In this document: positions 1 to 64,000 of the stretch, piece by piece | Position numbering within the stretch: position 1 is the first letter of the stretch | How the letters are laid out: every line of letters starts with the position of its first letter | Assembly (NCBI GenBank): GCA_043806135.1 | Contig: JAZDHG010000016.1 | Location: 42,110 to 106,109, forward strand | From: Candidatus Omnitrophota bacterium | Lineage (GTDB): Bacteria; Omnitrophota; Gorgyraeia; B26-G9 | Length of the DNA stretch: 64,000 nt | Reading direction: 5' to 3' | Program-made: the position numbers and the translations under genes | Notes under the pieces: generated by a model | The model's database searches: none | Told to the model about the DNA's origin: nothing | The model's input: only the letters and a program-made list of their open reading frames with translations

Positions 1-1
1 A

Positions 2-436
2 GATAATGGGCCTCTTGATATCGATGGCCGGCGCGGCTCAGGCAAATATGTTTATGATATTGCCGAAGGAGTTTATGCAAAAGACTGCGAAGCCGGTGAT
101 GTTGTATTGATAAGCGATAACGACCAGACCGATGTGATGAAATCATCAGGCAGTTTTGCCAATCGGGTAGCCGGCGTTATTTCGGAAGAGCCGAAGATTT
201 ACATGGGCTCAAACAAACACAAAGTTCCTCTGGCCTTAGCAGGTGTAGTAAAATGTAAAGTAAGCGCTGAAAACGGCAGTATAAAAAAAGGCGATTTGCT
301 GGTTACCTCTTCCTTGCCCGGGCATGCCATGAAAGCCATGCCCTCTGAGGTTAGGTCGGGCATGATTATCGGCAAGGCCATGGAGCCTTTAAAGGAAAAT
401 ACCGGCAAAATTCTTATACTGGTAAATAAACAATAA
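2..436 (+). CDS. Partial (5'-truncated by window edge) secreted paralog-family protein with a conserved C-terminal ~130-aa domain (family copy 1 of 3)
   Basis: The ORF runs from the window edge in the frame of the 107..436 ORF. Its C-terminal 140 aa align with the C-termini of the next two ORFs (motifs GGGKYxYDI, GDVVLISDD, RVAGVISE-PKIYMG, PLALAGVV-C, ENGSIKKGDLLVTSSLPGHAMKA). I did not recognise the domain. Confidence 0.6.
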   Translation, partial: DNGPLDIDGRRGSGKYVYDIAEGVYAKDCEAGDVVLISDNDQTDVMKSSGSFANRVAGVISEEPKIYMGSNKHKVPLALAGVVKCKVSAENGSIKKGDLLVTSSLPGHAMKAMPSEVRSGMIIGKAMEPLKENTGKILILVNKQ

Positions 437-446
437 AGAAAAAAAA

Positions 447-1259
447 ATGATAAAGAAATTATACGAAAAAATTTTAAAGACCAATAAAGAATATATCCTC
501 CTTTTCGTGATTATTGCTGTTTTGGGGTTTTTGATCTATTCACAAACAGTTGTTTCTCAGACTTCGCAGGATATAACCGTAACAACATTCTACCCTGCGC
601 CGTTCGGACAGTTTAATATAGTAAGCGCCAAGATATTTAAAGATTTCGATAATTCTAGCAGATATGCTGATCCCTCCCATGCCAGCCAGCTGCAGGGGCT
701 GCAGGTAACAAAAGGAATTATTACAGAGACGGTTTCCGGCCCAGGAGGAGGTTATAATTTTAATTTGTCTTCCGGAAACGCTAATTTGCAGGAGGTTTAT
801 GCAACGAGATTTTATCAGGGCGATCTCGGCCCTTATGGTATTGATGCGCAGCGCGGCGGAGGTAAATATATATATGATATTGCAGAAGGGGTTTTACCCT
901 CGGACGGTTGCGAAGCAGGTGACGTGGTTTTAATCAGTGATGATGAAAAGACTGATGTAATAAAATCATCTGTGCGTTTTGATAGCCGTGTGGCAGGAGT
1001 TATTTCTGAAGACCCTAAGATCTATATGGGTTCCGAAAAACAAAAGATCCCGCTGGCTTTAGCCGGAGTGGTCATGTGCAAGGCGACTACAGAAAACGGA
1101 AGCATAAAAAGAGGGGATTTGCTGGTTACCTCTTCCTTGCCCGGACATGCCATGAAGGCCTCTGGGCAGGAAGTCAAACCGGGCATGCTCATCGGAAAAG
1201 CAATGCAGCCTTTGAAAGAGAGTACGGGAAAAATTTATATATTAGTGAATAAAAAGTAA
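447..1259 (+). CDS. Secreted paralog-family protein (copy 2 of 3) with N-terminal signal/TM segment and the conserved C-terminal domain
   Basis: 270-aa ORF with a hydrophobic N-terminus (ILLFVIIAVLGFLIYSQ). Its C-terminal ~135 aa are nearly identical in motif content to copies 1 and 3. An RBS-like purine-rich stretch lies upstream. Confidence 0.6.
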   Translation: MIKKLYEKILKTNKEYILLFVIIAVLGFLIYSQTVVSQTSQDITVTTFYPAPFGQFNIVSAKIFKDFDNSSRYADPSHASQLQGLQVTKGIITETVSGPGGGYNFNLSSGNANLQEVYATRFYQGDLGPYGIDAQRGGGKYIYDIAEGVLPSDGCEAGDVVLISDDEKTDVIKSSVRFDSRVAGVISEDPKIYMGSEKQKIPLALAGVVMCKATTENGSIKRGDLLVTSSLPGHAMKASGQEVKPGMLIGKAMQPLKESTGKIYILVNKK

Positions 1260-1270
1260 ATAAAAAATAT

Positions 1271-2140
1271 ATGCGAAATTTAAAAATTAAAATTGTTTTT
1301 GTGGTTTATTTATCCTTAAGCTCGGCCTTTGTCCTGTTATTTTCTCCCCGGAGTTTTGCCCAGCAGGGCTCAGCACAATCAGTGGAGGTTTCCGGTTATA
1401 GTTTTAATACCAGTACCGCAAATATGATCGGGGTTGCTTATGGAGTGGTGGTGAGTAAAAGGTTTAATGATGCGGATAATGCCGTCTATTATCTTGACCC
1501 AAGCGGGGATAGTCAGTTTGCATCTCTGCGGGTTTGGGATGGGATACTTTTGGATTACGATTCTAACTCTATTGGTTCTCCGTTTTTATTACGTCATATC
1601 ACAAGCGCTTATCATATTAATTTTAACGATGCAGGGGCTAATCCAGGCTATGCCAGGTTCAATTGGTTAAGAGCTTTTAAATTTCATATGGAAGACGAAG
1701 GTCCCTTGTTCATGGACGCGCAGAGAGGCGGGGGGAAATTGGTTTATGATATTTCCGAGGCAGTGCTTGCTGCTGAAGGAGAACCGGGAGATGTGATGGT
1801 TATCAGCCAGGATGAAGATATAACCGTGGTTAAATCAAAAAAGAAATATGATTTAAAAATAGCCGGAGTGATATCATCAGATCCGAAGATCTATATGGGA
1901 TATTCTCCTGAGCCTGAGAAAGACAGCAGATATAGACCGCTGGCTTTAGCAGGCATTGTACTTTGCAATGTTACTGCCGAAAACGGGGCGATTAAAAAAG
2001 GAGATATCTTAGTCAGTTCGTCCTTGTCCGGACATGCAATGAGAGCAGATCCGGAGAAAATAACTCCGGGCATGATTTTGGGCAGTGCGTTGGGAAGTCT
2101 GGATAAAGGCGAGGGTAAAATATATATTCTTGTAAATTAA
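1271..2140 (+). CDS. Secreted paralog-family protein (copy 3 of 3)
   Basis: 289 aa with a signal peptide (VFVVYLSLSSAFVLLFSPRSFAQQ). It shares the KF-D-DN--Y-DPS motif with copy 2 and the C-terminal domain (DAQRGGGK, GDVMVIS, IAGVISSDPKIYMG, PLALAGIVLC, GDILVSSSLSGHAMRA) with copies 1 and 2. Confidence 0.6.
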   Translation: MRNLKIKIVFVVYLSLSSAFVLLFSPRSFAQQGSAQSVEVSGYSFNTSTANMIGVAYGVVVSKRFNDADNAVYYLDPSGDSQFASLRVWDGILLDYDSNSIGSPFLLRHITSAYHINFNDAGANPGYARFNWLRAFKFHMEDEGPLFMDAQRGGGKLVYDISEAVLAAEGEPGDVMVISQDEDITVVKSKKKYDLKIAGVISSDPKIYMGYSPEPEKDSRYRPLALAGIVLCNVTAENGAIKKGDILVSSSLSGHAMRADPEKITPGMILGSALGSLDKGEGKIYILVN

Positions 2141-2169
2141 TAAAACATTAAATTACGCGCAGACAAAAA

Positions 2170-2200
2170 GGAAGACAGATAACTCTGTCTTCCTTGTTCT
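2170..2200 (+). terminator. Putative rho-independent terminator after the paralog triplet
   Basis: A GGAAGACAG / CTGTCTTCC stem with a 6-nt loop is followed by a TTGTTCT run, directly after the stop of ORF 1271..2140. Confidence 0.4.
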
Positions 2201-2268
2201 CATCGTCTGTAAATATGTTTGGGCACTTATTGTTGTTTTTAAATCAATATATTTAATATTCGTGAGAG

Positions 2269-3939
2269 GTGATTATGCTGAGAAGTGAAAAAATTAAAAA
2301 TGGCCTGGAGCGTGCGCCGCATCGGGCATTATTGTTCGGAACCGGTCTTTCCCGATCGGATTTAAAAAAACCTTTTATTGCTGTGGCCAGTTCTTATAAT
2401 GATTTTATACCCGGGCATGTGGGCATGCGCGATTTGGAACGTTTTATCGAACGCGGCATTATAAGCCAGGGAGGAGTGCCGTTTTTCTTCGGCGTGCCCG
2501 GGATCTGCGACGGGATTGCCATGGGCCATGAGGGTATGCATTATCCTCTTGCCTCCAGAGAATTGATCGCGGATTCTGTGGAATCAGTAGCCCGCGCGCA
2601 TTGCGTGGATGGGCTGGTTTGTCTTACAAACTGTGATAAGATAACTCCCGGTATGCTCATGGCTATAGCCCGCTTAAATATACCCGCGATTGTAATTACC
2701 GCAGGGCCCATGCTTTCAGGGCGCCTTGGGAAGAAAAAACTGTCTTTTGTCAGAGATACTTTTGAGGCGCTTGCCCAGGCACAGCGCGGGGAAATAACTA
2801 AGGAAGAACTATCCTGCCTAGAAATGGAAGCATGTCCGGGGCAGGGGTCGTGTCAGGGGCTTTATACAGCTAATACCATGGCCTGCTTAACTGAGGCCAT
2901 GGGCATGTCGCTGCCGGGTTGTGCTACCGCTCTTGCGGGAATGGCTAAGAAAAAAAGAATCGCTCAGGCAAGCGGAGAAAGAATTGTACATTTGATCAGA
3001 GAAGATATTACGCCAAGTAAAATTATGAACAAGAAGTCCTTGAAAAATGCGATCATGGTCGATATGGCTTTGGGAGGATCGAGCAATACCGTATTGCATT
3101 TGCTGGCGATAGCTAATGAGTGCAAGGTAAATATCCCGCTTGAGCGCTTTGATGAGATAAGTAAGCAGACGCCGCATATCACCAATTTAAGGCCTGGCGG
3201 CGAATATTTTATGGAAGATCTGGAATACGCAGGCGGTATTCCTGCTGTTTTAAAACGATTGAACAAAAAACTTAATGATAATCTGACTGTTTCAGGGCAG
3301 ATGATAAAACATATTGCTGAGGGTGCGCAGATCTTTGATGAGGATGTTATCAGGCCTCTGGATAAGGCTTATCACAAAGAAGGGGGCATAGCGATCCTGT
3401 ATGGAAACCTGGCTCCTGAGGGTGCGGTTGTCAAGCAGTCTGCGGTAAGCGATAAGATGATGTACTTTAAAGGCAAGGCCAGAGTTTATAACAGCGAAGA
3501 GGCAGTAATGAAGGAAATCCTTGCCGGTAAGGTTAAAAAGGGCACTGTTCTTGTGGTTCGTTATGAGGGGCCTTGCGGCGGTCCGGGCATGAGAGAAATG
3601 CTTGCGCCTACAGCGGCAATTGTGGGCATGGGGCTTGCAGAAGATGTGGCCTTGATCACGGACGGAAGATTTTCCGGAGGGACACGCGGGCCTTGCCTGG
3701 GGCATATATCGCCTGAGGCATCAGCCGGCGGTCCGATAGCCGCAATTAAAAATAATGATCAGATAATAATCGATATACGCAAAAGAAAACTGCATTTGTG
3801 TGTAGATAAGAAGGAGTTGAGGCAGAGGCTGCGGAAAGTTCGTCATCCGCAGCCAAAAGTAACTACTGGATGGCTTGTGCGCTATGCAAAAATGGTTAGT
3901 TCTGCAAGCACAGGAGCTATATTGAAAAGTGATTTTTAA
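2269..3939 (+). CDS. ilvD: Dihydroxy-acid dehydratase
   Basis: 556 aa with the IlvD/EDD signature ([27 protein letters not shown]) and a length typical of IlvD. Confidence 0.92.
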
Positions 3940-4174
3940 AAAAAGGAACACTTTTAATTATTACCTGGAAAGCTTGGCAGAGATTCAGGGTTTACCCTGC
4001 ATCAATATTTAACATTAGGGATTTTTCGGAACAATAGACAATTATGCATAATAAGCTGTGCTTGTGGATTAAAGTAAGCCTGGTATATGGTACGGGGTTT
4101 AATCACAGACAGTCTAGAAAGCTTATCCCGCCAAAAAGCGGCAGGATCTGCTCATTAAAAAAGGAACACTAAAA

Positions 4175-5842
4175 ATGAAGAAAAATGGTGCGCAAATAAT
4201 AGTGGAGTCGTTATTGCAAGAAGGAGTAAGCGTTATTTTTGGTTACCCCGGAGGTTCTGTTTTACCGCTAACCGATGTTCTCTATGATGCACCGATTAAT
4301 TTTGTACTGGTCAGACATGAGCAGGCAGCGGCGCATGCTGCTGACGGATATGCGCGGGCAACAGGTAAAGTAGGCGTTTGCATGGCGACTTCAGGTCCCG
4401 GAGCTACTAATCTTGTAACCGGGCTGGCAACGGCACACATGGATTCTATTCCGATGGTGGCTATTACCGGACAGGTAAAAACACATCTGATCGGTAACGA
4501 TGCGTTTCAGGAAGCAGACATTACCGGTATTACTAGGCCGATCACAAAACATAACTATCTGATTAAAGATATTTCCGAACTTGCCGTTACAATAAAAGAG
4601 GCTTTTCATATTGCTGCAACCGGAAGACCGGGGCCTGTTGTCATAGACGTTCCGGTTGACGTGCAGATGCAGGAGATGGAGTTTTCTTATCCTGAAAAAG
4701 TGTCTCTGCGTTCATATAAACCGACGATTAATCCGCATCCCGGGCAGGTGAAGAAAGCGGCAAAATTGATAGAAAAAAGTAAAAGACCGGTGATTTATGC
4801 CGGGGGAGGCGTGATTATAAGCCAAGCGCATGATCAGCTCTTAGAGCTTGCGTTTAAAATAAAAGCACCGGTAACAACCACCTTGATGGGGCTGGGAGCA
4901 TTTCCTGAGGATAACGAGTTGTCCTTAGGGATGCTGGGAATGCACGGGACGGTTTATGCTAACCTCTCCATTATGGAAAGCGATTTGATCATTGCGGTGG
5001 GAGCACGTTTTGATGACCGCGTTACGGGTAGAATTGATAAGTTCGCGCCTGATGCTAAAGTTATCCATATTGATATTGATCCGACAGCAATCAATAAGAA
5101 TATCCGAGTTGACATCCCGATCGTCTGCGATGCAAAAATCGGATTACAGGCGCTTAATAAAATAGTAAAAAAGCCCAATACCAAAGAATGGCTGAAAAAG
5201 GTATTTGATTGGAAAAAGAAATATCCTTTAAAGTATAAGCTGGGGAAAAAGATCAACCCGCAGTATGTTGTAGAGCAGATATACAAAATCACTAAGGGTG
5301 ATGCGATTATCTGCACTGAGGTCGGACAGAATCAGATGTGGGCGGCGCAATACTATACTTATACAAAGCCGCGCACATGGATCTCTTCCGGCGGTTTAGG
5401 TACAATGGGTTATGGATTTCCTGCGGCTATAGGCGCTAAGATCGGAAGACCGGACAAGCTGGTTTTTGATATTGCCGGCGACGGTTCTATCCAGATGAAT
5501 ATTCAGGAACTGGCTACGGCAGTGGCGAATAAGATTAATGTGAAAATTGCCATTTTGAATAACGGATATCTGGGTATGGTGCGTCAATGGCAGGAATTGT
5601 TTTACAACAGGCGTTATTCAAGCACGCATATTACAGGGCCTGATTTTGTTAAGCTGGCCGAAAGTTATGGGGCTGTGGGTATTCGCGTCAAAGACCCAAA
5701 GGATGTGGCCAAAGCGATAAAACAGGCGATAGCGACCCCGAACGTGGTAATAATGGATTTTATCGTCGAGGAAGAAGAAAACGTGTTTCCGATGGTTCCT
5801 GCCGGAGAGGCGATCAACAGAATGATCGGCGGCATGGCATAA
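4175..5842 (+). CDS. ilvB: Acetolactate synthase large (catalytic) subunit
   Basis: 555 aa. TPP-enzyme motifs are present ([33 protein letters not shown]), and ilvN follows. Confidence 0.9.
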
Positions 5843-5857
5843 CTGTAAAAAGTAGAG

Positions 5858-6016
5858 AGTAGCAAGAAGCGAGTAGCGAGAAAATAATAGAATAAAAACA
5901 TGATAAAAAAAATTATAAAACATTAATAGTAATTTTCGGATTATTAAAAATAATTTTATAATTGTAATGTTTAAATGAGAGGGTATAAAAATTTTGTCTT
6001 GCTACTCTCTACTCGC
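5858..6016. repeat. Long inverted repeat (16-nt perfect arms AGTAGAGAGTAGCAAG plus flanking GTAGCGAG motifs) enclosing an AT-rich ~120-nt loop, in the ilvB-ilvN intergenic region
   Basis: Read directly from the sequence: the arms are at about 5862-5877 and 5997-6012 in reverse complement. The element lies between ilvB and ilvN. Confidence 0.5.
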
Positions 6017-6039
6017 TACTTATAAATAAGGAGAATAAC

Positions 6040-6513
6040 ATGAAGCATACAATTTATGCATTAGTTGAAAACAAGCCGGGCGTGCTTGCCAGAATTTCAG
6101 GCCTGTTCAGCGCGCGTGGTTTTAATATTGAGTCTTTGGCGGTCGGGGAAACGCATGATCCGACGATGTCCCGGATGACGATGATCGTTGATGCCCAAGA
6201 TGAAAAAATACTGGAGCAGATCAAGAAACAACTGAACAAGCTTATTGATGTTGTTACGGTTGGGGATCTGACAAAGAAAAAATTTATTGAAAGGGAGCTT
6301 GTATTGATTAAGGTCAATACAGCCAATATTTCCAGACAGAAAATAACCGCAATGCTTAATAAATTTTCCGTAAGGATTTTATCTTATGATAAGACTGCGG
6401 CAATTATCGAAGCAACTGAGACAAAGACGCAGATAAAGATGTTGCTGGAAACTCTGGGTAAGCTGGGCATAAAAGAGCTGGTAAGAACGGGAAGAATCGC
6501 TATTGCAGAATAA
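6040..6513 (+). CDS. ilvN: Acetolactate synthase small (regulatory) subunit, ACT domain
   Basis: 157 aa with the N-terminus MKHTIYALVENKPGVLARISGLFSARGFNIESLAVGET, typical of IlvN/IlvH. Confidence 0.88.
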   Translation: MKHTIYALVENKPGVLARISGLFSARGFNIESLAVGETHDPTMSRMTMIVDAQDEKILEQIKKQLNKLIDVVTVGDLTKKKFIERELVLIKVNTANISRQKITAMLNKFSVRILSYDKTAAIIEATETKTQIKMLLETLGKLGIKELVRTGRIAIAE

Positions 6514-6675
6514 AGACATCTTATAAATAAAAAGCAGGAGGATGTTTTGATTGCAGAGATTAAGAAATCGATCACAGCGATTTGCTAATAAAAAGTAATC
6601 TTTGTAATCTTTTGATAATCTGTGTAATTAGGCATAATCCATTTCATGAGAGAGGATTATGCCAGGAGAGTTTCT

Positions 6676-7746
6676 ATGCTGGAAATAAAGGAATTGTTAA
6701 AGCTTATTGTCGAAAAAGGGGCATCAGATCTGCATTTAACCGTAGGTATTCCTCCGCAGCTTAGAATAGGCGGGCAGCTTACGTATATAGAAAATACTGA
6801 GGTGCTTACTCCGGAATCGATTCAGAAGCTGGCACATAGTCTTTTGACCGGCGATCAGATTAAATGGTTTGAATTAAAAAAAGAGCTTGATTTTTCCTGC
6901 GGGCTTCCTGAAATAAGCCGTTTTCGTGTGAACTTGTTTTATCAACGGGGATCTATTGCCTTAGCGGCACGCGTGATACCGTTTATTATCCCGACTATAG
7001 AAGAGTTAAAGCTTCCTGATGTGGTCAAGGATTATGCCGATAAACCAAACGGGCTGGTTTTAATAACCGGAGCAACAGGAAGCGGAAAATCAACTACGCA
7101 GGCGGCAATAATAGATTATATTAACAAAAGGCGCAGGGCGCATATTATATCGATAGAAGATCCAATAGAATATCTGCATAGACATAACTTGTGTACGATA
7201 AATCAACGCCAATTAGGTACTGATACACTATCTTTCCAGGAAGCGTTGAAGCATGTGTTGCGGCAGGATCCGGATATTGTTATTATCGGTGAGATGCGGG
7301 ATCTGGAAACAATCCAGGCGGCCTTGACGATTGCCGAAACCGGACATCTGGTCTTTGCGACATTGCATACAGGAAGCGCGGTTAATTCCATAAGCCGTAT
7401 TGTGGATGTTTTTCCGGCGCATCAGCAGCAGCAAATACGCGTGCAGCTTTCACTTGTGCTTTTGGGAGTTCTGGTGCAGCAGCTTATTCCCAACGCAAAG
7501 GGCAAAGGCAGGTCACTGGCAATGGAAGTTATGACGGTAATTACCGGTATCCAGAACCTGATCCGGGAAAATCAGACCCATCAGATCTATTCGCTGATCC
7601 AGACCGGCCGGCGTCACGGAATGTATACGATGAATCAATCGCTGTGTGATCTGATTTTTAGCGGAAAAATAACTTTTGAGGAAGGGCTTAAACATACGCT
7701 AGATGAAGAAGAATTAACTACTTTACTGCAAAAAGCAAAAAAATGA
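6676..7746 (+). CDS. pilT: Type IV pilus retraction ATPase PilT family (twitching motility protein)
   Basis: Walker A ([10 protein letters not shown]), the PilT/GspE secretion-NTPase fold and a length of about 356 aa. I take the ATG at 6676 as the start because a GGAG lies 8 nt upstream; the ORF track begins 30 nt earlier. Confidence 0.85.
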
Positions 7747-7762
7747 AAAGAAAGAGAAGGTT

Positions 7763-8764
7763 ATGGTAAAGATATATTATGAAAAAGATGCGGATTTAAA
7801 AATGCTGAAAAACAAGACGATTGGAATCATCGGTTACGGAAGCCAGGGGCATGCCCAGGCGCAGAACCTGCGCGATTCAGGCGTAAAAGTCATTGTATCG
7901 GAAATAAAGGGCACGGCGAACTACAAGCTGGCAAAATCACACGGATTCGATCCGATAAGTGCGGCAGAACTTGTAAAAAAAGCGGATATTATTCAGATCT
8001 TAGTCCCGGATGAGTTCCAGGCTGAGCTTTATAATAATGATATCAAGCCGAATATCGCATCCGGCAAGGCCATAATGTTTTCGCATGGTTTTAATATAAA
8101 CTTTGGACAGATCGTGCCTGAGAAAAATATAGATGTGTTCATGATCGCTCCTAAAGGACCGGGGCATCTTGTAAGGAGCGAATATGAAAAAGGCGGCGGA
8201 GTTCCTTGTCTTGTTGCTATTTTTCAAGATGCATCCGGCAATGCTAAAAAAATTGCACTGGCTTATGGCAAGGGGATAGGCGGTGCGCGCGCCGGGATTA
8301 TTGAAACCACGTTTAAGGAGGAAACAGAGACGGATCTTTTCGGCGAACAGGTTGTTCTGTGCGGCGGCGTTACAGAGCTTGTTAAAAAAGGTTTTGAGAC
8401 ATTGACAGAAGCAGGATATCAGCCGGAGATCGCTTACTTTGAATGCCTGCATGAGCTTAAATTGATCGTGGATCTTTTTTATCAAGGCGGAGTGAATTAT
8501 ATGCGCTATTCTGTTTCTAATACCGCTGAATACGGTGATCTGACCCGCGGCAAGAGGATAGTTACGGATGCTACTAAACGCGAAATGAAAAAGATCCTTA
8601 CCGAAATCCAGGATGGCAGTTTTGCCAAGGAATGGATGGATGAGTGTAAAAACGGGAAAAAGAACTTTAAGAAAATGGAAGAGGAAGGAAAGAATCATCC
8701 GCTTGAGATAGTCGGACGCGATCTGCGCAAGATGATGAAGTGGATTAATGCTAAGGAAGTTTAA
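7763..8764 (+). CDS. ilvC: Ketol-acid reductoisomerase
   Basis: 333 aa with a Rossmann motif ([20 protein letters not shown]) and the conserved KARI C-terminal domain. Confidence 0.92.
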
Positions 8765-8771
8765 TTAAAAA

Positions 8772-8870
8772 AATAGTTACTAATGGTTACTAAAGGTTAA
8801 TAAAGGTTTCTAAAGGTGGCAACAAGAAGTAATTAAATTTGGTAACTATTTGTAACTGTTTGTAACCTTT
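8772..8870. repeat. Phased 10-bp repeat array (GGTTACTAAT/GGTTACTAAA/GGTTAATAAA/GGTTTCTAAA then GTAACTATTT/GTAACTGTTT/GTAACC) upstream of leuA
   Basis: Read directly from the sequence. The helical-phase periodicity of GTTAC/GTAAC units ends about 15 nt before the leuA start. Confidence 0.6.
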
Positions 8871-8885
8871 AATGGGTGATAAGTC

Positions 8886-10418
8886 ATGAAGAAGATAAAG
8901 ATATTTGATACAACGCTAAGGGACGGAGAACAGGCTCCGGGAGCCAGTCTGAGCGGTCAGGAGAAACTTGAAGTTGCACATCAGCTGGTGCGTCTTGGCG
9001 TGGATGTGATCGAAGCAGGCTTTCCTATCTCTTCTCCGGGTGATTTTGACTCTGTAAAGCAAATAGCCCGCAAGGTAAAGGGAGCAACTATTTGCGGCCT
9101 GGCAAGGTCATTAAACAAAGATATAGAGGCTGCGGCTATGGCGCTTAAGCCGGCAAAAAGAAAACGTATCCACGTTTTTCTGGCAACATCTAAAATCCAT
9201 ATGAAATATAAACTAAGAAAAGCAGAAAGTGAAATACTCAAGATAGCCGAATCCGCAGTCAAGTATGCGCGAAAATTCTCTGCTGATGTCCAGTTTTCTC
9301 CGGAAGACGCTTCGCGTACAGAAAGAGAGTTTCTTTACCGGGTTATCGAAAGGGTGATCAAGGCAGGAGCAACAACGGTTAATATACCCGATACGGTAGG
9401 GTTTGCCCAGCCCGATGAATTCGGAGGGCTTATCCATGCCATAGTTAATAATGTGCCTAATGTGAACAAGGCGGTTATTGCCGTACATTGTCATAATGAC
9501 CTGGGTCTTGCCGTGGCTAACTCCCTTGCGGCTATCCGCAGCGGGGCAGGTCAGGTTGAGTGCACGATCAACGGCATTGGAGAAAGAGCCGGCAATGCTG
9601 CCTTAGAAGAGATAGTTCTTAGCATGCGCACCCGGAAAGATCATTTTAAAAATATTTACACGGATATTAATACGAAAGAGATCTATAAAACCAGCCGGCT
9701 GGTAAGTAAGCTGACTGGATTTGTAGTTGCGCCTAATAAAGCCATTGTCGGAGGAAATGCTTTCCGGCATGAGTCAGGAATCCATCAGGATGGGATGCTT
9801 AAAAAAAGACAGACTTATGAGATTATCAAACCCGAAGATGTCGGATTTTACGGCGAAGGTCTTGTGCTTGGAAAACATTCAGGCAGGCATGCGCTTTCGA
9901 AGCGGCTTGAACAGATCGGGTTTAAGCTGAATAAAGCCCAGCTGCAAAAGGCATTCATGCGCTTTAAAGAGCTTGCAGATAAGAAGAAAGAGGTTTTTGA
10001 AGAAGATCTTATGTCTATTGTTGAGGAACAGATGAAAGATGTCCCTGAAGTTTGGAGCCTGGTGGGACTAGATTTTTGCGGCGGTATAGGTGTTGAACCT
10101 AAGGCCACACTTTGGCTCAAAAAAAGCAAAAAGATATATAAGAAAACATCAAACGGAGACGGCCCGGTAGATGCCTGCTATAAGGCGATCGAAAAAATAA
10201 CCGGTATTAAAGCAAAACTGCTGGATTATTCCATTAAAGCTATTACCCGCGGTAAAGACGCGTTGGGAGAGGTTAATGTAAAGTTGAAGATAAAGCAGGA
10301 GGAGATCGGAGCGCGTGCGGCAAGCACCGACATTATTGAAGCTTCGGCTAAGGCCTATCTTAACGCTATAAACAGAGTACTGTTTAAAGCTAAAAAGGCT
10401 AATTCAATACGGCTTTAG
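8886..10418 (+). CDS. leuA: 2-isopropylmalate synthase (LeuA/CimA family, with C-terminal LeuA-dimer regulatory domain)
   Basis: 510 aa with the N-terminal motifs IFDTTLRDGEQAPG and HCHNDLGLAVANSLAA. The C-terminal ~130-aa regulatory domain is present. The sequence alone cannot exclude citramalate synthase. Confidence 0.8.
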   Translation: MKKIKIFDTTLRDGEQAPGASLSGQEKLEVAHQLVRLGVDVIEAGFPISSPGDFDSVKQIARKVKGATICGLARSLNKDIEAAAMALKPAKRKRIHVFLATSKIHMKYKLRKAESEILKIAESAVKYARKFSADVQFSPEDASRTEREFLYRVIERVIKAGATTVNIPDTVGFAQPDEFGGLIHAIVNNVPNVNKAVIAVHCHNDLGLAVANSLAAIRSGAGQVECTINGIGERAGNAALEEIVLSMRTRKDHFKNIYTDINTKEIYKTSRLVSKLTGFVVAPNKAIVGGNAFRHESGIHQDGMLKKRQTYEIIKPEDVGFYGEGLVLGKHSGRHALSKRLEQIGFKLNKAQLQKAFMRFKELADKKKEVFEEDLMSIVEEQMKDVPEVWSLVGLDFCGGIGVEPKATLWLKKSKKIYKKTSNGDGPVDACYKAIEKITGIKAKLLDYSIKAITRGKDALGEVNVKLKIKQEEIGARAASTDIIEASAKAYLNAINRVLFKAKKANSIRL

Positions 10419-10466
10419 TTGTATTCTGAAATATTGCTTGGTGAAAGAGATTAAAAATAAGAAAAC

Positions 10467-11351
10467 ATGGAACCCAAAAAAAAACAAATATACGGGCTTA
10501 TCGGCTATCCCATCAAGCACAGCTTTTCGGCTGCAATGCACAATGCTGCTTTCACTTATTTGGGGATGAATGCAGCATATAAGCTTTTTGAAATCAATCC
10601 TCAAGAGCTGCAATATTTTTTTCACAGGATCATACCTTTAGAGGACATACATGGGGAAATTTTTTCTTATGATGATCTGCAGGGTTTTAATGTGACTATT
10701 CCGCATAAGGAAATGGTGCTTCAATTCTTAAATGAAATATCCCCTGCTGCTGCGGACATCAAAGCGGTAAATACTGTAAGCGTTCACATTGGCAGCGAAT
10801 TCAAAGGATTTAATACCGATTTTTCCGGATTTTCCCGTCATATAACCGAGCTGGATGTTAATACACATAAAGTTGCTATTATCGGAGCCGGAGGAGCGGC
10901 CAAAGCCGTAGCCTATGCTTTAAAAACAAAAAAAACTAAAGAGATCGCTATCTATGATATTGACAAACAAAAGGCAGAATCATTAACAGAATCTGTGAAT
11001 GCTTGGGATGCGGGATGTATGGCCTACACCGTAGATTCAATTGAAGAATTAAACCTTTATGATAAAACATTGCTGATCAATGCCTCACCTGTTGGGATGG
11101 GAAAAGATGATCCGCTGCTTATTACAGAACAGATGCTGCATAAAGAGCTCTTTGTATATGATCTAATTTATAATCCCGCATATACCAAACTGCTATTGCT
11201 GGCTCAGAATAAGGGATTACGCTGCCGCAATGGCCTGAAAATGCTCTTGTATCAGGGAGTCCTTGCTTTTGAGCACTGGAGCGGCATCGATGCACCGCTG
11301 GAGGTAATGTTTGAGGCGTTAAAAGGAGAGATGAATAAATGCCAGGGATAA
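10467..11351 (+). CDS. aroE: Shikimate 5-dehydrogenase
   Basis: 294 aa with YGLIGYPIKHSFSAAMHNAAF, a typical AroE N-terminus, followed by a Rossmann domain (IIGAGGAAKAVAYAL). Confidence 0.85.
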   Translation: MEPKKKQIYGLIGYPIKHSFSAAMHNAAFTYLGMNAAYKLFEINPQELQYFFHRIIPLEDIHGEIFSYDDLQGFNVTIPHKEMVLQFLNEISPAAADIKAVNTVSVHIGSEFKGFNTDFSGFSRHITELDVNTHKVAIIGAGGAAKAVAYALKTKKTKEIAIYDIDKQKAESLTESVNAWDAGCMAYTVDSIEELNLYDKTLLINASPVGMGKDDPLLITEQMLHKELFVYDLIYNPAYTKLLLLAQNKGLRCRNGLKMLLYQGVLAFEHWSGIDAPLEVMFEALKGEMNKCQG

Positions 11352-12349
11352 TAAGCAAAAGCATGATCTTTATATTCGGATCGCTCATAGGCAGTTTTCT
11401 CAACGTATGTATTTACCGCATGCCCAGATCCGGAAAAGTTGAAAAGGAGGATTTTTTAAAGGTCTCAGGCTCTGAGGAATATACGGATAAACTATGGCAC
11501 GATCTGATTGCGAGCGGTTACATTGATGAATACGGCTTTGTTGAGAGAAAATTCAAGAAACTCAAGAATAAAGAAAAAGAAACAGGATTTACGCTTGATG
11601 GCAAATACACAAATAGCAAAAAACAGATTTTTAACATACTTGATCACTCCTGTGCACTGTCTGTAGATGAGCCGAAACGTTCTTTTTGCCCGCATTGCCG
11701 CAAGCAGGTTCTTTGGTATGATAATATTCCGCTGGTAAGTTATCTGGCGCTTTCCGGTATTTGCCGTTTTTGCAAAAAGCCGATAGCTTTCCGGTATTTT
11801 TTTGTAGAGTTTCTTACTGCAGCTTTACTGGTTATTCTGCATGGAAAATTCGGATTATCCGCGCATTTTTTTATTTATGGAATTTTAAGCTGCGCTTTAG
11901 TTGCAGCAACTTTTATCGATTTTGACTTTCAAATTATCCCGGATGAAATTACTATCGGAGGATTGGGATTGGGAATTATTTTATCAATAATATTTCCCCA
12001 ATTACATCATACCTCACTGCGCATGCATGCGCTTATATACTCAATATTGGGTATGCTTGCCGGCGGCGGCAGTATATATTTGATCGGAAGGTTTGGAGAA
12101 ATAATATTCAAGAAAGAAAGTATGGGCGGAGGCGATGTTAAATTTCTGGCCATGATCGGGTCAGTTTTAGGATGGAAACTCACCTTGCTTATATTTTTTC
12201 TTGCGCCTTTTTTCGGCGCGGTAGTGGGCATTATCGCACGGCTTACCAGGGGAGCGGAAGTGATCCCTTATGGGCCTTATCTGTCTCTGGCAACTTTCCT
12301 GGTGATTTTATGGGGAAACAGGCTCCTGGCATATTTGTTTTATTTTTAA
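11339..12349 (+). CDS. pilD: Prepilin peptidase (A24 family) with an unusual ~75-aa insertion between TM1 and the CxxC zinc-binding N-terminal domain
   Basis: Motifs present: FLNVCIYRMP, CPHCRKQVLWYDNIPLVSYLALSGICRFC, a catalytic Asp in IDFDFQIIPDE, and GGGDVKFLAMIG. The start overlaps the aroE end by 13 nt. Confidence 0.8.
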   Translation: MPGIISKSMIFIFGSLIGSFLNVCIYRMPRSGKVEKEDFLKVSGSEEYTDKLWHDLIASGYIDEYGFVERKFKKLKNKEKETGFTLDGKYTNSKKQIFNILDHSCALSVDEPKRSFCPHCRKQVLWYDNIPLVSYLALSGICRFCKKPIAFRYFFVEFLTAALLVILHGKFGLSAHFFIYGILSCALVAATFIDFDFQIIPDEITIGGLGLGIILSIIFPQLHHTSLRMHALIYSILGMLAGGGSIYLIGRFGEIIFKKESMGGGDVKFLAMIGSVLGWKLTLLIFFLAPFFGAVVGIIARLTRGAEVIPYGPYLSLATFLVILWGNRLLAYLFYF

Positions 12350-12587
12350 AAACGTATTGAGTATCGAGTGCAAGACCGATGGACTTGGGTTTAAGTAAAA
12401 AGAGAATGTAATATTTAGTAAAATTTTTAAGCGATGCTAAAGACTACTTTTAAATAGCAGATAAAATGTTAATGTTAATTTTTGGAAGTAACCATGAAAA
12501 AGCGTCATCAATTGTAGGTCAAAAAAAGCATAGAAAATCTAAACGTTAATCGCTTGACGCTATACGCTAAAATCAAAGGAGTTAATC

Positions 12588-13613
12588 ATGTTGCGTTTTA
12601 TGAGTGCCGGTGAATCTCATGGGGAATGTATGATAGGTATTCTTGAGGGGCTGCCCGCGGGACTAGATATCGATATTGGATTTATTAATAAGGAACTCGC
12701 CAGACGCCAGTTTGGATACGGTCGAGGTGACAGAATGAAGATAGAAAAGGATACGATTAGAATTCTTTCTGGAGTAAAAGGCGAAAAAACTTTGGGTAGT
12801 CCGGTTGCGTTCTCAATAAAAAATAAGGATTTTAAGATTAATGTTCTGATGCCGGTAAGCGAGCCTAGGCCGGGTCATGCGGATTTGGCAGGAGCGATAA
12901 AATACGGGTTTTCTGATATACGCTGCGTTTTGGAACGGGCTTCTGCGCGGGAAACAGTTGTGCGGGTCGCTGCAGGTGCAATCTGTAAAACAATGCTGAA
13001 AGAATTCGGTGTTAGTATTACGAGTACACGGATAAGCGTCGGAGGGCAAACAAACGTAAAAGAAATAAAAGAAATAATAGATACGGCCAGGAAGCAAGGG
13101 GACAGTTTGGGAGGTGTTTTTGAAGTGCAGGCGGCAAATGTTCCTGTGGGCCTGGGCAGTTATGTGCATTATGACCGCAGGCTGGATGCGCGCTTGGGGG
13201 CAGCGCTTATGTCAATTCCGGCAATAAAAGCAGTTGAATTCGGGGCAGGATTCGCAGGCGCATCAAAACTTGGCTCTGAGGTGCATGATGCTATTTTTTA
13301 TTCAAAAGCTAAAGGCTTTTACAGAATATCGAATAATGCCGGAGGCCTTGAAGGCGGCATGAGCAACGGAGAAACCATAGTTGCCAGGTGTGCGATGAAA
13401 CCGATATCAACCTTGGGCAGCCCCCTGTCAAGCGTGCATATAAAAACAAAAAAGAAGGTTAAGGCTTCTGTTCAGCGTTCGGATATCAGTGCGGTTGAGG
13501 CTGCCGGCGTAATTGGCGAGAGCATGATGGCAATTGTTATTGCCGATGCATTTCTTGAGAGATTTGGTGCGGATGATCTGAAAATGATCAAAAAAGCTTA
13601 CAAAATGAAGTAA
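12588..13613 (+). CDS. aroC: Chorismate synthase
   Basis: 341 aa. The N-terminus MLRFMSAGESHGECMIGILEGLPAGL is a canonical AroC signature. Confidence 0.9.
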   Translation: MLRFMSAGESHGECMIGILEGLPAGLDIDIGFINKELARRQFGYGRGDRMKIEKDTIRILSGVKGEKTLGSPVAFSIKNKDFKINVLMPVSEPRPGHADLAGAIKYGFSDIRCVLERASARETVVRVAAGAICKTMLKEFGVSITSTRISVGGQTNVKEIKEIIDTARKQGDSLGGVFEVQAANVPVGLGSYVHYDRRLDARLGAALMSIPAIKAVEFGAGFAGASKLGSEVHDAIFYSKAKGFYRISNNAGGLEGGMSNGETIVARCAMKPISTLGSPLSSVHIKTKKKVKASVQRSDISAVEAAGVIGESMMAIVIADAFLERFGADDLKMIKKAYKMK

Positions 13614-13775
13614 CTTTTTTATAAAGAGCAAGGCGTTACAAAAACTGTTTTTGCTCAAACTCGTCCCGCTATCCTTGGCGGGCTCCGAGAAAATCAATTG
13701 ATTTTTAGCAGTCTGTAAAACCAATTGATTAAATCCACGAGCACAGTTGCTTATTCCGCCTAAATAAAATTTAAA

Positions 13776-14300
13776 ATGGGTACTCCTATAAAACATGAAA
13801 AAGTGAAGCTGATCACCGGGCTTATCGGAAAAGAAATTTTGTTTGATGAAGTAAAAACAAAGTTATCGCGTAAGTTCGGAGAGATCGATTTTGAAAGTAA
13901 GATCTTGGATTTTACTTACACCGATTACTATAACCAAGAAATGGGAGCGGATTTAAAACGTCAGTTTCTGTCTTTTAAACGGTTAATTTATCCAGAGCTG
14001 ATAATAGCTATAAAAAATTATACAAATACAATAGAGAGTAAATTTTTTTCTAGCAATAAAAAACGGTCGGTCAATATTGATCCTGGATATCTTAGTCTTT
14101 CGAAATTGGTACTTGCGACAACAAAAGACCATCAGCACCGGATATATTTAGGTAAAGGTATATATGCAGAGGTGACGCTGCGCTACACGAACAAAACCTT
14201 TTCCTCCTGGGAATGGACATATCCTGATTATTGCTCGAAAGAATATATTTCCATATTTAATCATCTACGTAAGGAATTATATATGGCAAAGGACAGTTAA
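13776..14300 (+). CDS. Conserved hypothetical protein (possibly DUF4416-like)
   Basis: 174-aa ORF with good coding periodicity and no recognisable catalytic motif. Its stop overlaps the start of the next ORF (ATGA). Confidence 0.5.
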   Translation: MGTPIKHEKVKLITGLIGKEILFDEVKTKLSRKFGEIDFESKILDFTYTDYYNQEMGADLKRQFLSFKRLIYPELIIAIKNYTNTIESKFFSSNKKRSVNIDPGYLSLSKLVLATTKDHQHRIYLGKGIYAEVTLRYTNKTFSSWEWTYPDYCSKEYISIFNHLRKELYMAKDS

Positions 14301-15412
14301 TGATGAATGAAGTGTCCAGTTTTTATTCCAAGACAAAAAATTTACTTTTTATTTTTAATATAGCCTTCACGCTGATTTTTCTTTTTATTATGTCTTACAG
14401 TTTTTCTCGTCTGTTGCGCAATGCTGTAACGTATCTTACCGGCAATACTGTTATTGTAATAACGATTTACTTTACGCTGTTTTACTTTCTCTATTTTTTA
14501 TTTGTTTTTATCCTGAGATATCTTGAAGGGTTTGTTCTTGAAAATCACATAAATAAAAGAAAACAGAAATTCCGGAGCTGGTTTAGAGTACTTATTAATA
14601 AGGAAATAATAACTTTTTCTCTTTTGCTTGTCAGCGTGCAAGTGATCTACTTTTTTTTGGAAACGAATGTAAATGCCTGGTGGGTACCGATGGCGGTTTT
14701 AGCTATTCTTACCCGTAATGCATGGGAACTTTTGCCTGACTGGGTGGTTCCCTATTATTCGCGGCATAAGGATCTTGAGGATAAACATCTACAGGACCGT
14801 CTTCTGAAACTTGCCAAAAAAGGGGGGGTATGGTTTTCGCGAATTTTAATCTATAAAGACAGCAGGGCAAAGGCGGTTATTTTGGGACTAAAGAAATCAA
14901 GGCGGCTTATTTTGAGCGATATGGCGCTTGATTATGCCCTTGAGGAAATAGAAGTTCTGGTGGCCATGGAAATAGCCAAGCTGCACAAAGGTTATAACTG
15001 GAAAAAAGCACTTATTGAGGCATTAGGTATGTTTATCACGTTTTTTATTGTAAGTTTCGTCTTTGTACCTGGTTGCGAAAAATTTGGTTTTGAATTTGTT
15101 TTTGATGTGCAAACATTGCCGCTATTACTAGGGTTATTTTTTGTTATTTTTATAGTTGTCTGGTTTATCTTGAATTATTTTATGCGGGACATGGCCAAAG
15201 AAAATGATGCCTATACCTTGCGCCTTTCAAAAGCACCCGAGGCATTTGTTTCTTTAATTATCCGTGATTCACAACAGAATATCCAAGGGGATAGGGCTAT
15301 TTACTTTTTTGAAAGAATGCTTTGTGCTAAAAGTCCGATTTCTCAGCGGCTGATGCTTGCTCAGGACTATGCCCAGGATATGCTTTTTGAAGACATACAT
15401 CGAAAAAATTAA
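14300..15412 (+). CDS. Polytopic membrane protein of unknown function
   Basis: 370 aa with multiple hydrophobic helices. It is translationally coupled to the upstream ORF. The segment AMEIAKLH only superficially resembles an M48 HExxH motif (the first His is missing). Confidence 0.5.
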   Translation: MMNEVSSFYSKTKNLLFIFNIAFTLIFLFIMSYSFSRLLRNAVTYLTGNTVIVITIYFTLFYFLYFLFVFILRYLEGFVLENHINKRKQKFRSWFRVLINKEIITFSLLLVSVQVIYFFLETNVNAWWVPMAVLAILTRNAWELLPDWVVPYYSRHKDLEDKHLQDRLLKLAKKGGVWFSRILIYKDSRAKAVILGLKKSRRLILSDMALDYALEEIEVLVAMEIAKLHKGYNWKKALIEALGMFITFFIVSFVFVPGCEKFGFEFVFDVQTLPLLLGLFFVIFIVVWFILNYFMRDMAKENDAYTLRLSKAPEAFVSLIIRDSQQNIQGDRAIYFFERMLCAKSPISQRLMLAQDYAQDMLFEDIHRKN

Positions 15413-15462
15413 GGGTCATTCTTAATTAAGTTGAATAGATTTTTATAAATTAATGATTTGCA

Positions 15463-15495
15463 GGTTCTTTGATCCAACTTAAACAAGAAAGAACC
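15463..15495. repeat. MITE-like palindromic hairpin repeat (GGTTCTTT...AAAGAACC), copy 1 of 4
   Basis: The same element occurs at 23958-23992, 34508-34540 and 49739-49771 with conserved flanks (CTGATTGCACCGAT). Confidence 0.6.
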
Positions 15496-15523
15496 AAAAT
15501 TGATTTAAAGACAAGGAAAGAAG

Positions 15524-15982
15524 ATGATTTTAGCCAGCGCCTGTTTGACAGGAGAAAAATGCCGTTATAACGGCGAACACTGTCTGCATCCGGTGATTGC
15601 CGAGCTTGGTAAAAAAGGAAAGATTGCGGCAGTGTGTCCGGAAGTAATGGGCGGACTTACCGTTCCCAGGCTTGCCTGCGAAATAACAGGCGCAGACGCA
15701 CAGGCAGTACTTGATTCACAGGCCAGGGTGCTCAACCTGGCCGGAGATGATATTACAGAAGCAGTACTCAGCGGCTGCCGCAAAGCACTGGATTTGGCGA
15801 AAAAAAACAATATTAAACTGGCTGTTTTAAAGGATAAAAGCGTTTGCTGCGGCGTGGATACGATATATGATGGGAGTTTTCAATCCCGGCTGGTAAAAGG
15901 CAAGGGCATCCTTGCCTTACTGCTTGAGCGCGAAGGGGTCAGAGTTGTAAACAGCGAGGAACTTATCGCTTTGCCGATTTAA
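15524..15982 (+). CDS. DUF523 family protein (YbbK-like, purine nucleoside phosphorylase-like fold)
   Basis: 152 aa with MILASACLTGEKCRYNGEHC and the conserved Cys pattern of DUF523. Confidence 0.65.
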   Translation: MILASACLTGEKCRYNGEHCLHPVIAELGKKGKIAAVCPEVMGGLTVPRLACEITGADAQAVLDSQARVLNLAGDDITEAVLSGCRKALDLAKKNNIKLAVLKDKSVCCGVDTIYDGSFQSRLVKGKGILALLLEREGVRVVNSEELIALPI

Positions 15983-16104
15983 CGGAAAATAGCGCAAAGC
16001 ATAAATAGTCGATAGTTAATAGGAAAAACTAAAAAGCCGAATATAAGCGGATATAGAGAAATGATAGCGAAAGAAAAACTAAGAAAACGTTGACATTAAT
16101 TTCT

Positions 16105-16158
16105 TGAAGTAACTATTAGTAACCAATATTAACTGTTTGTAACTGCTAGTAACCGAAA
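16105..16158. repeat. GTAAC-type repeat element (~50 bp, near-identical copy at 37968-38025) upstream of the CDF transporter gene
   Basis: GAAGTAACTATTAGTAACCAATATTAACTGTTTGTAACTGCTAGTAACC here versus GAAGCAACTATTAGTAACCCCTATTAACTGTTGGTAACTTGTAATTAGTAACC upstream of kdtA. A TTGACA hexamer lies at about 16090. Confidence 0.6.
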
Positions 16159-16162
16159 AAAT

Positions 16163-17401
16163 GTGAGTTATAACAGGACAAGATACATGAGACTTGATCT
16201 GGAAAAATTCTTAATAAAAAAAGCAAATCTTGCAAATGCCGATTTAAACGATACTGAGGTACGTACCCGCTACGGTTACCTGGAAGGCTGGGTCAGCGTT
16301 ATCCTGAATTTATTGATTTTTATCGCCAAAATGATAATGGGGATTATGACCGCAAGTATAAGCATTGTTGCTGATGCTGTGCATACTGTTTCTGATGTGG
16401 CAACTTCCGCAGTAGTGATCTGGGGATTTAATGTAGCGAAGAAACCTGCTGATGAGGAACATCCTTTCGGCCATGGACGCATGGAAAACATCGCGACATT
16501 AATAATTGCCGTTCTTTTATGCTCAATCGGAGCAGAACTTTTGCACGCGGCATTTACGCGCATATCAGAACCAAGGGAAGTTAAGGGGAATATTTTCGTT
16601 ATAATTGCGCTGATTGTAACTATAATTATCAAAGAGTGGATGGCGCGTTTTTCTTTTTCTCTAGCGAAAAAAATAAACTCTTCTACTCTTTTTGCTGATG
16701 CCTGGCATCATCGCAGTGATGCTATATCAACGCTTTTGGTGATTGCGGCGATTCTCGGATCCATGTACAAGATCTTTAACCTGGATGCTCTTTTTGGCGC
16801 TGTTGTTGCTTTGTATATTATTTATACCGGGGGGAACTTGATAAAAGAGGCAACGGTTTATCTGCTCGGGAAAGCGGCAGACAAAAAAATACAGGATGAA
16901 ATCAAGGATATCGCCCGGTCGGTTGAAGGCGTTGAAGGCGTGCATGATGTTATTGTGCATGACTATGGTGATTTTAAGGCGATATCTCTTCATGTAGAGG
17001 TCGAACCATCACTTGATTCGGTAAGCGCGCACAGAATAGCAACATCGGTTGAGGCGCATATCGCAAAACAGATCAAGTCCAGCCCGATCGTGCATATTGA
17101 CTTGAAAAAAGGGAAAAGAGAAAAATCTTCGAAAAATTTTAAACATCTTGAGAAGATCATGAAATCCTTTGAGCGGATTATAAATTTTCACGGAGTGGAG
17201 ATCCTCAGCAATGAAAGCGGAGATTTTCTGACTTTGCATATCGTGCTTTCAAAAATCATGACCATCGAAGATTCTCATGCAATCGTGCATAGTGCGCAGG
17301 GATCATTAAGCGAGCATTTCAGGAACTATAAAATCAATATGCATATTGAACCTTGCGATTCGCGCTGTGCAGCATGTTCACAGCCGTGCAAACAGCATTA
17401 A
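16163..17401 (+). CDS. Cation diffusion facilitator (CDF) family metal efflux transporter with Cys-rich C-terminal tail
   Basis: The six-TM CDF core (HTVSDVATSAVVIWG, HPFGHGRMENIA) is present, followed by a cytoplasmic C-terminal domain that ends in CDSRCAACSQPCKQH. The ORF track uses a GTG start; an in-frame ATG at 16187 is an alternative. Confidence 0.75.
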   Translation: MSYNRTRYMRLDLEKFLIKKANLANADLNDTEVRTRYGYLEGWVSVILNLLIFIAKMIMGIMTASISIVADAVHTVSDVATSAVVIWGFNVAKKPADEEHPFGHGRMENIATLIIAVLLCSIGAELLHAAFTRISEPREVKGNIFVIIALIVTIIIKEWMARFSFSLAKKINSSTLFADAWHHRSDAISTLLVIAAILGSMYKIFNLDALFGAVVALYIIYTGGNLIKEATVYLLGKAADKKIQDEIKDIARSVEGVEGVHDVIVHDYGDFKAISLHVEVEPSLDSVSAHRIATSVEAHIAKQIKSSPIVHIDLKKGKREKSSKNFKHLEKIMKSFERIINFHGVEILSNESGDFLTLHIVLSKIMTIEDSHAIVHSAQGSLSEHFRNYKINMHIEPCDSRCAACSQPCKQH

Positions 17402-17434
17402 TCGAGTAAGCTTTGGAGAGGTTGAGTTTTATAA

Positions 17435-18355
17435 ATGAAGGAAAATACAAAGTTCAAGTCAGGTTACGTGGCACTGTTAGGAAAACCGAATGTAGGCAAA
17501 TCAACGCTGCTGAATTATTTTCTGAAAGAAAAACTGTCTATAGTATCCGAGAAGCCGCAGACAACCCGCGATGCTATACTCGGTATCTTTACCCAAAGCG
17601 ATTATCAGATAATTTTTGTGGATACGCCCGGGATGCATAAGCCGAGAACGCAGCTGGGGCAGCATATGATGCATTGCGCGATCAGCGCCGGAGTTGATGC
17701 TGATATTGTTATTTTTATTATTGATGCCCTAAGCGGTATAACTGCAGCGGACAGGCATATATTCGAAATGATCAAAAGTAAAAAGGTTTTAAAAGGCTGC
17801 TGCTGGTCTGCTGTTTTAATAAACAAAATAGATACGATAAAAAAGGAAGATATCCTGCCGATCATGAAATGCTGCACTGGTTTTCCCGGATTTGACGAAT
17901 ATATTCCTGTGTCAGCACAGACAGGTGCCAACTGCGAGCAGGTTTTGGATAAAATAATAAAGACGCTGCCTTATGGGCCGGCGTATTACCCTAAGGAACA
18001 GCTTACCGATAAAAATGAGCGTTTTGTCGTCGGCGAACTTATGCGTGAGGCGGTTTTAAAATTATGCCGTGAAGAGGTTCCGCATTCAGTAGCCGTTGAA
18101 GTGGAAAACTTTACAGATAACCCAGGCAGGAAAACATTAATTCAGGCGACGGTTTTTTTAGAAAGGCAGTCACAGAAAAAAATTGTCATCGGCAAAAACG
18201 GAATAATGCTCAAAACTATCGGCACTGCCGCACGCCGGGAGATAGAAGAGTTTTTAGGCAGGCCGGTATATCTGGAATTAAGGGTTAAGATACATGACAA
18301 CTGGCGTAAGGATGCGGTTTTTTTGCGCCGGTTGGGTTATGATAAAAGTCTTTGA
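17435..18355 (+). CDS. era: GTPase Era
   Basis: 306 aa with G1 GKPNVGKSTLLN, G3 DTPG and a C-terminal KH domain. Confidence 0.88.
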   Translation: MKENTKFKSGYVALLGKPNVGKSTLLNYFLKEKLSIVSEKPQTTRDAILGIFTQSDYQIIFVDTPGMHKPRTQLGQHMMHCAISAGVDADIVIFIIDALSGITAADRHIFEMIKSKKVLKGCCWSAVLINKIDTIKKEDILPIMKCCTGFPGFDEYIPVSAQTGANCEQVLDKIIKTLPYGPAYYPKEQLTDKNERFVVGELMREAVLKLCREEVPHSVAVEVENFTDNPGRKTLIQATVFLERQSQKKIVIGKNGIMLKTIGTAARREIEEFLGRPVYLELRVKIHDNWRKDAVFLRRLGYDKSL

Positions 18356-18380
18356 GCAATATTTTCCTTGATAGTAATAT

Positions 18381-18460
18381 TGGGGTCATTCTTATTTAGG
18401 GTGGAAGAATTTTGGTAAGACAATAAGAGTGAAGGGGTTAGATAGAAACCAGAATGGCCC
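18381..18460. repeat. ~80-bp intergenic repeat (second copy at 49571-49648, ~85% identical)
   Basis: GGGTGGAAGAATTTTGGTAAGACAATAAGAGTGAAGGGGTTAGATAGAAACCAGAATGGCCC here versus GGGTGAAAGAATTTTTGTAAGACAATAAGAGTGAAGTGCTTAGATAAAAACGAGGATGGCCC at the second locus. Confidence 0.6.
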
Positions 18461-18520
18461 TAATATTGTAGACGGTAAAATATTTTTGTAAATATAAGTA
18501 CTCTTTAAGGGGGAGATGAG

Positions 18521-19450
18521 TTGAAGCTTACCCGCAGGCAATTTATTAAAATATTCGGCTCCACTGCCGTTGGAGCAGGTATAACCGGTTTTTATAATCA
18601 GACCATAATCGACGCTTTGGCCGTTGATGACGGTAAGCCTCCTGTGCTTTGGCTGCAGGGAGCAAGCTGTAACGGATGCTCTGTATCGCTTTTAAATACA
18701 GTCCATCCCAAAATTGCCGAAGTATTGCTGCATGTTGTAAGCATGCGCTATCATCAGACGTTAATGGCTGCAACCGGTAAAACAGCATTTGATGTAATTT
18801 ATGATGTGGCGGAAGAATTCAAGGGTAAATATATTTTAGTTCTTGAAGGAGGGATCCCGACCGCAGAAAACGGGGCTTACTGCACGATAGGGGAGAATTA
18901 CGGTCACCAGGTCAATCTTACGCAGGCAATAGATAAGCTGGCTCCGGATGCAGCCGGCCTTATTGCTGTGGGAACCTGTGCTGCTTTTGGAGGTATCCCC
19001 TCAGGCAAACCCAACCCGGCAAACGTCAAGGGACTCTCAGGTTATACAGGCAAGAGCATTGTTAATGTTTCCGGATGTCCTGCCCATCCTGATTGGGTAG
19101 TCGGAACATTGATACATTTGCTTCATTTCGGCGTTCCGGAGCTTGATGAACACGGCCGTCCGCTTTTGTTTTACGGAAAAAATCTTCATGAAAATTGTCC
19201 AAACTATTCTTTTTTTGCAAACGGCAAATATGCTGAAAAATTAGGCGAAGAAGGCTGTCTGGCCGCAGTGGGATGCAAAGGCCCTATGGCGTTTGCGGAT
19301 TGTCCCTTGCGTCATTGGAACAGCGGTGTTAACTGGTGCATCGGCTCAGGAACAGGATGTATTGCCTGCTGCGAACCCGGTTTTCCAGATAGCTCATCGG
19401 GTATGTATGAAAAATTACCCGATGATTTAATCCCCCGTGGAATAGTTTAA
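18521..19450 (+). CDS. [NiFe] hydrogenase small subunit, Tat-exported (group 1 periplasmic uptake type)
   Basis: Twin-arginine signal (MKLTRRQFIKIFGSTAVGAG) and the Cys clusters that bind the FeS centres (CNGCS, GTCAAFGG, CPNYS, CIGSGTGCIAC). Confidence 0.88.
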   Translation: MKLTRRQFIKIFGSTAVGAGITGFYNQTIIDALAVDDGKPPVLWLQGASCNGCSVSLLNTVHPKIAEVLLHVVSMRYHQTLMAATGKTAFDVIYDVAEEFKGKYILVLEGGIPTAENGAYCTIGENYGHQVNLTQAIDKLAPDAAGLIAVGTCAAFGGIPSGKPNPANVKGLSGYTGKSIVNVSGCPAHPDWVVGTLIHLLHFGVPELDEHGRPLLFYGKNLHENCPNYSFFANGKYAEKLGEEGCLAAVGCKGPMAFADCPLRHWNSGVNWCIGSGTGCIACCEPGFPDSSSGMYEKLPDDLIPRGIV

Positions 19451-19476
19451 TTTTTGTTAAACAGGAGCAAAATAAA

Positions 19477-20886
19477 TTGGCTAAACAGACGATAAGCATT
19501 GATCCGATCACACGTATTGAAGGGCATCTTAAGATAGAGGTTGACGTAGAAGATAAAAAGGTGGTTGATGCGCGTTCAATCGGAACACTCTGGCGGGGTT
19601 TTGAGGTTATTTTAAAAGGCAGAGATCCGCGTGATGCTCAGATGATCACACAGCGTATATGCGGTGTTTGCTCTATAAGCCATGCGATAGCTGCTGCGCT
19701 TACTCTTGAGGCGGCCTTTAATGTTATGCCTCCTTCCAACGGGCGCATTGTGAGGAATTTGATCTTAGGAGGCAATTATATCCAATCACATATTCTGCAT
19801 TTCTATCATTTGGCGGCATTAGATTATGTTATCGGTCCTGATTTGGCCCCGTTTATCCCCCGCTACGCAGGAGATTACCGTGTGAGCAAACAATTGAATG
19901 ACTCTGTCGTAGAGCACTATGTCCAGGCGCTGGATATGCGTTTAAAAGCGCAGGAGCTTACTGCTTTATGGTCAGGGAAAGTGCCTATGGCGCAATCTAT
20001 CACTCCGGGCGGAGTTTCTCAAAAAGTCAGCGTTGACAGGATTGCTTCCACTTTATGGAGGATACGGCAGCTTAAGGAGTTTATCAATAATGTATATATT
20101 CCTGACGTGCTGGCAGTAGCGGATGCCTATAAGGATTATGCCGGCTTAGGCGTCGGATATAAAAATTTTTTATCTTACGGAGTTTTCGCTCAAGACGATA
20201 AGCGCAGCGGATTCCTTTTTAAGCCGGGACGTTATACAAGTGAAATTGATCTGGATATCAACGCAGAAAAAATCACGGAAGATGTTAGTCATGCCTGGTA
20301 CAAAGAAGAAACTCCACGGCATCCTTCTCGCGGAAAAACTGACCCGGAGATGGGAAAAGCCGGTGCATATTCATGGGTAAAGGCACCGCGCTACGATAAT
20401 ATCCCCCATGAAGTAGGTCCTCTGGCAAGGATGTGGATCAGCGGAGATTACCGCAAAGGCGCTTCTTTTCTGGACAGACACGTATCCCGCGCTCTTGAGA
20501 CAAAAAAAATTGCTGAGGCTATGGAGAAATGGGTTTTACAGCTTAAGCCCCAAGAGCCTGTGTTTGAGCCTTTTGAATTGCCTGTATCTTCTGAAGGAGC
20601 GGGCATGACCGAGGCTCCGCGCGGTGCTCTGGGGCATTGGATAAGGATTGAAAATAAAAAAATTGCCAATTATCAGGCAGTTGTGCCGACCACGTGGAAT
20701 TGTTCACCGCGTGATGCGGATTTGCAGCGCGGACCTTTAGAGCAGGCCTTGATCGGCTGTCCGGTGCCTGATGTGGATAATCCTCTGAATATTGTGCGTA
20801 TCGTGCGTTCATTTGATCCCTGTCTTGCTTGTGCTGTGCATCTGACCAAGCCGAACGGGCAGATGAAAAAATTTAGAGTTTGCTAA
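19477..20886 (+). CDS. [NiFe] hydrogenase large subunit
   Basis: The N-terminal RICGVCSISH and C-terminal DPCLACAVH Ni-Fe ligand motifs are both present. A short C-terminal extension after the His is the expected substrate of the maturation protease. Confidence 0.9.
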   Translation: MAKQTISIDPITRIEGHLKIEVDVEDKKVVDARSIGTLWRGFEVILKGRDPRDAQMITQRICGVCSISHAIAAALTLEAAFNVMPPSNGRIVRNLILGGNYIQSHILHFYHLAALDYVIGPDLAPFIPRYAGDYRVSKQLNDSVVEHYVQALDMRLKAQELTALWSGKVPMAQSITPGGVSQKVSVDRIASTLWRIRQLKEFINNVYIPDVLAVADAYKDYAGLGVGYKNFLSYGVFAQDDKRSGFLFKPGRYTSEIDLDINAEKITEDVSHAWYKEETPRHPSRGKTDPEMGKAGAYSWVKAPRYDNIPHEVGPLARMWISGDYRKGASFLDRHVSRALETKKIAEAMEKWVLQLKPQEPVFEPFELPVSSEGAGMTEAPRGALGHWIRIENKKIANYQAVVPTTWNCSPRDADLQRGPLEQALIGCPVPDVDNPLNIVRIVRSFDPCLACAVHLTKPNGQMKKFRVC

Positions 20887-21039
20887 CAAAACAGCGATTA
20901 GCGTATAGCGGTTATGGATTAGGGGAAAAACAAAGCAGAAGATAAAAAATACAATTAATTGTTTTAGTTTATGATTTTTGATTTATTTAGTGTTTAGAGT
21001 TTTAGTTAATAGGGTTGACTGTTACAGGGCAAGAGAGAA

Positions 21040-21516
21040 TTGGGGGTTATTTTGTCAGGACGAAAAATTACGGTGTTGGGTATCGGGAATCTTCTACTTA
21101 AAGATGAGGGGGTAGGCATACATGCTATCAATGCTTTGAAGAAAGAAATGCTTCCTAAGAATGTAGAACTTGTAGACGGAGGAGTAGCCGGATTTGACCT
21201 TTTACCAATAGTTGAGAGTTGCGATAAACTGATTGTTATCGATGCGATCAAGACATCGGATGCTCCGGGTACAATATATAAATTTGACCCGCAGCATATA
21301 GATATTCAAAAGGACGCAAATATTTCTTTGCATGATATGGATTTTTTTCAGGTTTTGGAATTCGCAAAAAAACATAAAAGATTGCCTTTAACGCAAATGA
21401 TTGCTGTTGTGCCCAAAGAAATCGAAGCGGGCATGGATTTGACGCCTGAGCTACAAGAAAAGATACCGGAAATAGTTGCGCTGATAAAAGAGGAAATAAA
21501 TTCTAAAGCTGTTTAA
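21040..21516 (+). CDS. Hydrogenase maturation endopeptidase (HyaD/HybD family)
   Basis: 158 aa with VLGIGNLLLKDEGVGIHAI and a D/H metal-site pattern typical of HybD/HycI. Confidence 0.8.
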   Translation: MGVILSGRKITVLGIGNLLLKDEGVGIHAINALKKEMLPKNVELVDGGVAGFDLLPIVESCDKLIVIDAIKTSDAPGTIYKFDPQHIDIQKDANISLHDMDFFQVLEFAKKHKRLPLTQMIAVVPKEIEAGMDLTPELQEKIPEIVALIKEEINSKAV

Positions 21517-21537
21517 AAATGTATTTCAACTAGGGGA

Positions 21538-22203
21538 GTGAATGAAGTCAAGTCCCCAGGGGGTTTTATTTTTTATTTGCGGATGCCTCGGGTTGATCGT
21601 ATAATATGTCTGGTATTTGCGCAGCAAACAGATACGGCTGCAGATAGGACGCTGGAAAATCAAGAGGCTTTGCCAACCAGGACAACAGACTCAACCGGAC
21701 AAATGATAATGCCGGTTGAACCAGGGCAAGCAACATCTTCGCAGACAATAGTTGTAGCTGAACCGCAGGCAGAACCTGCCGGGCAAATGGTCGTTCCGGT
21801 TATGCTAACTCCTCCGGCAGAACAGGTTGAAAAACCAGCTGTTGAGGAAGTAATACCTTATGCAGGGGCTGATACATGTAAGCCTTGTCATCCTAAGCAA
21901 TACGAAAACCAGAATGAGCTTAATTTTTCTAAGTCTTGGAAAATACTGAAGATGCGCAAAGAGGAAAATAAGCCCCAGTGCATTAAATGCTATGCTGCAG
22001 GAGCAGGCAGGCCTGGCGGGTTTATTTCAGCAGAAAGAACGCCTCATTTGACGGACAAACAATGTGAAGTCTGCTACGGCCCAGGAGACAGACATGTGAA
22101 AAATCCGGCAGAGCGGCAGAGGCTAAAGAGTTCCGTAAAAGAAAAAAATATTTGTCTTGAATGTCATCTTTGCATGACAACGCACAGGACGGTAAGGTTC
22201 TGA
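21538..22203 (+). CDS. Putative c-type cytochrome-like protein (2 CxxCH plus 2 CxxCY motifs, Pro/Ala/Gln-rich linker). The start codon is uncertain.
   Basis: The C-terminal half contains CKPCH, CIKCY, CEVCYGPGDRH and CLECH, and the gene sits immediately downstream of the hydrogenase genes. The N-terminus annotated by the ORF track does not look like a clean signal peptide. Confidence 0.4.
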   Translation: MNEVKSPGGFIFYLRMPRVDRIICLVFAQQTDTAADRTLENQEALPTRTTDSTGQMIMPVEPGQATSSQTIVVAEPQAEPAGQMVVPVMLTPPAEQVEKPAVEEVIPYAGADTCKPCHPKQYENQNELNFSKSWKILKMRKEENKPQCIKCYAAGAGRPGGFISAERTPHLTDKQCEVCYGPGDRHVKNPAERQRLKSSVKEKNICLECHLCMTTHRTVRF

Positions 22204-22513
22204 TCCATAGTATATTTTTTCTTGACAAAAAATACGATTAATGTTAATTTATTAACTTAATAAGAAATAAACTCGTTATATTTTCGAGGTTATTTAATAT
22301 AAGTGATATTCATCATATCTGATTTTAATTTGGGCAAAAAAAGGGGGTGGTGGATCAACAGCCGCCGGAAGTTATAAGCATATGATGATAATGGAGCGCA
22401 TAGAGAAAATAATCTAGGCAGCTATAGTTAAAAAGAAAAACCAGGCTATAGACCTAGTTAAATAAATTCAGGGTTTAACAATTGGTTTAAGTCAAAATAG
22501 GAGGGATCATAAT

Positions 22514-23824
22514 ATGAAGCGTATGTTAATTGTGTTGTTAGCATTGAGCATGGTTGCGGTTATTGCAATGCCTGCCTTTGCTGAAGTGCAGAACATCAAG
22601 GTAACAGGATCTGTTCTTGTTAGAGGATTTCATCGTGATAATTATAGTACAACAGGGTCTGGCGCCGCCCGTGCTTTGACTGGTTTTACAGAAACAGGGT
22701 CAAGTGACTGGTACAATACTCAGACAAAAATAGGCGTGGCCGCGGATCTTACGGATAATGTTGGCGCCGCAGTTGTGCTTGGCAATGAAAGAGATTGGGC
22801 GGCTGCAGTTGGAACTAATGAAGGAACCACAGTGAACTTAAGAAGCTCTTATATCACTATAAAGGAAATGCTCTATTCTCCGCTGACAGTGAAAATCGGA
22901 AGAATGCCTGTAAAAGTTGCTGACGGCTTAGTCGTCGGCGATGGGACTACCGGAGAAACTGTCATGGCTTCAGATTATGCTGACAGCAAGGAATACGACG
23001 CGATTGTGGGTGTGTTGGATTATGATCCGTTAACCTTAGTTCTTGGAACAGCAAAAACAGCAGAAAGGCTTCAAAATGCCGGTGATGATGCTGATTTGTA
23101 TTTAATTGATGCTATCTACAAATTTGGCGATGACATGAACACTGTGCTTGACGCCTATTACTGCCAGGCGCACTATAGCTCACCAGGAGCTGCAAATAGT
23201 GCTGGTTGGACAAATTCAAGTACAACCGGTGTTGATATCAATATATTAGCAGCCATGGTTACCTTGGAACCAAAGGAAAGATTGACCGCAAAAATCGGTA
23301 TTGCTTTACAAAAGGGCGATTACATTAAGAATACTACGACCTCAAGAGATCTTGATGCTATGGCATATGATCTCGGGTTAAATTATGCTCTGGAAAATGA
23401 ATATTCACCAGTAGTGGGTTTAAAATATGTGTATCGTTCTGGCATGGAAGATGCAACTACAGCTGCCGGCGATTACGAAGGCTGGTTAGCCTTAACGGAA
23501 GATCAGACCAATGGTGTCATCTATGACCCGAACACAAATATCAGCGCGATTGCTCTAAGTGCAACCGCAGCTCCCGCAGACAGAGTTACGGTAGGAGTGG
23601 AATACTGGTTGTATAGCTTAGCTCAGTCGCAGAATGCAGTAACAAGTACTACTTCCACAGATAAAGAAGCCGGGACAGAACTTGACTTAATGGCGAAATA
23701 TGCTTACACAGAAGACGTAAGTATCGGTCTTAACCTGGCATGGTTCTGGCCGGGAGATTACTATGTAGGCGGTAATGACGAAACAGCAATGCAGGCTATG
23801 CTTGAACTTGGTGTAAAGTTTTAA
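22514..23824 (+). CDS. Outer-membrane porin-like beta-barrel protein
   Basis: Signal peptide (MKRMLIVLLALSMVAVIAMPAFA). The mature sequence is rich in alternating amphipathic beta strands and Gly/Thr/Asp, and it ends with a C-terminal Phe (GVKF). Confidence 0.7.
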   Translation: MKRMLIVLLALSMVAVIAMPAFAEVQNIKVTGSVLVRGFHRDNYSTTGSGAARALTGFTETGSSDWYNTQTKIGVAADLTDNVGAAVVLGNERDWAAAVGTNEGTTVNLRSSYITIKEMLYSPLTVKIGRMPVKVADGLVVGDGTTGETVMASDYADSKEYDAIVGVLDYDPLTLVLGTAKTAERLQNAGDDADLYLIDAIYKFGDDMNTVLDAYYCQAHYSSPGAANSAGWTNSSTTGVDINILAAMVTLEPKERLTAKIGIALQKGDYIKNTTTSRDLDAMAYDLGLNYALENEYSPVVGLKYVYRSGMEDATTAAGDYEGWLALTEDQTNGVIYDPNTNISAIALSATAAPADRVTVGVEYWLYSLAQSQNAVTSTTSTDKEAGTELDLMAKYAYTEDVSIGLNLAWFWPGDYYVGGNDETAMQAMLELGVKF

Positions 23825-23841
23825 ACTGATTTGAAATATAA

Positions 23842-23876
23842 GCCCTCGCCGGTTTCTCCGGCGGGGGCTTTTTTAT
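23842..23876 (+). terminator. Rho-independent terminator after the porin gene
   Basis: A GCCCTCGCCGG / CCGGCGGGGGC stem is followed by TTTTTT. Confidence 0.7.
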
Positions 23877-23957
23877 GCCTGTTACAAGCAGTACTCTGTA
23901 TAACCGGAAAATTCCGTTTTGCGTTAGTGAAAAATAATTTTAGTAAAAACATTTTTT

Positions 23958-23992
23958 GGTTCTTTCTTGTTTAAGTTGTAACGAAAGAACCT
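23958..23992. repeat. MITE-like palindromic hairpin repeat, copy 2 of 4
   Basis: GGTTCTTTCTTGTTTAAGTTGTAACGAAAGAACC followed by CTGATTGCACCGAT. Confidence 0.6.
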
Positions 23993-24309
23993 GATTGCAC
24001 CGATATACTATTTTTCCTAAAATGAAGGTTTAAGATTTAAGACTAGTCTTATAAGCAAAAAAGCGATAAGACGATGGATGAATTATAGGCTTATCCCGGA
24101 TATCCCGCCTTTTAGGTGAAATCTTCATCTGCATCTCCCCGTTTTGCCTAGGGTTAGCTTTGTAACTTCACAGAGAAAGGCCGGCTGATTAAATCGGGGA
24201 TAAGGTAAAGCGCATAAGTTCCTTTTGATAATATGCCTCCTGCTCTTGTTCCTGTTTTTTGATATATTTGTATCTTGAAAAACATTTTAATTTCTGCAGG
24301 ATTTTCTGC

Positions 24310-24338
24310 TTGACACTTTGTACTTTTTTAAGTATTAT
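24310..24338 (+). promoter_or_regulatory. Near-consensus sigma70-type promoter upstream of the chemotaxis operon
   Basis: TTGACA, a 17-nt spacer, then TATTAT, about 60 nt upstream of the MCP start codon. Confidence 0.5.
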
Positions 24339-24397
24339 AAAGAATAACATAACTTATTTTTTTGCAACTTGTTCAGCCAAAATAAAAGGGGGACGAA

Positions 24398-26104
24398 GTG
24401 TTTAAATTTTTGCCAAAAAATCTAGAGTTTAAGATTTTATCTTGGGTAGGGATAGCGTTGATTGTTATTTTGGGATTGATGTCAATAATTACGGTTGCAT
24501 TTCAACACAGCACTTCCCTTACGCAGGAACACAGGCTCTCTGGAACATTAGCCCGTAGTATTTTAAATGCTATCCGCTATCCTCTGCTCGGGGGAGACCA
24601 GAAAGTGGTGCAGAAAATTTTTAATTACCTGATCGATCAGGAAGAGATAGTTCATCTTTACCTGACAGACAATGATGGAAAAATTAAATGCAGTACCAAG
24701 AAAGAGAAAATCGGTAAATTTATCAATTTTAACGAAATTATTAAAAGGATCGAGACAAGCAAGGATAAGTGCTTACAGGAATCGACGGTCCTTAAGGGAG
24801 GAACTGCTCAGAAGGTTTTTAGTACATATATTCCTGTTTATAATGAGCCTGAATGTAATAGCTGTCATGGTAAAAACGATGAAGTTCTGGGAATATTAGG
24901 GGTAGATCTTAAAATGGATCTACTCTTGGCAGCGATGCGCGGAATCACATCCAGAGGGATTTTTCTCGCTGTACTTGGTACTCTTATCATAAGCTTCTTG
25001 ATCTTGGTATTGCTGCGCAAACTGGTTATCATCCCGGTAAAAAAACTGGTACAGGCAAGTGTGCCGGCAACCAAGGGGGATTTGACCCAGATCGTGGATA
25101 TCGATAGCGAAGATGAAATAGGTCTTCTCGGCCGCTCCTATAACACCATTATAAATAATGTTCATAATATGGTTTGCAGCATCAGAGATCTTGCTTCGAA
25201 AGTTTCCAGTTTCGCTCAAGAGATATCAACATCATCCAAGGAAATGAATGCTTCTACCCAGGAAATATCCGCGACTATTCAAAAGATTGCCAAAGGTGTT
25301 ACTACTCAGGCAAAAAGAGTTGAGGATACTTCCCGTTTAATGGAGGCCATGTCCAGTTCTGTACGCCGGGTTGCTGAGAATGCTCAGTTAGCTACAGCGG
25401 CATCTGAAAAATCACTTAGTCAGGCTGAAAGCGGCGGAATCGCTACACATGAGGCGGTAGAAAAGATGAATAAAATCACAACTACTGTTTCCAATGCGGC
25501 TGCTGTTGTTCAATCTTTGGGTGAAAAATCTCAACAGATCGGACAGATCACAGAGACGATCACAAATATTGCTGATCAGACAAATCTGCTTGCGCTTAAT
25601 GCCGCGATTGAGGCTGCGCGCGCAGGAGAGGCCGGGCGCGGTTTTGCGGTTGTTGCGGAAGAAGTTCGTAAGCTTGCAGAGGGATCGGCTGAAGCGGCAA
25701 GAAGGATAGGGGCGTTGATAAAAGGTATTCAGATTGAGACGCCTAAAGCGGTTAAGTCGATCGAAGCAGGGACCAAAGAGGTTAATGAAGGTGCCTTGAT
25801 CGTATCGAGAGTTTCTGATTCGTTGACTGAAATTATTGAAACAGCACAACTGGCAGCGTCAAAGGTTAAGGAAATCACTACTGCTACTGAGACGCAGCTT
25901 TCCAATTCAGAGAAGATTGTTAAAGCCGTGGATGAAGTTGCTGTAGTTGCCGAAGAATCTGCTTCGGCAACAGAGCAGGCATCAAGTTCCGCACAAGAAC
26001 AGACAGCTTCCATGGAAGAGTTGACGGCTTCAGCAGAAGAACTGGCGCGGTTGTCTCTGGATTTGCAGGGCTTTGTCGGCAAATTCAAATTAAAAGATAA
26101 GTAA
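24398..26104 (+). CDS. Methyl-accepting chemotaxis protein with a periplasmic sensor domain containing a CxxCH heme-c binding motif
   Basis: TM1 at residues 13-35, a periplasmic region of about 150 aa containing CNSCH, TM2, a HAMP domain, and the highly conserved MCP signalling domain ([32 protein letters not shown]). Confidence 0.85.
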
Positions 26105-26196
26105 GCATTTTGGTTTTATGATTAATCTAAAGTAAATGGCGTTGGGAGTGTTAAATCACATGCCAGGGAACATCTGGATTTGAGGAGGTAGCGGAT

Positions 26197-26709
26197 ATGG
26201 CTGATAAGGGCAAGATAAAAGAAGAAGTTCAGTTGGTTGTTTTTAAGATCGGGGATGAAGAATTCGGAGTAGAAATCAATCAGGTAAGAGAAATTGTTAA
26301 GCTTGTTTCGATCACCCGGATGCCGAAGGCTCCTGTGTTTATTGAAGGGGTTGTGAACTTAAGAGGGCAGATAATCACGGTAATTGATCTTGCCAAAAGG
26401 CTTGATCTGCCTTCAACGGGCAGGACAGATTCTACGAGAATTATGGTTGTTGAAGTTGGGGAAGATACCGTAGGGATGATCGTTGATTCGGTTTCTGAAG
26501 TATTGCGGCTTTCTACGGATAATATAGAAGATACCCCTGCGCTTATTGAGACAGAGGTCCATGAAAAATACCTGAGAGGCGTGGGTAAAAGTGAAGATAG
26601 ATTGCTGATTTTGCTTGACTTAAACGAAGTGTTGAGCACGGACGAGATCAAGCATATTTCAAAGCATGTCGAAACAATGAAGGATAGTGTAAAAAAAGAA
26701 GAAAAATAA
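26197..26709 (+). CDS. cheW: Chemotaxis coupling protein CheW
   Basis: 170 aa with a CheW-like domain (FGVEINQVREIVKLVSITRMPKAPVFIEGVVNLRGQIITVIDL). Confidence 0.85.
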   Translation: MADKGKIKEEVQLVVFKIGDEEFGVEINQVREIVKLVSITRMPKAPVFIEGVVNLRGQIITVIDLAKRLDLPSTGRTDSTRIMVVEVGEDTVGMIVDSVSEVLRLSTDNIEDTPALIETEVHEKYLRGVGKSEDRLLILLDLNEVLSTDEIKHISKHVETMKDSVKKEEK

Positions 26710-26733
26710 ACAAGGAAAGGGAGGAGCAAGAAC

Positions 26734-27108
26734 ATGGGAGTAAAAGTTTTAGTTGTTGATGATGCTGTTTTTATGCGTAAAATGATTGGCGATATCCTTA
26801 AAAAAGAAGGATATGAGGTTGCCGGAGAAGCTGAGAACGGTAAAGAGGCTGTGGATAAGTATACAGAGCTTTCTCCGGACTTAGTGACTATGGATATAGT
26901 TATGCCCAAAGTGGGAGATATCGACGGGATCGGGGCAGTTAAGCAGATAATGCAAAAAGATGGAAAAGCTAAGATTCTTATGGTAAGCGCTATGGGACAG
27001 CATGCATTGGTTGTGGAGGCAATTCAAGCAGGAGCAAAAGATTTTGTAACTAAGCCGTTCCAGCCTTCACGCGTACTTGAAGCTGCAAAGCGTGTTTTGG
27101 AAAGCTAA
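26734..27108 (+). CDS. cheY: Chemotaxis response regulator CheY (stand-alone receiver)
   Basis: 124-aa REC domain with the acidic pocket (VLVVDD), a phospho-acceptor Asp in DIVMP, and a conserved Lys (KPF). Confidence 0.85.
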   Translation: MGVKVLVVDDAVFMRKMIGDILKKEGYEVAGEAENGKEAVDKYTELSPDLVTMDIVMPKVGDIDGIGAVKQIMQKDGKAKILMVSAMGQHALVVEAIQAGAKDFVTKPFQPSRVLEAAKRVLES

Positions 27109-27168
27109 TCTTAAAAACACCACTAAAATATTTTTTCTTTGTTTGTTTAAAACAGGGGTGTTTATAAT

Positions 27169-27780
27169 TTGTCAAAAGATAAAATTATTTTAACTGATAA
27201 GCAAAAAGATGTTTTAAAAGAGATGGCCAACATTTGCGCCGGGAACGCGGCGACGTCTTTGTCTCAATTGCTTAATAAAAGAATTGAGATGAATGTGCCG
27301 CATGTTGAGTTTATACCTGTTTCTTCTGTACCTGAGGCTGTTGGCGGTGCCGAAACATTGGTAGTTGGAGTTGTTTTTCAGGTTTTTGGTGATGCTCCCG
27401 GGGTAATTCTTCTTCTTTTCCCCCAGCAAGATGCTCATGTTCTTGCAGAAATACTTACCGGAAAGAACAATATTAACGGAATATTCACAGAAATGGATCA
27501 ATCGGCAATTAAGGAAGCTGGAAGCATCCTTTCTGGAGCATACTTGAATACGCTTACTGCATTCACCCAGTTGGGGCTGATACCTTCAACGCCGGGTATA
27601 GTAGTAGATATGGCTGGTGCATTGATAGATGATATTCTTATCGAGCTCGCTGCAGTTACCGAATATGCGTTATTGATCGATTCGGAATTTATTGATGCTG
27701 AGAAGAGCGTTAAAGGGCATTTCTTTTTACTACCCAATCCTGGAAGTTTAGAAGCAATTTTATCTGCAATCGGAGCATAA
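27169..27780 (+). CDS. cheC: CheC-family chemotaxis phosphatase
   Basis: EMANICAGNAATSLSQLL matches the CheC/CheX/FliY consensus, and cheD follows. Confidence 0.75.
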   Translation: MSKDKIILTDKQKDVLKEMANICAGNAATSLSQLLNKRIEMNVPHVEFIPVSSVPEAVGGAETLVVGVVFQVFGDAPGVILLLFPQQDAHVLAEILTGKNNINGIFTEMDQSAIKEAGSILSGAYLNTLTAFTQLGLIPSTPGIVVDMAGALIDDILIELAAVTEYALLIDSEFIDAEKSVKGHFFLLPNPGSLEAILSAIGA

Positions 27781-27781
27781 A

Positions 27782-28276
27782 ATGGATTATGAGACAAACG
27801 AATTTCATGTCGGAATGGCTGACTCGAAAAGCGCGAAAGCACCTACTGTCCTTACATCATTAGGTCTTGGTTCCTGTGTGGGAGTTGTCTTATATTATGC
27901 CCGAGAGAAAATAGGCGGACTTGCCCATATAATGCTGCCGGAAATTGAATTAGTAAAGAACAAATCTAACCGGGCAAAATTTGCCAATACGGCAATCCCG
28001 GATCTGTTGGAAAAAATGGAAGCCCTTGGTGCGGACAGGCGTTTTGTGAAAGCTAAAATTATGGGCGGTGCGCATATGTTTGGGTTTTCTAAAACAAATA
28101 AAATTTTTAATATAGGGGAACGTAATATTGAAAAAACCAGGGAAGTATTGCAATCATTGAATATTAGGATTGCCGCTGAAGATGTCGGCGGATCTCATGG
28201 CCGGTCGCTTTATTTTTACTTGGAGACAGGCGATGTAAGAGTAAGAACAATTGCTCATGGAGAGAGAACATTATGA
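27782..28276 (+). CDS. cheD: Chemoreceptor glutamine deamidase CheD
   Basis: 164 aa with the motif VGMADSKSAKAPTVLTSLGLGSCVGVVLY, a CheD signature that includes the catalytic Cys. Confidence 0.85.
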   Translation: MDYETNEFHVGMADSKSAKAPTVLTSLGLGSCVGVVLYYAREKIGGLAHIMLPEIELVKNKSNRAKFANTAIPDLLEKMEALGADRRFVKAKIMGGAHMFGFSKTNKIFNIGERNIEKTREVLQSLNIRIAAEDVGGSHGRSLYFYLETGDVRVRTIAHGERTL

Positions 28277-29316
28277 TTCGAGTCCTTATTGTTGATGACT
28301 CAGCTTTGATGCGCAGACGTATCAGCGATATTTTGAGTTTAGATAGCGAAATTGAGGTCCTGGATTGTGCAAAAACCGGGGCAGAAGCTATTAAAAAAGC
28401 CGTGAAAATGAAGCCGGATGTGATAACACTGGATCTGTCCATGCCGGATATCGATGGATTAACTGCGCTTACTTATATAATGACTGAGGTGCCGACACCG
28501 GTTGTTATTATCAGCGCGAACGCGTCTGCAGGCGGGGCCAACGCATTAAAGGCATTAGAGCTTGGAGCGGTAGAAATTGTGAATAAGCCAAGCGGCGAAA
28601 TATCGCTTGATATAGAAAACGTTGATCAGGAAATTGTACGTAAAGTAAAATCAGCCAGCAAGGTAGATGTTAAGAGAGTCAGGGCTGTTTTTAATATGTT
28701 TAAAAATATAGCGCCTGCCGTACAGCCCAAGGTGCCGGCTGGTTTAAATAAGATCGTAGCTATAGGGGCTTCTACCGGAGGTCCGAAAGCAATTAAAGAA
28801 ATACTTCCTTATTTTGCAGCGGACATTCCGGCGGCATTTTTGTTTGTGCAGCATATGCCGGCAGGGTTTACCCGTTCTATGGCGGAAAGATTAAACTGGC
28901 TGACAAAGATTGACGTAAAAGAAGCTGAAGAAGGTGATATAATCCAGGCCGGGCACGGATATATCGCACCGGGTGATTTTCATATGGTTGTGGAAATGCA
29001 TAATAATAATGCGGTTATACGTCTAAACACAGGTCCGAAAGTTAACAGAGTTCGCCCTTCAATATCTGTAATGATGGATTCTGTGGTTAAGATCTTTGGA
29101 GCAAAGACAATAGGCGTTTTACTTACAGGGATGGGGCAGGACGGCGTGTCGGGCATGAGAAATATTAAAAATGCGGGGGGATTAACATTGGCTGAGGATA
29201 AATCCAGCTGTGTTGTCTATGGGATGCCGCGGGTAGCGATAGAAGAAGGAATTGTAGATAAGGTTTTACCTATATCGCATATGGGCCTTGAAATAATGAA
29301 GCATATTAAGATATAA
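28273..29316 (+). CDS. cheB: Chemotaxis protein-glutamate methylesterase CheB (REC + methylesterase)
   Basis: 347 aa with an N-terminal REC domain and a CheB catalytic domain (GASTGGP, HMPAGFTRS). Translationally coupled to cheD. Confidence 0.88.
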   Translation: MIRVLIVDDSALMRRRISDILSLDSEIEVLDCAKTGAEAIKKAVKMKPDVITLDLSMPDIDGLTALTYIMTEVPTPVVIISANASAGGANALKALELGAVEIVNKPSGEISLDIENVDQEIVRKVKSASKVDVKRVRAVFNMFKNIAPAVQPKVPAGLNKIVAIGASTGGPKAIKEILPYFAADIPAAFLFVQHMPAGFTRSMAERLNWLTKIDVKEAEEGDIIQAGHGYIAPGDFHMVVEMHNNNAVIRLNTGPKVNRVRPSISVMMDSVVKIFGAKTIGVLLTGMGQDGVSGMRNIKNAGGLTLAEDKSSCVVYGMPRVAIEEGIVDKVLPISHMGLEIMKHIKI

Positions 29317-29329
29317 AAGGATTTAACAA

Positions 29330-31357
29330 ATGGGAGTTGAGCAATATAGAACATTATTTGTTGCCGAATCTGAAGAGCATTTGCAAATAATAAATAATGC
29401 TGTACTTGTTTTAGAAAAAGACCCTCAGAATACAAAAATTTTAAACGAGATTTTCCGCAGTGTACATACTTTAAAGGGCATGTCGGCCACGATGGGGTTT
29501 GAGGCTCTTACAAAATTGACCCATAAGATGGAAGACGTCCTTGATATCTTTAGAACCCAAAAGATCGCTGTTGCTATAGAGGTTGTTGACAGCTTGTTTG
29601 ATTGTTTGGATATGCTCCAAATGCTGCTGGATGAGATAAAACAGGAAAAGGATTTAAAATTAGATGTTGATGAGATTATTGTCCGGCTTGAGAGTGTCAT
29701 TCCTTCAATCTCAGAGATAAAACAGGCTAAAGTAGAAGTAAGGAAAGAAATATGTTTGACTTCTTTGGAAAAGCAAAACCTGAGCAGTGTATTTGCCGAC
29801 CGGAAGTCAAAAATTTATGTAATAGAGATATATCTTAGCGCTGATTGTCAGTTAAAATCAGTGCGGGTTTTTATGATTTTTCATAAGCTTGAACAAATCG
29901 GTGAAGTCATAAAATCTGCCCCTTCGATCGAAGATATGGAAATGAACCGGCTGGGACAGGTGTTTTCCCTGCTGTTTTTGAGTAGCTTATCAAAGAAAAA
30001 GATTGAAGAAGTCTTGAAGATGGTAATGGAAGTTGAAAAGGTCGTTGTAAATCATATTTTGGATATAGATGAGTTGCCGGAGGAAAAGAACAATACCCTT
30101 GAAACTAATGTCACCTTGGCTGTTAATAAAAACAAGGCAGAAGACGCAGCGCAGCAGCTAAGCTTTAAAAAAATACAAAGCATCAGGGTCAGTACGCAGC
30201 GACTGGATAAGCTTATGAATTTTGTCGGGGAGCTGGTAATATCCAAAATTCGCCTTATGCAGATTGCCAAGACGTATCAGCTTAAGACATTAAATGAGAT
30301 TTTGACGAGTATAGACCGCCTGACCAGTGATTTGCAGGATGAGGTAATGCAGGCTCGCCTTATACCTATGTCTCAGGTTTTTGACCGCTTTCCGCGAATG
30401 GTAAGGGATCTTGCGCGCAGTGAAAAAAAACAGATCAATCTGGAAGTTACGGGCGGAGAGATAGAGCTTGATAGAACGGTCCTTGATGAAATAGCTGATC
30501 CATTGGTGCATCTTTTGCGAAACAGCATTGATCATGGGATTGAATTGCCGCGGGATCGCAAGGCAAAGAATAAAAGCCTGGTGGGCACAATAAAGTTGTC
30601 TGCTTTGAGAGAACGGACATATGTGTTGATACGGGTCTCTGATGACGGTAAGGGGATCAATCCGAACAAATTGCGTAACATCGCTGTAAAGAAGGGGTTT
30701 ATGGAGGAAGAAGAAGCTAGTAAAACAAGCGATATGGATATGCTTAATATCATTCTTCTTCCAGGATTCAGCTCCGCAACAGAGATAACAGATACCTCAG
30801 GCCGCGGAGTAGGCATGGATGTTGTAAAGACAAAAGTAGAATCTTTAGGCGGAAGCCTTGTGTTTGATTCCGAGGTTGACAAGGGAAGCAATTTTAACTT
30901 AAAACTGCCGCTTACAGTTGCTATTATCAAAGCAATGCTCGTGAAAGTGAATAATGAGATTTATGCTGTTCCGATAGCAAATATTGCCGAAACAGTAAAA
31001 GTTAAAAAGAGTAAGATCAAACATATAGAAAAATTTGAAGTAATAAATTTGCGTAATGAAGTTCTTCCATTGCTTCGTTTGGGAAACGCTTTGAAAAGCC
31101 TGGATTTTAATTCCTTACAAAATGATGATGAGGCTCAGGCAAAGGAGCAGAAGGAAGATCAAGAGACCGCTATCGTGGTTGTGGAGAGCGGTACGAAAAA
31201 AGCAGGACTGATTGTGGACCAGGTATTAGGACAACAGGAAGTCGTTATAAAATCAGTCGGAACTTTCTTAAAGGGGATCAAGGGATTTGCAGGGGCAACG
31301 ATATTGGGGGACGGAAGAGTGGCATTAATCCTTGATGTTGCCACTTTAATTGGTTAG
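29330..31357 (+). CDS. cheA: Chemotaxis histidine kinase CheA
   Basis: 675 aa with an Hpt domain (HTLKGMSATMGF), a dimerisation domain, an HATPase domain (DDGKGIN, GRGVGMDVV) and a C-terminal CheW-like domain. Confidence 0.9.
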   Translation: MGVEQYRTLFVAESEEHLQIINNAVLVLEKDPQNTKILNEIFRSVHTLKGMSATMGFEALTKLTHKMEDVLDIFRTQKIAVAIEVVDSLFDCLDMLQMLLDEIKQEKDLKLDVDEIIVRLESVIPSISEIKQAKVEVRKEICLTSLEKQNLSSVFADRKSKIYVIEIYLSADCQLKSVRVFMIFHKLEQIGEVIKSAPSIEDMEMNRLGQVFSLLFLSSLSKKKIEEVLKMVMEVEKVVVNHILDIDELPEEKNNTLETNVTLAVNKNKAEDAAQQLSFKKIQSIRVSTQRLDKLMNFVGELVISKIRLMQIAKTYQLKTLNEILTSIDRLTSDLQDEVMQARLIPMSQVFDRFPRMVRDLARSEKKQINLEVTGGEIELDRTVLDEIADPLVHLLRNSIDHGIELPRDRKAKNKSLVGTIKLSALRERTYVLIRVSDDGKGINPNKLRNIAVKKGFMEEEEASKTSDMDMLNIILLPGFSSATEITDTSGRGVGMDVVKTKVESLGGSLVFDSEVDKGSNFNLKLPLTVAIIKAMLVKVNNEIYAVPIANIAETVKVKKSKIKHIEKFEVINLRNEVLPLLRLGNALKSLDFNSLQNDDEAQAKEQKEDQETAIVVVESGTKKAGLIVDQVLGQQEVVIKSVGTFLKGIKGFAGATILGDGRVALILDVATLIG

Positions 31358-31415
31358 GTTTATTTTTCATAATAATCTTAATCATTGATTTTTAACTCTT
31401 AAGGAGGGAAACAAA

Positions 31416-32012
31416 ATGGCTGAGTTAACAGATGTTCAGCTGGATGCGTTACGTGAAATGGGTAATATCGGAGCAGGAAATGCGGCAACAGCACTTTCTC
31501 AGCTGATTAGCGAAACAATTGAGATCAGTGTTCCGTCTGTAAAGGTTGTGCCTTTGGATAACGTATCATATGTACTTGGCGGTCCTGAGAGGCTTGTTTA
31601 TGTTGTATATCTTGAAGTCCTCAGAGAAATGAATGGGACCATGTTGACTATTTTTTCACCGGAAAGCGCGGCTTTTCTGACGAAAAGGCTCTTAGGAGAA
31701 GATACGGTTGATATGCAAACCGAGATAGCCCAGTCAGCGCTAAAAGAGGTCGGATCTATTCTGTGCGGTTCCTATATTAGCGCCTTGACGCAGGTAGTTG
31801 CAATGCATGCTGTGGCAAGTGTTCCGGCCATGGCTAATGATATGCTCGGAGCAATGCTTAATTTTATTCTTGTAGAGATCGGGCAAGTTGCTGATGAAAT
31901 TTTTCTTATTAATGTAGAATTATTTGTTGCGAATACAAGGCTGGAATGTTCGCAGCTGTATTTGCCTAAGCCAGATACCTTGGAGGCTGTGCTTGCTGCG
32001 CTTGGCATGTAA
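31416..32012 (+). CDS. Second CheC/CheX-family protein
   Basis: EMGNIGAGNAATALSQLI motif; 198 aa. Confidence 0.7.
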   Translation: MAELTDVQLDALREMGNIGAGNAATALSQLISETIEISVPSVKVVPLDNVSYVLGGPERLVYVVYLEVLREMNGTMLTIFSPESAAFLTKRLLGEDTVDMQTEIAQSALKEVGSILCGSYISALTQVVAMHAVASVPAMANDMLGAMLNFILVEIGQVADEIFLINVELFVANTRLECSQLYLPKPDTLEAVLAALGM

Positions 32013-32027
32013 GAGAGGAACTAAAGA

Positions 32028-34190
32028 ATGAAAATTAAATCGGATTTTGTTTTTTCTTTAGATATCGGAACGCGTAAGGTGGTAGGTATTGTTGCAGAAA
32101 AAACAGAGGATAAATTAAAGATTATTGATGTTGAGATCGTTGAGCATCAAACAAGAACAATGCTTGACGGCCAGATACATAATATAAATGAAGTGGCCAA
32201 GATCGTAACAGCTATTAAAGAGAGTCTTCAAAAGAGGCTGGCTGTAGAGTTTCGGGATGTGGGAGTAGCTGTTGCCGGGCGGGCGCTTAAGACAATTAAG
32301 GCAAAGATTGAAAAAGAACTTTCCCTAAACGAAGAGATTACCGAAGACGCTGTCCGCAATCTTGAGCTAGAGGCGGTAAGCAGTGTTTTAAATAATGCAG
32401 AGAGTGATTTCGGAAGCGGTGATTTTTATTGTGTCGGTTACAGTGTGGTATATTATGAACTGGACGGGGCACGAATCGGAGACTTGTTAGGTCATTTCGG
32501 CCGCAATATGTCAGTTGAGGTGATAGCAACATTTTTACCCCGCGTGGTCCTAGACAGTATGCTTAGTGTTTTACGCCGCGCAGGGCTTGAAATAATTAAT
32601 CTTACCTTAGAGCCGATAGCAGCAATAAATGCTATTATTCCTACAGATATCCGCAGGTTAAATCTTTTACTATTAGATATCGGTGCCGGTACATCAGACA
32701 TTGCTTTGACAAAGGACGGGACTGTTTTTGCTTATGGTATGGTTCCGGAAGCAGGCGATGAAATAACTGAATTTTTGTGTGAAAAATTTATTATTGATTT
32801 CAGAACGGCAGAAATTATTAAAAAGCAGCTATTAAGACAGCCAAAGGTGTATTTTAAAGATATTCTCGGGCGCGAACATAATGTTGAATCACAGGAAATT
32901 ATTAATGCGATCCGTCCTCGTGTAAATAAACTTGCAGAGTCTATAGTACGTACTGTGCTTGAACTTAATCAAAAAGCACCTCATGCCGTGGTTTTAGTCG
33001 GAGGAGGAAGTCTTACGCCTCTATTTGAAAAGGAGCTTGCCGTAAGCTTTCCTATGAAGGAAGAAAATATCGGGATAAGATTACCGGAGATGATCCATGA
33101 AGTGGTAGATAAGACAGGAAAGCTTAAAGGGCCGGACATGGTAACGCCGATTGGTATTTGTATTATGACCGCTAGATCCACGGGATTAAAGTTTATCGAT
33201 TTACATGTTAATGATAAACGGGTCAATGTACTTGATATGCAGCAAAATCTTGATGTGCTGAGTGCCCTAGTTGCTGCCGGAGTTGATAAAATGAAGCTGT
33301 ATGGTAAAATAGGCCATGCTATTTGCGTAGAGGTAAACGGCCGTTTAAAAGTGATCCGGGGGCAAATGGGGAAGCCGGCACAAATAAAACTTAATGATCA
33401 GAAGGCTGATTTAACAACAAAGGTTAAGACTGGAGACAGGATATTTTTTGAAGATGCGGAAAACGGACATAATGCACAGGGGAAAATAGCTGATGTTGTG
33501 GAGATTGAAACGGTCAAGGTTACGGTCAATTCGCAGCAAGTTGAGGTCAGTCCTCAAATTTTTATGAAGGGAAATGTCGTAGCTCCCGATACCGAGCTTA
33601 CAGACCGTGCTACTATTGGATATAAAGAAGATGTCAGGGTAAGAGATATATTAGCGGCGATTAATATTGATGCTAGTTCTCTTCAAGAACGGGAAATTGT
33701 AGTTCGTGTAAATAAAGAGCCGAAGGTATTGTCGCAGAGCAGTTTTTTACTGCTTGTCAACGGGAAAAGGTCAATACTGGATTCAACCGTCCCCAATGGA
33801 AGTATCATTGAGTTTAAACAGGACCAGACGTTCTTTTATAAGATAAAAGATATCGTTGAGCTTCCGTCCGCTGCCAAAAGTATAGAAGTTATTTTAAATG
33901 GGAAAAAACAAGTTATACCGGGAAATGAGGGAAAAATTTTTATGAATGGACAGCAGGTAAACCCGGATGAATTTATAATTGACAGGGCTGAGATTATTAC
34001 GCGGCCTCCGGAAAAAGTTCCGCCAACAGTTTCTCAGGTGCTTGAGAACCTTGAGCTGAATTTAGACGAGCAAAAAGGGAAGCTTATGAAAATCACGGTT
34101 AACGGACAATCTGCCGGTTTTACGACGCCTTTATCTGAGGGGACAGACATTACGATTAAATTTATTGAAAGGGAAGATCTGATCAGTTGA
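32028..34190 (+). CDS. FtsA/PilM-like actin-fold (ASKHA) ATPase fused to a C-terminal array of ~5 tandem beta-grasp (ThiS/MoaD-like) repeats
   Basis: The N-terminal ~390 aa carry FtsA-like motifs (FSLDIGTRKVVGIV, LLLDIGAGTSDIAL, VVLVGGGSLTPLFEKELA). The C-terminal ~330 aa contain repeated ~65-aa modules with the pattern V-V-(V/L)NG....(V/I)......GD-I-F. Confidence 0.6.
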   Translation: MKIKSDFVFSLDIGTRKVVGIVAEKTEDKLKIIDVEIVEHQTRTMLDGQIHNINEVAKIVTAIKESLQKRLAVEFRDVGVAVAGRALKTIKAKIEKELSLNEEITEDAVRNLELEAVSSVLNNAESDFGSGDFYCVGYSVVYYELDGARIGDLLGHFGRNMSVEVIATFLPRVVLDSMLSVLRRAGLEIINLTLEPIAAINAIIPTDIRRLNLLLLDIGAGTSDIALTKDGTVFAYGMVPEAGDEITEFLCEKFIIDFRTAEIIKKQLLRQPKVYFKDILGREHNVESQEIINAIRPRVNKLAESIVRTVLELNQKAPHAVVLVGGGSLTPLFEKELAVSFPMKEENIGIRLPEMIHEVVDKTGKLKGPDMVTPIGICIMTARSTGLKFIDLHVNDKRVNVLDMQQNLDVLSALVAAGVDKMKLYGKIGHAICVEVNGRLKVIRGQMGKPAQIKLNDQKADLTTKVKTGDRIFFEDAENGHNAQGKIADVVEIETVKVTVNSQQVEVSPQIFMKGNVVAPDTELTDRATIGYKEDVRVRDILAAINIDASSLQEREIVVRVNKEPKVLSQSSFLLLVNGKRSILDSTVPNGSIIEFKQDQTFFYKIKDIVELPSAAKSIEVILNGKKQVIPGNEGKIFMNGQQVNPDEFIIDRAEIITRPPEKVPPTVSQVLENLELNLDEQKGKLMKITVNGQSAGFTTPLSEGTDITIKFIEREDLIS

Positions 34191-34507
34191 GAAGAACTTA
34201 TTGTAAAGGCAAAGAAATCTGAGTTTGCCACAGAGAGAAATAAATAGCATAATTTTCAAAATAAGTTTATGCAATAAAAAGAATTAGCGAGCATCATTTG
34301 TTTGATGCCGCTGTTTTTTTATACAGCAGAACCGGCATTTGCGGGCTTTTCTTTTTAAAATATAAAATATAAAATCTAAAATCCTGCAAATTGTTGCCCC
34401 CGTTAGAGAAAGCCAACGATTTTAATCGGTAGTGGAATATATTTTATAAAGCCGACGCTGGTTTAAAGCCATCTTCGGCGTATACCGCTGGCTAGAATAG
34501 AAAAATT

Positions 34508-34540
34508 GGTTCTTTCTTGTTTAAGTTGAACGAAAGAACC
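34508..34540. repeat. MITE-like palindromic hairpin repeat, copy 3 of 4
   Basis: GGTTCTTTCTTGTTTAAGTTGAACGAAAGAACC followed by TGATTGCACCGATT. Confidence 0.6.
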
Positions 34541-34802
34541 TGATTGCACCGATTAAAAGCCCGATTACGCTGATATACTAATAGAAATTAATCCGTTGTA
34601 ATCTTTTAATAATCTGTGTAATCATGGGGCATGCTTAGTTGGTTCTAATAACTTGCAAATCATTAAGTTATAGAAAACGATTCAACTTAATTAAGAATGA
34701 CCCAAAAATTCTTCATAACGGGGGTAAAAACGAAGAACTCTTACGGAGTTGACTATGCCGTTTAAATAAGCTATTATATGAGACTATATACAAGGATAAA
34801 AT

Positions 34803-36794
34803 TTGATGAAAAAACTGGTTATTGTAGAATCCCCGACAAAAGCAAGAACAATCAGCCGTATTTTGGGCAAAGAATTTGTTGTATATTCTTCCATGGGTCA
34901 TATTATTGATCTGCCGAGGCGCAAAATCGGCGTTGATATTGATGATAACTTTGGTCCTACTTATGTAGTCATCCCGGGGAAAAAGAAAATTCTCACACAG
35001 CTTAAAAAGGAAGTAAAAAATTCAGATATTGTTTACCTGGCCACTGATCAGGACAGAGAAGGAGAGGCAATAAGCTGGCATTTAAGAGATAGGCTGCAGG
35101 ACAAGAAGAGAAAGCTTGAATTCCTTAGGGTTATTTTTCATGAAATAACACCACAGGCGATCAAGGAAGCTTTTGCGGCTACAGAGAAGATTGACGAAAA
35201 TAGAGTAAATGCGCAGCAGGCAAGGCGAATTTTAGACAGGATAGTGGGATATTTTTTGAGTCCCCTGCTTTGGAAAAAAGTGGCAAAAGGATTAAGCGCA
35301 GGGCGTGTACAATCCGTTGCGTTAAAATTGATCGTACAAAGAGAAAGACAGATACTAAGCTTTATTCCGCAGGAATACTGGAAAATTGAAGCGCTGCTTA
35401 AAAGAAAAAAAGAAAAATATGAGGAGCTTACCGCTGAGCTTATTAAATATGAAAATAAAAAAATTGATTTAAAGAACGAAGTGCAGTCAAGCGGTATAAT
35501 CGAGGCATTACAAAAAGAGGACTATATAGTATCTTCTGTAAATAAGAAGGAAAAAAAGCGCAATCCATACCCTCCTTTTATTACTAGCACTTTACAGCAG
35601 GATGCTTTTAATAAGCTTAAATTTACCACGCGAAAGACAATGATGATCGCTCAGCAGCTTTATGAAGGAGTAGAGCTAGGCGATGAGGGGCCCATAGGTC
35701 TTATAACCTATATGCGTACAGATTCTGTGCGTATTGCGGATATTGCCTTAAATCACATACGCAAGTTTATCAGTGACCATTATGGCGCAAAATATCTTCC
35801 GGCAAAACCGCATGTATATAAATCAAAGAAATCAGCACAGGAAGCGCATGAAGCTATCCGTCCGACTTCAATTGAGCGCAGGCCCCAGGAACTGGAAAAG
35901 CACCTAAGCCCTGATCAGTATAGGCTGTATGAGCTTATATGGAAAAGGACTATGGCCAGCCAGATGAAGGCTGCTGTATATATGACAAGCACTATCGAGA
36001 TTGCAGCCGGTAAATACCTTTTTTCCCTTTCCGGATCGATCCTTATTTTTGATGGCTTTTTGAGAATATACCAGGAAGAGGGCAAAGAAAAACTTAAATT
36101 GATCCCTGATGTGGAGAAAGGGGAAAAACTTGAGCTGCTGAAATTGATCCCCTCACAGCATTTTACGCGACCGCCGGCAAGGTACTCTGAATCCTCGCTG
36201 GTAAAGGATCTGGAAGAAAAAGGCATAGGACGGCCGAGTACTTATGCGCCTATTGTGCATACGCTTATTATGCGTAATTATATTCGCAGGGAAAAGGGAT
36301 ATTTGACCTGTACTGAATTGGGGATGAAGGTAAATGATATTTTGGTCGAGTATTTCCCAAATATTATCAATATTACCTTTACAGCGATAATGGAAGAGGA
36401 GCTGGACAAAGTAGAAGAAGGCAGTATGAAATGGGACCAGGTTTTAAAGGATTTCTATATTCCGTTTAAGAAAAAGCTTGCCTACGCACAGACAAATCTG
36501 AAAAAAGAAGTTATTGAAACCGACCAAAACTGTGAGCAATGCGGCAGACCGATGGTTATTAAATGGTCGCGTACCGGAAAGTTTTTGAGCTGCTCCGGAT
36601 TCCCTGAATGCCGCAATGCAAAATCAATATCCTCAGGGGTTAAATGTCCGAATCAGGATTGTGGCGGGGAGCTGATTCAGCGTAGTTCAAGGCGGGGAAT
36701 GCGTTTTTACGGATGTAGTAATTATCCGAAATGTACTTTTTTATCAAAAACACTTCCTAAAGAAGATGGAACTGCTGAAGATGAAGCTCAGTAA
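34803..36794 (+). CDS. topA: DNA topoisomerase I
   Basis: 663 aa with a Toprim N-terminus (LVIVESPTKARTI), the catalytic Tyr region, and three to four C-terminal Cys4 zinc ribbons. Confidence 0.92.
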   Translation: MMKKLVIVESPTKARTISRILGKEFVVYSSMGHIIDLPRRKIGVDIDDNFGPTYVVIPGKKKILTQLKKEVKNSDIVYLATDQDREGEAISWHLRDRLQDKKRKLEFLRVIFHEITPQAIKEAFAATEKIDENRVNAQQARRILDRIVGYFLSPLLWKKVAKGLSAGRVQSVALKLIVQRERQILSFIPQEYWKIEALLKRKKEKYEELTAELIKYENKKIDLKNEVQSSGIIEALQKEDYIVSSVNKKEKKRNPYPPFITSTLQQDAFNKLKFTTRKTMMIAQQLYEGVELGDEGPIGLITYMRTDSVRIADIALNHIRKFISDHYGAKYLPAKPHVYKSKKSAQEAHEAIRPTSIERRPQELEKHLSPDQYRLYELIWKRTMASQMKAAVYMTSTIEIAAGKYLFSLSGSILIFDGFLRIYQEEGKEKLKLIPDVEKGEKLELLKLIPSQHFTRPPARYSESSLVKDLEEKGIGRPSTYAPIVHTLIMRNYIRREKGYLTCTELGMKVNDILVEYFPNIINITFTAIMEEELDKVEEGSMKWDQVLKDFYIPFKKKLAYAQTNLKKEVIETDQNCEQCGRPMVIKWSRTGKFLSCSGFPECRNAKSISSGVKCPNQDCGGELIQRSSRRGMRFYGCSNYPKCTFLSKTLPKEDGTAEDEAQ

Positions 36795-36851
36795 AAAGTC
36801 AGCCGTAAAACAATATAGGATCTCTCAAAAATAATTGGGGTAACCGGTAAT

Positions 36852-37733
36852 ATGGAACGATATATCGATAAGTTCTTGAATTATTTAAAAGTAGAAAAAG
36901 ATGCATCAGTGCATACCTTGATAAATTACAGCGTTGATTTGAAAGAGCTTGCGCAGTTTTTGAATAACCGGGAGCTTAAAACAATAGATGTTTTTGATGT
37001 CCGAAAATTTCTGGTTACGCTGCGGCAAAAAGGGTTTAAAAAAGTTACAATTGCACGTAAAATGGCCTGCCTCAGGTCTTTTTTTAAATTTTTAACCCGT
37101 GAAGGACATCTAAAAGCAAATCCGATGATCGGACTGGTTGGCCCGAAATTAGAAAAAAAACTGCCTTTATTTTTGGGTGAAGATGATATTGTGAAGCTTT
37201 TAGAAACGCCTGATGTTGCTGATGCTGCCGGATTGCGTGATAAAGCGATACTTGAGACATTATACAGCACCGGCATACGCGTAAGCGAGCTGGTGGGCTT
37301 AAGCGTAGAGGATATCGACTTTATTTCCGGGATTGTAAGAGTTTATGGTAAGGGCAAGAAGGAGAGGCTGGCGCCTATTGGTGATAGAGCGTTAAGGGTT
37401 ATCAAAAATTACTTAAAAAAGCGCAAAAAAGGCATAGGGACTTCTGATCGTGCGGTGTTTTTGAATAAGGACGGACGCAGGCTTACGGACCGCAGTATTC
37501 GCAATATCGTTGAAAAATATATAAAAGTTGCCAGTATTAGGACTGATATATCACCGCACAGCTTAAGACATTCGTTTGCCACGCATCTTTTGAACAGAGG
37601 GGCTGACCTGCGTTCAGTTCAGGAATTACTGGGCCATGCCAATTTATCCACAACGACTATATATACACATCTTTCCACGGAAAGACTTAAAAATGTTTAT
37701 GACAAGACGCATCCAAGGGCAAATAAAGAGTAA
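36852..37733 (+). CDS. xerC: Tyrosine site-specific recombinase XerC/XerD family
   Basis: 293 aa with the RHRY catalytic residues (HSLRHSFATHLL, LGHANLSTTTIYTH). The position after topA is common for xerC. Confidence 0.8.
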   Translation: MERYIDKFLNYLKVEKDASVHTLINYSVDLKELAQFLNNRELKTIDVFDVRKFLVTLRQKGFKKVTIARKMACLRSFFKFLTREGHLKANPMIGLVGPKLEKKLPLFLGEDDIVKLLETPDVADAAGLRDKAILETLYSTGIRVSELVGLSVEDIDFISGIVRVYGKGKKERLAPIGDRALRVIKNYLKKRKKGIGTSDRAVFLNKDGRRLTDRSIRNIVEKYIKVASIRTDISPHSLRHSFATHLLNRGADLRSVQELLGHANLSTTTIYTHLSTERLKNVYDKTHPRANKE

Positions 37734-37962
37734 GTAGCGAGTAACAAGAAAAAACCGAAGCCCGAAGGACGAGGGAAGAAGGACGCAATTTCAAGTAAAA
37801 AGTTAAAAGTAAAAAACAACAAAATAAGTTATAAATTACTAGTTATAAATTATGAGTGAAAAACAGAAAAACAAAAACAGCGGAAAGCATCTATTGTAGA
37901 GCGTATAGTTTTTTTACTCAATGCTCGATGTAAATTAAGATTAGTGCCTTTTGTGATTTTTT

Positions 37963-38068
37963 GAAGCAACTATTAGTAACCCCTATTAACTGTTGGTAAC
38001 TTGTAATTAGTAACCAGTAACTCATAACTCGTAATTCGTAACTAGTAATTAGTAGTAACTAGTAACTA
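37963..38068. repeat. GTAAC/GTAAT tandem heptamer and phased repeat array ending 4 nt before the kdtA start codon
   Basis: GTAACCA GTAACTC ATAACTC GTAATTC GTAACTA GTAATTA GTA GTAACTA GTAACTA. The 5' part is near-identical to the element at 16105-16158. Confidence 0.65.
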
Positions 38069-38072
38069 TCCC

Positions 38073-39350
38073 ATGACTCTATTATTTGATTTTATTTATT
38101 TGCTGTTAGCATTTTTTTATCTTCCGTCACTGCTTTTTAAAGGAAAGCGCCGGATAGGATTAAGGCAGCGTTTTGGCATTTATCCGAACCTCATTAAAAA
38201 AGCACTCAAAGAACATGATAATTTTGTCTGGGTGCATGCGGTTAGCGTGGGAGAGATGAAGGCAGCGGCACTGCTTATAAGGCAATTGAGAAGTTCGTTC
38301 CCCGGCGTTCGATTTGTTATCTCTACGATCACGCCTACCGGAAATACGGTTGCAAAACAGATAGCAACCAAAGAGGATATTGTTATATATTTACCCTTTG
38401 ATCTAAGCATTATTGTCAACAAGACACTTTCCTTAATAAACCCGAAAATGCTCATAATTTTGGAGACAGAACTTTGGCCGAATATGATCTGTATTGCCTC
38501 TAGAAAAAAAATACCGGTAGTTATTGCCAACGGCCGTATTTCCGACGGAGCGTATCCGAAATACAAAAAACTTTCTATTGTTTTCACTCCGATAATCAAA
38601 AGAATAACTTTGCTATGCATGCAAAGCGAAAAAGATGCGCAGAGAATCATTGCCCTTGGGGCAAGGCCCAAAAACGTTCAGGTTGTCGGTAATATTAAGT
38701 TTGATCAGGTGGGGGAAGCTTTTTCTAAAGAATTGCCTGAGCTTAAAACTAATAAAAACGAGTTATTGATCATAGCAGGCAGCACGCATGATAATGAAGA
38801 AGAGATGCTCGCAAGAGTATTCATAAAGCTTAAGCAAGTGCATCATGATATCCGCCTGCTTATAGCTCCCCGTCATCCTCGCCGCGCTATTGAGGTCGAG
38901 CGGGTATTAAGTAAATACGGCTTAAGCAGTAAAAGCATGAGCCGGATAATGCAGGAAGGGCTGCAGGTAGGACCTGAGGATGTCCTGGTGCTTGATATCA
39001 TGGGTGTATTGGCTCAAGTTTATAAATCAGCTGATATTGTTTTTATGGGGGGCAGTCTTGTTAAGCACGGAGGGCAGAACCCCATTGAGCCGGCACTTTG
39101 CTTTAAGCCGATCGTATTCGGGCAATATATGTTCAACTTTCGTGAGATAGAAAAGCTTTTCCTGTCGGAGAAAGCAGCGGTTTCAGTGGATAGCGAAGAG
39201 AGGCTGATGCGCTGCCTGGATGAACTTATCCGCGATAAAGGCAAAAGAGAAAGTCTGGCGGCTAATGCCCAAGCTTTAGTTTCGAAAAATCAGGGCGCTG
39301 TAAAAAGGATTGTAGAACTCTTGAAAGAGAAGGAACTGCTGCTCAAATAA
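38073..39350 (+). CDS. waaA: 3-deoxy-D-manno-octulosonic acid (Kdo) transferase
   Basis: 425 aa with an N-terminal membrane anchor and the WVHAVSVGE motif characteristic of KdtA/WaaA. Confidence 0.85.
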   Translation: MTLLFDFIYLLLAFFYLPSLLFKGKRRIGLRQRFGIYPNLIKKALKEHDNFVWVHAVSVGEMKAAALLIRQLRSSFPGVRFVISTITPTGNTVAKQIATKEDIVIYLPFDLSIIVNKTLSLINPKMLIILETELWPNMICIASRKKIPVVIANGRISDGAYPKYKKLSIVFTPIIKRITLLCMQSEKDAQRIIALGARPKNVQVVGNIKFDQVGEAFSKELPELKTNKNELLIIAGSTHDNEEEMLARVFIKLKQVHHDIRLLIAPRHPRRAIEVERVLSKYGLSSKSMSRIMQEGLQVGPEDVLVLDIMGVLAQVYKSADIVFMGGSLVKHGGQNPIEPALCFKPIVFGQYMFNFREIEKLFLSEKAAVSVDSEERLMRCLDELIRDKGKRESLAANAQALVSKNQGAVKRIVELLKEKELLLK

Positions 39351-39411
39351 AAATTTTTTAATTACAATGTTAACTAAAAAATATATAATGGTTAACAATA
39401 GAAGGAGTTTT

Positions 39412-41238
39412 ATGAAGAAAATGAGCATCAGAATTGTTTTTATTCTGTTAGCGATCAGCTTGTTTTTACTGTGCCTGAATGCCGATGGATTTGCCAAGGA
39501 CACTGAATCCGGTGTTTATTACCTTGAACCTGTGTTAGTTTATCCATCGGTCATTGATGAATACTATTCCAATTCCTTGCGTCATATGGAAGATAAGGGA
39601 TATAAATCAGGAGCTGTTGAGGACGGCTTAAGAGAGATTTCCTTTGTTGATGTACAAAGGCGCGGGCCTTACGGGATACAATCAGATGTTCAGATACGTG
39701 CGGCCACATTTGAGCAGACCGATGTTTTAATTGACGGGATAAAAGTCAATGACCCGCAAACCGGGCATTTTAATATGGATATTCCTTTTTCCTGCTTTGA
39801 TATTGACAGAATGACCGTTATCTCAGGTCCGGCAGCGGGGGTTAATGCAGCAGGCAGGCAAGGAGGCTCAGTACATATTGTTACAAAGAAGCCGCAAGGA
39901 GAAGGTGTTAAGGCTAAAGCTGTTTTTGGAGAAAATGGGTTTCAAAGCCAAATGCTCTCTGTTTTATACCCGTTAGCCGGGGTTAATTCACGGACAAATA
40001 TCGGACGCAGTTCTTCTGATGGGTATATGTATAATACTGATTTCGATACGATTAATTTTTCCCATATCAGCAATATAAAAAGCGGTTACGGAGATATTGA
40101 TTTTAAATTAGGGTTTTTGGATAAAGAATTTGGCGCGAACGGATTTTACTCAGAATTTTTTCCGGATCAGAAAGAACATACAAAAACAATTTTTTCAAGT
40201 GTTGGATTGAAAGCGGAATCGAATGGTTTTTATTTTAATCCTCAGATTTATGTGCGCCGCCATAAAGACCGCTTTATGCTGAAAAAATCAAACCCGGCCT
40301 TTTACGAAAATATTCATGTCAATTATGTAAAAGGAGCTAAGATTGATATGATAAGTGAATTTTACTCAGGCAGAATTTTTTATGGAGTAGATACTGCTGT
40401 AGAAAGTATTAACAGCAGTAATTTAGGAAAACACAACCGCGGCAGAAACATGGTTTATTCTACTTATACCCGAAAGATTGATAAATGGATTGCATCAGTT
40501 GGGTTGACCGGTTATATTTATGAAGGATTTAAAAAAAAGGCAGCTCCGGATATGGGTATTGGGTATTTATTAACGGACAAACTTAAACTGCGCAGTGCCT
40601 GCGGCCAGTCGTTTCGCGCACCGACATTTACAGAACTCTATTATCAGAGCCCGGCTAATATCGGTAATGAGAATCTAGCTCCTGAGAGATCGAATAATTA
40701 TGAGTTCGGGATTGATTATGATGATGAATATCTTAGTTCATCATTGACTTTGTTCAAAAGAGAGGAAAAAGACTTGATCGACTGGGTCAGGAGTCCGTCT
40801 TCTACGATCTATAATATCAAAAACATAACAAGGGTTGATACAAACGGAGCAGAGGTGGATTTAAAATTATATCCAAAAAACATGAGCCCGGAATTAAAAT
40901 CCTGGGATGAGGTTTGGTTTGGCTACGCATTTAATGATAGAGACCAAAAAGAAACAGGGTTTATTTCAAAATATGTTTTTGATTATTTGAAGCATAAATT
41001 TACAGCAGGCTCTAAAAACTCTCTTCCTATGGGCATAGCTCTAAATAATAACGTTATATATCAGCAGCGTTCAAATATGGGAGGGGATTTTATTGTTAAT
41101 AGTTCACTCGAGAAAAAAATCAAGGAGTACGCGGTCTCTTTAAAAGTAGATAATCTATTTAATAAGGCATATGCTGAAAGAGGCAATATCCCCATGCCGG
41201 GTCGTTTGATCTTTGCCGGTATTTCAAGTGAGTGGTAG
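39412..41238 (+). CDS. TonB-dependent outer-membrane receptor-like protein
   Basis: Signal peptide (MKKMSIRIVFILLAISLFLL), a plug-domain motif (DVLIDGIKVNDPQTGHFN), a long beta-barrel region, and a C-terminal aromatic residue (SSEW). I take the ATG at 39412 as the start because GGAG lies 5 nt upstream. Confidence 0.75.
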   Translation: MKKMSIRIVFILLAISLFLLCLNADGFAKDTESGVYYLEPVLVYPSVIDEYYSNSLRHMEDKGYKSGAVEDGLREISFVDVQRRGPYGIQSDVQIRAATFEQTDVLIDGIKVNDPQTGHFNMDIPFSCFDIDRMTVISGPAAGVNAAGRQGGSVHIVTKKPQGEGVKAKAVFGENGFQSQMLSVLYPLAGVNSRTNIGRSSSDGYMYNTDFDTINFSHISNIKSGYGDIDFKLGFLDKEFGANGFYSEFFPDQKEHTKTIFSSVGLKAESNGFYFNPQIYVRRHKDRFMLKKSNPAFYENIHVNYVKGAKIDMISEFYSGRIFYGVDTAVESINSSNLGKHNRGRNMVYSTYTRKIDKWIASVGLTGYIYEGFKKKAAPDMGIGYLLTDKLKLRSACGQSFRAPTFTELYYQSPANIGNENLAPERSNNYEFGIDYDDEYLSSSLTLFKREEKDLIDWVRSPSSTIYNIKNITRVDTNGAEVDLKLYPKNMSPELKSWDEVWFGYAFNDRDQKETGFISKYVFDYLKHKFTAGSKNSLPMGIALNNNVIYQQRSNMGGDFIVNSSLEKKIKEYAVSLKVDNLFNKAYAERGNIPMPGRLIFAGISSEW

Positions 41239-41467
41239 GAGACAGCTAAAGAGCATAGTAATACCACCCCCAGGGTGGGCTTTGGGTGGTAAAATCTACT
41301 CCAACTTAAAGCTCTATAAAGAATTCTTTTTACTCATTACACATTATCCGTCTTTCTTTTCTAAGAAAACCTTGATATACTATAAGTTATCCCGAATATT
41401 TTATAATATAGGCTGTTGCACATGCTCGTGACGCCAATACCATGAAATACCCAGGATTGGAGGCAGA

Positions 41468-41848
41468 ATGAATACAAAACAAATAGGCAAGATCGGAGAG
41501 AACCTGGCGGTCGAGTTCCTTAAATCTAACAATTATAATATATTAGAGCGCAATTATCACAACCGGATAGGAGAAATTGATATCATTGCCGAAAATTCAA
41601 GTGTGCTTTGTTTTATTGAAGTAAAAACGCGCGCAAATGACAATTTCGGGCTTCCCCAGGAAGCGATATCAAAATCAAAACAGCGTAAAATATCTCAAAC
41701 TGCTTTAGCTTATCTTAAAGCAAGAAATAGGCTTAAAGGTAATTTTCGCTTTGATGTTATTGCGGTTATGCTGAACGAGGCAGGTGAAAATCCGGATATT
41801 AACTTAATCAAAAATGCTTTTGATCTGGATCGGCAATATTTTATTTAG
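41468..41848 (+). CDS. yraN: YraN family endonuclease (UPF0102)
   Basis: 126 aa with GENLAVEFLKSNNYNILERNYHNRIGEIDIIA. Confidence 0.8.
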   Translation: MNTKQIGKIGENLAVEFLKSNNYNILERNYHNRIGEIDIIAENSSVLCFIEVKTRANDNFGLPQEAISKSKQRKISQTALAYLKARNRLKGNFRFDVIAVMLNEAGENPDINLIKNAFDLDRQYFI

Positions 41849-41856
41849 AGGAAGAG

Positions 41857-42912
41857 ATGAATAATAAACAATATTTAGCAGGGCTTTACCCCGAAGAACT
41901 TCAAACCATAGTAGCGGGCTTAAACCATCCAGTATACAGGTCAAAGCAGATACAGGAGTGGATATTTAAGAAAAGTGTTCTGTCTTTTTCAGAGATGAAA
42001 AACCTTCCCGGAGAACTAAGGGAAAAGCTGGAGATTAAAAATTGTCCTGTCAGTCTTCATCAAAAATTAAAATTAACCTCTGCTGTTGATAAAACCTCTA
42101 AATATATTTTTATTACCGATGATGATAATTCTTTAGAAACTGTTTTGATACCGACAGCCAAGCGGGCTACTGTATGCGTATCTACTCAGGTAGGATGTGC
42201 CTTTGGGTGCTTATTTTGCGCAAGCGGCAGCGGAGGACTGGTGCGCGATCTTAGGGCAGATGAGATCGTTTCGCAGCTATTGCTTGTAAAAAAAGACAAC
42301 CCCGAACAGCCGGTCACTAATATTGTATTTATGGGCATGGGAGAGCCGCTGGCAAATTATGAGAATACTTTAAAGGCAATCAGGATTTTAAACCATCCGG
42401 ATTGTCTGGGAATAGCCGCAAGGAGGATAACCATTTCAACCTGCGGGTTGCCGGATGCGATATTGCAGCTTGCCAAAGAGAACATACAGTTTGAATTATC
42501 GATCTCGTTGCATGCCGCGGATAATGATACGCGAAACCGTCTTATGCCGATAAACAAGAAATTCCCCCTGAATATGCTGATGAAGGCGGCCAGGGAATAC
42601 ACTCAGGTGACAAACCGCATGATCACATTTGAATATGTGATAATGGACGGGATCAATGATTCAATAAAAGCAGCTTTAGATATCGCGCATCTATTCTTTG
42701 CACTTAAGTGTAAACTTAATATTATCCCGTTTAATCCTGCTGGGGCAATGGATTTTAAGCGCGTGAAAAAAACACAGCTTGAAGAATTCACGCATATGCT
42801 TCAAAGGCTTAAGATCAATTTCACTCTAAGGCGTTCGCGGGGTGCGGATATCCAAGGCGCCTGCGGACAATTGAGAGCAAACTTAGATAAGGGGTTAGGG
42901 GATAGCGTATAG
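41857..42912 (+). CDS. rlmN: 23S rRNA (adenine2503-C2)/tRNA methyltransferase RlmN (radical SAM)
   Basis: 351 aa with the radical SAM CxxxCxxC motif in VGCAFGCLFCASG, conserved RlmN N- and C-terminal motifs, and the catalytic Cys in GACGQL. Confidence 0.92.
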   Translation: MNNKQYLAGLYPEELQTIVAGLNHPVYRSKQIQEWIFKKSVLSFSEMKNLPGELREKLEIKNCPVSLHQKLKLTSAVDKTSKYIFITDDDNSLETVLIPTAKRATVCVSTQVGCAFGCLFCASGSGGLVRDLRADEIVSQLLLVKKDNPEQPVTNIVFMGMGEPLANYENTLKAIRILNHPDCLGIAARRITISTCGLPDAILQLAKENIQFELSISLHAADNDTRNRLMPINKKFPLNMLMKAAREYTQVTNRMITFEYVIMDGINDSIKAALDIAHLFFALKCKLNIIPFNPAGAMDFKRVKKTQLEEFTHMLQRLKINFTLRRSRGADIQGACGQLRANLDKGLGDSV

Positions 42913-42937
42913 GGGATAGAATTGTTGGTTGATCGTA

Positions 42938-43007
42938 ACATAAAGATCAGCTGCCCTGAGCCGCCACGATTAGCGGCGGGGAAGGGTTAGCTGAATTGCC
43001 TTGTTAT
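42938..43007 (+). repeat. attC-like imperfect palindromic repeat A
   Basis: ATAAAGATCAGCTGCCCTGAGCCGCCACGATTAGCGGCGGGGAAGGGTTAGCTGAATTGCCTTGTTAT. The stop codon of the downstream minus-strand gene overlaps the GTTAT box. Confidence 0.6.
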
Positions 43008-43282
43008 CTTTTTTCCATCATTCTGCCATTAACAAATTTATGAATAATGCTTGCTAATAAAGTTTGATAAGGAATGCCTTCTTCTATTGCTCTAATTTGG
43101 ATTCCATTGAGATCCTTTGAAGATATTCTAATGTTCACGCGTTTATCTTTTTTTAAGGTGTTTTTAGCATATTTTTGATGTTTTTTGATCTCTTGTTTTA
43201 AATCTTTTATAGATTCCCATTCCTTCCGGTTATAAGAATCTACTAAGTCTTGTTCATATTTGTCTAAATTATTTTTTTTCAT
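43004..43282 (-). CDS. brnA: BrnA antitoxin (RHH/CopG-like; type II TA)
   Basis: 92 aa with KDKRVNIRISSKDLNGIQIRAIEEGIPYQTLLASIIHKFVNGRM, a BrnA signature. Overlaps brnT by 4 nt. Confidence 0.8.
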   Translation of the reverse strand: MKKNNLDKYEQDLVDSYNRKEWESIKDLKQEIKKHQKYAKNTLKKDKRVNIRISSKDLNGIQIRAIEEGIPYQTLLASIIHKFVNGRMMEKR

Positions 43283-43563
43283 TTTTCACCTCGTATATAT
43301 TTTTTTGTAGCTTCACGGCTAGGGATAATAGTTTTTAGAAAATATGTGTCTCCTTTTTCTGCAACAAAAGGCACTAAATACGCATAATTATTTACATTAA
43401 CAATAAGAATGTTTTGATTGGGATATTTATTTTTATTCGGATGGTGTATTATATCAATAAGGTAACCTTTTTCTATGCAAGAAACTATTTCTTCAAAACA
43501 GATACCCCGATCATTTTTCAGCAGTTTATTTTTATCATTATCCCAATTATAGTATATATTCAT
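43279..43563 (-). CDS. brnT: BrnT toxin (DUF497 RNase; type II TA)
   Basis: 94 aa of DUF497-like sequence (NDRGICFEEIVSCIEKGYLIDII), paired with brnA. Confidence 0.75.
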   Translation of the reverse strand: MNIYYNWDNDKNKLLKNDRGICFEEIVSCIEKGYLIDIIHHPNKNKYPNQNILIVNVNNYAYLVPFVAEKGDTYFLKTIIPSREATKKYIRGEK

Positions 43564-43620
43564 AATTAAAATATATCACATTGTGTGCGCTTTGGCAACA
43601 AAATATTTTATATTAATATA

Positions 43621-43690
43621 ACATAAAAATCAGCTGCCCTGAGGCGGCGCCGAATGGCGGCGGGGAAGGGTTAGCTAATTGCTTTGTTAG
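43621..43690 (+). repeat. attC-like imperfect palindromic repeat B
   Basis: ACATAAAAATCAGCTGCCCTGAGGCGGCGCCGAATGGCGGCGGGGAAGGGTTAGCTAATTGCTTTGTTAG. Confidence 0.6.
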
Positions 43691-43693
43691 ATT

Positions 43694-43972
43694 TTACTGA
43701 TATCTATGTTTATCATACACTTCCTTGCGATGGCCTATTTTTAACACTATAATATCATTTTCTTCGATTTTATAGATAACTCTATAATCTCCCACGCGTA
43801 GTTTTCGGTATCCTTGCAGGCTTCTACGCAAGGGTTCACCATATTTGATAGGATCAGATAGCAGCCTATTTTCAATAGCTTTTCTAATTCTTGTTTTTAT
43901 GTTTTTTGGAATTCCTGAAATATCTTTTTTGATTTCAGGATGATAGGAAATCTGATAGTTCATTAGTTCCAA
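43694..43972 (-). CDS. relE: RelE/ParE-family toxin (type II TA)
   Basis: 92 aa with the RelE/StbE fold pattern (RKLRVGDYRVIYKIEENDIIVLKIGHRKEVY). Confidence 0.8.
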   Translation of the reverse strand: MELMNYQISYHPEIKKDISGIPKNIKTRIRKAIENRLLSDPIKYGEPLRRSLQGYRKLRVGDYRVIYKIEENDIIVLKIGHRKEVYDKHRYQ

Positions 43973-44190
43973 ATATCCTTGTGAGATATTTTTTTATTCT
44001 TTGAAAGAGAATTGTCTCTTTTTCGTGCCTGTTCTTGCCAATATAAATCTTCTCTAATTTCCAAAGCTTCTTTTATAAGATCTCTGGAGAAAAGAGATAG
44101 GGAAATTCCCTGGCTTTGAGCTGATTTATTAAGAATATTATATATTTCAGGGTCAAGTACGACATTTATTCTAGGATTTTTAGTTGGCAT
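43963..44190 (-). CDS. RHH (CopG/RelB-like) antitoxin partner of RelE
   Basis: 75 aa with an N-terminal ribbon-helix-helix segment (RINVVLDPEIYNILNKSAQSQGISLSLFSRDLIKEAL). Overlaps the relE start. Confidence 0.7.
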   Translation of the reverse strand: MPTKNPRINVVLDPEIYNILNKSAQSQGISLSLFSRDLIKEALEIREDLYWQEQARKRDNSLSKNKKISHKDIWN

Positions 44191-44310
44191 ATTTTTACCT
44201 CCACAATAAGTGTATCACATGTGATGAACCTTGTCAATGGGTAATTATCCCATTTTTGCATTTAATGGTAGGGGGGGTAAAAATAGTCGCTGTCCCTATT
44301 TTTCCCTAGA

Positions 44311-44660
44311 TAAACAATAAATTCCCCCTGAATATGCTGATGAAGGCGGTCAGGGAATATACTCAAGCGACAAACCGCATGATCACCTTTGAGTATGTGA
44401 TAATGGACGGGATTAATGATTCAATAAAAGCAGCTTTAGATATTGCGCATCTACTCTTTGCACTTAAGTGCAAACTTAATATTATCCCGTTTAATAATGT
44501 TGGGGCAATAGATTTTAAACGCGTGAAAAAAGCACAGCTTAAAGAATTCACGCATATGCTCCAAAGGCTTAAGATTAATTTTACTATAAGGCGTTCGCGG
44601 GGTGCGGATATTCAAGGCGCCTGCGGGCAGTTAAGGTTACATGTAGATAAGGGTAATTAG
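44311..44660 (+). pseudogene. rlmN: Duplicated 3' fragment of rlmN (last ~108 codons; ~90% nt identity to 42551-42890)
   Basis: Direct comparison with rlmN 42551-42890. The translation (MLMKAVREYTQATNRMITFEYVIMDGINDSIKAALDIAHLLFALKCKLNIIPFN...RRSRGADIQGACGQL) matches the RlmN C-terminus, but the radical SAM N-terminus is absent. Confidence 0.85.
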
Positions 44661-44746
44661 GCGTAAGCTGTAAGTTTTAAGCCTTAAGCAAAAACAGAAA
44701 GTATCCAATAAGTTTCTAAAAGTTTAGGTCTTATTACGTACAGCTT

Positions 44747-44820
44747 ATAACGTAAAAATCAGCTGCCCTAAGCCGACGCCAACTGACGGCGGGGAAGGGT
44801 TAGCTGGATTGTCTTGTTAG
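44747..44820 (+). repeat. attC-like imperfect palindromic repeat C
   Basis: ATAACGTAAAAATCAGCTGCCCTAAGCCGACGCCAACTGACGGCGGGGAAGGGTTAGCTGGATTGTCTTGTTAG. Confidence 0.6.
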
Positions 44821-44825
44821 AAATT

Positions 44826-45092
44826 CTATTCATAATGAGTCCACATGCGAATAATTTTTACTGTTTTATATTTTTTTAGAACTTGATAAACAATTCTATG
44901 TTGTATAGTTACTCTTCTTGAGTATGCGCCGGTTAAATCACCTACTAGCTTTTCGAATGGGGGGGGAGTCTTGAAAGGATTTCTCTTTATGATTTCCAGG
45001 ATAGCTTCGGCTTTAGGACACATACCACTGGCAGAAAGTTTCTTTGCGTCCTTCAAAGCTTGTTTTGTATAAACTATTTTCCAATTTACCAT
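44826..45092 (-). CDS. yoeB: YoeB/Txe-family toxin (type II TA)
   Basis: 88 aa with KIVYTKQALKDAKKL...LTGAYSRRVTIQHRIVYQV...IIRMWTHYE, a YoeB signature. Confidence 0.85.
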   Translation of the reverse strand: MVNWKIVYTKQALKDAKKLSASGMCPKAEAILEIIKRNPFKTPPPFEKLVGDLTGAYSRRVTIQHRIVYQVLKKYKTVKIIRMWTHYE

Positions 45093-45343
45093 GTTAATTT
45101 CTTATTGCATTCTTTAATTGGAGTTTTTAATCCCTTCCGAATTGATTCTCGCATTCCTGGAATAGAGATAAGATATAAGGTTTCCTGGATAGACCGCCAG
45201 TCATTTTCTGAAATTAAGACAGCATTATGTCTTTTTCCAGTAATCTGTATCGGTTCATGCGATAAGGCGGTCTTGTCTAATAATTTATATAATATGCTTC
45301 GTGCTTGACTTGCTGTTAAAGTAGTCACTGTAATCACCTCCAA
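45086..45343 (-). CDS. yefM: YefM/Phd-family antitoxin
   Basis: 85 aa of Phd/YefM-type N-terminus (LTASQARSILYKLLDKTALSHEPIQITGKRHNAVLISENDWRSIQETLYL). Overlaps yoeB by 7 nt. Confidence 0.85.
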   Translation of the reverse strand: MEVITVTTLTASQARSILYKLLDKTALSHEPIQITGKRHNAVLISENDWRSIQETLYLISIPGMRESIRKGLKTPIKECNKKLTW

Positions 45344-45414
45344 TTAAAGCGTACCACATCACGTACGTTTTGTCAATAATTGATTTTTATATTATTTATT
45401 GCTAACATTTGAGC

Positions 45415-45478
45415 TCAGGCAGAGGAAACCGACGCCATTTGGCAGCGGTTTGCGATTGCCTGGAGCGATTTGCTAGGA
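45415..45478 (+). repeat. Degenerate attC-like repeat D'
   Basis: The core ACCGACGCCATTTGGCAGCGG resembles GCCGACGCCAACTGACGGCGG of repeat C. The outer arms have diverged. Confidence 0.4.
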
Positions 45479-45479
45479 G

Positions 45480-45830
45480 CTATTTATTTTCTTCCTGAAT
45501 AATTTTTTCGATTTCTTTATGGAGAGAGGGGATTTTGTTAATAACTACATCCCACACAATATCATAATCTATGCCGAAGTAATCATGTATTAATATATCC
45601 CGCATGCCAGCCATAGCGCGCCACTCTATATAAGGATGTTTTTGTTTTAAGTTGTCAGGGGTATTTTTTGTAGCCTCTCCGATAATTTCTATACTACGGA
45701 CAAACGCTCGTTGGAGTGTTTCGTGCTGCATAAAATTTTCTTTAGCCAATCCTTTTGTTTGACTTAAAATATATTTTGTTTCATCCAATATATGGTGAAG
45801 ATATTCATGCCCGGGAAATGACATATTCAA
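45480..45830 (-). CDS. hepT: HepT-like toxin (DUF86, RNase; HepT/MntA type II/VII TA)
   Basis: 116 aa with the Rx4HxY motif in MRDILIHDY and a DUF86 helical pattern. Confidence 0.8.
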   Translation of the reverse strand: MNMSFPGHEYLHHILDETKYILSQTKGLAKENFMQHETLQRAFVRSIEIIGEATKNTPDNLKQKHPYIEWRAMAGMRDILIHDYFGIDYDIVWDVVINKIPSLHKEIEKIIQEENK

Positions 45831-46113
45831 CCTCTCTCAATATATTAGGTTTAATATAAGGGCTTAATGATTCGGAAGTTACTAATTCTATGCGATGTTT
45901 TAATAATGTTTCAAGCAAAAAGGAAAGGTGAATGAAATTATCAAAGTTTTTTTTATCAGGGTAGAATTCAACAAGTAAATCAATATCGCTTTTAGGGTTT
46001 TGTTTTCCCTTAACGAACGAGCCAAAAAGACCAAGTTGTTTCACGCCGAAAGATATAATATCATTTTGGTTATTTTTTATAAGATTTAAAATTTCTTCTT
46101 TATCTTTAATCAT
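45805..46113 (-). CDS. mntA: MntA-like minimal nucleotidyltransferase antitoxin
   Basis: GLFGSFVKG....SDIDLLV nucleotidyltransferase motif. I take the ATG at 46113 as the start; the ORF track extends to a TTG at 46149. Overlaps hepT. Confidence 0.75.
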   Translation of the reverse strand: MIKDKEEILNLIKNNQNDIISFGVKQLGLFGSFVKGKQNPKSDIDLLVEFYPDKKNFDNFIHLSFLLETLLKHRIELVTSESLSPYIKPNILREVEYVISRA

Positions 46114-46277
46114 ATTACTTATTATAACTATTCTTATTGGAGTTTTCAATAGATAGTATTTTTTTTGAATGAACCCAAACTAAAATTAAAGAGATTATCC
46201 AAAGTATCCCAGTAGCAAAGCCCCCCACCAATAATACTAAATAAAGCAGAAAGAAGCTATTCATTCATAATTTTTCA

Positions 46278-46363
46278 GATAACACAAAAATCAGCGGCCT
46301 TTAGAAACGGCACCTTCTTTTTCGCAAAAGCCGTTAATAAAGGTCCGCTGGATTGTCTTGTTA
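46278..46363 (+). repeat. attC-like imperfect palindromic repeat E (longer loop)
   Basis: ATAACACAAAAATCAGCGGCCTTTAGAAACGGC...GCCGTTAATAAAGGTCCGCTGGATTGTCTTGTTAG, with nested inverted repeats. Confidence 0.55.
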
Positions 46364-46370
46364 GATGGTA

Positions 46371-46937
46371 CTATTTTATTTCTATCAAAATGGTGTTAGA
46401 AATTAAACTATCGACAAAAACATTTTTAAGCCCTATTTTTTTACTTATCGCAATCTCTTTTCCATCTGTATCTACTGTAATTCCATCCCACCCATCATAA
46501 GTAACAAAAACTTTAAATTTTCCTGAATGAGCTAATTTAATTAATGAATCATCAAAATCGATGACAGAATTTTTTTCTTTTCGTATTTTTGCTTTGATAT
46601 TCCTTTTATATTCTTCTCCTGCCTTGACCAACTTGTAATCTTTTTCATCCCACATTATATCATACATAATTGTTCTTTCTGAGGGTTGGTTGTTTCCTGC
46701 TTCGTCAGTAATGGTAAATAAATCTGCGTTATAAATATCCTCGATATAAATATACCTATCTTCTGGGGTTATATTTTTAAGAATTAACAGAAATTCCATG
46801 TTGTCTTCTGGTTTATAAATCTTTTTATCCGATGTGATAGTAAATTGGAACACTTGAGATGCTTCTCGACATCGTCCAGTTATAGCTAAAGAGAAAATCG
46901 CAATCCCTATAACTGTAAAAATAATTAATTTTTTCAT
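46371..46937 (-). CDS. Secreted/lipoprotein-like hypothetical protein (last cassette-like unit)
   Basis: Signal peptide (MKKLIIFTVIGIAIFSLAITGRC) with a GGAGG RBS upstream of the ATG at 46937. No recognisable domain. The ORF-track start (47021, TTG) is probably too long. Confidence 0.55.
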   Translation of the reverse strand: MKKLIIFTVIGIAIFSLAITGRCREASQVFQFTITSDKKIYKPEDNMEFLLILKNITPEDRYIYIEDIYNADLFTITDEAGNNQPSERTIMYDIMWDEKDYKLVKAGEEYKRNIKAKIRKEKNSVIDFDDSLIKLAHSGKFKVFVTYDGWDGITVDTDGKEIAISKKIGLKNVFVDSLISNTILIEIK

Positions 46938-47256
46938 TATTTTCCTCCATCTAACATTTAATAGCCGAAAGGCGCATTTCCTTGTGTTTTTCAGCATACC
47001 ATATCTAATTTTGTGGGGCAATTAGAATTTTTCAGAGTAAAAAACTTGAAATTGGCCCATATTTTGTCTATAAAACCACAACTCAGAGCCCATCACTGGG
47101 GTAGGATTTGGGTTGCTTTTAATGATAGCTTTGTGACCTTTGTCCCGGCGACAATAACTGTATTTTCTCTAACTGCTAAACGTTATAATTGTGATATACT
47201 ATAGAAGATCTTGCTAACACATAACTCATAATTCATCACTTGTAACTGAGGCAGAT

Positions 47257-47766
47257 ATGTCTCTACACTATATAATCGACGGATACAATGTTATAAAACA
47301 GGTGACCTTTTTGACCGGGGAAAAGCTAAGGGCCGGAAGAGAAGGCCTGGTACAATTTATTGAACGCTACAGGCCTCAGGGCTCAAAACGCAATGAGATA
47401 ACTATTGTTTTTGACGGTAAAGCCGAGGTGGTTGGCTATAGTATGAAAACTGATATAAAGATAATATTCAGCAGGAACGAATCAGCAGACGATGTAATAA
47501 AGCGTATGATAGAGAAAGTTTCTAATCCCGGGCAGTATGTGGTAGTAAGCGATGATAAGGCAGTTGTGTTCTACTGCCGGTCTATCGGAGCGAAATGGAT
47601 TGCGGTAAAAGATTTTATTGGCAATACAGGCATTAAGAAAACGCCGCAGAAAAAGAGCAGTTATATACCGGAATCAAAGGAATTATCGCAGGATATAGCC
47701 GATAAGATCACTGAGAACCTGAGAAAACTTTGGGTTAAGGATGATGAAAAGGAAAGCTGGTATTAG
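47257..47766 (+). CDS. NYN-domain (YacP-like, PIN-fold) predicted RNase
   Basis: 169 aa with MSLHYIIDGYNVIKQ and an acidic-residue pattern like B. subtilis YacP. Confidence 0.6.
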   Translation: MSLHYIIDGYNVIKQVTFLTGEKLRAGREGLVQFIERYRPQGSKRNEITIVFDGKAEVVGYSMKTDIKIIFSRNESADDVIKRMIEKVSNPGQYVVVSDDKAVVFYCRSIGAKWIAVKDFIGNTGIKKTPQKKSSYIPESKELSQDIADKITENLRKLWVKDDEKESWY

Positions 47767-47794
47767 ATTAGCGGGTAAGTAAGGGATAAATAAT

Positions 47795-47940
47795 AGTTAT
47801 GAATTACGAGTGATGAGTTATGAATTAAGAAAGGGAAGCTGGTTTGTGGGTGTGGAGGCTGGAAAAATAAAAGCAAAAAACTATTAACTTGTAATTTATA
47901 ACTCGTAATTAGTAATTTGTAACTTATAACCTTGTATTTG
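47795..47940. repeat. GTAAC/GTAAT heptamer-type repeat arrays (two blocks in opposite orientation) upstream of the flavoprotein gene
   Basis: AGTTATGAATTACGAGTGATGAGTTATGAATTAAG (47795-47830) and CTATTAACTTGTAATTTATAACTCGTAATTAGTAATTTGTAACTTATAACCTTGTA (47880-47940). Both are similar to the kdtA-upstream array. Confidence 0.6.
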
Positions 47941-47958
47941 ATAAAAAACAGAGAAAAG

Positions 47959-49194
47959 ATGTTAAAACCTTATGATGTCATTGTAGTCGGAGGCGGGCCG
48001 GCGGGAATGATCGCCGCAGGCAGAGCGGCAGAACTGGGCAGATCGGTTTTGCTGCTTGAACGCAACAATGTGCTGGGAGTAAAATTGCGCATTACCGGTA
48101 ATGGCCGCTGTAATGTAACGAACGCGGTGGCCTTAGACAGATTTGCACCATATTATGTCGATAATCCAAAATTTCTATACAATGTTTTTAATAAATTTTT
48201 TAATGCTGACCTCAGAAGCCTATTGCAGAAATACGGGGCGAAAACAAAGATAGAAGAAAATTTAAGAGTGTTTCCGGTTACAGATAAGTCAGGTGATATT
48301 GTTAAAGCGCTGCAGTTATACATGGAGCGGCCGCTTGTTCGAATTAAATGCCGTACTCTTGTAACCGAACTGGATGTTTACGATGACCGGATAAAGGGGG
48401 TTAACACTGAGCAAAAAGAACGGTTTACTGCGGACAAGGTTATAATTGCGACCGGAGGCAAAAGCTATCCCAGCTTGGGTTCTAATGGCTTCGGATATCA
48501 ATGGGCAAAAAAAGCAGGACATGACCTGGTTCAGTGCCGCCCCGGGCTGGTCGGCATAGAAATCAAGGAGCAATGGATAAAAAATCTGCAGGGGCTCAGC
48601 ATTAATGCGGATATTTCCTTATATATAGCCGGAAAAAAGAAAAAGCAAATCCAAGGCGACATTGTTTTTAGCCATTACGGGATATCCGGGCCGGCTGCTT
48701 TTGATATGAGCATGTATATTGATTCAACAGAGTCGACACTGCATATGGATATAATACCAGGCTATACACACGAGCAGGCAACTGAAGAACTTAATAGTCT
48801 TATCCGTATGAACCCCAGAGTTAAATGCAGGAATGTTTTACTTTTTAATGTACCCAGAAAACTGATATCTATATGTCTTGATATAGCAGGTATTGGCGAT
48901 GATAAGGCGCTTAATCAGCTGAATAAAAAGGAAAAAAGAACCTTGATAAATATACTTAAAAGTGTACAATTGACTGTACAAAGATTGCGCCCTCTGAAAG
49001 AAGCTATGGTTACCCGAGGCGGAGTTAGCGCAAAACAAATAAATCCTCAAAGCATGGAATCGAAATTTATAAAAGGACTTTATTTTTGCGGAGAGGTTAT
49101 TGATATAGCCGGGCTAACCGGAGGGTTTAATCTTCAGGCAGCCTTTTCTACGGGTTATGTTGCCGGAGAAAGCTGTGCTGATGATACACGATAA
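47959..49194 (+). CDS. HI0933-family NAD(FAD)-dependent flavoprotein (BaiN-like)
   Basis: Dinucleotide-binding motif YDVIVVGGGPAGMIAAGRAAELG and RITGNGRCNVTN, typical of the HI0933/TIGR00275 family. I take the ATG at 47959 as the start because the ORF-track start overlaps the repeat array. Confidence 0.8.
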   Translation: MLKPYDVIVVGGGPAGMIAAGRAAELGRSVLLLERNNVLGVKLRITGNGRCNVTNAVALDRFAPYYVDNPKFLYNVFNKFFNADLRSLLQKYGAKTKIEENLRVFPVTDKSGDIVKALQLYMERPLVRIKCRTLVTELDVYDDRIKGVNTEQKERFTADKVIIATGGKSYPSLGSNGFGYQWAKKAGHDLVQCRPGLVGIEIKEQWIKNLQGLSINADISLYIAGKKKKQIQGDIVFSHYGISGPAAFDMSMYIDSTESTLHMDIIPGYTHEQATEELNSLIRMNPRVKCRNVLLFNVPRKLISICLDIAGIGDDKALNQLNKKEKRTLINILKSVQLTVQRLRPLKEAMVTRGGVSAKQINPQSMESKFIKGLYFCGEVIDIAGLTGGFNLQAAFSTGYVAGESCADDTR

Positions 49195-49202
49195 GGATTT
49201 TC

Positions 49203-49382
49203 ATGGATAAAGAGGGCCTAAAAACACTGGTGTTTATAGCTGTGGGTACAATGATCGGCGCTTTTTTGCGTGGTGTGATACAAAGCGGGCAAAAACTCTC
49301 AGTGCATATTATCGTGCGCACAGTATTATTCATATTAATAGCAGCGGCTATAGGTTTTTTTGTGTTTAAGAAAATAAAATAA
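49203..49382 (+). CDS. Small hydrophobic protein (59 aa), low confidence
   Basis: Short ORF MDKEGLKTLVFIAVGTMIGAFLRGVIQSGQ... with two predicted TM helices. Confidence 0.3.
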   Translation: MDKEGLKTLVFIAVGTMIGAFLRGVIQSGQKLSVHIIVRTVLFILIAAAIGFFVFKKIK

Positions 49383-49397
49383 TAGGAGGAAGATAAT

Positions 49398-49592
49398 GTG
49401 TTTGTGGGAGCGTTATTTATCCTTACGGGCATTTTGATCGCGCTTAATCCGCCGCTCTTATCATTTATCGCGGCTTCAATTTTGATATTACCGGGCCTGG
49501 GATTTATGAGCATTAGTTATCATTACAAAAAAATTTCAAAACAATTTGAAGGTCCCTCTATGGATTTTTTGAGCCATTCTTCTCTAGGGTGA
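49398..49592 (+). CDS. Small membrane protein (64 aa, GTG start)
   Basis: GGAGG RBS 8 nt upstream and two hydrophobic helices. Confidence 0.35.
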   Translation: MFVGALFILTGILIALNPPLLSFIAASILILPGLGFMSISYHYKKISKQFEGPSMDFLSHSSLG

Positions 49593-49738
49593 AAGAATTT
49601 TTGTAAGACAATAAGAGTGAAGTGCTTAGATAAAAACGAGGATGGCCCATGATTACGCCGATGAAAAACAGATTATAGCGATTGTCTAGGTTCGAAGAAG
49701 AACGAATCTATGTAATCATGTTTTAATCTGTGGAATCA

Positions 49739-49771
49739 GGTTCTTTCTGCCGCCCTAAACAAGAAAGAACC
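49739..49771. repeat. MITE-like palindromic hairpin repeat, copy 4 of 4 (inverted orientation)
   Basis: ATCAGGTTCTTTCTGCCGCCCTAAACAAGAAAGAACC is the reverse complement of the consensus, including the CTGATT flank. Confidence 0.6.
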
Positions 49772-49812
49772 ATTTTTTATCAGATTTTAATGAAAGTTGG
49801 GAGTTTTAAGTT

Positions 49813-50100
49813 ATGAGCCAGAGTGTTAATTTTTTAAAAATCATAGGCAAAGCAGCTTATTTGATCGGGGTATTGCTGTTTTTTAATTTTTTCTTCGGAC
49901 TGCTTTTCCTCCGGTTTTTTTATTGGATTATTTTAGGATCAATCCTGTTGTTCCTGTTTACAGGAGCGCTTTCTATAGGCAAAAATATCATATTTACGAA
50001 TTTCGCAAAAACAGCAAAACCAAAAGGCCCTGCGTATCAAAAGGACGATATTATTGATGTGGAAGCAGAAGTTGTTGACAATAATGGCCAGCAGGAGTAA
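49813..50100 (+). CDS. Small membrane protein of unknown function
   Basis: 95 aa with two TM helices and a hydrophilic C-terminal tail. Confidence 0.4.
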   Translation: MSQSVNFLKIIGKAAYLIGVLLFFNFFFGLLFLRFFYWIILGSILLFLFTGALSIGKNIIFTNFAKTAKPKGPAYQKDDIIDVEAEVVDNNGQQE

Positions 50101-50229
50101 AATTTTTTAATTCATTTTGAATCTTTAGCTTAATTGACAAGTTACGGATTTGCATATAAGATGAGTCTATATGAGCTGATATTTTTGCTCTTATATATTA
50201 AAATTCATAAATTATAAGGACTTTATTCC

Positions 50230-50913
50230 ATGGGACGGATTATTTTCATCGCAGTATTAATCCTTTTGTTTTCCTCTATAAATGCAGGAGCGATTCCATC
50301 TGAAGGTAATTTTTTGCCTGATTTACACAAAACAATCTGGGGTTTTCAATTTAACAATATCTTCCTGCGTGACTTTAATAAAGTCGAAGGCAAGGGGATG
50401 ACAAAGCAGTATTTTCTTAAAGCGAGTTACGGCTTAACGGAAAGGTTTTTTTTAGACGGAAAAATCGGCCAGGGCAGTATTAGGTTTAAGCGTAATGACA
50501 ATATTGATCTTGATTTTTCAAGCAGTTTTGCCGGGGGGTACGGATTCCGCTATCTTATTTTTCAGGATGACCGGAGCGGGTGGAAATCAATAATGGGATT
50601 TCAGCATATTAGCTGCCATCCGTTTAAAGACACGGTAGCAGGTATTAATTATCGCGTTATATGGGATGAGTGGCAGGGGACGTGGCTGTTTATAAAGGAA
50701 TGGGAAAAGACGGCTTTGCATTTTGGCCCGCAGTACAGTGCAGTGCAGCTAAAATACAAGGTTGATAATTTTAGGCGCCGTTTAAAGGCAGAGGACTCCT
50801 GGGGGTTACTGTTCGGCGGCGAATATCGCTTTACGAAGAAAGCAAGCATAAGTGCGGAGCTCAGGGTGCTTGATGAGTGGGCAATTAACACGGGGATTAG
50901 TTATAAATTCTAA
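50230..50913 (+). CDS. Small outer-membrane beta-barrel protein
   Basis: Signal peptide (ILLFSSINAGA), alternating-hydrophobic beta-strand pattern, and a C-terminal ISYKF. Confidence 0.5.
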   Translation: MGRIIFIAVLILLFSSINAGAIPSEGNFLPDLHKTIWGFQFNNIFLRDFNKVEGKGMTKQYFLKASYGLTERFFLDGKIGQGSIRFKRNDNIDLDFSSSFAGGYGFRYLIFQDDRSGWKSIMGFQHISCHPFKDTVAGINYRVIWDEWQGTWLFIKEWEKTALHFGPQYSAVQLKYKVDNFRRRLKAEDSWGLLFGGEYRFTKKASISAELRVLDEWAINTGISYKF

Positions 50914-51197
50914 TTTAAAGCAGTGTATTGTTGTAATTTGGTGTTAACAAAGTGAACATCAACGAGTTGTTCGGATATGAAAACTCTTTTTCCTCCCGCC
51001 ACAAAGATTGGCGGACAGGCATTCTTGTTTTGCCTCAGGCGGGACTCCGAGCTGACCCCGTATTGTAGGGGTAAATCCGGACATAGAAACTGTATTTGTA
51101 GTTTCTAAGACCGAGTTATGTATTTCAAGGTCCAAAACAGTTATTCATATCCTGAAAGTATAAACATTAGGCGCAGATATACATAGAAAGTAAATAT

Positions 51198-51851
51198 ATG
51201 CAGTTTAAAAAATTACGTTTATGGGCAACATATCCGTTTGCTTTAGTATATATATTATTCGCGTATAAACAGGGCATTGAGTTCATTCCCGGCATATGGT
51301 TTATTTTGTCCGGATTGTTAGTGCGTTGCTGGGCAGCCGGATATATAAAAAAGATAAAGGTACTGACTACTGCCGGGCCATACTCTTTTGTGCGCAATCC
51401 GCTGTATGTAGGGAATTTTCTCATGGGCCTGGGTTTCTGTCTGTTTGTACGGGATTTAATGCTTAGCCTTCTATATATAATTTTATTTTTCTTCTTTTAT
51501 ATAGGAACCATGAAAAAAGAAGAAGCAGTGCTTACGGATCTTTTTAAGGAGGAATATATTAATTACAAGAATAAGGTTCCTGCCTTTATCCCCCGTATTT
51601 TGCCTTATGCCTCAAAACAGCCGATGCGCTACAGCTTAAAACAGGCGTATTATAATGGTGAGCTGATCAGAGTAGTTGTAACGGGTATTTTGCTTTCTCT
51701 ATCTTATTTTGGGGTTGATTTTCTTAAAGCAGAGTCTTTGGACAAGGGTGAGCTGTTTAGGGCAGGACTGCTTATTGCGGTACAGGGCATAATACTGCTT
51801 GTAATCATACAGCATAGAAAAGAGTTTGTTAAAAAACAGGACAAAAAATAA
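51198..51851 (+). CDS. Isoprenylcysteine carboxyl methyltransferase (ICMT/PEMT) family membrane methyltransferase
   Basis: GPYSFVRNPLYVGNFLMGLG plus a C-terminal EE...L motif typical of the ICMT/phospholipid methyltransferase family. Confidence 0.7.
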   Translation: MQFKKLRLWATYPFALVYILFAYKQGIEFIPGIWFILSGLLVRCWAAGYIKKIKVLTTAGPYSFVRNPLYVGNFLMGLGFCLFVRDLMLSLLYIILFFFFYIGTMKKEEAVLTDLFKEEYINYKNKVPAFIPRILPYASKQPMRYSLKQAYYNGELIRVVVTGILLSLSYFGVDFLKAESLDKGELFRAGLLIAVQGIILLVIIQHRKEFVKKQDKK

Positions 51852-51900
51852 CCTGCTGCTTATTTTTTAAACAGTAAGCACAATCACACAGAACCTATCA

Positions 51901-53586
51901 ATGCAGAAAACCTGGAATATACGAAAAATTGACGCAAAAAAACAGCAATCATTTGCCAAAGAGCTGGGGATATCTTTGATACTTGCACAGATTCTTTTGA
52001 ATCGCGGAATTCAGACAAAGGAGCAGGCGCGCAGTTATCTTTATGATGATATCAGCAAGTGTTTTGATCCTTTTTTGTTAAAAGGTATGAAAAAAGCGGT
52101 TAAGCGTACTCAAGAAGCGCTTGCTGGTAAAGAGAAAATTTTCATTTACGGAGACTATGATGTTGACGGCCTGAGCAGCACTGCTTTGCTTTATTTTGTT
52201 CTAAAAGACCTTGGGGCGGATGTCGCGTATTATATACCGCATAGAGTTGAAGAGGGTTACAGCCTGAATAAACAGGCGTGCATGAATTTAAAAAAACAAA
52301 AAGCAAAACTTATAATAACTGTTGATTGCGGGATAAGCAGTTTTAAAGAAGTAAAATATCTTAATTCTGCGGGCATAGACATCATCATAACCGATCATCA
52401 TCGTATAGTTGAAGGTAAAATACCTTCGGCGTATGCGGTAATTAATCCGATGCAAAAAGGATGTGATTATCCCTATAAGGATCTTGCCGGTGTAGGCATT
52501 GCCTATAAATTTGCTCAGGCGCTCACTCATGGAGTGATGGATGTAAACAGCCATCTTGATCTTGTGGCCCTGGGAACGATTAGTGATGTTGCGCCTTTAA
52601 CAGGTGAAAACAGGATTCTGGTCAAGCAGGGGCTCCAGGTACTGAGCAATACAAATAAGACAGGATTAAAAGCACTAATGGAGATCACCGGTATAAAAAA
52701 AAAGAAAATTTCAACCCAGCACGTAGGATTTATACTTGGACCGCGCATTAATGCCAGCGGACGTATGGGTTCAGCCGAAAAAGCGCTTGAGCTTTTGCTG
52801 AGTGATGACGATGAACATGCCTTGCGGCTTGCTAAAGACCTGGAAAATTATAACAGGCAGCGGCAAAAAGAGGAAGCTAAGACATTAAAGCAGGCTATTT
52901 CGATGATGCAAAGTGAAATAAATTTTAAACATCACCGCTCTGTAGTGTTACATAACGATGAGTGGCATCCCGGGGTTATCGGTATTGTGGCCTCGCGTAT
53001 TGCCGAAAAATATTACCGCCCGACGATATTGATTTCCACAAAAGATAAGATGGGCAAAGGATCAGGGCGTTCCATCAGGAACTTCCATCTTTTTGACACT
53101 CTTTCAAAATGCGGCCATTTATTGGAAAAATTCGGCGGGCATGAAAAAGCTGCGGGTATAAGTATTTTAAAAAACAACCTGCTTGATTTTAAAAAGTTCT
53201 TTAATGAAATGGTGCATAAGAGCCTATCCTGCGAGGAACTTGTTCCGGTTATTGACGTGGATATGGAAGTATCTCTTGACGTTTTATCTGAAAAGCTGAT
53301 AAATGAGCTTGAACTCTGCGCTCCTTTTGGCATAGGCAATCCGCGTCCTGTATTTGCTTCGCGTGATTTAAGGGCAAAAGACAGACCCAGGACTTTAAGG
53401 GGCAATGGTTTTAAAATATGGCTTACGGACGGCAAAGTGACCTGCGAGGCATTGGGCAGTAAGTTTAGCGATATTGATATTTCGGATATCAGCAGCGGGT
53501 TTTCCGTTGTATACTCTCCCTCTATAAATGACTGGCAGGGCATTAACACTATCCAGTTAAAACTCAAGGATCTGCAATTTTCCTGA
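51901..53586 (+). CDS. recJ: Single-stranded-DNA-specific exonuclease RecJ
   Basis: 561 aa with DHH motifs (IYGDYDVDGLSS, ITDHH) and a DHHA1 domain (GGHEKAAGI). Confidence 0.88.
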   Translation: MQKTWNIRKIDAKKQQSFAKELGISLILAQILLNRGIQTKEQARSYLYDDISKCFDPFLLKGMKKAVKRTQEALAGKEKIFIYGDYDVDGLSSTALLYFVLKDLGADVAYYIPHRVEEGYSLNKQACMNLKKQKAKLIITVDCGISSFKEVKYLNSAGIDIIITDHHRIVEGKIPSAYAVINPMQKGCDYPYKDLAGVGIAYKFAQALTHGVMDVNSHLDLVALGTISDVAPLTGENRILVKQGLQVLSNTNKTGLKALMEITGIKKKKISTQHVGFILGPRINASGRMGSAEKALELLLSDDDEHALRLAKDLENYNRQRQKEEAKTLKQAISMMQSEINFKHHRSVVLHNDEWHPGVIGIVASRIAEKYYRPTILISTKDKMGKGSGRSIRNFHLFDTLSKCGHLLEKFGGHEKAAGISILKNNLLDFKKFFNEMVHKSLSCEELVPVIDVDMEVSLDVLSEKLINELELCAPFGIGNPRPVFASRDLRAKDRPRTLRGNGFKIWLTDGKVTCEALGSKFSDIDISDISSGFSVVYSPSINDWQGINTIQLKLKDLQFS

Positions 53587-53822
53587 AAGATTTAAAAGTC
53601 ACCTCTGCTCATTAAACATACTAAGTTCTGCGTTTTTAAAATCAATCTAGTCTGTATAATTTTTACGTCAGAATTTACAAATCTTTAATTTACAAACAGT
53701 TATGATCACAATAAAAATCCTGCACTATTGTAAAAATCATATTTACATGGTATACTTTAAAATCTTTTATATGCATAACATATTCATTGAATAATGGTTA
53801 TAGAAAACCTTAGGAGATATAA

Positions 53823-54920
53823 ATGGCCAAAAACAGGGGAAAAAATCTTTTTTTACTTCTGATGGTCCTATTTATAATCGCAGGGTCTTTTAATTGCAGC
53901 CGGGTTCTTTACGCGCAGGAAAATACCCATTGTATGTTACAAACTGCAAATCTTTCTCCTGCGCTTAAACTCCCTGAACAGGTATTTCAAGAGAGCTGGA
54001 GGGATATCATCGTTGACTTTTATATGCGCAGCAGTATATTGAGCGAATATGAATATCGGGTGTTAAAACTGAATGTCTTATTTAATGTAAAAATAAATCC
54101 GGCTGATATTGAACGAAGTTTATTGAATTCTATCAGCAAGGAAGATATTCCATACTATTTTTACGAAGCCACGCCGGATAAGGATTTAATAAGAAAAACA
54201 AGACTGAAAATCCGCAATAAATTCGAAATGATCCTTATTGAATATGGATGGGAGCTTGATATAAGCATGCTTAGATACCTTGAAGCCTTAATGAAAAAGA
54301 TCGCGGCGAAACAGGATAAAGATATTTCCGCATATCAAATGCAGATAACAAAAGTGTTGAACACTCTTACAGACGAAGAGATGCTGCTTTTTAAAGCCCA
54401 GCCGCGCTCTTTACAAGAGCATGCATTAAAAAAGAAGGTTATGTATCTTGTTAACGGAGAGATTGTTAAAGAAGGCGTTTTGATCGATTCAAAGGTAGGG
54501 GATGCCGTGGCTGATGCGGTTGAAGCAAAAAAGCAGAATCTGCTTTCTCAGGTGCGGTTTTACGTTAATATTCATAAGGATGAATTAAAACAGCAGCTGT
54601 ACAGTGAATTGCTTAGTGAAATAAGTTATTATTCTGCTCGCCATTCACGCTTAAGTCTCCAAAGGCAAAAGGTTCGCGCAGAAGCATTTGGAATATTCAT
54701 GGAATGGCTTAAAAGCAAAGAGAGTACGCTATCCTTTGATAAAGTGACGCTTTATAAAGAGGGGGAATTATGGGAATCGCGCTATTGGTTTATGCTTGAT
54801 GAGATCATGCGGGAATTAATTGAGGCAGGTTCTCTTGTAAACATTATTCCTGAATTGCCAAGTAGTAATCCGCCTCATCTACAAATACAAAACAGCCTAA
54901 TTATTAGCCAGGCAATATAA
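53823..54920 (+). CDS. Hypothetical exported, helical protein (first of three genes sharing the N-terminal LSPAL-FQ motif)
   Basis: N-terminal hydrophobic segment followed by LSPALKLPEQVFQESW. No known domain recognised. Confidence 0.6.
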   Translation: MAKNRGKNLFLLLMVLFIIAGSFNCSRVLYAQENTHCMLQTANLSPALKLPEQVFQESWRDIIVDFYMRSSILSEYEYRVLKLNVLFNVKINPADIERSLLNSISKEDIPYYFYEATPDKDLIRKTRLKIRNKFEMILIEYGWELDISMLRYLEALMKKIAAKQDKDISAYQMQITKVLNTLTDEEMLLFKAQPRSLQEHALKKKVMYLVNGEIVKEGVLIDSKVGDAVADAVEAKKQNLLSQVRFYVNIHKDELKQQLYSELLSEISYYSARHSRLSLQRQKVRAEAFGIFMEWLKSKESTLSFDKVTLYKEGELWESRYWFMLDEIMRELIEAGSLVNIIPELPSSNPPHLQIQNSLIISQAI

Positions 54921-55094
54921 TTTCAATCAAAAATAAACATAACTCTTTATTTTACAGCATGTTGTGAGCAGGGTATTTGTTTGCAAAGCAATGTGTTGTG
55001 TGGTATACTTTATCACCTTTTTTAACGTGCTTACAAAATGACTTTTTAAGAGAGAAATAAACAGGAAAAAGAAGGATTTAGATGGGTTTTTCAG

Positions 55095-56999
55095 GTGAAT
55101 AAATTTACGGTAATGAGAATTATAATCTTTATTCTTATTCAGGCATTTTTGTTTTCTACCAGTGCCTTTGCCCTGGGAATCTCTGTGTCATCTTTCTGTG
55201 ATAAAAACTGTCTGTCACCTGCAGTACAGCTTAAAACAAATAATTTTCAGAAGTTTTTTTTAGAACGCAGCTTGCAGCAGAATACTGCGGATAGTTTTCA
55301 GGAATACATAAAGCAGAAAATTATTGCAAAAGGAGGCAGAATAAGCTTTGCGGAATTCATGGATGATGCCTTGTATTCAGAGCACGGATTTTTCCCCAAG
55401 ATTGTAAATATTGGATACAACAATGTGTTCTCTTCTGATCCTGTCAAGGCTAAAGAAAAAAAGCATTTTAATACCTATGCAGAATCGCTGCCTTTTGCGC
55501 ATTCTCTGGCAATACAATTGATCGAGATGTGGGAATTAATGGGTACGCCGGATAAGTTTAGTATTGTTGAGATGGGAGCAGGCACAGGTGTTTTGGCAAA
55601 GAATATTATTAGTTATATACAAGAGCACAAACCGCAGCTTTATAAAAGCTTAGATTATGTAATAGTGGATATAAGCGAGAGGCTTATTGAGATACAGAAA
55701 GAGACTATAAAAAAGAAATTTAAGGATACGAAGGGTGTCCCTATCCGCTGGGAAAGTGGGGATGCTTTTCATCTATCAAAATTGGAGGATATTGAAGGAG
55801 TATTTCTTTCCAATGAAATGCCGGATAATTTTGCTGTTCACAGAATAAAAAAAGTTAACGGCAGATTCCTGGAAGTATATACTGCATTTCATGAAGGAAA
55901 TTTTGTGGATAAGCTTGGTCCGCTGTCAACTCCTGAGCTTAAAGCATATGTTGAGAATATTGGAGTTGAAATACAAGAAGGCCGTGAAATTCCTGTTAAT
56001 CTGAATTTGCGTGTTTGGCAGGAAAATATGGCTAAGGCACTGAAAAGAGGTTTTGTGATCACTATAGATTACGGCGGAAAGATCGAGGAAATAAGTGAAG
56101 AGCCTTATGCTGTGTGGAATAAGGAAACTAATGACATTGAAGACAGATCAGAAAAAATGAAATATATATATGATAACAGCGGAAACTGTGATATCACAGC
56201 CAATGTTAATTTCTTTGATACTGCTAAATGGGGTAAATCAGCTGGATTAAATGTGCATGGATATACGCTGCAAAGAGATTTTCTCGAGAACTTGGACTTT
56301 CATAAGATCCTGGATAATTTACAAAGACAGGATAAGCCGGAGCCGGGGCTGAAATCCCTTTCTAATGACATTGTCACTAATTTTCACTTTAAAGTGCTGG
56401 TTCAAAGTAAGGGGCTTGATGCGGATATTCCGCTTGCTGGCTTTAAGCAAATGGATGGATTTTTCATGAAGTATGAACAGAAAATAAGTTTAATATTGCC
56501 GATAGGCCCCAAGGAAAGCAAGTTTATCGTAGTAACTAATGATTTTAACCTGCAGAGTGAGCATGTAAAAAGAGGACAGGAAGGACTTAAAAAATATGCA
56601 GACTCTATTCGCGATTACAGGACTAAAACAGAAATAATCGAGGGTACAAATAATATGAGAGAGGGTAAGTATGTGCTTGATTTAAAACGCAAGGATTTTA
56701 GCGAGGGGTTTTCCGATTTAAGGATCTATAATGATAAAGGCGAGCTCATTTTTAATGCGAAAAACATTTCCGATTATGAAAAAGAAGCGTTTGTAATGAC
56801 AAAAAAGGCTTTTGATCAACAATACCGGACACGCTTTGATCTAAGCGATAAGCATATTACAAATGCTCCGGAGTTGTTTTATGTGCATCCCGACGGTTCT
56901 CTCCTGATTGTTCCACCGATTTTTCTGCCTGAAGGCGTTGTAGACAAGAAAGAATCCATTGATCAAAATCCAAACTTTATTCTGGAGAAATCGATTTAA
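55095..56999 (+). CDS. MidA/DUF185-family class I SAM-dependent methyltransferase-like protein with N-terminal signal segment and ~190-aa C-terminal extension
   Basis: ISFAEFMDDALYSEHGFF and SIVEMGAGTGVLAKNII match the MidA (NDUFAF7-like) family. The N-terminus has a signal-like segment followed by LSPAVQLKTNNFQKFF. Confidence 0.65.
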   Translation: MNKFTVMRIIIFILIQAFLFSTSAFALGISVSSFCDKNCLSPAVQLKTNNFQKFFLERSLQQNTADSFQEYIKQKIIAKGGRISFAEFMDDALYSEHGFFPKIVNIGYNNVFSSDPVKAKEKKHFNTYAESLPFAHSLAIQLIEMWELMGTPDKFSIVEMGAGTGVLAKNIISYIQEHKPQLYKSLDYVIVDISERLIEIQKETIKKKFKDTKGVPIRWESGDAFHLSKLEDIEGVFLSNEMPDNFAVHRIKKVNGRFLEVYTAFHEGNFVDKLGPLSTPELKAYVENIGVEIQEGREIPVNLNLRVWQENMAKALKRGFVITIDYGGKIEEISEEPYAVWNKETNDIEDRSEKMKYIYDNSGNCDITANVNFFDTAKWGKSAGLNVHGYTLQRDFLENLDFHKILDNLQRQDKPEPGLKSLSNDIVTNFHFKVLVQSKGLDADIPLAGFKQMDGFFMKYEQKISLILPIGPKESKFIVVTNDFNLQSEHVKRGQEGLKKYADSIRDYRTKTEIIEGTNNMREGKYVLDLKRKDFSEGFSDLRIYNDKGELIFNAKNISDYEKEAFVMTKKAFDQQYRTRFDLSDKHITNAPELFYVHPDGSLLIVPPIFLPEGVVDKKESIDQNPNFILEKSI

Positions 57000-57013
57000 A
57001 TTAATTTAAAAAG

Positions 57014-59119
57014 ATGAAAAGTAAAATTAAAAAAATAACAGTATATATATTAATTGAATTATTTATTCTGATTGAAGTTGCTTTGGCAGGAACAGGAAAA
57101 ATTATGCCTGATGCCGGAAACAGCATGCTTTCTCCTGCTTTGCAGATACCGGGTCAGATTTTTCAGAACATCTTTCTTAATAGCGACCTTGCTAAAGCGG
57201 TTAATTCTGTGCGGGTTGAGATAGGAGATAAAACTGAAAAAGACAACAAATTTGTCTGGGAAATAGAAGTTTATTTTCAAAATGACCAGCCGGGAGTACT
57301 GAATAATATCCTGCACAAGATATCTCCCGGGGTAGAGATTATCTGGTTTGAAATGTCCAGAAGAGATGGTGTAAGTTCAATAAAGATAGCGATTTCAACA
57401 GAAAAAAAAGAGCTGCTGGATACAACAGTCAAAGGTTTTAAGGAAATCAAAGATAAAAAAATTTATGTTCAAGAAAGTAGACACAGAAGTCTGGTTCTTA
57501 ATATCTCCCTGATCCAAGCGGAGAAAAGCTTGATTTTGATAACAGATTACCTGGCTCTACAAGATATTAATGTGTCAAAGTTTTTGACGCCAACCGTGAC
57601 CAGGACAGGCTATTCTAATTTTGTTTTTGAACTGGAAGTACCGGAAAAGACAAATATCAGATCTGTAGAAGCCGACCTTAGCTTTATAACCAAAGGTGTA
57701 GATGGTCATATGCAGCTGAGCAAGGGACAGCTGATAAATAAAATATTCCAGGAATCACTGCTGAAGAAAATAAATACACCTTTATCTAAAAAAGAAGAAC
57801 ATCAATTGCTGCGGGCCATTAAGATAGTAGGCAGGAGACATATAAGCGAATCAAGAAAGGACAGAAAAACCCCATTTATCATGCATCAGGTAGAAGCAGT
57901 TCAGATACTGGTAAATGAAATAAAGATTTTATCCCCGGAGGTTGTTTCCTTTATTGCCAAAAGTTTACAGGTTAATAAGGACGAGGAGGACGAGATTAAG
58001 GCCATAATACTTTTAGCTGCTCTTTTGCATGATGCTGTCGAAGATGGGGATATTTCATTAAAAAAGATTAAGAAGAAATTTGGGGTAAGGGTGGCGGATA
58101 TGGTTAAACTGCTGAGCAAGGAGGATATCCATAGGAGTAAACAAGGGGAGGCGGTTTATCTTGGTAACATGATAGAAAAAAAAGATATTATCGGGCTTAT
58201 CACACAGATCGTCAAGATTGCCGACCGCATTAATAATTTGCGGACTTTAGTAGATAATGATCGAGAATTTCAAAGAAAAATATTTTTTTCTACTTTAAAC
58301 ACTTTTATACCTGTATTTATAGATAAGATTGACCTTAATGGGATTGAGAATAAGCCGTTGCGGGAAGTTTTTAAGCGGGCGCTGCAGTTATTTGAGAGAC
58401 AGGTGTATCTTACCGGGCGGGAGCTTGGGCTTATTAATAAGCAGGGAAAGATAAACAAAGAGGGATACCGTATTTATGAGCAGGAAGAAAAACAGCGCCA
58501 GAAGAAGATGATCCTTGAAATAGGCAATTCGAAAAAAGTGCTGGCGTATGGAGTAGATGAATCCAAGGTCGGGTTACAGGGATTAGCGGATATTTTAATC
58601 CAAGGTTATGTCAAAGCACGGAAAACAAAGTCTGGTTATGTAATCTTTGCCGGTCCGTTGAGGCCGCAGAGAGTGGATGAACAGTATTTCGATTATATCG
58701 CGGAATCATCCGGAGATTACGGCCCCTACTATGTTATCTTGGATCCGGCAATAGAAAATATCAGGATTGAGCATAAAATAGGAGAAAAAAAAATCATAAT
58801 GCCTGGATTTTATAAAGCTCGGAAAGTAGGTATTGGTACATGGGGCTTACCCTATAAATATCATGGAGCTTATCTTGTGCCCACTGAAAAGGACAGACAG
58901 TTTTTAATTAAAAAAATTGAACAGGCGCTAAAACAATCCAGGATAAATATGGACTATGCCAAGCAGATCACTCAGAAAATCATTACTTATTTTGAGTTTA
59001 TACAGGCAAAAGAGGAAGTATGCCTGCTTAAGGTTGAACAAGGTGATACAGAGTCTGAAATGATAAGAAAAAAAGTGCTGAATTTATCCTGTAAAATATT
59101 TGTTGAACAAGCAATTTGA
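57014..59119 (+). CDS. Multidomain protein with N-terminal membrane/signal segment, ACT-like domains and a RelA/SpoT-type HD (ppGpp-hydrolase-like) domain
   Basis: Motifs LAALLHDAVEDG and VKIADRINNLRTL match the SpoT/Mesh1 HD-domain signature. No synthetase domain is present. The N-terminus carries the LSPALQIPGQIFQNIF motif. Confidence 0.65.
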   Translation: MKSKIKKITVYILIELFILIEVALAGTGKIMPDAGNSMLSPALQIPGQIFQNIFLNSDLAKAVNSVRVEIGDKTEKDNKFVWEIEVYFQNDQPGVLNNILHKISPGVEIIWFEMSRRDGVSSIKIAISTEKKELLDTTVKGFKEIKDKKIYVQESRHRSLVLNISLIQAEKSLILITDYLALQDINVSKFLTPTVTRTGYSNFVFELEVPEKTNIRSVEADLSFITKGVDGHMQLSKGQLINKIFQESLLKKINTPLSKKEEHQLLRAIKIVGRRHISESRKDRKTPFIMHQVEAVQILVNEIKILSPEVVSFIAKSLQVNKDEEDEIKAIILLAALLHDAVEDGDISLKKIKKKFGVRVADMVKLLSKEDIHRSKQGEAVYLGNMIEKKDIIGLITQIVKIADRINNLRTLVDNDREFQRKIFFSTLNTFIPVFIDKIDLNGIENKPLREVFKRALQLFERQVYLTGRELGLINKQGKINKEGYRIYEQEEKQRQKKMILEIGNSKKVLAYGVDESKVGLQGLADILIQGYVKARKTKSGYVIFAGPLRPQRVDEQYFDYIAESSGDYGPYYVILDPAIENIRIEHKIGEKKIIMPGFYKARKVGIGTWGLPYKYHGAYLVPTEKDRQFLIKKIEQALKQSRINMDYAKQITQKIITYFEFIQAKEEVCLLKVEQGDTESEMIRKKVLNLSCKIFVEQAI

Positions 59120-59349
59120 TTTATGGTTAAATTACCCGCAATTTTTCCGCAATGTTAAACTTCTAACTTCAAATAATATAAAATGTTATACTTATTTTAT
59201 ATCAAGCTGCTGGTTGAGAAAATCATTGATTTTTACCTGGATAATAGCTATACTAAAAATACTGTTTTAATAGTCAATCATGATTAATTTCTTGTATAAA
59301 ATCACGGGTTAGTCTGTATTAGACATTATAAGGAAATATAATACAGAAA

Positions 59350-59658
59350 ATGCTTATTCTTGCATATATTATTGAGGGGCTTGCAACCGTTCTTGGGCTG
59401 GTATTGACAATAATGTATTGGTTGCTTTTGATCCGGGTGCTTATCAGCTGGGTTAGCCCGGACCCTTATAACCCGATTGTTCAATTTCTACACAGAGCAA
59501 CGGATCCGGTGCTTGAACCGCTGCATTATTTATTAATGCCATTGACCATGCAGATTAGAGTAGACCTGTCTCCTTTGCTGGCTTTTTTTATTATTGTATT
59601 TTTACAAAGGTCTTTGGTGGGAGTCTTGTTCCATGTCGCTTATTTGCTTAAACAATAA
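59350..59658 (+). CDS. yggT: YggT family membrane protein
   Basis: 102 aa with LLLIRVLISWVSPDPYNPIVQFLHRATDPVLEPL. Confidence 0.75.
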   Translation: MLILAYIIEGLATVLGLVLTIMYWLLLIRVLISWVSPDPYNPIVQFLHRATDPVLEPLHYLLMPLTMQIRVDLSPLLAFFIIVFLQRSLVGVLFHVAYLLKQ

Positions 59659-59695
59659 GTTGTTTTTGCTGCCTTAAGTAAAAAAAGGAAAAAGC

Positions 59696-61393
59696 GTGAA
59701 CAAAAACACAGTCAATAAGCTTTTAGATATCAGTATTGTAATTACCGCTGCTGTCTCATTTATCATTTTGCTTGTGCAGTGGGAAATAATGCCTGTTATT
59801 AAAACGCTTACTACTTCTCTGCTGGATATAATCGATATTATTGTTTTAGCTGTATTCTTTATATGTGTTTTGGTACGTTTTATAGCTAACCCGAATAAAA
59901 AAGAATATTTCAAGGAATATTGGATAGACCTGATCATCATTCTGCCTTTGATCCAGATATTTCAAGGTGTGCACAATACGGGTCTTGCGATTGTTTTAAG
60001 AGAAGCAATAAGATTGCTCAGGTTTTTATCCCGGATAAAAGTGCCAGAGCGGTTGATCAGTTTGCTAGGTATAAAACCGGCACAGCTTTTGATCGTAACA
60101 TTTTTGATGACGATCTTAATCGGGACGTTTTTGCTTACTCTTCCTGTTTCAACACAAAGCAGCCAGGGAATGAATTTCGTCGATGCCTTGTTTACGGCGA
60201 CATCGGCAACCTGTGTGACCGGCCTGATTGTGCAGGATACAGGCAGCTTTTTTTCAATTTTCGGACAGCTTGTGATCTTGCTGCTTATCCAGGTCGGGGC
60301 ATTGGGAATAATGACTTTTTCCGTAACCTTATTCCTGGCTGCGGGCAAACAGATGTCTAATAGAGAAGCTATTGCCATGCAGGATGTTCTTAATCAGGAC
60401 AGTATTGCGGGAATTATGAATCTGATTGCTTTTATAGCAAAAATGACCATATGCATAGAGGCTTTGGGAGCGGTTTTTCTTTTTGCCGGGTTTATACCTT
60501 ATATCAGTGACCCCTGGCAAAGGGCATATATATCTTTGTTCCATTCTGTTTCTGCTTTTTGTAATGCAGGATTTTCATTATTCCCAGACAGTATTATGAA
60601 GTATACAAATGACGGGGTTATCAACCTGTCTATTGCTTTTTTGATTATTCTCGGCGGGTTGGGGTTTATCGTCGTAAAAGATCTCTGGGATATGTTTGTT
60701 TTAGGTTTGCGACCTAAGAGTTTAGGTTTAAGACTGCATACTAAGATCGTTTTATCCATGACCGCTATTTTACTTGTTGCCGGTACAATTGTTATATTTT
60801 TTGCGGAAAATAAGGTTAATTTTACGGGTATGGCTTTCAAACACAAAATTTTAATAAGCTTTTTTCAATCTGTTTCAGCCAGGACAGCGGGGTTTAACAG
60901 TGTGGATATTGGCGGCATGACCAATGGGAGTATATTCAGCATTATTGTACTGATGTTTATCGGGGCCTCGGCCGGTTCTACAGGAGGAGGTATTAAGACT
61001 ACAACTTTTTGGGTATTGCTAAAGTCATTTAGCAGCAGCCTGCAGAACAAGGAAGATATAAACACATTTAAGAAAAAAATCCCTGAACAGATCGTTGGCA
61101 AGGCAATAGCCATATTTATATTATCCTTGGGTTTTGTTAGCTTGTTTATGTATCTTTTGTCTGTTTTTGAACCGCTGCCTTTCAAGGCTTTGCTCTTTGA
61201 GGTTGTATCTGCATTCGGTACTGTAGGGCTTTCTACAGGGATTACGGCACAATTGCATAATGCCGGTAAATTACTGATAACCTGCTTAATGTTTTTGGGA
61301 AGGCTGGGGCCTTTAACAGTCGTTCTGGCTTTTTCAGGGTATAAAAGAAAAATAAATTATACCTATGCACAAGAAAAAATTATGGTCGGATAA
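59696..61393 (+). CDS. TrkH/KtrB-family K+ transporter with an N-terminal ~130-aa four-helix extension resembling a voltage-sensor (S1-S4-like) module
   Basis: The core shows TrkH/KtrB pore-loop signatures (TATSATCVTGL, GASAGSTGGGIKTTT, SAFGTVGLSTG). The N-terminal extension contains EYWIDLIIILP (S3-like) and LREAIRLLRFLSRIK (Arg at every third or fourth position, S4-like). Confidence 0.75.
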   Translation: MNKNTVNKLLDISIVITAAVSFIILLVQWEIMPVIKTLTTSLLDIIDIIVLAVFFICVLVRFIANPNKKEYFKEYWIDLIIILPLIQIFQGVHNTGLAIVLREAIRLLRFLSRIKVPERLISLLGIKPAQLLIVTFLMTILIGTFLLTLPVSTQSSQGMNFVDALFTATSATCVTGLIVQDTGSFFSIFGQLVILLLIQVGALGIMTFSVTLFLAAGKQMSNREAIAMQDVLNQDSIAGIMNLIAFIAKMTICIEALGAVFLFAGFIPYISDPWQRAYISLFHSVSAFCNAGFSLFPDSIMKYTNDGVINLSIAFLIILGGLGFIVVKDLWDMFVLGLRPKSLGLRLHTKIVLSMTAILLVAGTIVIFFAENKVNFTGMAFKHKILISFFQSVSARTAGFNSVDIGGMTNGSIFSIIVLMFIGASAGSTGGGIKTTTFWVLLKSFSSSLQNKEDINTFKKKIPEQIVGKAIAIFILSLGFVSLFMYLLSVFEPLPFKALLFEVVSAFGTVGLSTGITAQLHNAGKLLITCLMFLGRLGPLTVVLAFSGYKRKINYTYAQEKIMVG

Positions 61394-61485
61394 ATAATAG
61401 CGGTTAGCGAATAGCGATTAGAGAAAACAAGAATGTAAAAATCATAACAAAGCAATTGAACAGTATCCTTAGAAAGGGGTTTAAT

Positions 61486-62538
61486 ATGTACTATCCTGTT
61501 TCGAGATTAAGAAGATTACGTAAAAGTCATCTTTTGCGGGAAATGGTTAAGGAGACGAATTTAAGCGCAGTATCCTTTATCTATCCTGTTTTTGTAGTTG
61601 AGGGAAAAAACATAAAAGAACCCGTAAAATCAATGCCCGGAGTTTTTAGGTTGTCTGTGGACAATTTACTGAAAGAAGCCAAAGAAGTGGAGAGCCTGAA
61701 TATCCCGGCTATTATGCTTTTCGGTATACCTGAGAAAAAGGATGAGAGGGCTACGGCTGCCTATGCTAAAGGCGGTATTGTGCAAACAGCAATAAGGGCG
61801 CTCAAAGAAAAACATTATAATTTGCTGATAGCAACTGATGTATGTCTTTGCGCCTATACAGCTTCCGGGCATTGCGGGATAGTGAAAAATAAAATCTCTC
61901 CGACTCAGGAAAACCCGGAAGAAGAAAATGCTTTAGATACCTCTTCTGCAGGGGAAGTTGTTGTCTATAATGACGCGACATGTGAATTGCTTGGTAAAAT
62001 GGCCTTGTCGCATGCAGAAGCAGGAGCAGATTTAGTCGCGCCAAGCTCCATGATGGATGGACAGGTTGCGGCTATCCGCAAAGTTTTGGATGCAAATAAT
62101 TTTAAACATGTTCCGATTATGGCCTATAGTGCGAAATTTGCCTCAAATTTTTATAGTCCTTTTCGTGATATTGCTGATTCCAGTCTTGGTACAGGAGACA
62201 GAAAAACATATCAGATTAATCCTGGCAATACTAACGAGGCATTGAGAGAAATAGAGTTTGATATTCAGGAAGGGGCAGACATGGTCATGGTAAAGCCGGC
62301 GCTTGCATATTTGGATATAATTGCCAAAGCAAAGCAGAAATACCAGGTACCGATAGTCGCTTATAATGTAAGCGGTGAATTTTCAATGGTTAAGGCAGCA
62401 GCGTCACTGGAGTATATAGATGAAAAGTCAGTTACTCTTGAAATATTAACAAGCATAAAAAGATCCGGAGCTGATTTGATCATTACTTATCATGCCAAAG
62501 ACGCCGCACGCTGGCTTAGCGGCCAATACCTGCTTTAA
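61486..62538 (+). CDS. hemB: Porphobilinogen synthase (delta-aminolevulinic acid dehydratase)
   Basis: N-terminus YPVSRLRRLRKS, active-site lysines (MVKPA) and metal-binding Cys (DVCLCAYTASGHCG). I take the ATG at 61486 as the start. Confidence 0.9.
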   Translation: MYYPVSRLRRLRKSHLLREMVKETNLSAVSFIYPVFVVEGKNIKEPVKSMPGVFRLSVDNLLKEAKEVESLNIPAIMLFGIPEKKDERATAAYAKGGIVQTAIRALKEKHYNLLIATDVCLCAYTASGHCGIVKNKISPTQENPEEENALDTSSAGEVVVYNDATCELLGKMALSHAEAGADLVAPSSMMDGQVAAIRKVLDANNFKHVPIMAYSAKFASNFYSPFRDIADSSLGTGDRKTYQINPGNTNEALREIEFDIQEGADMVMVKPALAYLDIIAKAKQKYQVPIVAYNVSGEFSMVKAAASLEYIDEKSVTLEILTSIKRSGADLIITYHAKDAARWLSGQYLL

Positions 62539-62574
62539 GTTAAAAGTAAAAAGTAGAAAGTAAAAAATTATAAA

Positions 62575-63603
62575 ATGCTGATTTCCTGGAATATTACCAA
62601 AGCATGCAATTTAAAATGCGAACATTGCTATCGTGATGCAGGATTTGCGGCGCCTGATGAGCTTAACCTGCTTGAAGGTAAAAAGCTCTTAAGAGAGCTT
62701 AAAGACCTTAATTTCCGCTTGATCATTTTTTCCGGAGGAGAACCGGTACTCAGGGTTGAGCTTTTTCAGTGGATCCCTTTTGCGCGGGGATTAGGATTAA
62801 TAAGTGTTTTAGGTACAAACGGTACTCTTATTGATGAAAAATGCGCCGTGCGTCTTAAGCAGGCAGGACTAAAACGCCTGGGGATAAGTATTGATTCTAT
62901 TGATGAAAAAAAGCACGATAAATTCCGTCGCCTTGAAGGAGCTTGGAAACAGGCGGTACGGGGAATGGAAAATGCCAAGAAAGCCGGCCTTGAGTTTCAG
63001 GTGCATACCACGGTTACCAAAAAAAATATTAACGAGATCCTGGCTATTACAGATTTTGCGCAAAAAACAAATGCGCAGGCGCATCATATATTCTTTCTTG
63101 TACCTACTGGCAGAGGCAAGGAGATCGATGATGTTATCCCCAGTGCGCAAGAGTATGAGAGATTGATCGAGGCAATACTCCAGAAGCAAAAAACCGTTAC
63201 TCTGGAACTGAAGCCTGTGTGTGCCCCGCAGTTCGTGCGTATTGCCAAAGAAAAAAACATTAAGACGCGTTTTGATAAAGGCTGTCTTGCCGGAATAAGC
63301 TATGCCTGCGTTCTTCCTAACGGTGAAGTGCACCCGTGTCCTTATATGCCGATAATCCTGGGAAATGTCCGGGATGACGGCGGATTTAAAAAGATCTGGC
63401 AGGAAAATAAGGTATTGAAGAATTTACGAAGCATGAAATTTCATAATAAATGCGGAATATGCGAGTTTAAAACTTTGTGCTCGGGATGCCGTGCTGCTGC
63501 GTTCCATCAATCCGGCGGAGATTATATGGCAGAAGACCCCAATTGCAATTATGAACCGAAAACAAAAATTAATTCTAAAAATTCTCAAAACATTACAGTC
63601 TGA
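62575..63603 (+). CDS. Radical SAM/SPASM enzyme of the alternative heme biosynthesis pathway (AhbC/AhbD, NirJ-like)
   Basis: WNITKACNLKCEHCY radical SAM motif, a C-terminal SPASM Cys cluster (CGICEFKTLCSGCRAAAF), and proximity to hemB and ahbA/B-like genes. Confidence 0.75.
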   Translation: MLISWNITKACNLKCEHCYRDAGFAAPDELNLLEGKKLLRELKDLNFRLIIFSGGEPVLRVELFQWIPFARGLGLISVLGTNGTLIDEKCAVRLKQAGLKRLGISIDSIDEKKHDKFRRLEGAWKQAVRGMENAKKAGLEFQVHTTVTKKNINEILAITDFAQKTNAQAHHIFFLVPTGRGKEIDDVIPSAQEYERLIEAILQKQKTVTLELKPVCAPQFVRIAKEKNIKTRFDKGCLAGISYACVLPNGEVHPCPYMPIILGNVRDDGGFKKIWQENKVLKNLRSMKFHNKCGICEFKTLCSGCRAAAFHQSGGDYMAEDPNCNYEPKTKINSKNSQNITV

Positions 63604-64000
63604 TTTTCCTCTGACGATTAACCCTTATCAGGTGCTGGCCGGTAAGCTAGGCATGGATGAGGATGCGCTTATTGCCGAGATCAAGCAGTTAAAAAAAAAG
63701 GGTTATGTGCGCAGGATAGGCGCGGTCGTATCATTAGCGCATCTTGGCTATAAAAGCACTCTTATTGCTGCAAGGCTGGAAAAGGCATTTATGACTCAGA
63801 ACATTGCTTTTATAAATGCTTCTGAGTTTATAACGCATAACTACCTGAGAGATGTAAAATACAATGTCTGGTTTACGTTTAGTGCAAAAACCAAAAAAGA
63901 GATCGAAAATTTTATCCGCATCTTTAAAAAACGCAGGGGGGTCGTCGATGTATTGAGTCTGCCGGCAAAAAAAACATTTAAAATTAATGCTGAGTTCATG
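63551..64000 (+). CDS. Siroheme decarboxylase subunit (AhbA/AhbB, NirD/L/G/H-like Lrp/AsnC-fold), 3'-truncated by window end
   Basis: LILKILKTLQSDFPLTINPYQVLAGKLGMDEDALIAEIKQLKKKGYVRRIGAV matches the AhbA/B N-terminal HTH. Overlaps the upstream gene end in a different frame. Confidence 0.65.
   Translation, partial: MNRKQKLILKILKTLQSDFPLTINPYQVLAGKLGMDEDALIAEIKQLKKKGYVRRIGAVVSLAHLGYKSTLIAARLEKAFMTQNIAFINASEFITHNYLRDVKYNVWFTFSAKTKKEIENFIRIFKKRRGVVDVLSLPAKKTFKINAEFM

Follow-up and report, generated by a model that had tools for sequence, protein, structure and literature searches.

An FtsA/PilM-class actin-fold ATPase with five beta-grasp-like repeats is encoded in the che operons of several bacterial phyla and of Methanolobus

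To our knowledge, chemotaxis is among the best-charted signalling pathways, its list of parts is regarded as almost complete, and the factors known to position arrays are ParA-like and not actin-like. What, then, is the place of a gene for an actin-fold ATPase that closes a che operon in Candidatus Omnitrophota? The gene, referred to here as X, lies in the window, by which we mean the whole stretch of 64,000 nucleotides that was analysed. Its product has the same sequence as V1739_01945, a MAG protein of Candidatus Omnitrophota. We found no description of its family in the published literature.

Gene X and its operon

The genes of the operon, assigned by Pfam, lie on one strand in the order mcp-cheW-cheY-cheC-cheD-cheB-cheA-cheC-X, as follows.

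24310..24338, forward strand: sigma-70-like promoter match (11/12) upstream of the MCP gene, the best found, a match to consensus only
24398..26104, forward strand: methyl-accepting chemotaxis protein with sensor, HAMP and MCPsignal domains (Pfam MCPsignal 9.2e-45, HAMP, Mcp40H-20_sensor)
26197..26709, forward strand: CheW (Pfam CheW 8.7e-39)
26734..27108, forward strand: CheY, a single receiver domain (Pfam Response_reg 7.4e-30)
27169..27780, forward strand: CheC-type phosphatase, copy 1, followed by cheD (Pfam CheC 5e-17, two stretches)
27782..28276, forward strand: CheD (Pfam CheD 2e-35)
28273..29316, forward strand: CheB methylesterase (Pfam CheB_methylest 4.7e-66, Response_reg)
29330..31357, forward strand: CheA histidine kinase (Hpt-P2-dimerisation-HATPase-CheW)
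31416..32012, forward strand: CheC-type phosphatase, copy 2, directly 5' of X (Pfam CheC 7e-18; NCBIfam CheC_Thtogales 3.9e-48, below cut-off)
32028..34190, forward strand: X, whole gene including the stop codon; ATG start, 720 aa, FtsA-like ATPase and five beta-grasp-like repeats
34291..34308, forward strand: weak terminator-like hairpin in the gap between X and topA (6 pairs, 3 GC), not above chance expectation

A strong terminator-like hairpin at 23840-23870 ends the gene ahead of the MCP gene, and the promoter match at 24310..24338 is the probable start of the che operon, as judged from its consensus. In the first CheC copy, site one (D-x3-E-x2-N) is intact and site two reads S-x3-E-x2-S. 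The start of X, preceded by the Shine-Dalgarno-like motif AGAGGA, follows the stop of the second CheC-like gene by 15 nt. Beyond X there is a gap of 613 bp and then topA; Rfam and tRNA scans of the window, this gap included, gave no match. The che genes on the same strand, the terminator and promoter-like site before the MCP gene, and the gap that separates X from topA together place X last in the che operon. The original prediction of a 720-aa reading frame, last and close-packed in the operon, is thus borne out.

The ATPase domain and the C-terminal repeats

The protein divides into an ATPase domain, a connecting segment that we call R0, and a C-terminal module of five repeats (R1 to R5).

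32028..33176, forward strand: FtsA/PilM-class actin-fold ATPase domain, aa 1-383 (TIGR01174, PDB profile, Foldseek, DSSP)
33177..33320, forward strand: R0, a beta-hairpin and helix linking the ATPase to the repeats, aa 384-431 (DSSP E387-394, E397-403, H410-416; weak hhalign match to the repeats)
33321..33482, forward strand: repeat R1, aa 432-485 (hhalign against R3, 95.9%, E 6.1e-9)
33483..33635, forward strand: repeat R2, aa 486-536 (hhalign against R4, 98.7%, E 3.7e-16)
33636..33839, forward strand: repeat R3, aa 537-604 (hhalign against R2, 95.5%; against R5, 93.4%)
33840..34025, forward strand: repeat R4, aa 605-666 (hhalign against R2, 98.7%)
34026..34187, forward strand: repeat R5, aa 667-720 (Pfam ThiS match; clade-conserved G-F-T-T-P-L motif)

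The ATPase domain was compared, in profile and in fold, with the FtsA, PilM, MreB and EutJ families, and the FtsA-like assignment was the best. The ftsA model TIGR01174 aligns to aa 8-377 over model positions 2-368 of 371; its score of 111.2 bits does not reach the equivalog cut-off of 175.85. The match to FtsA in a PDB profile search is a single contiguous stretch (3-356 against 8-369). FtsA structures lead the Foldseek ranking (E 6.6e-27, target-normalised TM 0.72), ahead of PilM, EutJ and MreB, and PilM structures form the second-best class (E ~4e-19). The pilM model TIGR01175 gives 42.1 bits against a cut-off of 133 and covers aa 160-310 only, and Pfam PilM_2 only just reaches its gathering score (27.1 against 27 bits), over aa 11-110 only. 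There are also weak partial matches to EutJ, DDR, EutA and the DnaK nucleotide-binding domain. No known Che family was matched by X in the Pfam and NCBIfam searches.

X shares with FtsA (7q6i, 7q6g, 1e4f, 4a2a) the actin fold, the unusual 1C (SHS2-like) subdomain, the absence of a 1B subdomain, and intact ATP motifs. The 1C-type insert occupies approximately aa 85-171, and DSSP assigns the order beta-alpha-beta-beta-beta to aa 88-171. The phosphate-1 motif is D12-x-G14-T15, the phosphate-2 motif is D217-x-G-A-G-T-x-D224, and the adenosine motif is the glycine triplet G325-327. The complete ASKHA core with these three motifs had been read from the sequence at the outset; across 78 family members from both clades D12/G14/T15, D217/G219/G221/T222/D224 and G325-327 are invariant save for alignment gaps. 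Judged by this pattern of conservation, the ATP site of the family is under selection. The two proteins differ at the C-terminus, where FtsA has a linker and an amphipathic helix and X has instead ~340 aa of beta-grasp-like repeats. They differ also in gene setting, as FtsA is encoded in the dcw cluster, and X in a che operon or, in Bacillota, standing alone. PilM (PF11104, TIGR01175; 2ych, 5eou) falls with X in the FtsA/PilM subclass of the actin fold; unlike X it lacks a C-terminal repeat array, and X in turn lacks adjacent pilNOPQ genes.

The C-terminal 340 aa are predicted as beta-rich repeats with pLDDT of 80-93. The original prediction of about five tandem beta-grasp-like repeats stands: aa 432-720 comprise five homologous repeats of 50-68 aa each, with probabilities of 62-98.7% in profile-profile comparison among the five modules (best E 3.7e-16). 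Pfam ThiS matches aa 665-710 (HMM positions 21-69 of 76) with 26.9 bits, above the gathering threshold, and homologues of X give stronger matches to ThiS, Ub-Mut7C, TGS and RnfH. When scored singly against Pfam most repeats are too short, and beta-grasp matches are returned only for R5 (ThiS, 19 bits) and for consensus sequences. The best Foldseek matches to the model of the C-terminal region are linear tetra-ubiquitin and multi-ubiquitin proteins from bacteria (probability 0.99-1.0, E 4e-6 to 2e-5), at 8-13% identity and with a global TM of 0.14-0.24, a low value that reflects a different inter-domain geometry. A PDB sequence search with the C-terminal profile gave only noise and thus no solved relative of the repeat module. 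The DSSP pattern places a helix ahead of the first hairpin in repeats 2-4, which is a non-canonical order for ubiquitin; "beta-grasp-like" is therefore the safe wording. R0 and R1 together are the sole place with the order hairpin-helix-hairpin-strand. Weak matches to the S4 domain (16-25 bits) were set aside, because the matches to ThiS, TGS and Ub families are stronger and Foldseek agrees with them.

A family with two genomic settings

The soluble FtsA/PilM-class actin-fold ATPases to which X belongs form a discrete, unnamed family, in which five beta-grasp-like (ThiS/ubiquitin-like) repeats stand where a short C-terminal tail is usual. An exhaustive search with the C-terminal profile returned 842 representatives at E<=1e-3, and 629 clusters at 50% identity at E<=1e-10. 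The architecture of X, an ATPase of ~380 aa followed by the five-repeat module for a total of ~700-730 aa, is that of the family. Among the full-length members listed (700-730 aa) the repeat module lies at approximately aa 385-715, and the shorter matches look like fragments. X aligns with the homologues listed over 98-100% of its own length. Members from Bacillota, Thermotogota and Methanolobus have 695-749 aa, and eight unusually long members (745-871 aa) carry neither extra Pfam domains nor fusions to Che domains. Public annotations of the family disagree ("cell division protein FtsA", "rod shape-determining protein", "pilus assembly protein PilM"). Nearly all residues that are invariant family-wide lie in the ATPase domain. 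The repeats carry motifs (GFTTPL, FMNG, EF(I/L)ID, P565 and Q570) that are conserved in the che-linked clade and far less so in Bacillota, as would be expected if the repeats bind clade-specific partners.

Gene neighbourhoods were surveyed for the best 80 of at least 577 relatives. In one clade of the neighbor-joining tree X is part of a che operon, internal or terminal, in all 16 loci (the window, L001-L007, L009, L011, L025, which is cut by a contig end, L081 and L083-L086); a lack of any such linkage among the orthologues had been named beforehand as a ground for refuting the original prediction. This clade comprises Omnitrophota, MAGs of the PVC group and Planctomycetales, Methylomirabilis, and the archaeal genus Methanolobus. 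The order in most of these loci is cheA-cheC-X, often with comFB-cheR next. Between cheC and X there is at the closest a 4-nt overlap and otherwise a gap of up to ~30 nt, apart from 270 nt in L083. In the Methanolobus loci L007 and L009 and in the type-2 operons of Omnitrophota, che genes lie on both sides of X, and its position in the operon is thus not an accident of being last. X is conserved across named Methanolobus species, and the nearest relatives of these Methanolobus proteins are Omnitrophota proteins, at ~40% identity; the che context was read in two Methanolobus genomes (L007, L009). This relationship, taken from sequence, is consistent with horizontal transfer. The CheC genes that adjoin X do not form a single clade in a quick neighbor-joining tree, so that there is no sign of co-evolution between CheC and X.

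A larger branch, in Bacillota and Thermotogota, has the same architecture at 35-40% identity, and in none of ~69 loci examined is the gene next to cheA. In Bacilli the gene lies between aroA/ccpA and ytxJ/ytxH/ytxG/murC, with acuABC also among the neighbours, and in Syntrophomonadaceae it lies near an mreB-like gene, a tagA-like gene and ctsR-mcsAB-clpC (both contexts were read by eye, not by Pfam). No functional theme emerged among these Bacillota neighbours. A cheR-like gene adjoins the relative of X in three loci of Clostridia (L008, L017, L049). As Bacillota and Thermotogota widely share this architecture without che linkage, the basic activity of the family is not specific to chemotaxis.

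Possible roles of X

The best explanation, which we find plausible and hold tentatively, is that X is an ATP-dependent scaffold or adaptor that serves the Che pathway as an accessory component. It is read as accessory to this pathway because it is an integral che-operon gene throughout its clade. The mechanism that we envisage is as follows. The ATPase domain would bind and hydrolyse ATP, and X would self-associate or clamp a partner peptide in a nucleotide-dependent manner, as do FtsA and PilM. The five repeats would form a multivalent binding platform on which Che proteins are held; the likeliest partners would be the CheC-type phosphatase encoded directly upstream and the CheA/CheW core. 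X may thereby organise, localise or stabilise signalling complexes. The original idea of array positioning or scaffolding is likewise plausible, and it would have to fit the che-free setting of the same architecture in Bacillota and Thermotogota. Against the reading of X as a Che component count that setting, the scatter of the adjoining CheC genes in the tree, the lack of Che-domain fusions among the eight unusually long members, and a repeat topology unlike that of canonical ubiquitin. ParC/ParP and PpfA are ParA-like ATPase systems encoded in or beside che operons, and they organise arrays and are not part of core signalling. X would resemble them by analogy of role only, and this role is hypothetical for X. 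The folds differ (the Walker-type ParA/MinD fold against the actin fold), and the partner logic of the ParA-like systems is the CheW-like ParP. A bolder version, which we regard as doubtful, has X as an unrecognised actin-like ATPase of chemosensory systems, a polymer or clamp with five ubiquitin-like domains that would template, position or remodel chemoreceptor-CheA arrays or recruit the CheC phosphatase to them, and that would have moved horizontally, probably with the che genes, between bacteria (Omnitrophota, Methylomirabilota, the PVC group) and Methanolobus.

X could instead have a general cellular role outside chemotaxis, for instance by forming a cytoskeletal filament, acting as a chaperone of the Hsp70/EutJ type or reactivating an enzyme, and be merely co-transcribed with che in one lineage. 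Most family members, in Bacillota and Thermotogota, have no che linkage and lie in unrelated, lineage-specific contexts; the concentration of invariant residues in the ATPase domain and the partial matches to EutJ, DDR, EutA and DnaK agree with such a role. However, the che linkage holds in all loci of its clade, down to ~40% identity and in several bacterial phyla as well as an archaeal genus. In many loci X lies between che genes with the rest of the operon rearranged around it, and even in the three Clostridia loci the cheR-like gene is beside it. With these observations in hand, a general role appears rather unlikely.

PilM provides the pattern for another reading: it is soluble and cytoplasmic, acts by clamping a peptide of its partner, and links cytoplasmic ATPases to the PilNO platform. 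On this reading X would be no array scaffold; it would be a PilM-like output adaptor through which the Che pathway, by way of CheY-P or CheC, is coupled to a machine resembling the type IV pilus or the archaellum. The PilM_2 match and the second rank of PilM among the fold classes point in this direction. So do the pilin-like N_methyl, PilZ, MshEN-PilZ and REC-GGDEF genes that flank the che operons of L081, L084 and L085, and the conservation of X across species of Methanolobus, whose motility organelle is the archaellum, a homologue of the type IV pilus. Yet no pilN/O/P/Q or pilB/C gene is adjacent in any locus examined, and Bacillota members are without linkage to pilus genes. By profile score (111 against 42 bits) and by fold alike, X is nearer to FtsA than to PilM. 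The original prediction had taken pilT and pilD in the window as a hint of a link to pili; the pilT-like gene and pilD lie 20-25 kb away in ilv and aro clusters, and the hint finds no specific support in them. We consider an output adaptor of this type unlikely.

That X is a divisome FtsA, which tethers FtsZ to the membrane, or a genuine PilM, as automatic annotation would have it, is very improbable. It has the FtsA-type fold with the 1C subdomain and these names in public records, but the names contradict one another, both equivalog cut-offs are missed, and a beta-grasp-like repeat ends the protein in place of a C-terminal amphipathic membrane-targeting helix. X lies outside the dcw cluster, with cheA, cheC and topA as neighbours and not ftsQ/ftsZ, and no dcw setting is seen in the related che-linked loci either. 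Neighbouring pilNOPQ genes, named beforehand as the sign of a true PilM, are not found beside X, where topA comes next in the window.

The tandem ubiquitin-like proteins (linear poly-ubiquitin; 9cd2, 8u38, 9d5b; polyUbl, PMC1779556) have in common with X a head-to-tail arrangement of small units, beta-grasp-like in X, with the difference that in X this array is joined to an ATPase. The survey of prokaryotic Ub-like domains by Iyer et al. 2006 does not contain the word FtsA (PMC1779556). It is hardly credible that the repeats are released or conjugated, as ubiquitin-like modifiers or sulfur carriers of the ThiS/MoaD or bacterial Bub/Bil type would be, for all the ThiS match and the Foldseek matches to 9cd2, 8u38 and 9d5b, as no repeat has a free Gly-Gly end, the protein ends in IEREDLIS, and no E1, E2, JAB, ThiF or MoeB gene lies near X in any locus examined. 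A defence-system reading, drawn from the matches to Bub-like multi-ubiquitin proteins, was likewise rejected, as PADLOC gave a 17-bit partial match only and E1, E2 and JAB genes were lacking.

The occurrence of this family in the che operons of several bacterial phyla and one archaeal genus suggests that it is an accessory part of the chemotaxis machinery that has gone unrecognised. X would add a new class of accessory chemotaxis component, an actin-fold ATPase with a multivalent ubiquitin-like tail, and would give a handle on the organisation of arrays or on the CheC/CheD adaptation branch in little-studied lineages. Family members occur also in cultivable genera (Brevibacillus, Lysinibacillus, Syntrophomonas and Methanolobus). 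Chemotaxis aside, the family is a new and sizeable branch of the FtsA/PilM actin homologues, with at least 629 clusters at E<=1e-10.

Five beta-grasp-like repeats joined to an intact ATPase of the FtsA/PilM class

X, the 720-residue product of the last gene of the che operon, combines an intact ATPase of the FtsA/PilM class with five C-terminal beta-grasp-like repeats. The NCBIfam model TIGR01174 (ftsA) matched residues 8–377 over model positions 2–368 of 371 with 111 bits, and the EutJ, PilM and MreB models gave partial matches with far lower scores. A profile of 58 homologues searched against the PDB aligned FtsA chains in one contiguous stretch (3–356 against 8–369, E 1e-21); MreB was matched in the second half only. 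The AlphaFold2 model of X (mean pLDDT 84) retrieved FtsA structures first in Foldseek (7q6i, E 6.6e-27, TM 0.72 normalised to target), followed by PilM (about 4e-19), then EutJ and MreB. FtsA and PilM are set apart from other actins by the 1C (SHS2) insert, and the beta-alpha-beta-beta-beta pattern of residues 88–171 in the model fits such an insert. The phosphate-1 (D12, G14, T15), phosphate-2 (D217, G219, G221, T222, D224) and adenosine (G325–G327) residues are invariant, save for alignment gaps, in 78 family members of all lineages, and thus the ATP site is under selection. The complete FtsA-like core with three intact motifs, as originally predicted, is borne out.

Divisome FtsA was rejected as an identity for X, as its 111 bits fall below the equivalog cut-off of 175.85, the amphipathic membrane-targeting helix is absent and the gene lies outside a dcw cluster. 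The same holds for a bona fide PilM, which the original prediction had named as the competing identity: the 42 bits of X fall short of the cut-off, 133, and X has no pilNOPQ neighbours. The window has a PilT-like T2SSE ATPase gene (6646–7746) between ilvN (6040–6513) and ilvC (7763–8764), and a prepilin peptidase (PilD) gene (11339–12349) that overlaps the end of aroE (10467–11351) and precedes aroC; its pilus genes are thus single and scattered in amino-acid biosynthesis clusters.

Division of residues 384–720 of X by predicted secondary structure
384–431, R0, the element linking the ATPase to the repeats
432–485, module R1
486–536, module R2
537–604, module R3
605–666, module R4
667–720, module R5

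Profile-profile comparisons between modules gave probabilities of 62–98.7% (best pairs R2/R4, E 3.7e-16; R1/R3, 6e-9; R2/R3, 1.5e-8), and the five repeats are therefore homologous rather than a coincidental pattern. Pfam ThiS matched X itself with 26.9 bits against a gathering score of 22.5; the repeat consensus scored 33 bits for ThiS, 25.8 for Ub-Mut7C and 24.9 for TGS, and X homologues reached 50, 38 and 28.7 bits for these models and 26.6 for RnfH. For a separate model of residues 383–720 (pLDDT 88), the top Foldseek matches were linear tetra-ubiquitin (7yui, E 4e-6) and the multi-ubiquitin domain proteins 9cd2, 8u38 and 9d5b from bacteria (probability up to 1.0); ISG15 and SpoT, the latter in its TGS region, came next. 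The earlier impression of about five beta-grasp-like modules is supported. A ubiquitin-like modifier or sulfur carrier was rejected: none of the repeats of X has a Gly-Gly end (its C-terminus reads ...IEREDLIS), there is no E1 neighbour, and PADLOC gave no more than a 17-bit partial hit.

A multi-phylum, cross-domain clade keeps X inside che operons

The che operon of the window and its borders (che genes by Pfam, X as an ORF)
23840–23870, strong terminator-like hairpin 5' of the MCP gene
24310–24338, best promoter-like match, 5' of the MCP gene
24398–26104, +, MCP
26197–26709, +, CheW
26734–27108, +, CheY
27169–27780, +, first CheC
27782–28276, +, CheD
28273–29316, +, CheB
29330–31357, +, CheA
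31416–32012, +, second CheC
32028–34190, +, X (720 aa)
34803–36794, topA

X starts 15 nt past the stop of the CheC-like gene and is preceded by an AGAGGA ribosome-binding motif. The upstream che order and the 613-bp gap before topA make it the last gene of a compact operon, close-packed as had been proposed. No cheR was found in the window. The first active-site motif, D-x3-E-x2-N, is intact in both CheC paralogues (27169–27780 and 31416–32012); at the second site, Ser replaces Asn in both (S-x3-E-x2-S), so that each may have a single functional phosphatase site.

Elsewhere in the window, a low-GC stretch (0.30–0.37) at 43004–46149 (−) lies directly beyond rlmN (41857–42912), and four small-ORF pairs in it resemble, by eye only, toxin-antitoxin modules. 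The arrangement suggests an island inserted into the rlmN 3' end with target duplication. ORFs 53823–54920 (365 aa), 447–1259 (270 aa) and 1271–2140 (289 aa) had no Pfam match at E ≤ 1e-3.

Small ORFs beyond rlmN (assigned by eye)
43004–43563, −, toxin-antitoxin-like pair
43694–44190, −, RelE/ParE-like with RHH partner
44334–44660, +, 108-aa duplicate of the RlmN C-terminus
44826–45343, −, YoeB/Phd-like pair
45480–46149, −, HepT/DUF86 with nucleotidyltransferase

Genomic context was read from tblastn searches of 80 loci with the window Che proteins, these being the best 80 among the genomic relatives (at least 577), and from ORF maps and precomputed Pfam annotation of further Omnitrophota contigs; trees were simple neighbour-joining without support values. 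The clade holding the window and the homologue-bearing loci L001–L007, L009, L011 and L025 is che-linked in every case, L025 being a truncated locus in which only a CheC fragment is visible upstream. With five further Omnitrophota loci (L081, L083–L086), linkage stands at 16 of 16 loci, which answers the concern that orthologs might never be linked to che genes.

Operon types
Type 1 (window, L001, L006, L083, L086, Methylomirabilis L011): ...cheB-cheA-cheC-X, then topA
Type 2 (L003, L004, L081, L084, L085): cheY-cheC-cheA-(cheC)-X-comFB-cheR-cheY-cheD-cheB-cheC-cheW
Methanolobus (L007, L009): cheY-cheB-cheA-cheC-X-cheR-cheC-cheC-cheD

In L011 and L083 one gene separates X from topA. The che genes flank X on both sides in the type 2 and Methanolobus operons, and cheC and X either overlap, by up to 4 nt, or are separated by no more than about 30 nt (270 nt in L083). 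In a quick tree of the CheC proteins, nothing suggested that they co-evolved with X. The Methanolobus protein, used as query, was kept across M. tindarius, vulcani, profundi, bombayensis, halotolerans, chelungpuianus and mangrovi, and its nearest relatives outside the genus are Omnitrophota proteins (about 40% identity). This kinship suggests that X, perhaps together with the entire che-X block, was transferred between domains; in both genomes that were read, the gene (L007 9986–12109, L009 9998–12115) lies within a bacterial-style che operon.

Type 2 operons have a small ComFB gene (PF10719, a family of c-di-NMP receptors) 3' of X, then cheR, and in L081, L084 and L085 are bordered by PilZ, MshEN-PilZ, REC-GGDEF and pilin-like N_methyl genes. 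ComFB-CheR fusions have been mentioned for Omnitrophota (PMC12448109). The ComFB and flanking genes point to c-di-GMP input into the type 2 systems.

ComFB genes (locus-internal positions)
L003, 12287–12550
L004, 7973–8236
L081, 10526–10789
L084, 8193–8462
L085, 8264–8527

On the Bacillota/Thermotogota branch, cheA adjoins the homologue in none of about 69 loci; che genes lie 5–8 kb off in two (L056, L057), and a cheR-like gene is beside the homologue or within about 2 kb in three Clostridia loci (L008, L017, L049). By eye, the homologue of Bacilli occupies a syntenic site with aroA/ccpA/acuABC on one side and ytxJ/ytxH/ytxG/murC on the other, and that of Syntrophomonadaceae lies between an mreB-like gene, a tagA-like gene and ctsR-mcsAB-clpC. 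The repeat motifs GFTTPL, FMNG and EF[I/L]ID and residues P565 and Q570 are kept in the che-linked clade and much less in Bacillota, and nearly all residues invariant family-wide lie in the ATPase domain. This distribution fits a shared ATPase engine whose partners differ between lineages.

A discrete, nameless family

The sequence of X is that of V1739_01945, a hypothetical protein from a Candidatus Omnitrophota MAG. The best 120 homologues are nearly all of 705–735 aa and align over 98–100% of X. When the C-terminal module was used by itself in an exhaustive profile search, 842 cluster representatives (50% identity) matched at E ≤ 1e-3, 629 of them at E ≤ 1e-10. Full-length members (700–730 aa) carry the module at about residues 385–715, shorter matches look like fragments, and eight unusually long members carry no extra Pfam domains; thus, among the members examined, it occurs only in this one architecture. 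At least 577 relatives were found with one genome per species scanned, in Omnitrophota, PVC-group and Planctomycetales MAGs, Methylomirabilis, Thermotogota, the archaeon Methanolobus and many Bacillota (including Brevibacillus, Lysinibacillus, Aneurinibacillus, Oceanobacillus, Syntrophomonas, Heliobacterium, Desulfosporosinus, Dehalobacter, Halanaerobiales and Negativicutes). The family has no dedicated Pfam or NCBIfam model, and automatic names disagree ('cell division FtsA domain-containing protein', 'rod shape-determining protein', 'pilus assembly protein PilM', 'SHS2 domain-containing protein').

Candidate roles of X

FtsA and PilM are ATP-binding cytoplasmic adaptors that polymerise or clamp short peptides of their partners. 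By analogy, the ATPase domain of X probably undergoes nucleotide-dependent self-association or clamps a partner peptide, and the repeats would most likely form a multivalent platform for protein binding. The most economical reading, which we hold tentatively and a little short of probable, is that X is an accessory scaffold or adaptor of the Che pathway working with the co-encoded CheC/CheA module. One main rival makes X an output adaptor to a type IV pilus-like or archaellum-like machine; hints of this are a fold resembling that of PilM, the genes for pilin, PilZ and GGDEF proteins bordering some che operons, and the archaeal host. The other, a general cellular function merely co-transcribed with che genes, draws on the Bacillota branch and its want of che linkage.

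Neither a full-text literature search, with subscription journals outside its coverage, nor a Firmicutes division-protein survey, the 2006 overview of ubiquitin-like domains in prokaryotes or the ComFB paper described the X family or any che operon containing an FtsA-like gene; given this coverage, the absence of an earlier description is probable rather than proven. X is of a known kind, the FtsA/PilM-type actin homologues; its C-terminal module and its genomic association are new. It could yet represent a new class of accessory protein in chemotaxis.

Follow-up and report, generated by a model that had tools for sequence, protein, structure and literature searches.

We conclude that the segment at positions 42933-47085 of the DNA studied here, which comes from a Candidatus Omnitrophota genome, is very probably what remains of a canonical chromosomal integron. 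In the window (the whole stretch analyzed, 64 kb of a 124-kb contig from an incomplete MAG), it lies between rlmN and a NYN-domain gene and begins 20 nt past the rlmN stop codon, directly 3' of that gene, as a sequence-only reading had placed it. Read along the minus strand (the top strand of the attC sites), the locus consists of an attI-like site with a Pc-like promoter, followed by five cassettes, each ended by an attC site: a secreted protein, MntA-HepT, YefM-YoeB, RHH-ParE, and BrnT with its antitoxin (Table 1). The G+C content is 0.30-0.37 in the array versus ~0.41 in the flanks. Genes on the minus strand are restricted to the array, as first read; elsewhere in the window, minus-strand ORFs overlap plus-strand genes. 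The earlier description of an integron-like cassette array without a neighboring integrase stands, with five attC sites confirmed by a model and no intI in the 64 kb. Because CALINs are clusters of attC sites lacking an integron integrase, the locus is by definition a CALIN; we class the array as a CALIN or a decaying chromosomal integron.

Table 1. Features of the cassette array and its flanks, in window coordinates
Feature	Position	Strand	Details
rlmN	41857..42912	+	core gene; TIGR00048 377 bits (cut-off 290)
attC_E (repeat 1)	42933..43009	-	terminal attC of array; R'' AGATAAC, R' GTTACGA; R1 17.3 bits, E 0.042; weakest of five
Cassette 5, CopG/BrnA-like antitoxin	43004-43282	-	PF12441 E 1.4e-5, score under curated gathering cut-off
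Cassette 5, BrnT-like toxin	43279-43563	-	PF04365 E 2.8e-5, score under curated gathering cut-off; cassette span 42939-43621
attC_D (repeat 2)	43616..43692	-	R'' ATCTAAC, R' GTTATAT; R1 22.8 bits, E 0.0017
Cassette 4, ParE/RelE-family toxin	43694-43972	-	PF05016 E 4.5e-14
Cassette 4, RHH antitoxin	43963-44190	-	PF07878 E 7.9e-5
rlmN' fragment	44301..44660	+	pseudogene copy of last ~360 nt of rlmN
attC_C (repeat 3)	44745..44822	-	R'' TTCTAAC, R' GTTATAA; R1 28.0 bits, E 7.8e-5
Cassette 3, YoeB toxin	44826-45092	-	PF06769 E 4e-11; cassette span 44751-45405
Cassette 3, Phd/YefM antitoxin	45086-45343	-	PF02604 E 1.1e-14
attC_B (repeat 4)	45400..45478	-	R'' TCCTAGC, R' GTTAGCA; R1 26.6 bits, E 1.7e-4
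Cassette 2, HepT toxin	45480-45830	-	cassette span 45406-46282; cassette Pfam matches PF01934 E 4.4e-28, PF01909 E 1.6e-13
Cassette 2, MntA-type nucleotidyltransferase antitoxin	45805-46149	-	start probably ATG at 46113
attC_A (repeat 5)	46277..46366	-	R'' ATCTAAC, R' GTTATCT; R1 29.5 bits, E 3.2e-5
Cassette 1 gene	46371..46940	-	189 aa, hydrophobic N-terminus; cassette span 46283-46954
attI-like region	46955..47085	-	crossover G↓TT between 46955 and 46954; core CGGCTATTAAATG↓TT
Pc-like promoter (predicted)	-35 47021-47016; -10 46998-46993	cassette strand	TTGCCC, TATGCT; TGn
Pint-like promoter (predicted)	47046-47051; 47069-47074	+	TTGAAA, TATAAA
Expected intI place	47086..47256		171 nt without intI similarity
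NYN/YacP-domain gene	47257..47766	+	core gene flanking attI end of array

Five attC sites on the minus strand

The palindromes were scored with a covariance model, R1, built from only ten class 1 resistance-cassette attC sites (aadB, aadA1, aadA5, cmlA6, aac(6')-IIc, aac(6')-Ib4, qacG2, blaOXA-1, arr-3, and dfrA17) and serving as a proxy, not as IntegronFinder's attC model. Over the 64 kb, on both strands and with filters off, its top five matches are exactly the five imperfect palindromes of the array (17-29.5 bits; E 3e-5 to 0.04, the values for attC_D, 0.0017, and attC_E, 0.042, being modest); the next-best match in the window has an E of 2.6. This fit to a class 1 structural model bears out the proposal that the repeats are integron attC sites. 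All five matches are on the minus strand, and R1 called the strand correctly for 28 of 28 sites in nine metagenome loci with bona fide IntI, every one of them upstream of intI and divergent from it. These calls invert the orientation given by the sequence-only reading, which had seen reversed cassettes: the attC bottom strand corresponds to the plus strand, and the genes are in the normal forward orientation. For the same reason, the R'' and R' labels had also been swapped, the "GTTAGAT" boxes being R'' read on the bottom strand.

The arm motif ATCAGCTGCCCTGAG has seven matches at up to three mismatches in the 64 kb versus 0.97 expected, the best four being the repeats, and the arm motif GCTGGATTGTCTTGTTAGA has two versus 0.03 expected; the conserved arm motifs of the repeats do not occur elsewhere in the 64 kb. 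It is extremely improbable that the palindromes are unrelated to integrons and represent REP- or MITE-like intergenic repeats spread over the genome, or a family of transcription terminators. They are indeed intergenic G+C-rich hairpins after convergent gene ends, and the genome has other intergenic repeats (heptamer arrays). However, they are not scattered, as arm motifs and R1 matches are confined to the array, with no copies outside 42.9-46.4 kb within the 64 kb; all copies are on a single strand, one after each cassette, and one family copy is associated with IntI in another genome, L005. Moreover, the invariant AAC/GTT, the asymmetric bulges, and the complementarity to the next cassette are specific to attC sites.

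DNA folds place single-base bulges (extrahelical bases) on the 3' arm of the plus strand, where they match the bottom-strand extrahelical bases T12'' and G20'' known for attC (PMC2727003). In a set of 36 sites, pairing holds for 93% of cells, AAC/GTT is invariant, six of the eight L-box pairs show compensatory changes, and pairing drops to 23-40% when the partners are slid. Judged from these sequences, conservation in the attC family is of structure rather than of sequence. The mutual identity of ~80% claimed earlier applies to three repeats (79-83%) but not to attC_A (~60%), which shares its arms with the other repeats and has a different loop, or to attC_B (~57%), which is a different attC sequence type. 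This second type also occurs in relatives (L015, 6022-6152; L016, 11807-11886), and attC_B is 67% identical to the class 1 integron cmlA6 attC. Given this likeness and the close fit to canonical attC architecture, the new attC-like recombination system that had been offered as an alternative is uncalled for.

The sites differ in their state of preservation. Both boxes and extrahelical bases are intact in two of the five, attC_A and attC_C. The loop of attC_A is the longest of the five, its plus-strand 3' arm bears two single-base bulges (T and G), and its DNA fold is at -19.7 kcal/mol (z -4.9 to -5.8). In attC_B, the conserved AAC of R'' is mutated to AGC. Site attC_D lacks the extrahelical base beside the 3-bp stem, with a deletion at the extrahelical C position in the R1 alignment. 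The boxes of attC_E are weak; its R box, spacer, L box, and loop are visible in the DNA fold, and the nhmmer family profile finds it at E 4e-19. These lesions in three attC sites suggest that the array is decaying.

Cassettes and a second rlmN end

The Pfam search shows four toxin-antitoxin pairs and one secreted hypothetical protein, so the gene content and the richness in toxin-antitoxin cassettes (four of five) are as first read. In every cassette, the last stop codon lies within 0-5 nt of the R'' box of that cassette's attC, which is the canonical position, and the stop reported inside a box is found there (TAA of the BrnA-like gene, 43004-43006, within TAAC/GTTA of the attC_E R''). In most pairs from the reference arrays, 5-6 of 6 positions agree between the R' tail and the R'' of the attC that follows; three junctions in the window fail this boundary rule or are ambiguous (2/6, 2/6, and 4/6). 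Cassette 1 starts at 46955 with G↓TTAGATGG, which agrees at all 9 of 9 positions with the attC_A R'' in reverse complement, and the start of cassette 3, TTAGCA, agrees in the same way with its own attC_C R'' at 5 of 6. The start of cassette 2 agrees with the attC_B R'' at only 2 of 6 positions, so this cassette may be composite. A 49-aa hydrophobic ORF (46115-46264) also lies within cassette 2.

No Pfam family matched the cassette 1 protein. Its gene has no room for a promoter of its own, because the ribosome-binding site begins 8 nt past the cassette boundary. The best promoter-like site of the region, TTGAAA-17-TATAAT (46149-46121, minus strand), is in cassette 2, and cassette 5 has another (43598-43570, minus strand). 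For ParE/RHH, an own promoter is predicted at 44237-44209 (TTGACA-17-TACACT, TG upstream).

The product of rlmN, which flanks the distal end and is convergent with the cassettes, has a 100% identical counterpart in an NCBI Candidatus Omnitrophota MAG; that of the NYN gene likewise has a 100% match among NCBI Omnitrophota MAG proteins, one that carries PF05991. A direct repeat of the rlmN 3' end (300-360 nt), missing from the sequence-only account, lies inside the array: 44301-44660 matches 42541-42900 at 93% over 300 nt ungapped and at 90% over 356 aligned positions. The homology begins at GATAAACAA and stops near the stop codon, and rlmN and rlmN' are equally distant from the rlmN of relatives. 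Together, rlmN' and attC_C form a second junction of an rlmN end with a terminal attC. The R' tail of attC_C matches the next attC at 2 of 6 positions, as expected at an array end, and attC_C is the terminal attC of an NYN-proximal sub-array. As the rlmN' fragment shows, two array ends have been joined here, presumably by ordinary and not IntI-mediated recombination.

The duplicate could also be taken as attL/attR of one genomic island, or two in tandem, integrated by a tyrosine recombinase at the rlmN 3' end, with the palindromes as terminators. We disfavor this explanation and consider it very unlikely. The repeat does bracket 1.4 kb with two toxin-antitoxin modules, the G+C content is low, and two palindromes score as terminator-like. 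However, a 360-nt repeat at 90-93% identity is unlike a site-specific att duplication, a terminal attC follows both rlmN ends, and the palindromes fit the class 1 attC model, covary, and adjoin a real IntI elsewhere; nor is there an island integrase, the sole recombinase being XerC, 5 kb off.

The attI-like end and the missing integrase

Next to the first cassette, 46955-47085 is probably a retained attI with divergent promoters, beyond which intI is missing. Positions 46925-47081 are 72% identical over 160 nt (E 7e-16) to positions 112-267 of a close relative, L031, which lie directly upstream of a bona fide intI (L031 IntI, 407 bits). The G↓TT crossovers (AAC↓ boxes) of the two sequences line up, as do both pairs of promoter hexamers, and the core of the window resembles CGTCTATTATATG↓TT of L031 and CGTCTAATAATTG↓TT of L005. 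We know of no attI model for testing attI candidates; the assignment is based on homology to a single relative, L031, and on the 13-nt core common with L005. The earlier statement that attI is absent is probably wrong, as the first cassette is bordered by sequence homologous to the intI-proximal part of the L031 integron.

The intI gene normally diverges from attI and would here be expected on the plus strand. In its expected place, the last ~45 nt belong to the conserved sequence upstream of the NYN gene, and 47210-47300 is 80% identical to L031 3889-3978 (blastn). No intI or intI remnant was found in the 64 kb, either by tblastn with the L005 and L031 IntI proteins or with the integron-integrase model, in agreement with the claim of no integron integrase nearby. 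The tblastn search recovers only the gene at 36852-37733, rightly called a housekeeping Xer: it is XerC/XerD at 352 bits (cut-off 335) and scores 131 on the integron-integrase model (cut-off 265). This gene, 5 kb from the array, is the sole recombinase noted.

It is possible, though we think it unlikely, that a complete integron lies elsewhere in the genome and that the array is its functional satellite CALIN, with cassettes excised and re-inserted in trans and intI never lost here. About half of all CALINs occur in genomes encoding IntI (PMC4889954), and L031 has an intact intI two genes from rlmN. Two of the five sites, attC_A and attC_C, still have intact boxes and extrahelical bases, and the bottom strands are on the inferred lagging-strand template, a location that favors folding (PMC5371416). 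In contrast, the lesions in the other three sites are at functionally important positions, and the 64 kb hold no intI. The array has also kept its own attI-like end, with a Pint-like promoter left without its gene; this retained end would fit loss of intI in place better than a detached cassette block.

Relatives and cassette mobility

Further copies of the attC family and variable cassette content, both named as checks by the sequence-only reading, are found in other genomes. L005, another Omnitrophota MAG, has a complete integron (IntI, TIGR02249, 401 bits; cut-off 265) whose third cassette is ended by an attC of the same sequence type, 74% identical, with the attC top strand as the coding strand of the cassette. 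Same-strand arrays of the family occur in other MAGs: L012 has at least 9 copies, L010 has 4, and L004 has 3-4. Cassettes at the rlmN-NYN position differ between related genomes: the NYN gene immediately follows rlmN in more distant relatives (L032 and L033), and other minus-strand genes with attC sites follow rlmN in closer ones (L015, L016, and L022). Single cassettes showed no presence/absence polymorphism at the strain level; two Logan contigs share the first cassettes and then break. In L031, intI is upstream of yraN-rlmN and not between rlmN and the NYN gene, so the L031 and window loci are not related by simple deletion.

Based on established integron biology, the plus (bottom) strand of each attC would form a hairpin in which the R box (AAC/GTT) is paired and the spacer is not, the L box bears extrahelical T and G, and the loop varies. 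Recombination of two such hairpins by an IntI tetramer would release a cassette, and recombination of one hairpin with attI would add one; the cut would fall between the A and the C of AAC on the bottom strand. In an array without resident intI, cassettes would move only through IntI from elsewhere in the genome or from an incoming element, and the array may now be immobile. Cassette 1 would be read from the predicted attI-region promoter. The four toxin-antitoxin cassettes would use their own predicted promoters and, as addiction modules, may stabilize the array. The array belongs to an already known class, as an ordinary member of a well-known kind of integron remnant.

attC sites and cassettes of the array

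We securely identify this locus as an integron remnant in Omnitrophota, and a full-text literature search found no papers describing integrons in this phylum. From the rlmN stop codon to the start of the NYN/YacP gene, nine minus-strand genes form five tightly packed units, set apart by five imperfect palindromes of 77-90 nt each (see the table). This arrangement on the 3' side of rlmN had been described in the sequence-only reading and stands after a repeat search, Pfam annotation, and a comparison of G+C content (0.30-0.37 in the array versus ~0.41 outside). The matches to ParE, YoeB, PhdYefM, HepT, and NTP_transf_2 exceed the Pfam gathering score, and those to BrnT, CopG, and RHH_5 fall under it. 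With small toxin and antitoxin genes adjacent and bearing family signatures, four of the units are predicted to be type II/VII toxin-antitoxin modules.

Features of the array and of related loci (cassettes numbered from the NYN end; L-numbers denote loci from other genomes or metagenomes)
Feature	Coordinates	Strand	Remarks
rlmN	41857-42912	plus	
attC_E	42933-43009	minus	
Cassette 5		minus	BrnT-like toxin and CopG-like antitoxin (Pfam)
attC_D	43616-43692	minus	
Cassette 4		minus	ParE and RHH antitoxin (Pfam)
rlmN'	44301-44660	plus	pseudogene copy of the rlmN 3' end (~360 nt)
attC_C	44745-44822	minus	
Cassette 3		minus	YoeB and Phd/YefM (Pfam)
attC_B	45400-45478	minus	
Cassette 2		minus	HepT and MntA-type nucleotidyltransferase (Pfam)
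Hydrophobic 49-aa ORF	46115-46264	minus	at the start of cassette 2
attC_A	46277-46366	minus	
Cassette 1	46371-46940	minus	189-aa protein, hydrophobic N terminus, no family (no Pfam match)
attI-like stretch	46925-47081		starts at the cassette 1 boundary
Promoter-like pair, cassette strand	47021-46993	minus	TTGCCC-17-TATGCT with TGn
Promoter-like pair, toward expected intI	47046-47074	plus	TTGAAA-17-TATAAA
NYN/YacP-domain gene	47257-47766	plus	
Period-7 arrays, window	5851-5880, 37996-38068, 42890-42919, 47215-47240, 47795-47827, 47885-47944, 61396-61425, 62537-62566		
Period-7 arrays, relatives	L031 3266-3310, L015 6040-6130, L016 11070-11100		
Counterpart of attI-like stretch	L031 112-267		directly upstream of intI
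Integron integrase	L031 467-1759		
Integron integrase	L005 3128-4453		
Weak attC match	L031 52-97	plus	near-palindromic
Half attC at rlmN stop codon	L016 11030-11056		same position in L017-L021
Noncoding motif after rlmN	L016 11108-11135, L031 3320-3347		
Predicted membrane protein, 169-173 aa	L015 5469-5990, L022 10181-10690	minus	directly after rlmN

The palindromes were scored with a covariance model (R1) trained on ten attC sites of class 1 resistance cassettes from sequenced plasmids (aadB, aadA1, aadA5, cmlA6, aac(6')-IIc, aac(6')-Ib4, qacG2, blaOXA-1, arr-3, and dfrA17). Its structural input consisted only of the textbook R-box and L-box pairs and one unpaired base; the dfrA1 and dfrA14 sites were left out of the training alignment, as MAFFT misplaced their 5-nt spacer. 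Run unfiltered on both strands (a search space of 128 kb) as a proxy for IntegronFinder's attC model, R1 returned exactly the five repeats as its top five matches, at 29.5, 28.0, 26.6, 22.8, and 17.3 bits (E values of 3e-5 to 0.04), with the sixth match at an E value of 2.6. All five are on the minus strand. We consider this strand call trustworthy because, in nine metagenome loci with bona fide intI, all 28 R1 matches take the canonical position, upstream of intI and on the strand opposite to it.

The folds agree. On the plus strand of the window, which is the attC bottom strand, single-base bulges (T and G) fall on the 3' arm, in the placement of the bottom-strand extrahelical bases T12'' and G20'' of known attC sites (PMC2727003), and the plus-strand sequence CCGCT-G-GAT-TGTCTT-GTTAGAT parallels the aadA1 bottom strand, GGCTT-G-AAC-GAATT-GTTAGAC. 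In every cassette, 0-5 nt separate the final stop codon from the R'' box of that cassette's attC, as in the standard cassette layout. The sequence-only reading was therefore right, by model and by fold, about the family of the repeats but wrong in placing them on the top strand, and the cassette genes that it took to be reversed are in forward orientation relative to their minus-strand attC sites. Its figure of roughly 80% mutual identity applies to three repeats (79-83%) but not to the other two: the copy at 46277 shares only the arms, and that at 45400 is a separate sequence type. Within the 64 kb, the arm motifs of the repeats are confined to the array, and their count is far over the chance expectation.

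Like class 1 attC sites (aadA1 and cmlA), the sites have a 7-nt R'' ending in AAC, a 5-6-nt spacer, a 3-bp stem, and an extrahelical C (G on the bottom strand), then a 5-bp stem, a second bulge, a variable loop, and an R' of the GTTRRRY type; attC_B is 67% identical to the class 1 cmlA6 site. They differ in having spacers of 6 nt rather than 5, in belonging to another sequence family, and in their A+T-rich context. Unlike class 1 integrons, the window array carries non-resistance cassettes and belongs to an uncultivated phylum.

Across 36 sites of the attC family, the proposed structure is 93% paired. The three inner R-box pairs (AAC/GTT) are invariant in 33-34 of 35 family members, and the L-box helix is 98.6% paired, with changes on both sides in six of eight pairs, in an alignment fitted to the model, which favors pairing. 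The observed covariation score exceeded that of all 500 shuffles, and pairing in slid controls was 23-40%. The outer R-box positions are often unpaired in the 36 sites, as would follow from R' being a hybrid with the next cassette.

The condition of the sites is uneven. AAC/GTT is kept in four of the five, the R'' of attC_B reading AGC in place of AAC. The position of the unpaired C in R1 is also filled in four; it is deleted in attC_D, leaving this site without the extrahelical base that sets strand choice. The boxes of attC_E are weak, and attC_A and attC_C look intact. The lesions and the absent integrase together suggest that the array is decaying. Cassette boundaries were judged by the rule that the R' tail (TTRRRY) of one attC should pair with the R'' of the attC that closes the next cassette, which in reference arrays holds at mostly 5-6 of 6 positions. 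The start of cassette 1, G|TTAGATGG at 46955, matches the R'' of attC_A at 9 of 9 positions, and that of cassette 3 matches at 5 of 6. Boundaries are mismatched after attC_A and attC_C (2/6 each) and ambiguous after attC_D (4/6). The mismatch in the R' tail of attC_C is expected because this site is an array terminus, and cassette 2 may be a fusion of two former cassettes, since its first bases mismatch its own attC.

A proximal end without its integrase

The 64-kb window encodes no integron integrase. Its sole recombinase is a XerC/XerD gene 5 kb upstream, which scores 131 bits on TIGR02249 (cut-off, 265 bits), and tblastn with two real IntI proteins matched only this XerC, with no intI remnant in the window. 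Both the missing intI and the housekeeping nature of the Xer had been anticipated from the sequence.

The same reading had held that no attI is present, and here the comparison with a relative points the other way. A stretch that starts at the boundary of cassette 1 aligns over 160 nt, with 72% identity (E value of 7e-16), to a region of L031, an Omnitrophota locus related to the window (NYN protein, 81% identity; RlmN, 77%). In L031, this region immediately precedes the gene for an intact integron integrase (407 bits on TIGR02249). The AAC| crossover boxes of the two loci align. Crossover cores are similar in the window (CGGCTATTAAATG|TT), in L031 (CGTCTATTATATG|TT), and in L005, another intI-bearing Omnitrophota locus (CGTCTAATAATTG|TT, with the boundary set by the complementarity rule), and the core CG(G/T)CTAWTAWWTG|TT is common to the window and L005. 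Two promoter-like pairs are kept in place, one on the cassette strand and one directed toward the expected intI. Only 8 nt separate the boundary from the ribosome-binding site of cassette 1; therefore, transcription would come from outside the cassette. We infer with moderate confidence, from this homology and the aligned crossovers, that the proximal end is a putative attI/Pc/Pint region and that intI was lost from 47086-47209. A sixth, short attC at 46947-47000 was considered as well; no model detected it, and the attI core explains this sequence better.

A locus counts as a CALIN (cluster of attC sites lacking an integron integrase) when two or more attC sites share a strand, are spaced less than 4 kb apart, and have no integron integrase in their vicinity (PMC4889954, PMC9024848). 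The window locus has five minus-strand sites at intervals of 0.65-1.13 kb and no intI in the window, and it lacks the intI with an IntI-specific domain within ~4 kb that defines a complete integron; for these reasons, we assign it to the CALIN class. As in the CALINs of Cury et al. (2016, PMC4889954), intI is absent within 4 kb, and here the sequence free of intI extends for 42 kb in one direction and 17 kb in the other. Its five sites are typical of a class that averages ~5-6 (PMC4889954), and its cassettes are likewise non-resistance. It is set apart from the CALINs of that study by its proximal end, where an attI-like site and divergent promoter-like sequences remain; in this respect it resembles an integron minus its integrase more than a detached cassette block.

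The array shares with the Vibrio cholerae superintegron and other sedentary chromosomal integrons its chromosomal setting, a position that appears to be occupied by different cassettes in relatives, three attC sites that are ~80% identical, and toxin-antitoxin cassettes with predicted promoters of their own. Such cassettes are thought to stabilize sedentary arrays. It differs in having 5 cassettes, compared to up to ~200, in that four of the five are toxin-antitoxin cassettes in forward orientation, and in the lack of an integrase. GC skew is positive across the window (1-64000), and the plus strand encodes almost all genes. Because the skew is positive throughout, the plus strand, and thus the attC bottom strands, probably lies on the lagging-strand template, a placement that favors folding and goes with small arrays (PMC5371416); in most large sedentary chromosomal integrons the placement is the opposite (PMC5371416).

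Short tandem arrays with a period of 7 occupy many intergenic gaps in the window genome and its relatives. They occur at both flanks of the NYN gene and at the rlmN stop codon, and their units include GTAACTA, AGGGGAT, TAACTCA, and AGTAGCG.

Rearrangement of the locus in the window and its relatives

Inside the array, before attC_C on the plus strand, is a pseudogene copy of the rlmN 3' end (rlmN') that the sequence-only reading did not report. It is 93% identical to 42541-42900 over 300 ungapped nt (90% over 356 aligned positions), and its homology begins at GATAAACAA. The pair of rlmN' and attC_C mirrors the real rlmN end and attC_E, and the tail of attC_C fits an array terminus. The array is therefore two joined arrays, one of cassettes 1-3 with its end at rlmN' and the other of cassettes 4-5 with its end at rlmN, and this join accounts for the oversized "cassette 4" (1129 nt). 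The join is not an IntI product. We also considered the rlmN' breakpoint GATAAAC|AA as an IntI secondary site and rejected this reading, since its flanking bases mismatch the R'' of attC_D. The join most likely arose through homologous plus illegitimate recombination involving a diverged relative, or through an old duplication; a history of the tandem-duplication or Campbell type might link the window, the rlmN' fragment, and the L031 arrangement.

In no relative is the whole locus visible, and most contigs of L015, L016, and L022 break after rlmN. In two distant relatives (L032 and L033; RlmN, ~55% identity), rlmN is directly followed by the NYN gene, an empty site. In L015 (RlmN, 77%), L016 (71%), and L022 (69%), whose contigs are short, other small minus-strand genes follow rlmN, and attC sites of both sequence types occur in L015 and L016. 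In a lineage with 71% RlmN identity (L016 and, at the corresponding position, L017-L021), the stop codon of rlmN falls within half an attC (GGGTTAGCTGGATTAAGTTGTTAGAT), as if the gene end had been fused to an R''-L'' arm by deletion. In L031, intI is upstream of yraN-rlmN, and the 658-nt rlmN-NYN gap has no attC site. Because the relatives differ in these ways (empty, other genes, half an attC, and a displaced intI), the locus has been rearranged more than once. The weak attC match in L031 is a near-palindromic site of ambiguous strand and a candidate first-cassette marker.

Two further features follow rlmN in relatives. One is a conserved noncoding motif, TATCCTGAAATAGGTTG(A/G)CAGAAA, in L016 and L031, absent from the window. 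The other is the conserved predicted membrane protein of L015 and L022, whose gene has no attC between it and rlmN and no window counterpart at this position.

An exact look-up of RlmN retrieved only two short Logan contigs, broken in or just after the first attC sites, so early that strain-level cassette polymorphism is unreadable from them; for the NYN and cassette 1 proteins, no exact match is on record. Scanning metagenomes with the L031 IntI yielded 80 integrase loci, of which none has yraN, rlmN, or the NYN gene nearby and only one has weak similarity to the attI region. Thus, no intact ancestral form of the locus was found among them, and type-1 attC is essentially absent from these loci.

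Spread of the attC type and significance of the locus

A pattern scan covering one genome per species, in a collection outside which the window's own genome falls, gave 12 matches to the main attC type, of which ten are true relatives and two (L007 and L011) are due to chance. The relatives are from MAGs labeled Stahlbacteria, Omnitrophota, Nanoarchaeota, Patescibacteria, Sumerlaeota, and Lentisphaera (Lentisphaerota), i.e., at least six phyla and both domains. Members of the type share identical arms and 74-92% identity over ~75 nt; the measured copies (L005 and L012) are 74-79% identical to the window sites and 92% identical to each other. The sequence-only reading had looked to further copies as a check, and these occur in same-strand arrays (L012, at least 9 copies in 8 kb; L010, 4; L004, 3-4) and, in one case, beside IntI. 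This last copy closes the third cassette of the complete integron in L005, with its attC top strand corresponding to the reverse complement of the window plus strand. The L005 integrase scores 401 bits on TIGR02249 (cut-off, 265), shares 46% identity with IntI1, and contains the insertion specific to IntI proteins.

The L031 and L005 integrases (54% identical) have an N-terminal extension of ~110 aa before the SAM-like domain, with no Pfam family, and many metagenome IntI relatives match across this extension too.

Archaeal and cross-domain integrons have been described mostly as CALINs in MAGs, with toxin-antitoxin modules as the commonest annotated cassette function (Ghaly et al. 2022, PMC9668308), and near-identical attC sites are common to distant taxa (PMC9668308). 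The window attC type resembles them in having relatives, 74-79% identical, in MAGs labeled Nanoarchaeota by binning, and differs in being bacterial (Omnitrophota). The wide spread of one attC type means either that a cassette pool crosses phyla and domains or that short cassette contigs were mis-binned, and the taxonomic labeling may be partly binning error. If the bins are right, we tentatively raise the possibility of a single cassette pool among free-living hosts and ultra-small episymbiotic lineages, served by the IntI clade with the ~110-aa N-terminal extension, in which the Omnitrophota locus would be one decaying docking site.

Previous work has described CALINs well, including the ways in which they may arise (intI loss among them) and the abundance of toxin-antitoxin cassettes (PMC4889954, PMC9024848, PMC9668308). 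The window locus leaves the known mechanism of integrons unchanged and is otherwise an ordinary member of this well-described class; its less ordinary features are the retained attI-like end, the intI-bearing relative, the rlmN' scar, and the wide taxonomic labels of one attC type. For annotation, the lesson is that GTT/AAC boxes alone cannot give the strand of an attC, for which asymmetric bulges or a structural model should be used. The locus is a compact example of how a CALIN can originate, with a putative insertion site and promoter-like sequences kept, the integrase missing, the attC sites eroding, and addiction modules dominant; a nearby relative still has the integrase.

Follow-up and report, generated by a model that had tools for sequence, protein, structure and literature searches.

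The rlmN/yacP locus and its cassette array

The window, a 64-kb stretch of Omnitrophota DNA, contains a full-length rlmN gene; a protein identical to its product, from an Omnitrophota MAG at NCBI, carries the annotation RlmN. The locus lies among ordinary chromosomal genes (ilv/leu, chemotaxis, topA, xerC, kdtA and TonB-dependent receptor genes). Between rlmN and yacP lies a 4.3-kb block, at ∼42.9-47.0 kb, that holds five attC sites and small ORFs on the minus strand. The features of the locus are collected in Table 1.

Table 1. Features of the rlmN/yacP locus, with coordinates in the window
Feature	Position	Strand	Evidence or remarks
rlmN, full length, 351 aa, presumed functional	41857-42912	+	TIGR00048 377 bits (cutoff 290); Pfam Radical_SAM, RlmN_N
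Resident copy of the repeat (rlmN codons 231-345)	42549-42893	+	MAFFT, repeat finder, blastn
Spacer after resident copy, encoding an atypical tail (..LGDSV, stop)	42894-42933		resembles a degenerate attC right arm (GGGGTTAG...GAATTGTTGGTTGATC)
attC1	42934-43010	-	repeat families D6, D7, D20; pattern searches; fold
Cassette 1, BrnT-like toxin (43279-43563) and CopG/BrnA-like antitoxin (43004-43282)	43004-43563	-	Pfam, both below gathering score
attC2	43617-43693	-	repeats, pattern searches, fold
ParE toxin (43694-43963) and RHH antitoxin (43963-44190)	43694-44190	-	Pfam ParE_toxin 4.5e-14, RHH_5
ParDE promoter, TTGACA-17-TACACT, with palindrome TCACATGTGA between the hexamers	44209-44237	-	promoter prediction
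46-nt filler, containing an A+T-rich hairpin of 12 bp (GGGTAAAAATAG-N9-CTATTTTTCCC) in which a single A is bulged	44263-44308		between the ParDE promoter region and the embedded copy
Embedded rlmN 3' end, 115 codons, frame open, antisense to the cassettes	44309-44653	+	alignments; RlmN profile positions 235-344 of 355 only
ATG-started ORF within the embedded copy	44334-44660	+	NCBI: 106-aa version, V1739_02000; ends ..DKGN, stop, like relatives' RlmN
Spacer past embedded copy	44654-44745		GTAAG/TTAAG short repeats, resembling the rlmN 3' flank of relative L083
attC3	44746-44822	-	repeats, pattern search, fold
Cassette 3, YoeB toxin and Phd/YefM antitoxin	44826-45343	-	Pfam
attC4, second sequence family (..TAACATTTGAGCTCAGGC..)	45401-45477	-	fold; also in L083, L084, L094
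Cassette 4, HepT, MNT nucleotidyltransferase and 49-aa ORF	45480-46264	-	ORFs, Pfam
attC5	46274-46366	-	repeats, pattern searches, fold
Cassette 5, 188-aa protein without assigned function	46371-46937	-	ORF, Pfam search
yacP (NYN domain)	47257-47766	+	next gene after rlmN in array-less relatives; right edge of insertion

When folded as single strands, all five sites have outer TAAC/GTTA boxes that pair, a spacer that does not, an inner box carrying additional bases, and a tip that varies; attC1, for example, forms an R box, then an unpaired spacer and an L box that carries additional bases, and its tip is variable. The L boxes of attC1-3, attC5 and a site in the related locus L083 vary in sequence yet stay paired, and the outer-box pattern is enriched in the array and, apart from chance matches, confined to it. 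On the plus strand, it is the 3' arm that holds the extra bases (T or TT, and G), as in canonical bottom strands, so that the plus strand is the bottom strand and the cassettes are read on the minus strand. The cassette ORFs are all on the minus strand, with stop codons that lie 0-7 nt from, or overlap, the R'' end of the attC site, and their orientation agrees with that of the complete integron described below. NCBI names the products of cassette 1 'toxin' and 'antitoxin', and the ParDE promoter is conserved, upstream of a homologous gene pair, in the related loci L093 and L094.

No integron integrase was found in the 64-kb window, either by Pfam searches of the flanking ORFs or by tblastn with the integrase of L094, whose sole match was XerC (36852-37733), the only tyrosine recombinase. 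Searches of the whole window against Rfam matched no family. Since the attC sites occur in a window that lacks an integron integrase, the block is a CALIN, and each of the features tested agrees with this class: the attC architecture, the ORF orientation, the absence of an integrase within ∼4 kb, and the presence of homologous cassettes in an integron. Arrays of this kind, and sedentary chromosomal integron arrays, have been described (Cury et al., 2016, PMC4889954), and the terms CALIN and SALIN are also defined in bioRxiv 10.1101/2022.09.11.507474. The window resembles the toxin-antitoxin-rich members of the class in having five R''-L''...L'-R' sites that are nearly uniform, co-oriented small ORFs, no integrase nearby, and toxin-antitoxin cassettes that carry their own promoters. 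It differs from them in its phylum, Omnitrophota, and in that one cassette position is occupied by an antisense piece of the neighbouring housekeeping gene.

A complete integron homologous to the array is present in L094 and L095, where an integrase (TIGR02249, 414 bits; cutoff 265) and an attI-like GTTAGGC are followed by co-oriented cassettes. In L094, a 52-kb JGI/ENA contig, the integron occupies 2344-3630 and 3631-10340 with roughly eight to ten cassettes, and the integrase, at 428 aa, has an N-terminal extension of ∼100 aa relative to the TIGR02249 profile. Its attC sites have the sequence xCTAACAAG...GTTAGAC/GTTATAA, which is also that of the window's sites on the minus strand. In L094/L095 the final cassette holds a ParDE pair, and the ParE of this pair falls in the 90%-identity cluster of the window's ParE; the attC site and 5' boundary of this cassette in L094 differ from those of the ParDE cassette in the window. 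The start of the ParDE cassette was compared in L092, L093 and L094, of which L094 alone gave a clean attC boundary: there the cassette begins G^TTAGATTTAAT... (here and below a caret marks the join), merely ∼36 nt ahead of the common promoter.

The second attC family (..TAACATTTGAGCTCAGGC...GCCTGGAGCGATTTG..) was also seen outside the window. In addition to 45401-45477, it occurs in L083 (6020-6155), L084 (9810-9875) and L094 (7843-7900 and 9590-9690), and is thus spread over arrays of several lineages, beside the first family (..TAACATAAAAATCAGCTGCCC..).

A second rlmN 3' end within the array

Between the ParDE pair and attC3, the array contains a second copy of the 3' end of rlmN. Positions 42549-42893, in the resident gene, align with 44309-44653 over 345 nt without a gap (MAFFT, family D1 of the repeat finder, and blastn), with 32 mismatches. 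The resulting identity of 90.7% confirms the value of about 90% given in an earlier, sequence-only reading of this DNA, and a match of this length and identity cannot be chance. There is no third copy within the 64-kb window. The earlier reading put the homology at the last 108 codons of rlmN, which has to be corrected to 115 codons; it is the ORF starting at an ATG within the embedded copy that has 108.

The left edge of the homology is sharp, at GATAAACAA, where both copies open G-ATAAACAA (42549 and 44309), and no similarity between the resident and embedded copies was found by alignment upstream of this point. In the embedded copy the shared leading G is the third base of an in-frame TAG. 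The right edge is GATAAGG(G/T), 2-6 codons ahead of each copy's own, different stop codon. Past the homology, the spacers of 40 nt (resident) and 92 nt (embedded) are weakly alignable, and each leads to a complete attC-like repeat, attC1 and attC3, respectively; the common start and the differing distances to such a repeat had been described correctly from the sequence alone. A tandem duplication of the entire 1.76-kb unit was considered and rejected, since the repeated parts are the rlmN piece and the generic attC alone. Inspection of the duplicate edge by eye gave no convincing match to a Xer/dif-like site.

The 46-nt filler that precedes the embedded copy belongs neither to rlmN nor to the ParDE cassette with the limits seen in L094, and it occurs once in the window. 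It was examined as a possible attC remnant, and this was rejected because the fold and box spacing do not fit. A metagenome scan with the filler hairpin returned six matches, five of which belong to an unrelated conserved element on gut and other contigs; the sixth, on JGI contig L098, has only the AAAAATAGG...CCTATTTTT palindrome in common with the filler and carries it twice. None of the six was informative about the origin of the filler.

Integrity of the assembly

The source of the window is a metagenome-assembled genome, and its contig might join two co-occurring strains, in which case no single genome would carry both copies of the rlmN 3' end. We consider this very improbable. The longest exact run common to both copies is 31 nt, and the left junction has just 9 nt in common with rlmN, so that a collapsed repeat or a misjoin in a k-mer graph, which needs a longer common k-mer, is unlikely. 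Moreover, the junction between filler and rlmN 3' end must be present in some real molecule, whether or not the contig is a chimera. Two Logan contigs from other samples (L001 and L002) match window positions 38587-42990 and 39642-43923 at 99.93% and reproduce the order rlmN-attC1-BrnTA-attC2-ParE, and hence the left part of the structure, although both end inside the array, at 42990 and 43923. Logan matches and exact-protein and cluster look-ups yielded no independent assembly over the embedded copy or 43924-44830: no further contig was found with a protein identical to that of the embedded ORF, to the RHH antitoxin or to YoeB, and in the cluster look-up the ParE, RHH, embedded-copy, YoeB and HepT ORFs are on record solely from the 124-kb NCBI MAG contig. 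With the 31-nt longest run and the 9-nt overlap at the junction, the view that the duplication is no assembly artefact most likely holds.

Substitution pattern and age of the join

The embedded copy contains neither a stop codon nor a frameshift or indel in its 115 codons. Differences between the copies fall at codon positions 1, 2 and 3 in the numbers 8, 5 and 20, and change 17 codons synonymously and 13 non-synonymously. The Nei-Gojobori comparison of copy with copy gave a dS of 0.30 and a dN of 0.057, with a dN/dS of 0.19 (Fisher p = 8e-6 against neutrality); the background value for the same region of rlmN, calculated between the window and L083, is 0.24. When the changes were polarised with L083, the synonymous ones were divided 8:8 between the resident and embedded copies, and the non-synonymous ones 6:8.

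These numbers bear on whether the lineage could have copied its own rlmN 3' end long ago and left the extra copy to decay in place as a pseudogene. The ∼9% divergence and the direct-repeat arrangement are what such a duplication could leave behind, and several radical changes on the embedded copy, e.g., P to N in PFNP, are also in line with it. However, a copy that had been neutral throughout is predicted to show a pairwise dN/dS of ∼0.6 and not the observed 0.19, and its branch should carry mostly non-synonymous changes, where the observed 8 non-synonymous to 8 synonymous is unlikely under neutrality (binomial p = 0.01). A decaying copy also fits poorly with 115 codons free of stop codons and indels, and the DNA between the two copies is not duplicated. 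We therefore regard duplication in place as improbable, and the description of the repeat as an old duplication, taken from its divergence in the sequence-only reading, is unlikely to be right, since the dN/dS (0.19), the Fisher test and the 8:8 synonymous split indicate purifying selection on both branches.

A decayed full-length paralogue is ruled out by the substitution pattern, which lacks relaxed constraint (dN/dS 0.19), together with the missing 5' part of rlmN, no remnant of which was found. The absent 5' part, the sharp left edge and the cassette position instead favour a footprint of recombination, as the earlier reading had supposed. The low dN/dS and the equal synonymous split indicate that both copies built up almost all of their differences while they belonged to working genes, hence in separate lineages, and that they came together only recently; we infer that the event was probably recent relative to the allelic divergence. 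The radical changes on the embedded copy, such as the replacement of a Pro codon (CCT) by an Asn codon (AAT) in PFNP, a conserved motif, amount to an excess of ∼2-3 non-synonymous changes and would fit a short spell of relaxed constraint. Because a genome of the second lineage was not found (the nearest other RlmN in the protein search was 77% identical, and degenerate DNA encoding NDSIKAALDI, used to scan metagenomes for the species, gave no match), the argument for two lineages is drawn from the substitution pattern, with its small counts (32 differences).

Coding potential of the embedded copy

Low dN/dS would also be expected if the fragment were a functional small protein, the C-terminal domain of RlmN retained in a cassette by selection. 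An intact frame of 106-116 codons and the protein annotated by NCBI point the same way. Yet the fragment lacks the CxxxCxxC radical-SAM cluster motif, a conserved proline is replaced, and no obvious ribosome-binding context was seen. On the plus strand, promoter prediction placed no sigma-70-like promoter ahead of the fragment, and no 5' part of rlmN precedes it. The protein search recovered no close stand-alone homologues: the fragment is alone in its 90% cluster, and the remaining short RlmN-like proteins are only 41-48% identical to it. From the missing cluster motif, the position antisense to the cassettes, the lack of a predicted promoter and the lack of close homologues, we infer that the fragment is probably inert, with no function of its own, and we find the small-protein reading hardly credible. 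The NCBI 'hypothetical protein' V1739_02000 should accordingly be treated as a gene fragment.

The array and the rlmN junction in related genomes

In L089, L090 and L091, whose RlmN proteins are 58-60% identical to that of the window, rlmN is followed within 5-50 nt by yacP and the array is absent. Past yacP, their gene order is that of the window, including OMP, PEMT and RecJ, with the HI0933-like gene in L089 and L090. Loci whose RlmN is 69-77% identical (L083, L084-L087 and L088) carry minus-strand small ORFs and attC sites directly after rlmN, with contents that differ. The absence of the array from the former and its presence in the latter suggest that it entered the rlmN/yacP site in the ancestor of the clade and has diversified since; to judge from this gene order, the array of the clade looks like one ancestral insertion.

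The sequence-only reading had proposed the 3' end of rlmN as the attachment or hotspot site of the array. The array does sit at the 3' flank of rlmN; the further claim that the attachment site lies inside the gene falls short of proof. A close relative without just the 1.76-kb unit was not encountered: the distant relatives lack the whole array, and the species is missing from the JGI scan. Relatives among the matches listed in an RlmN scan of genome contigs were at most 45% identical and uninformative about synteny.

The border between rlmN and the array also varies within the clade. Resident RlmN ends ..DKGLGDSV, an extended tail that is read from attC-arm-like sequence. The embedded copy ends ..DKGN, as does P0005, P0002 and L083 end ..DKGE, and such ends are typical of most relatives; in both L083 and the embedded copy, short GTAAG/TTAAG repeats then follow. 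In L084 (9018-9062; also in L085-L087, RlmN 72% identical), rlmN runs into a family-1 attC site, so that its last codons and its stop form part of that site's well-preserved right arm, GATAAAAGGGGTTAGCTGGATTAAGTTGTTAGAT. This fusion of gene and attC half occurs at the microhomology AAGGG, and the resident tail of the window at 42894-42933 looks like a decayed version of it. At both junctions rlmN ..AAGGG is fused to attC ..AAGGGTTAGC. The remodelled junctions of L084 and the resident copy show that microhomology events shape the rlmN/array border. Since the junctions differ between lineages (L083, L084, L088 and the window), the border has been remodelled repeatedly in this Omnitrophota clade, with three junction types in four lineages.

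In L083 (5469-5990) and L088 (9060-9569), an opposite-strand ORF of ∼170 aa converges on rlmN within 7-12 nt, ahead of the first attC site. It has no Pfam match, the two DNAs are alike by eye, and it is missing from the window.

Origin of the embedded copy

On balance, the embedded sequence is probably an inert, displaced or captured allelic rlmN 3' end, left as a scar of recombination with a diverged lineage; the lack of the radical-SAM cluster motif and of the rlmN 5' part leads us to read it as such an allelic end. Any model would require the import of DNA from a diverged relative, with one rlmN kept intact. There would have been two Omnitrophota lineages, ∼9% apart at rlmN, each with rlmN, a decayed attC arm and a cassette array, and DNA of one would have recombined into the other at the rlmN/array junction. 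The product would be one intact rlmN and a promoterless 3' fragment that has kept its own downstream spacer, beside attC3 and 1.4 kb into the array. The left join, G-ATAAA^C, may have arisen by illegitimate joining at microhomology with homology anchoring one side, a route that we slightly favour; alternatively, an integron integrase supplied in trans may have used a GTT secondary site. In the illegitimate route, a linear fragment would be anchored by rlmN and its upstream genes, or by yacP and its downstream genes, and the other side would join at the GATAAAC microhomology. Campbell-type homologous integration of a larger excised circle was considered as a third route. Against a scar of exchange between lineages, dN/dS would likewise be held low if the fragment were still under selection as a small protein, and the 46-nt filler at the left junction is not accounted for.

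The position of the fragment raises the possibility that it is a pseudo-cassette made by an integrase. Integron integrases are reported to use GWT sites in the genome, and excision at nearby genomic sites to take pieces of the genome with it (bioRxiv 10.1101/2022.09.11.507474); chromosomal integrons are also fed by transformation (PMC12614218). In a related lineage, IntI would have joined the R' box of the terminal attC site to a GTT (attG-type) site inside rlmN, excising an attC-less circle of ∼436 bp (spacer and rlmN 3' end); the circle would have entered the array of the window at the R' box of attC3. The foreign segment would then span about 44315-44750, with AA^C at both ends, and ParDE, in an array variant where it follows attC3, would be expected to start TTTATCTAGGG. 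Insertion of such a circle at attC3 would yield exactly the order seen, with the fragment in a cassette position and abutting the crossover end (R' box) of attC3, and homologous cassettes are present in an integrase-bearing integron (L094).

At the left edge, the minus strand reads TTG^TTTATC, a GWT site in the same orientation as the R' boxes of the array (G^TTATC/T). The earlier reading had suggested looking for a recombination core such as GTT at the breakpoints, and a GTT/AAC co-oriented with the attC crossover boxes is indeed there; the signal is nevertheless weak, with such triplets occurring every ∼50 nt, and by our own estimate an AAC/GTT lies within a few nt of any boundary in about one case in seven by chance in A+T-rich DNA. 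Other details fit an integrase less well. The homology continues for 6 nt (GATAAA) beyond the point where the crossover is predicted, the partner box that this model implies, GATAAAC, is one A longer than the GATAAC/TATAAC of the array, and the flanking 46 nt have no attC fold and are not recognisable as a cassette start when compared with L094. Furthermore, an attC-less circle is a poor substrate, and the window has no integrase. Formation of the pseudo-cassette by IntI is thus a reading to which we attach a real but minor chance, and it is similarly doubtful that an integrase, acting at a GTT secondary site, took up part of the adjacent housekeeping gene and left it, attC-less, in the array of another lineage. 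Site-specific integration into rlmN, one of the options in the sequence-only reading, is weakened by the lack of an integron integrase in the window and by a far side that is 46-nt filler and has no recognisable attC or cassette boundary.

Comparison with known systems

The closest parallel is that of elements which integrate inside a gene, such as e14 and phage 21 in E. coli icd: the incoming DNA supplies a new 3' end for icd, while the old one persists downstream as a pseudo-copy. The window is similar in having an intact gene with a diverged 3'-end partner shortly downstream, differences between the two that are mainly synonymous, each end having evolved in a working gene, a sharp left edge of homology, and homology that reaches the end of the gene. 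The two copies form a direct repeat flanking 1.4 kb, with rlmN intact, as expected of an attL/attR pair. Unlike the icd elements, however, the window has no integrase, phage or island genes between its copies, which enclose only two toxin-antitoxin pairs and two attC sites, and the repeat lies inside a cassette array and not at the two ends of an island.

Recombination of IntI at attG (GWT) sites (bioRxiv 10.1101/2022.09.11.507474) is matched by the GTT of the edge, which has the orientation of the partner attC boxes on the cassette strand and a low information content, and by the other edge, which abuts an attC crossover box. It is not matched by the junction partner, which in the window is no recognisable attC site or cassette start, nor by the window's lack of an integrase.

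The exchange between lineages that we favour may also be likened to homology-facilitated illegitimate recombination in natural transformation. In Acinetobacter and pneumococcus, this process uses homology on one side of the incoming DNA and microhomology on the other, and can leave partial duplications of the recipient gene. The microhomology at the window's join is a candidate for the second side. The fragment would then record that two diverged lineages recently exchanged DNA at the edge of a chromosomal cassette array and, as matters stand, is a tidy, ordinary recombination scar. If the integrase reading were true instead, the locus would document that chromosomal DNA is drawn into a cassette array in nature, and would provide, in the little-studied Omnitrophota, a snapshot of how integrons mobilise ordinary chromosomal DNA, the step with which cassette genesis begins and which is still unsolved.

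Other repeats in the window

Several other repeats were observed. Intergenic runs of a ∼7-nt unit (GTAACTN/GTAATTN) occur at 8839-8866, 16099-16154, 37956-38062, 47202-47245 and 47865-47922, and sit upstream or downstream of many genes; similar short-period repeats (GTAAG, TTAAG and CAAGCT) are found past genes in the related Omnitrophota loci L083 and L093. An intergenic element of 81 nt with no Rfam match is present at 18380-18460 and 49568-49648 (85% identity), with a partial third copy at 15413-15448. At 8-2140, three tandem paralogous ORFs (107-436, 447-1259 and 1271-2140), of which the middle one has no Pfam match, contain DNA segments that are 63-78% identical (repeat families D2, D5, D8 and D12). 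Finally, a 27-nt motif, TTGTAATCTTTTGATAATCTGTGTAAT, is found at 6602-6628 and 34596-34622, 28 kb apart with 96% identity, and in a weaker third copy at 49710-49736.
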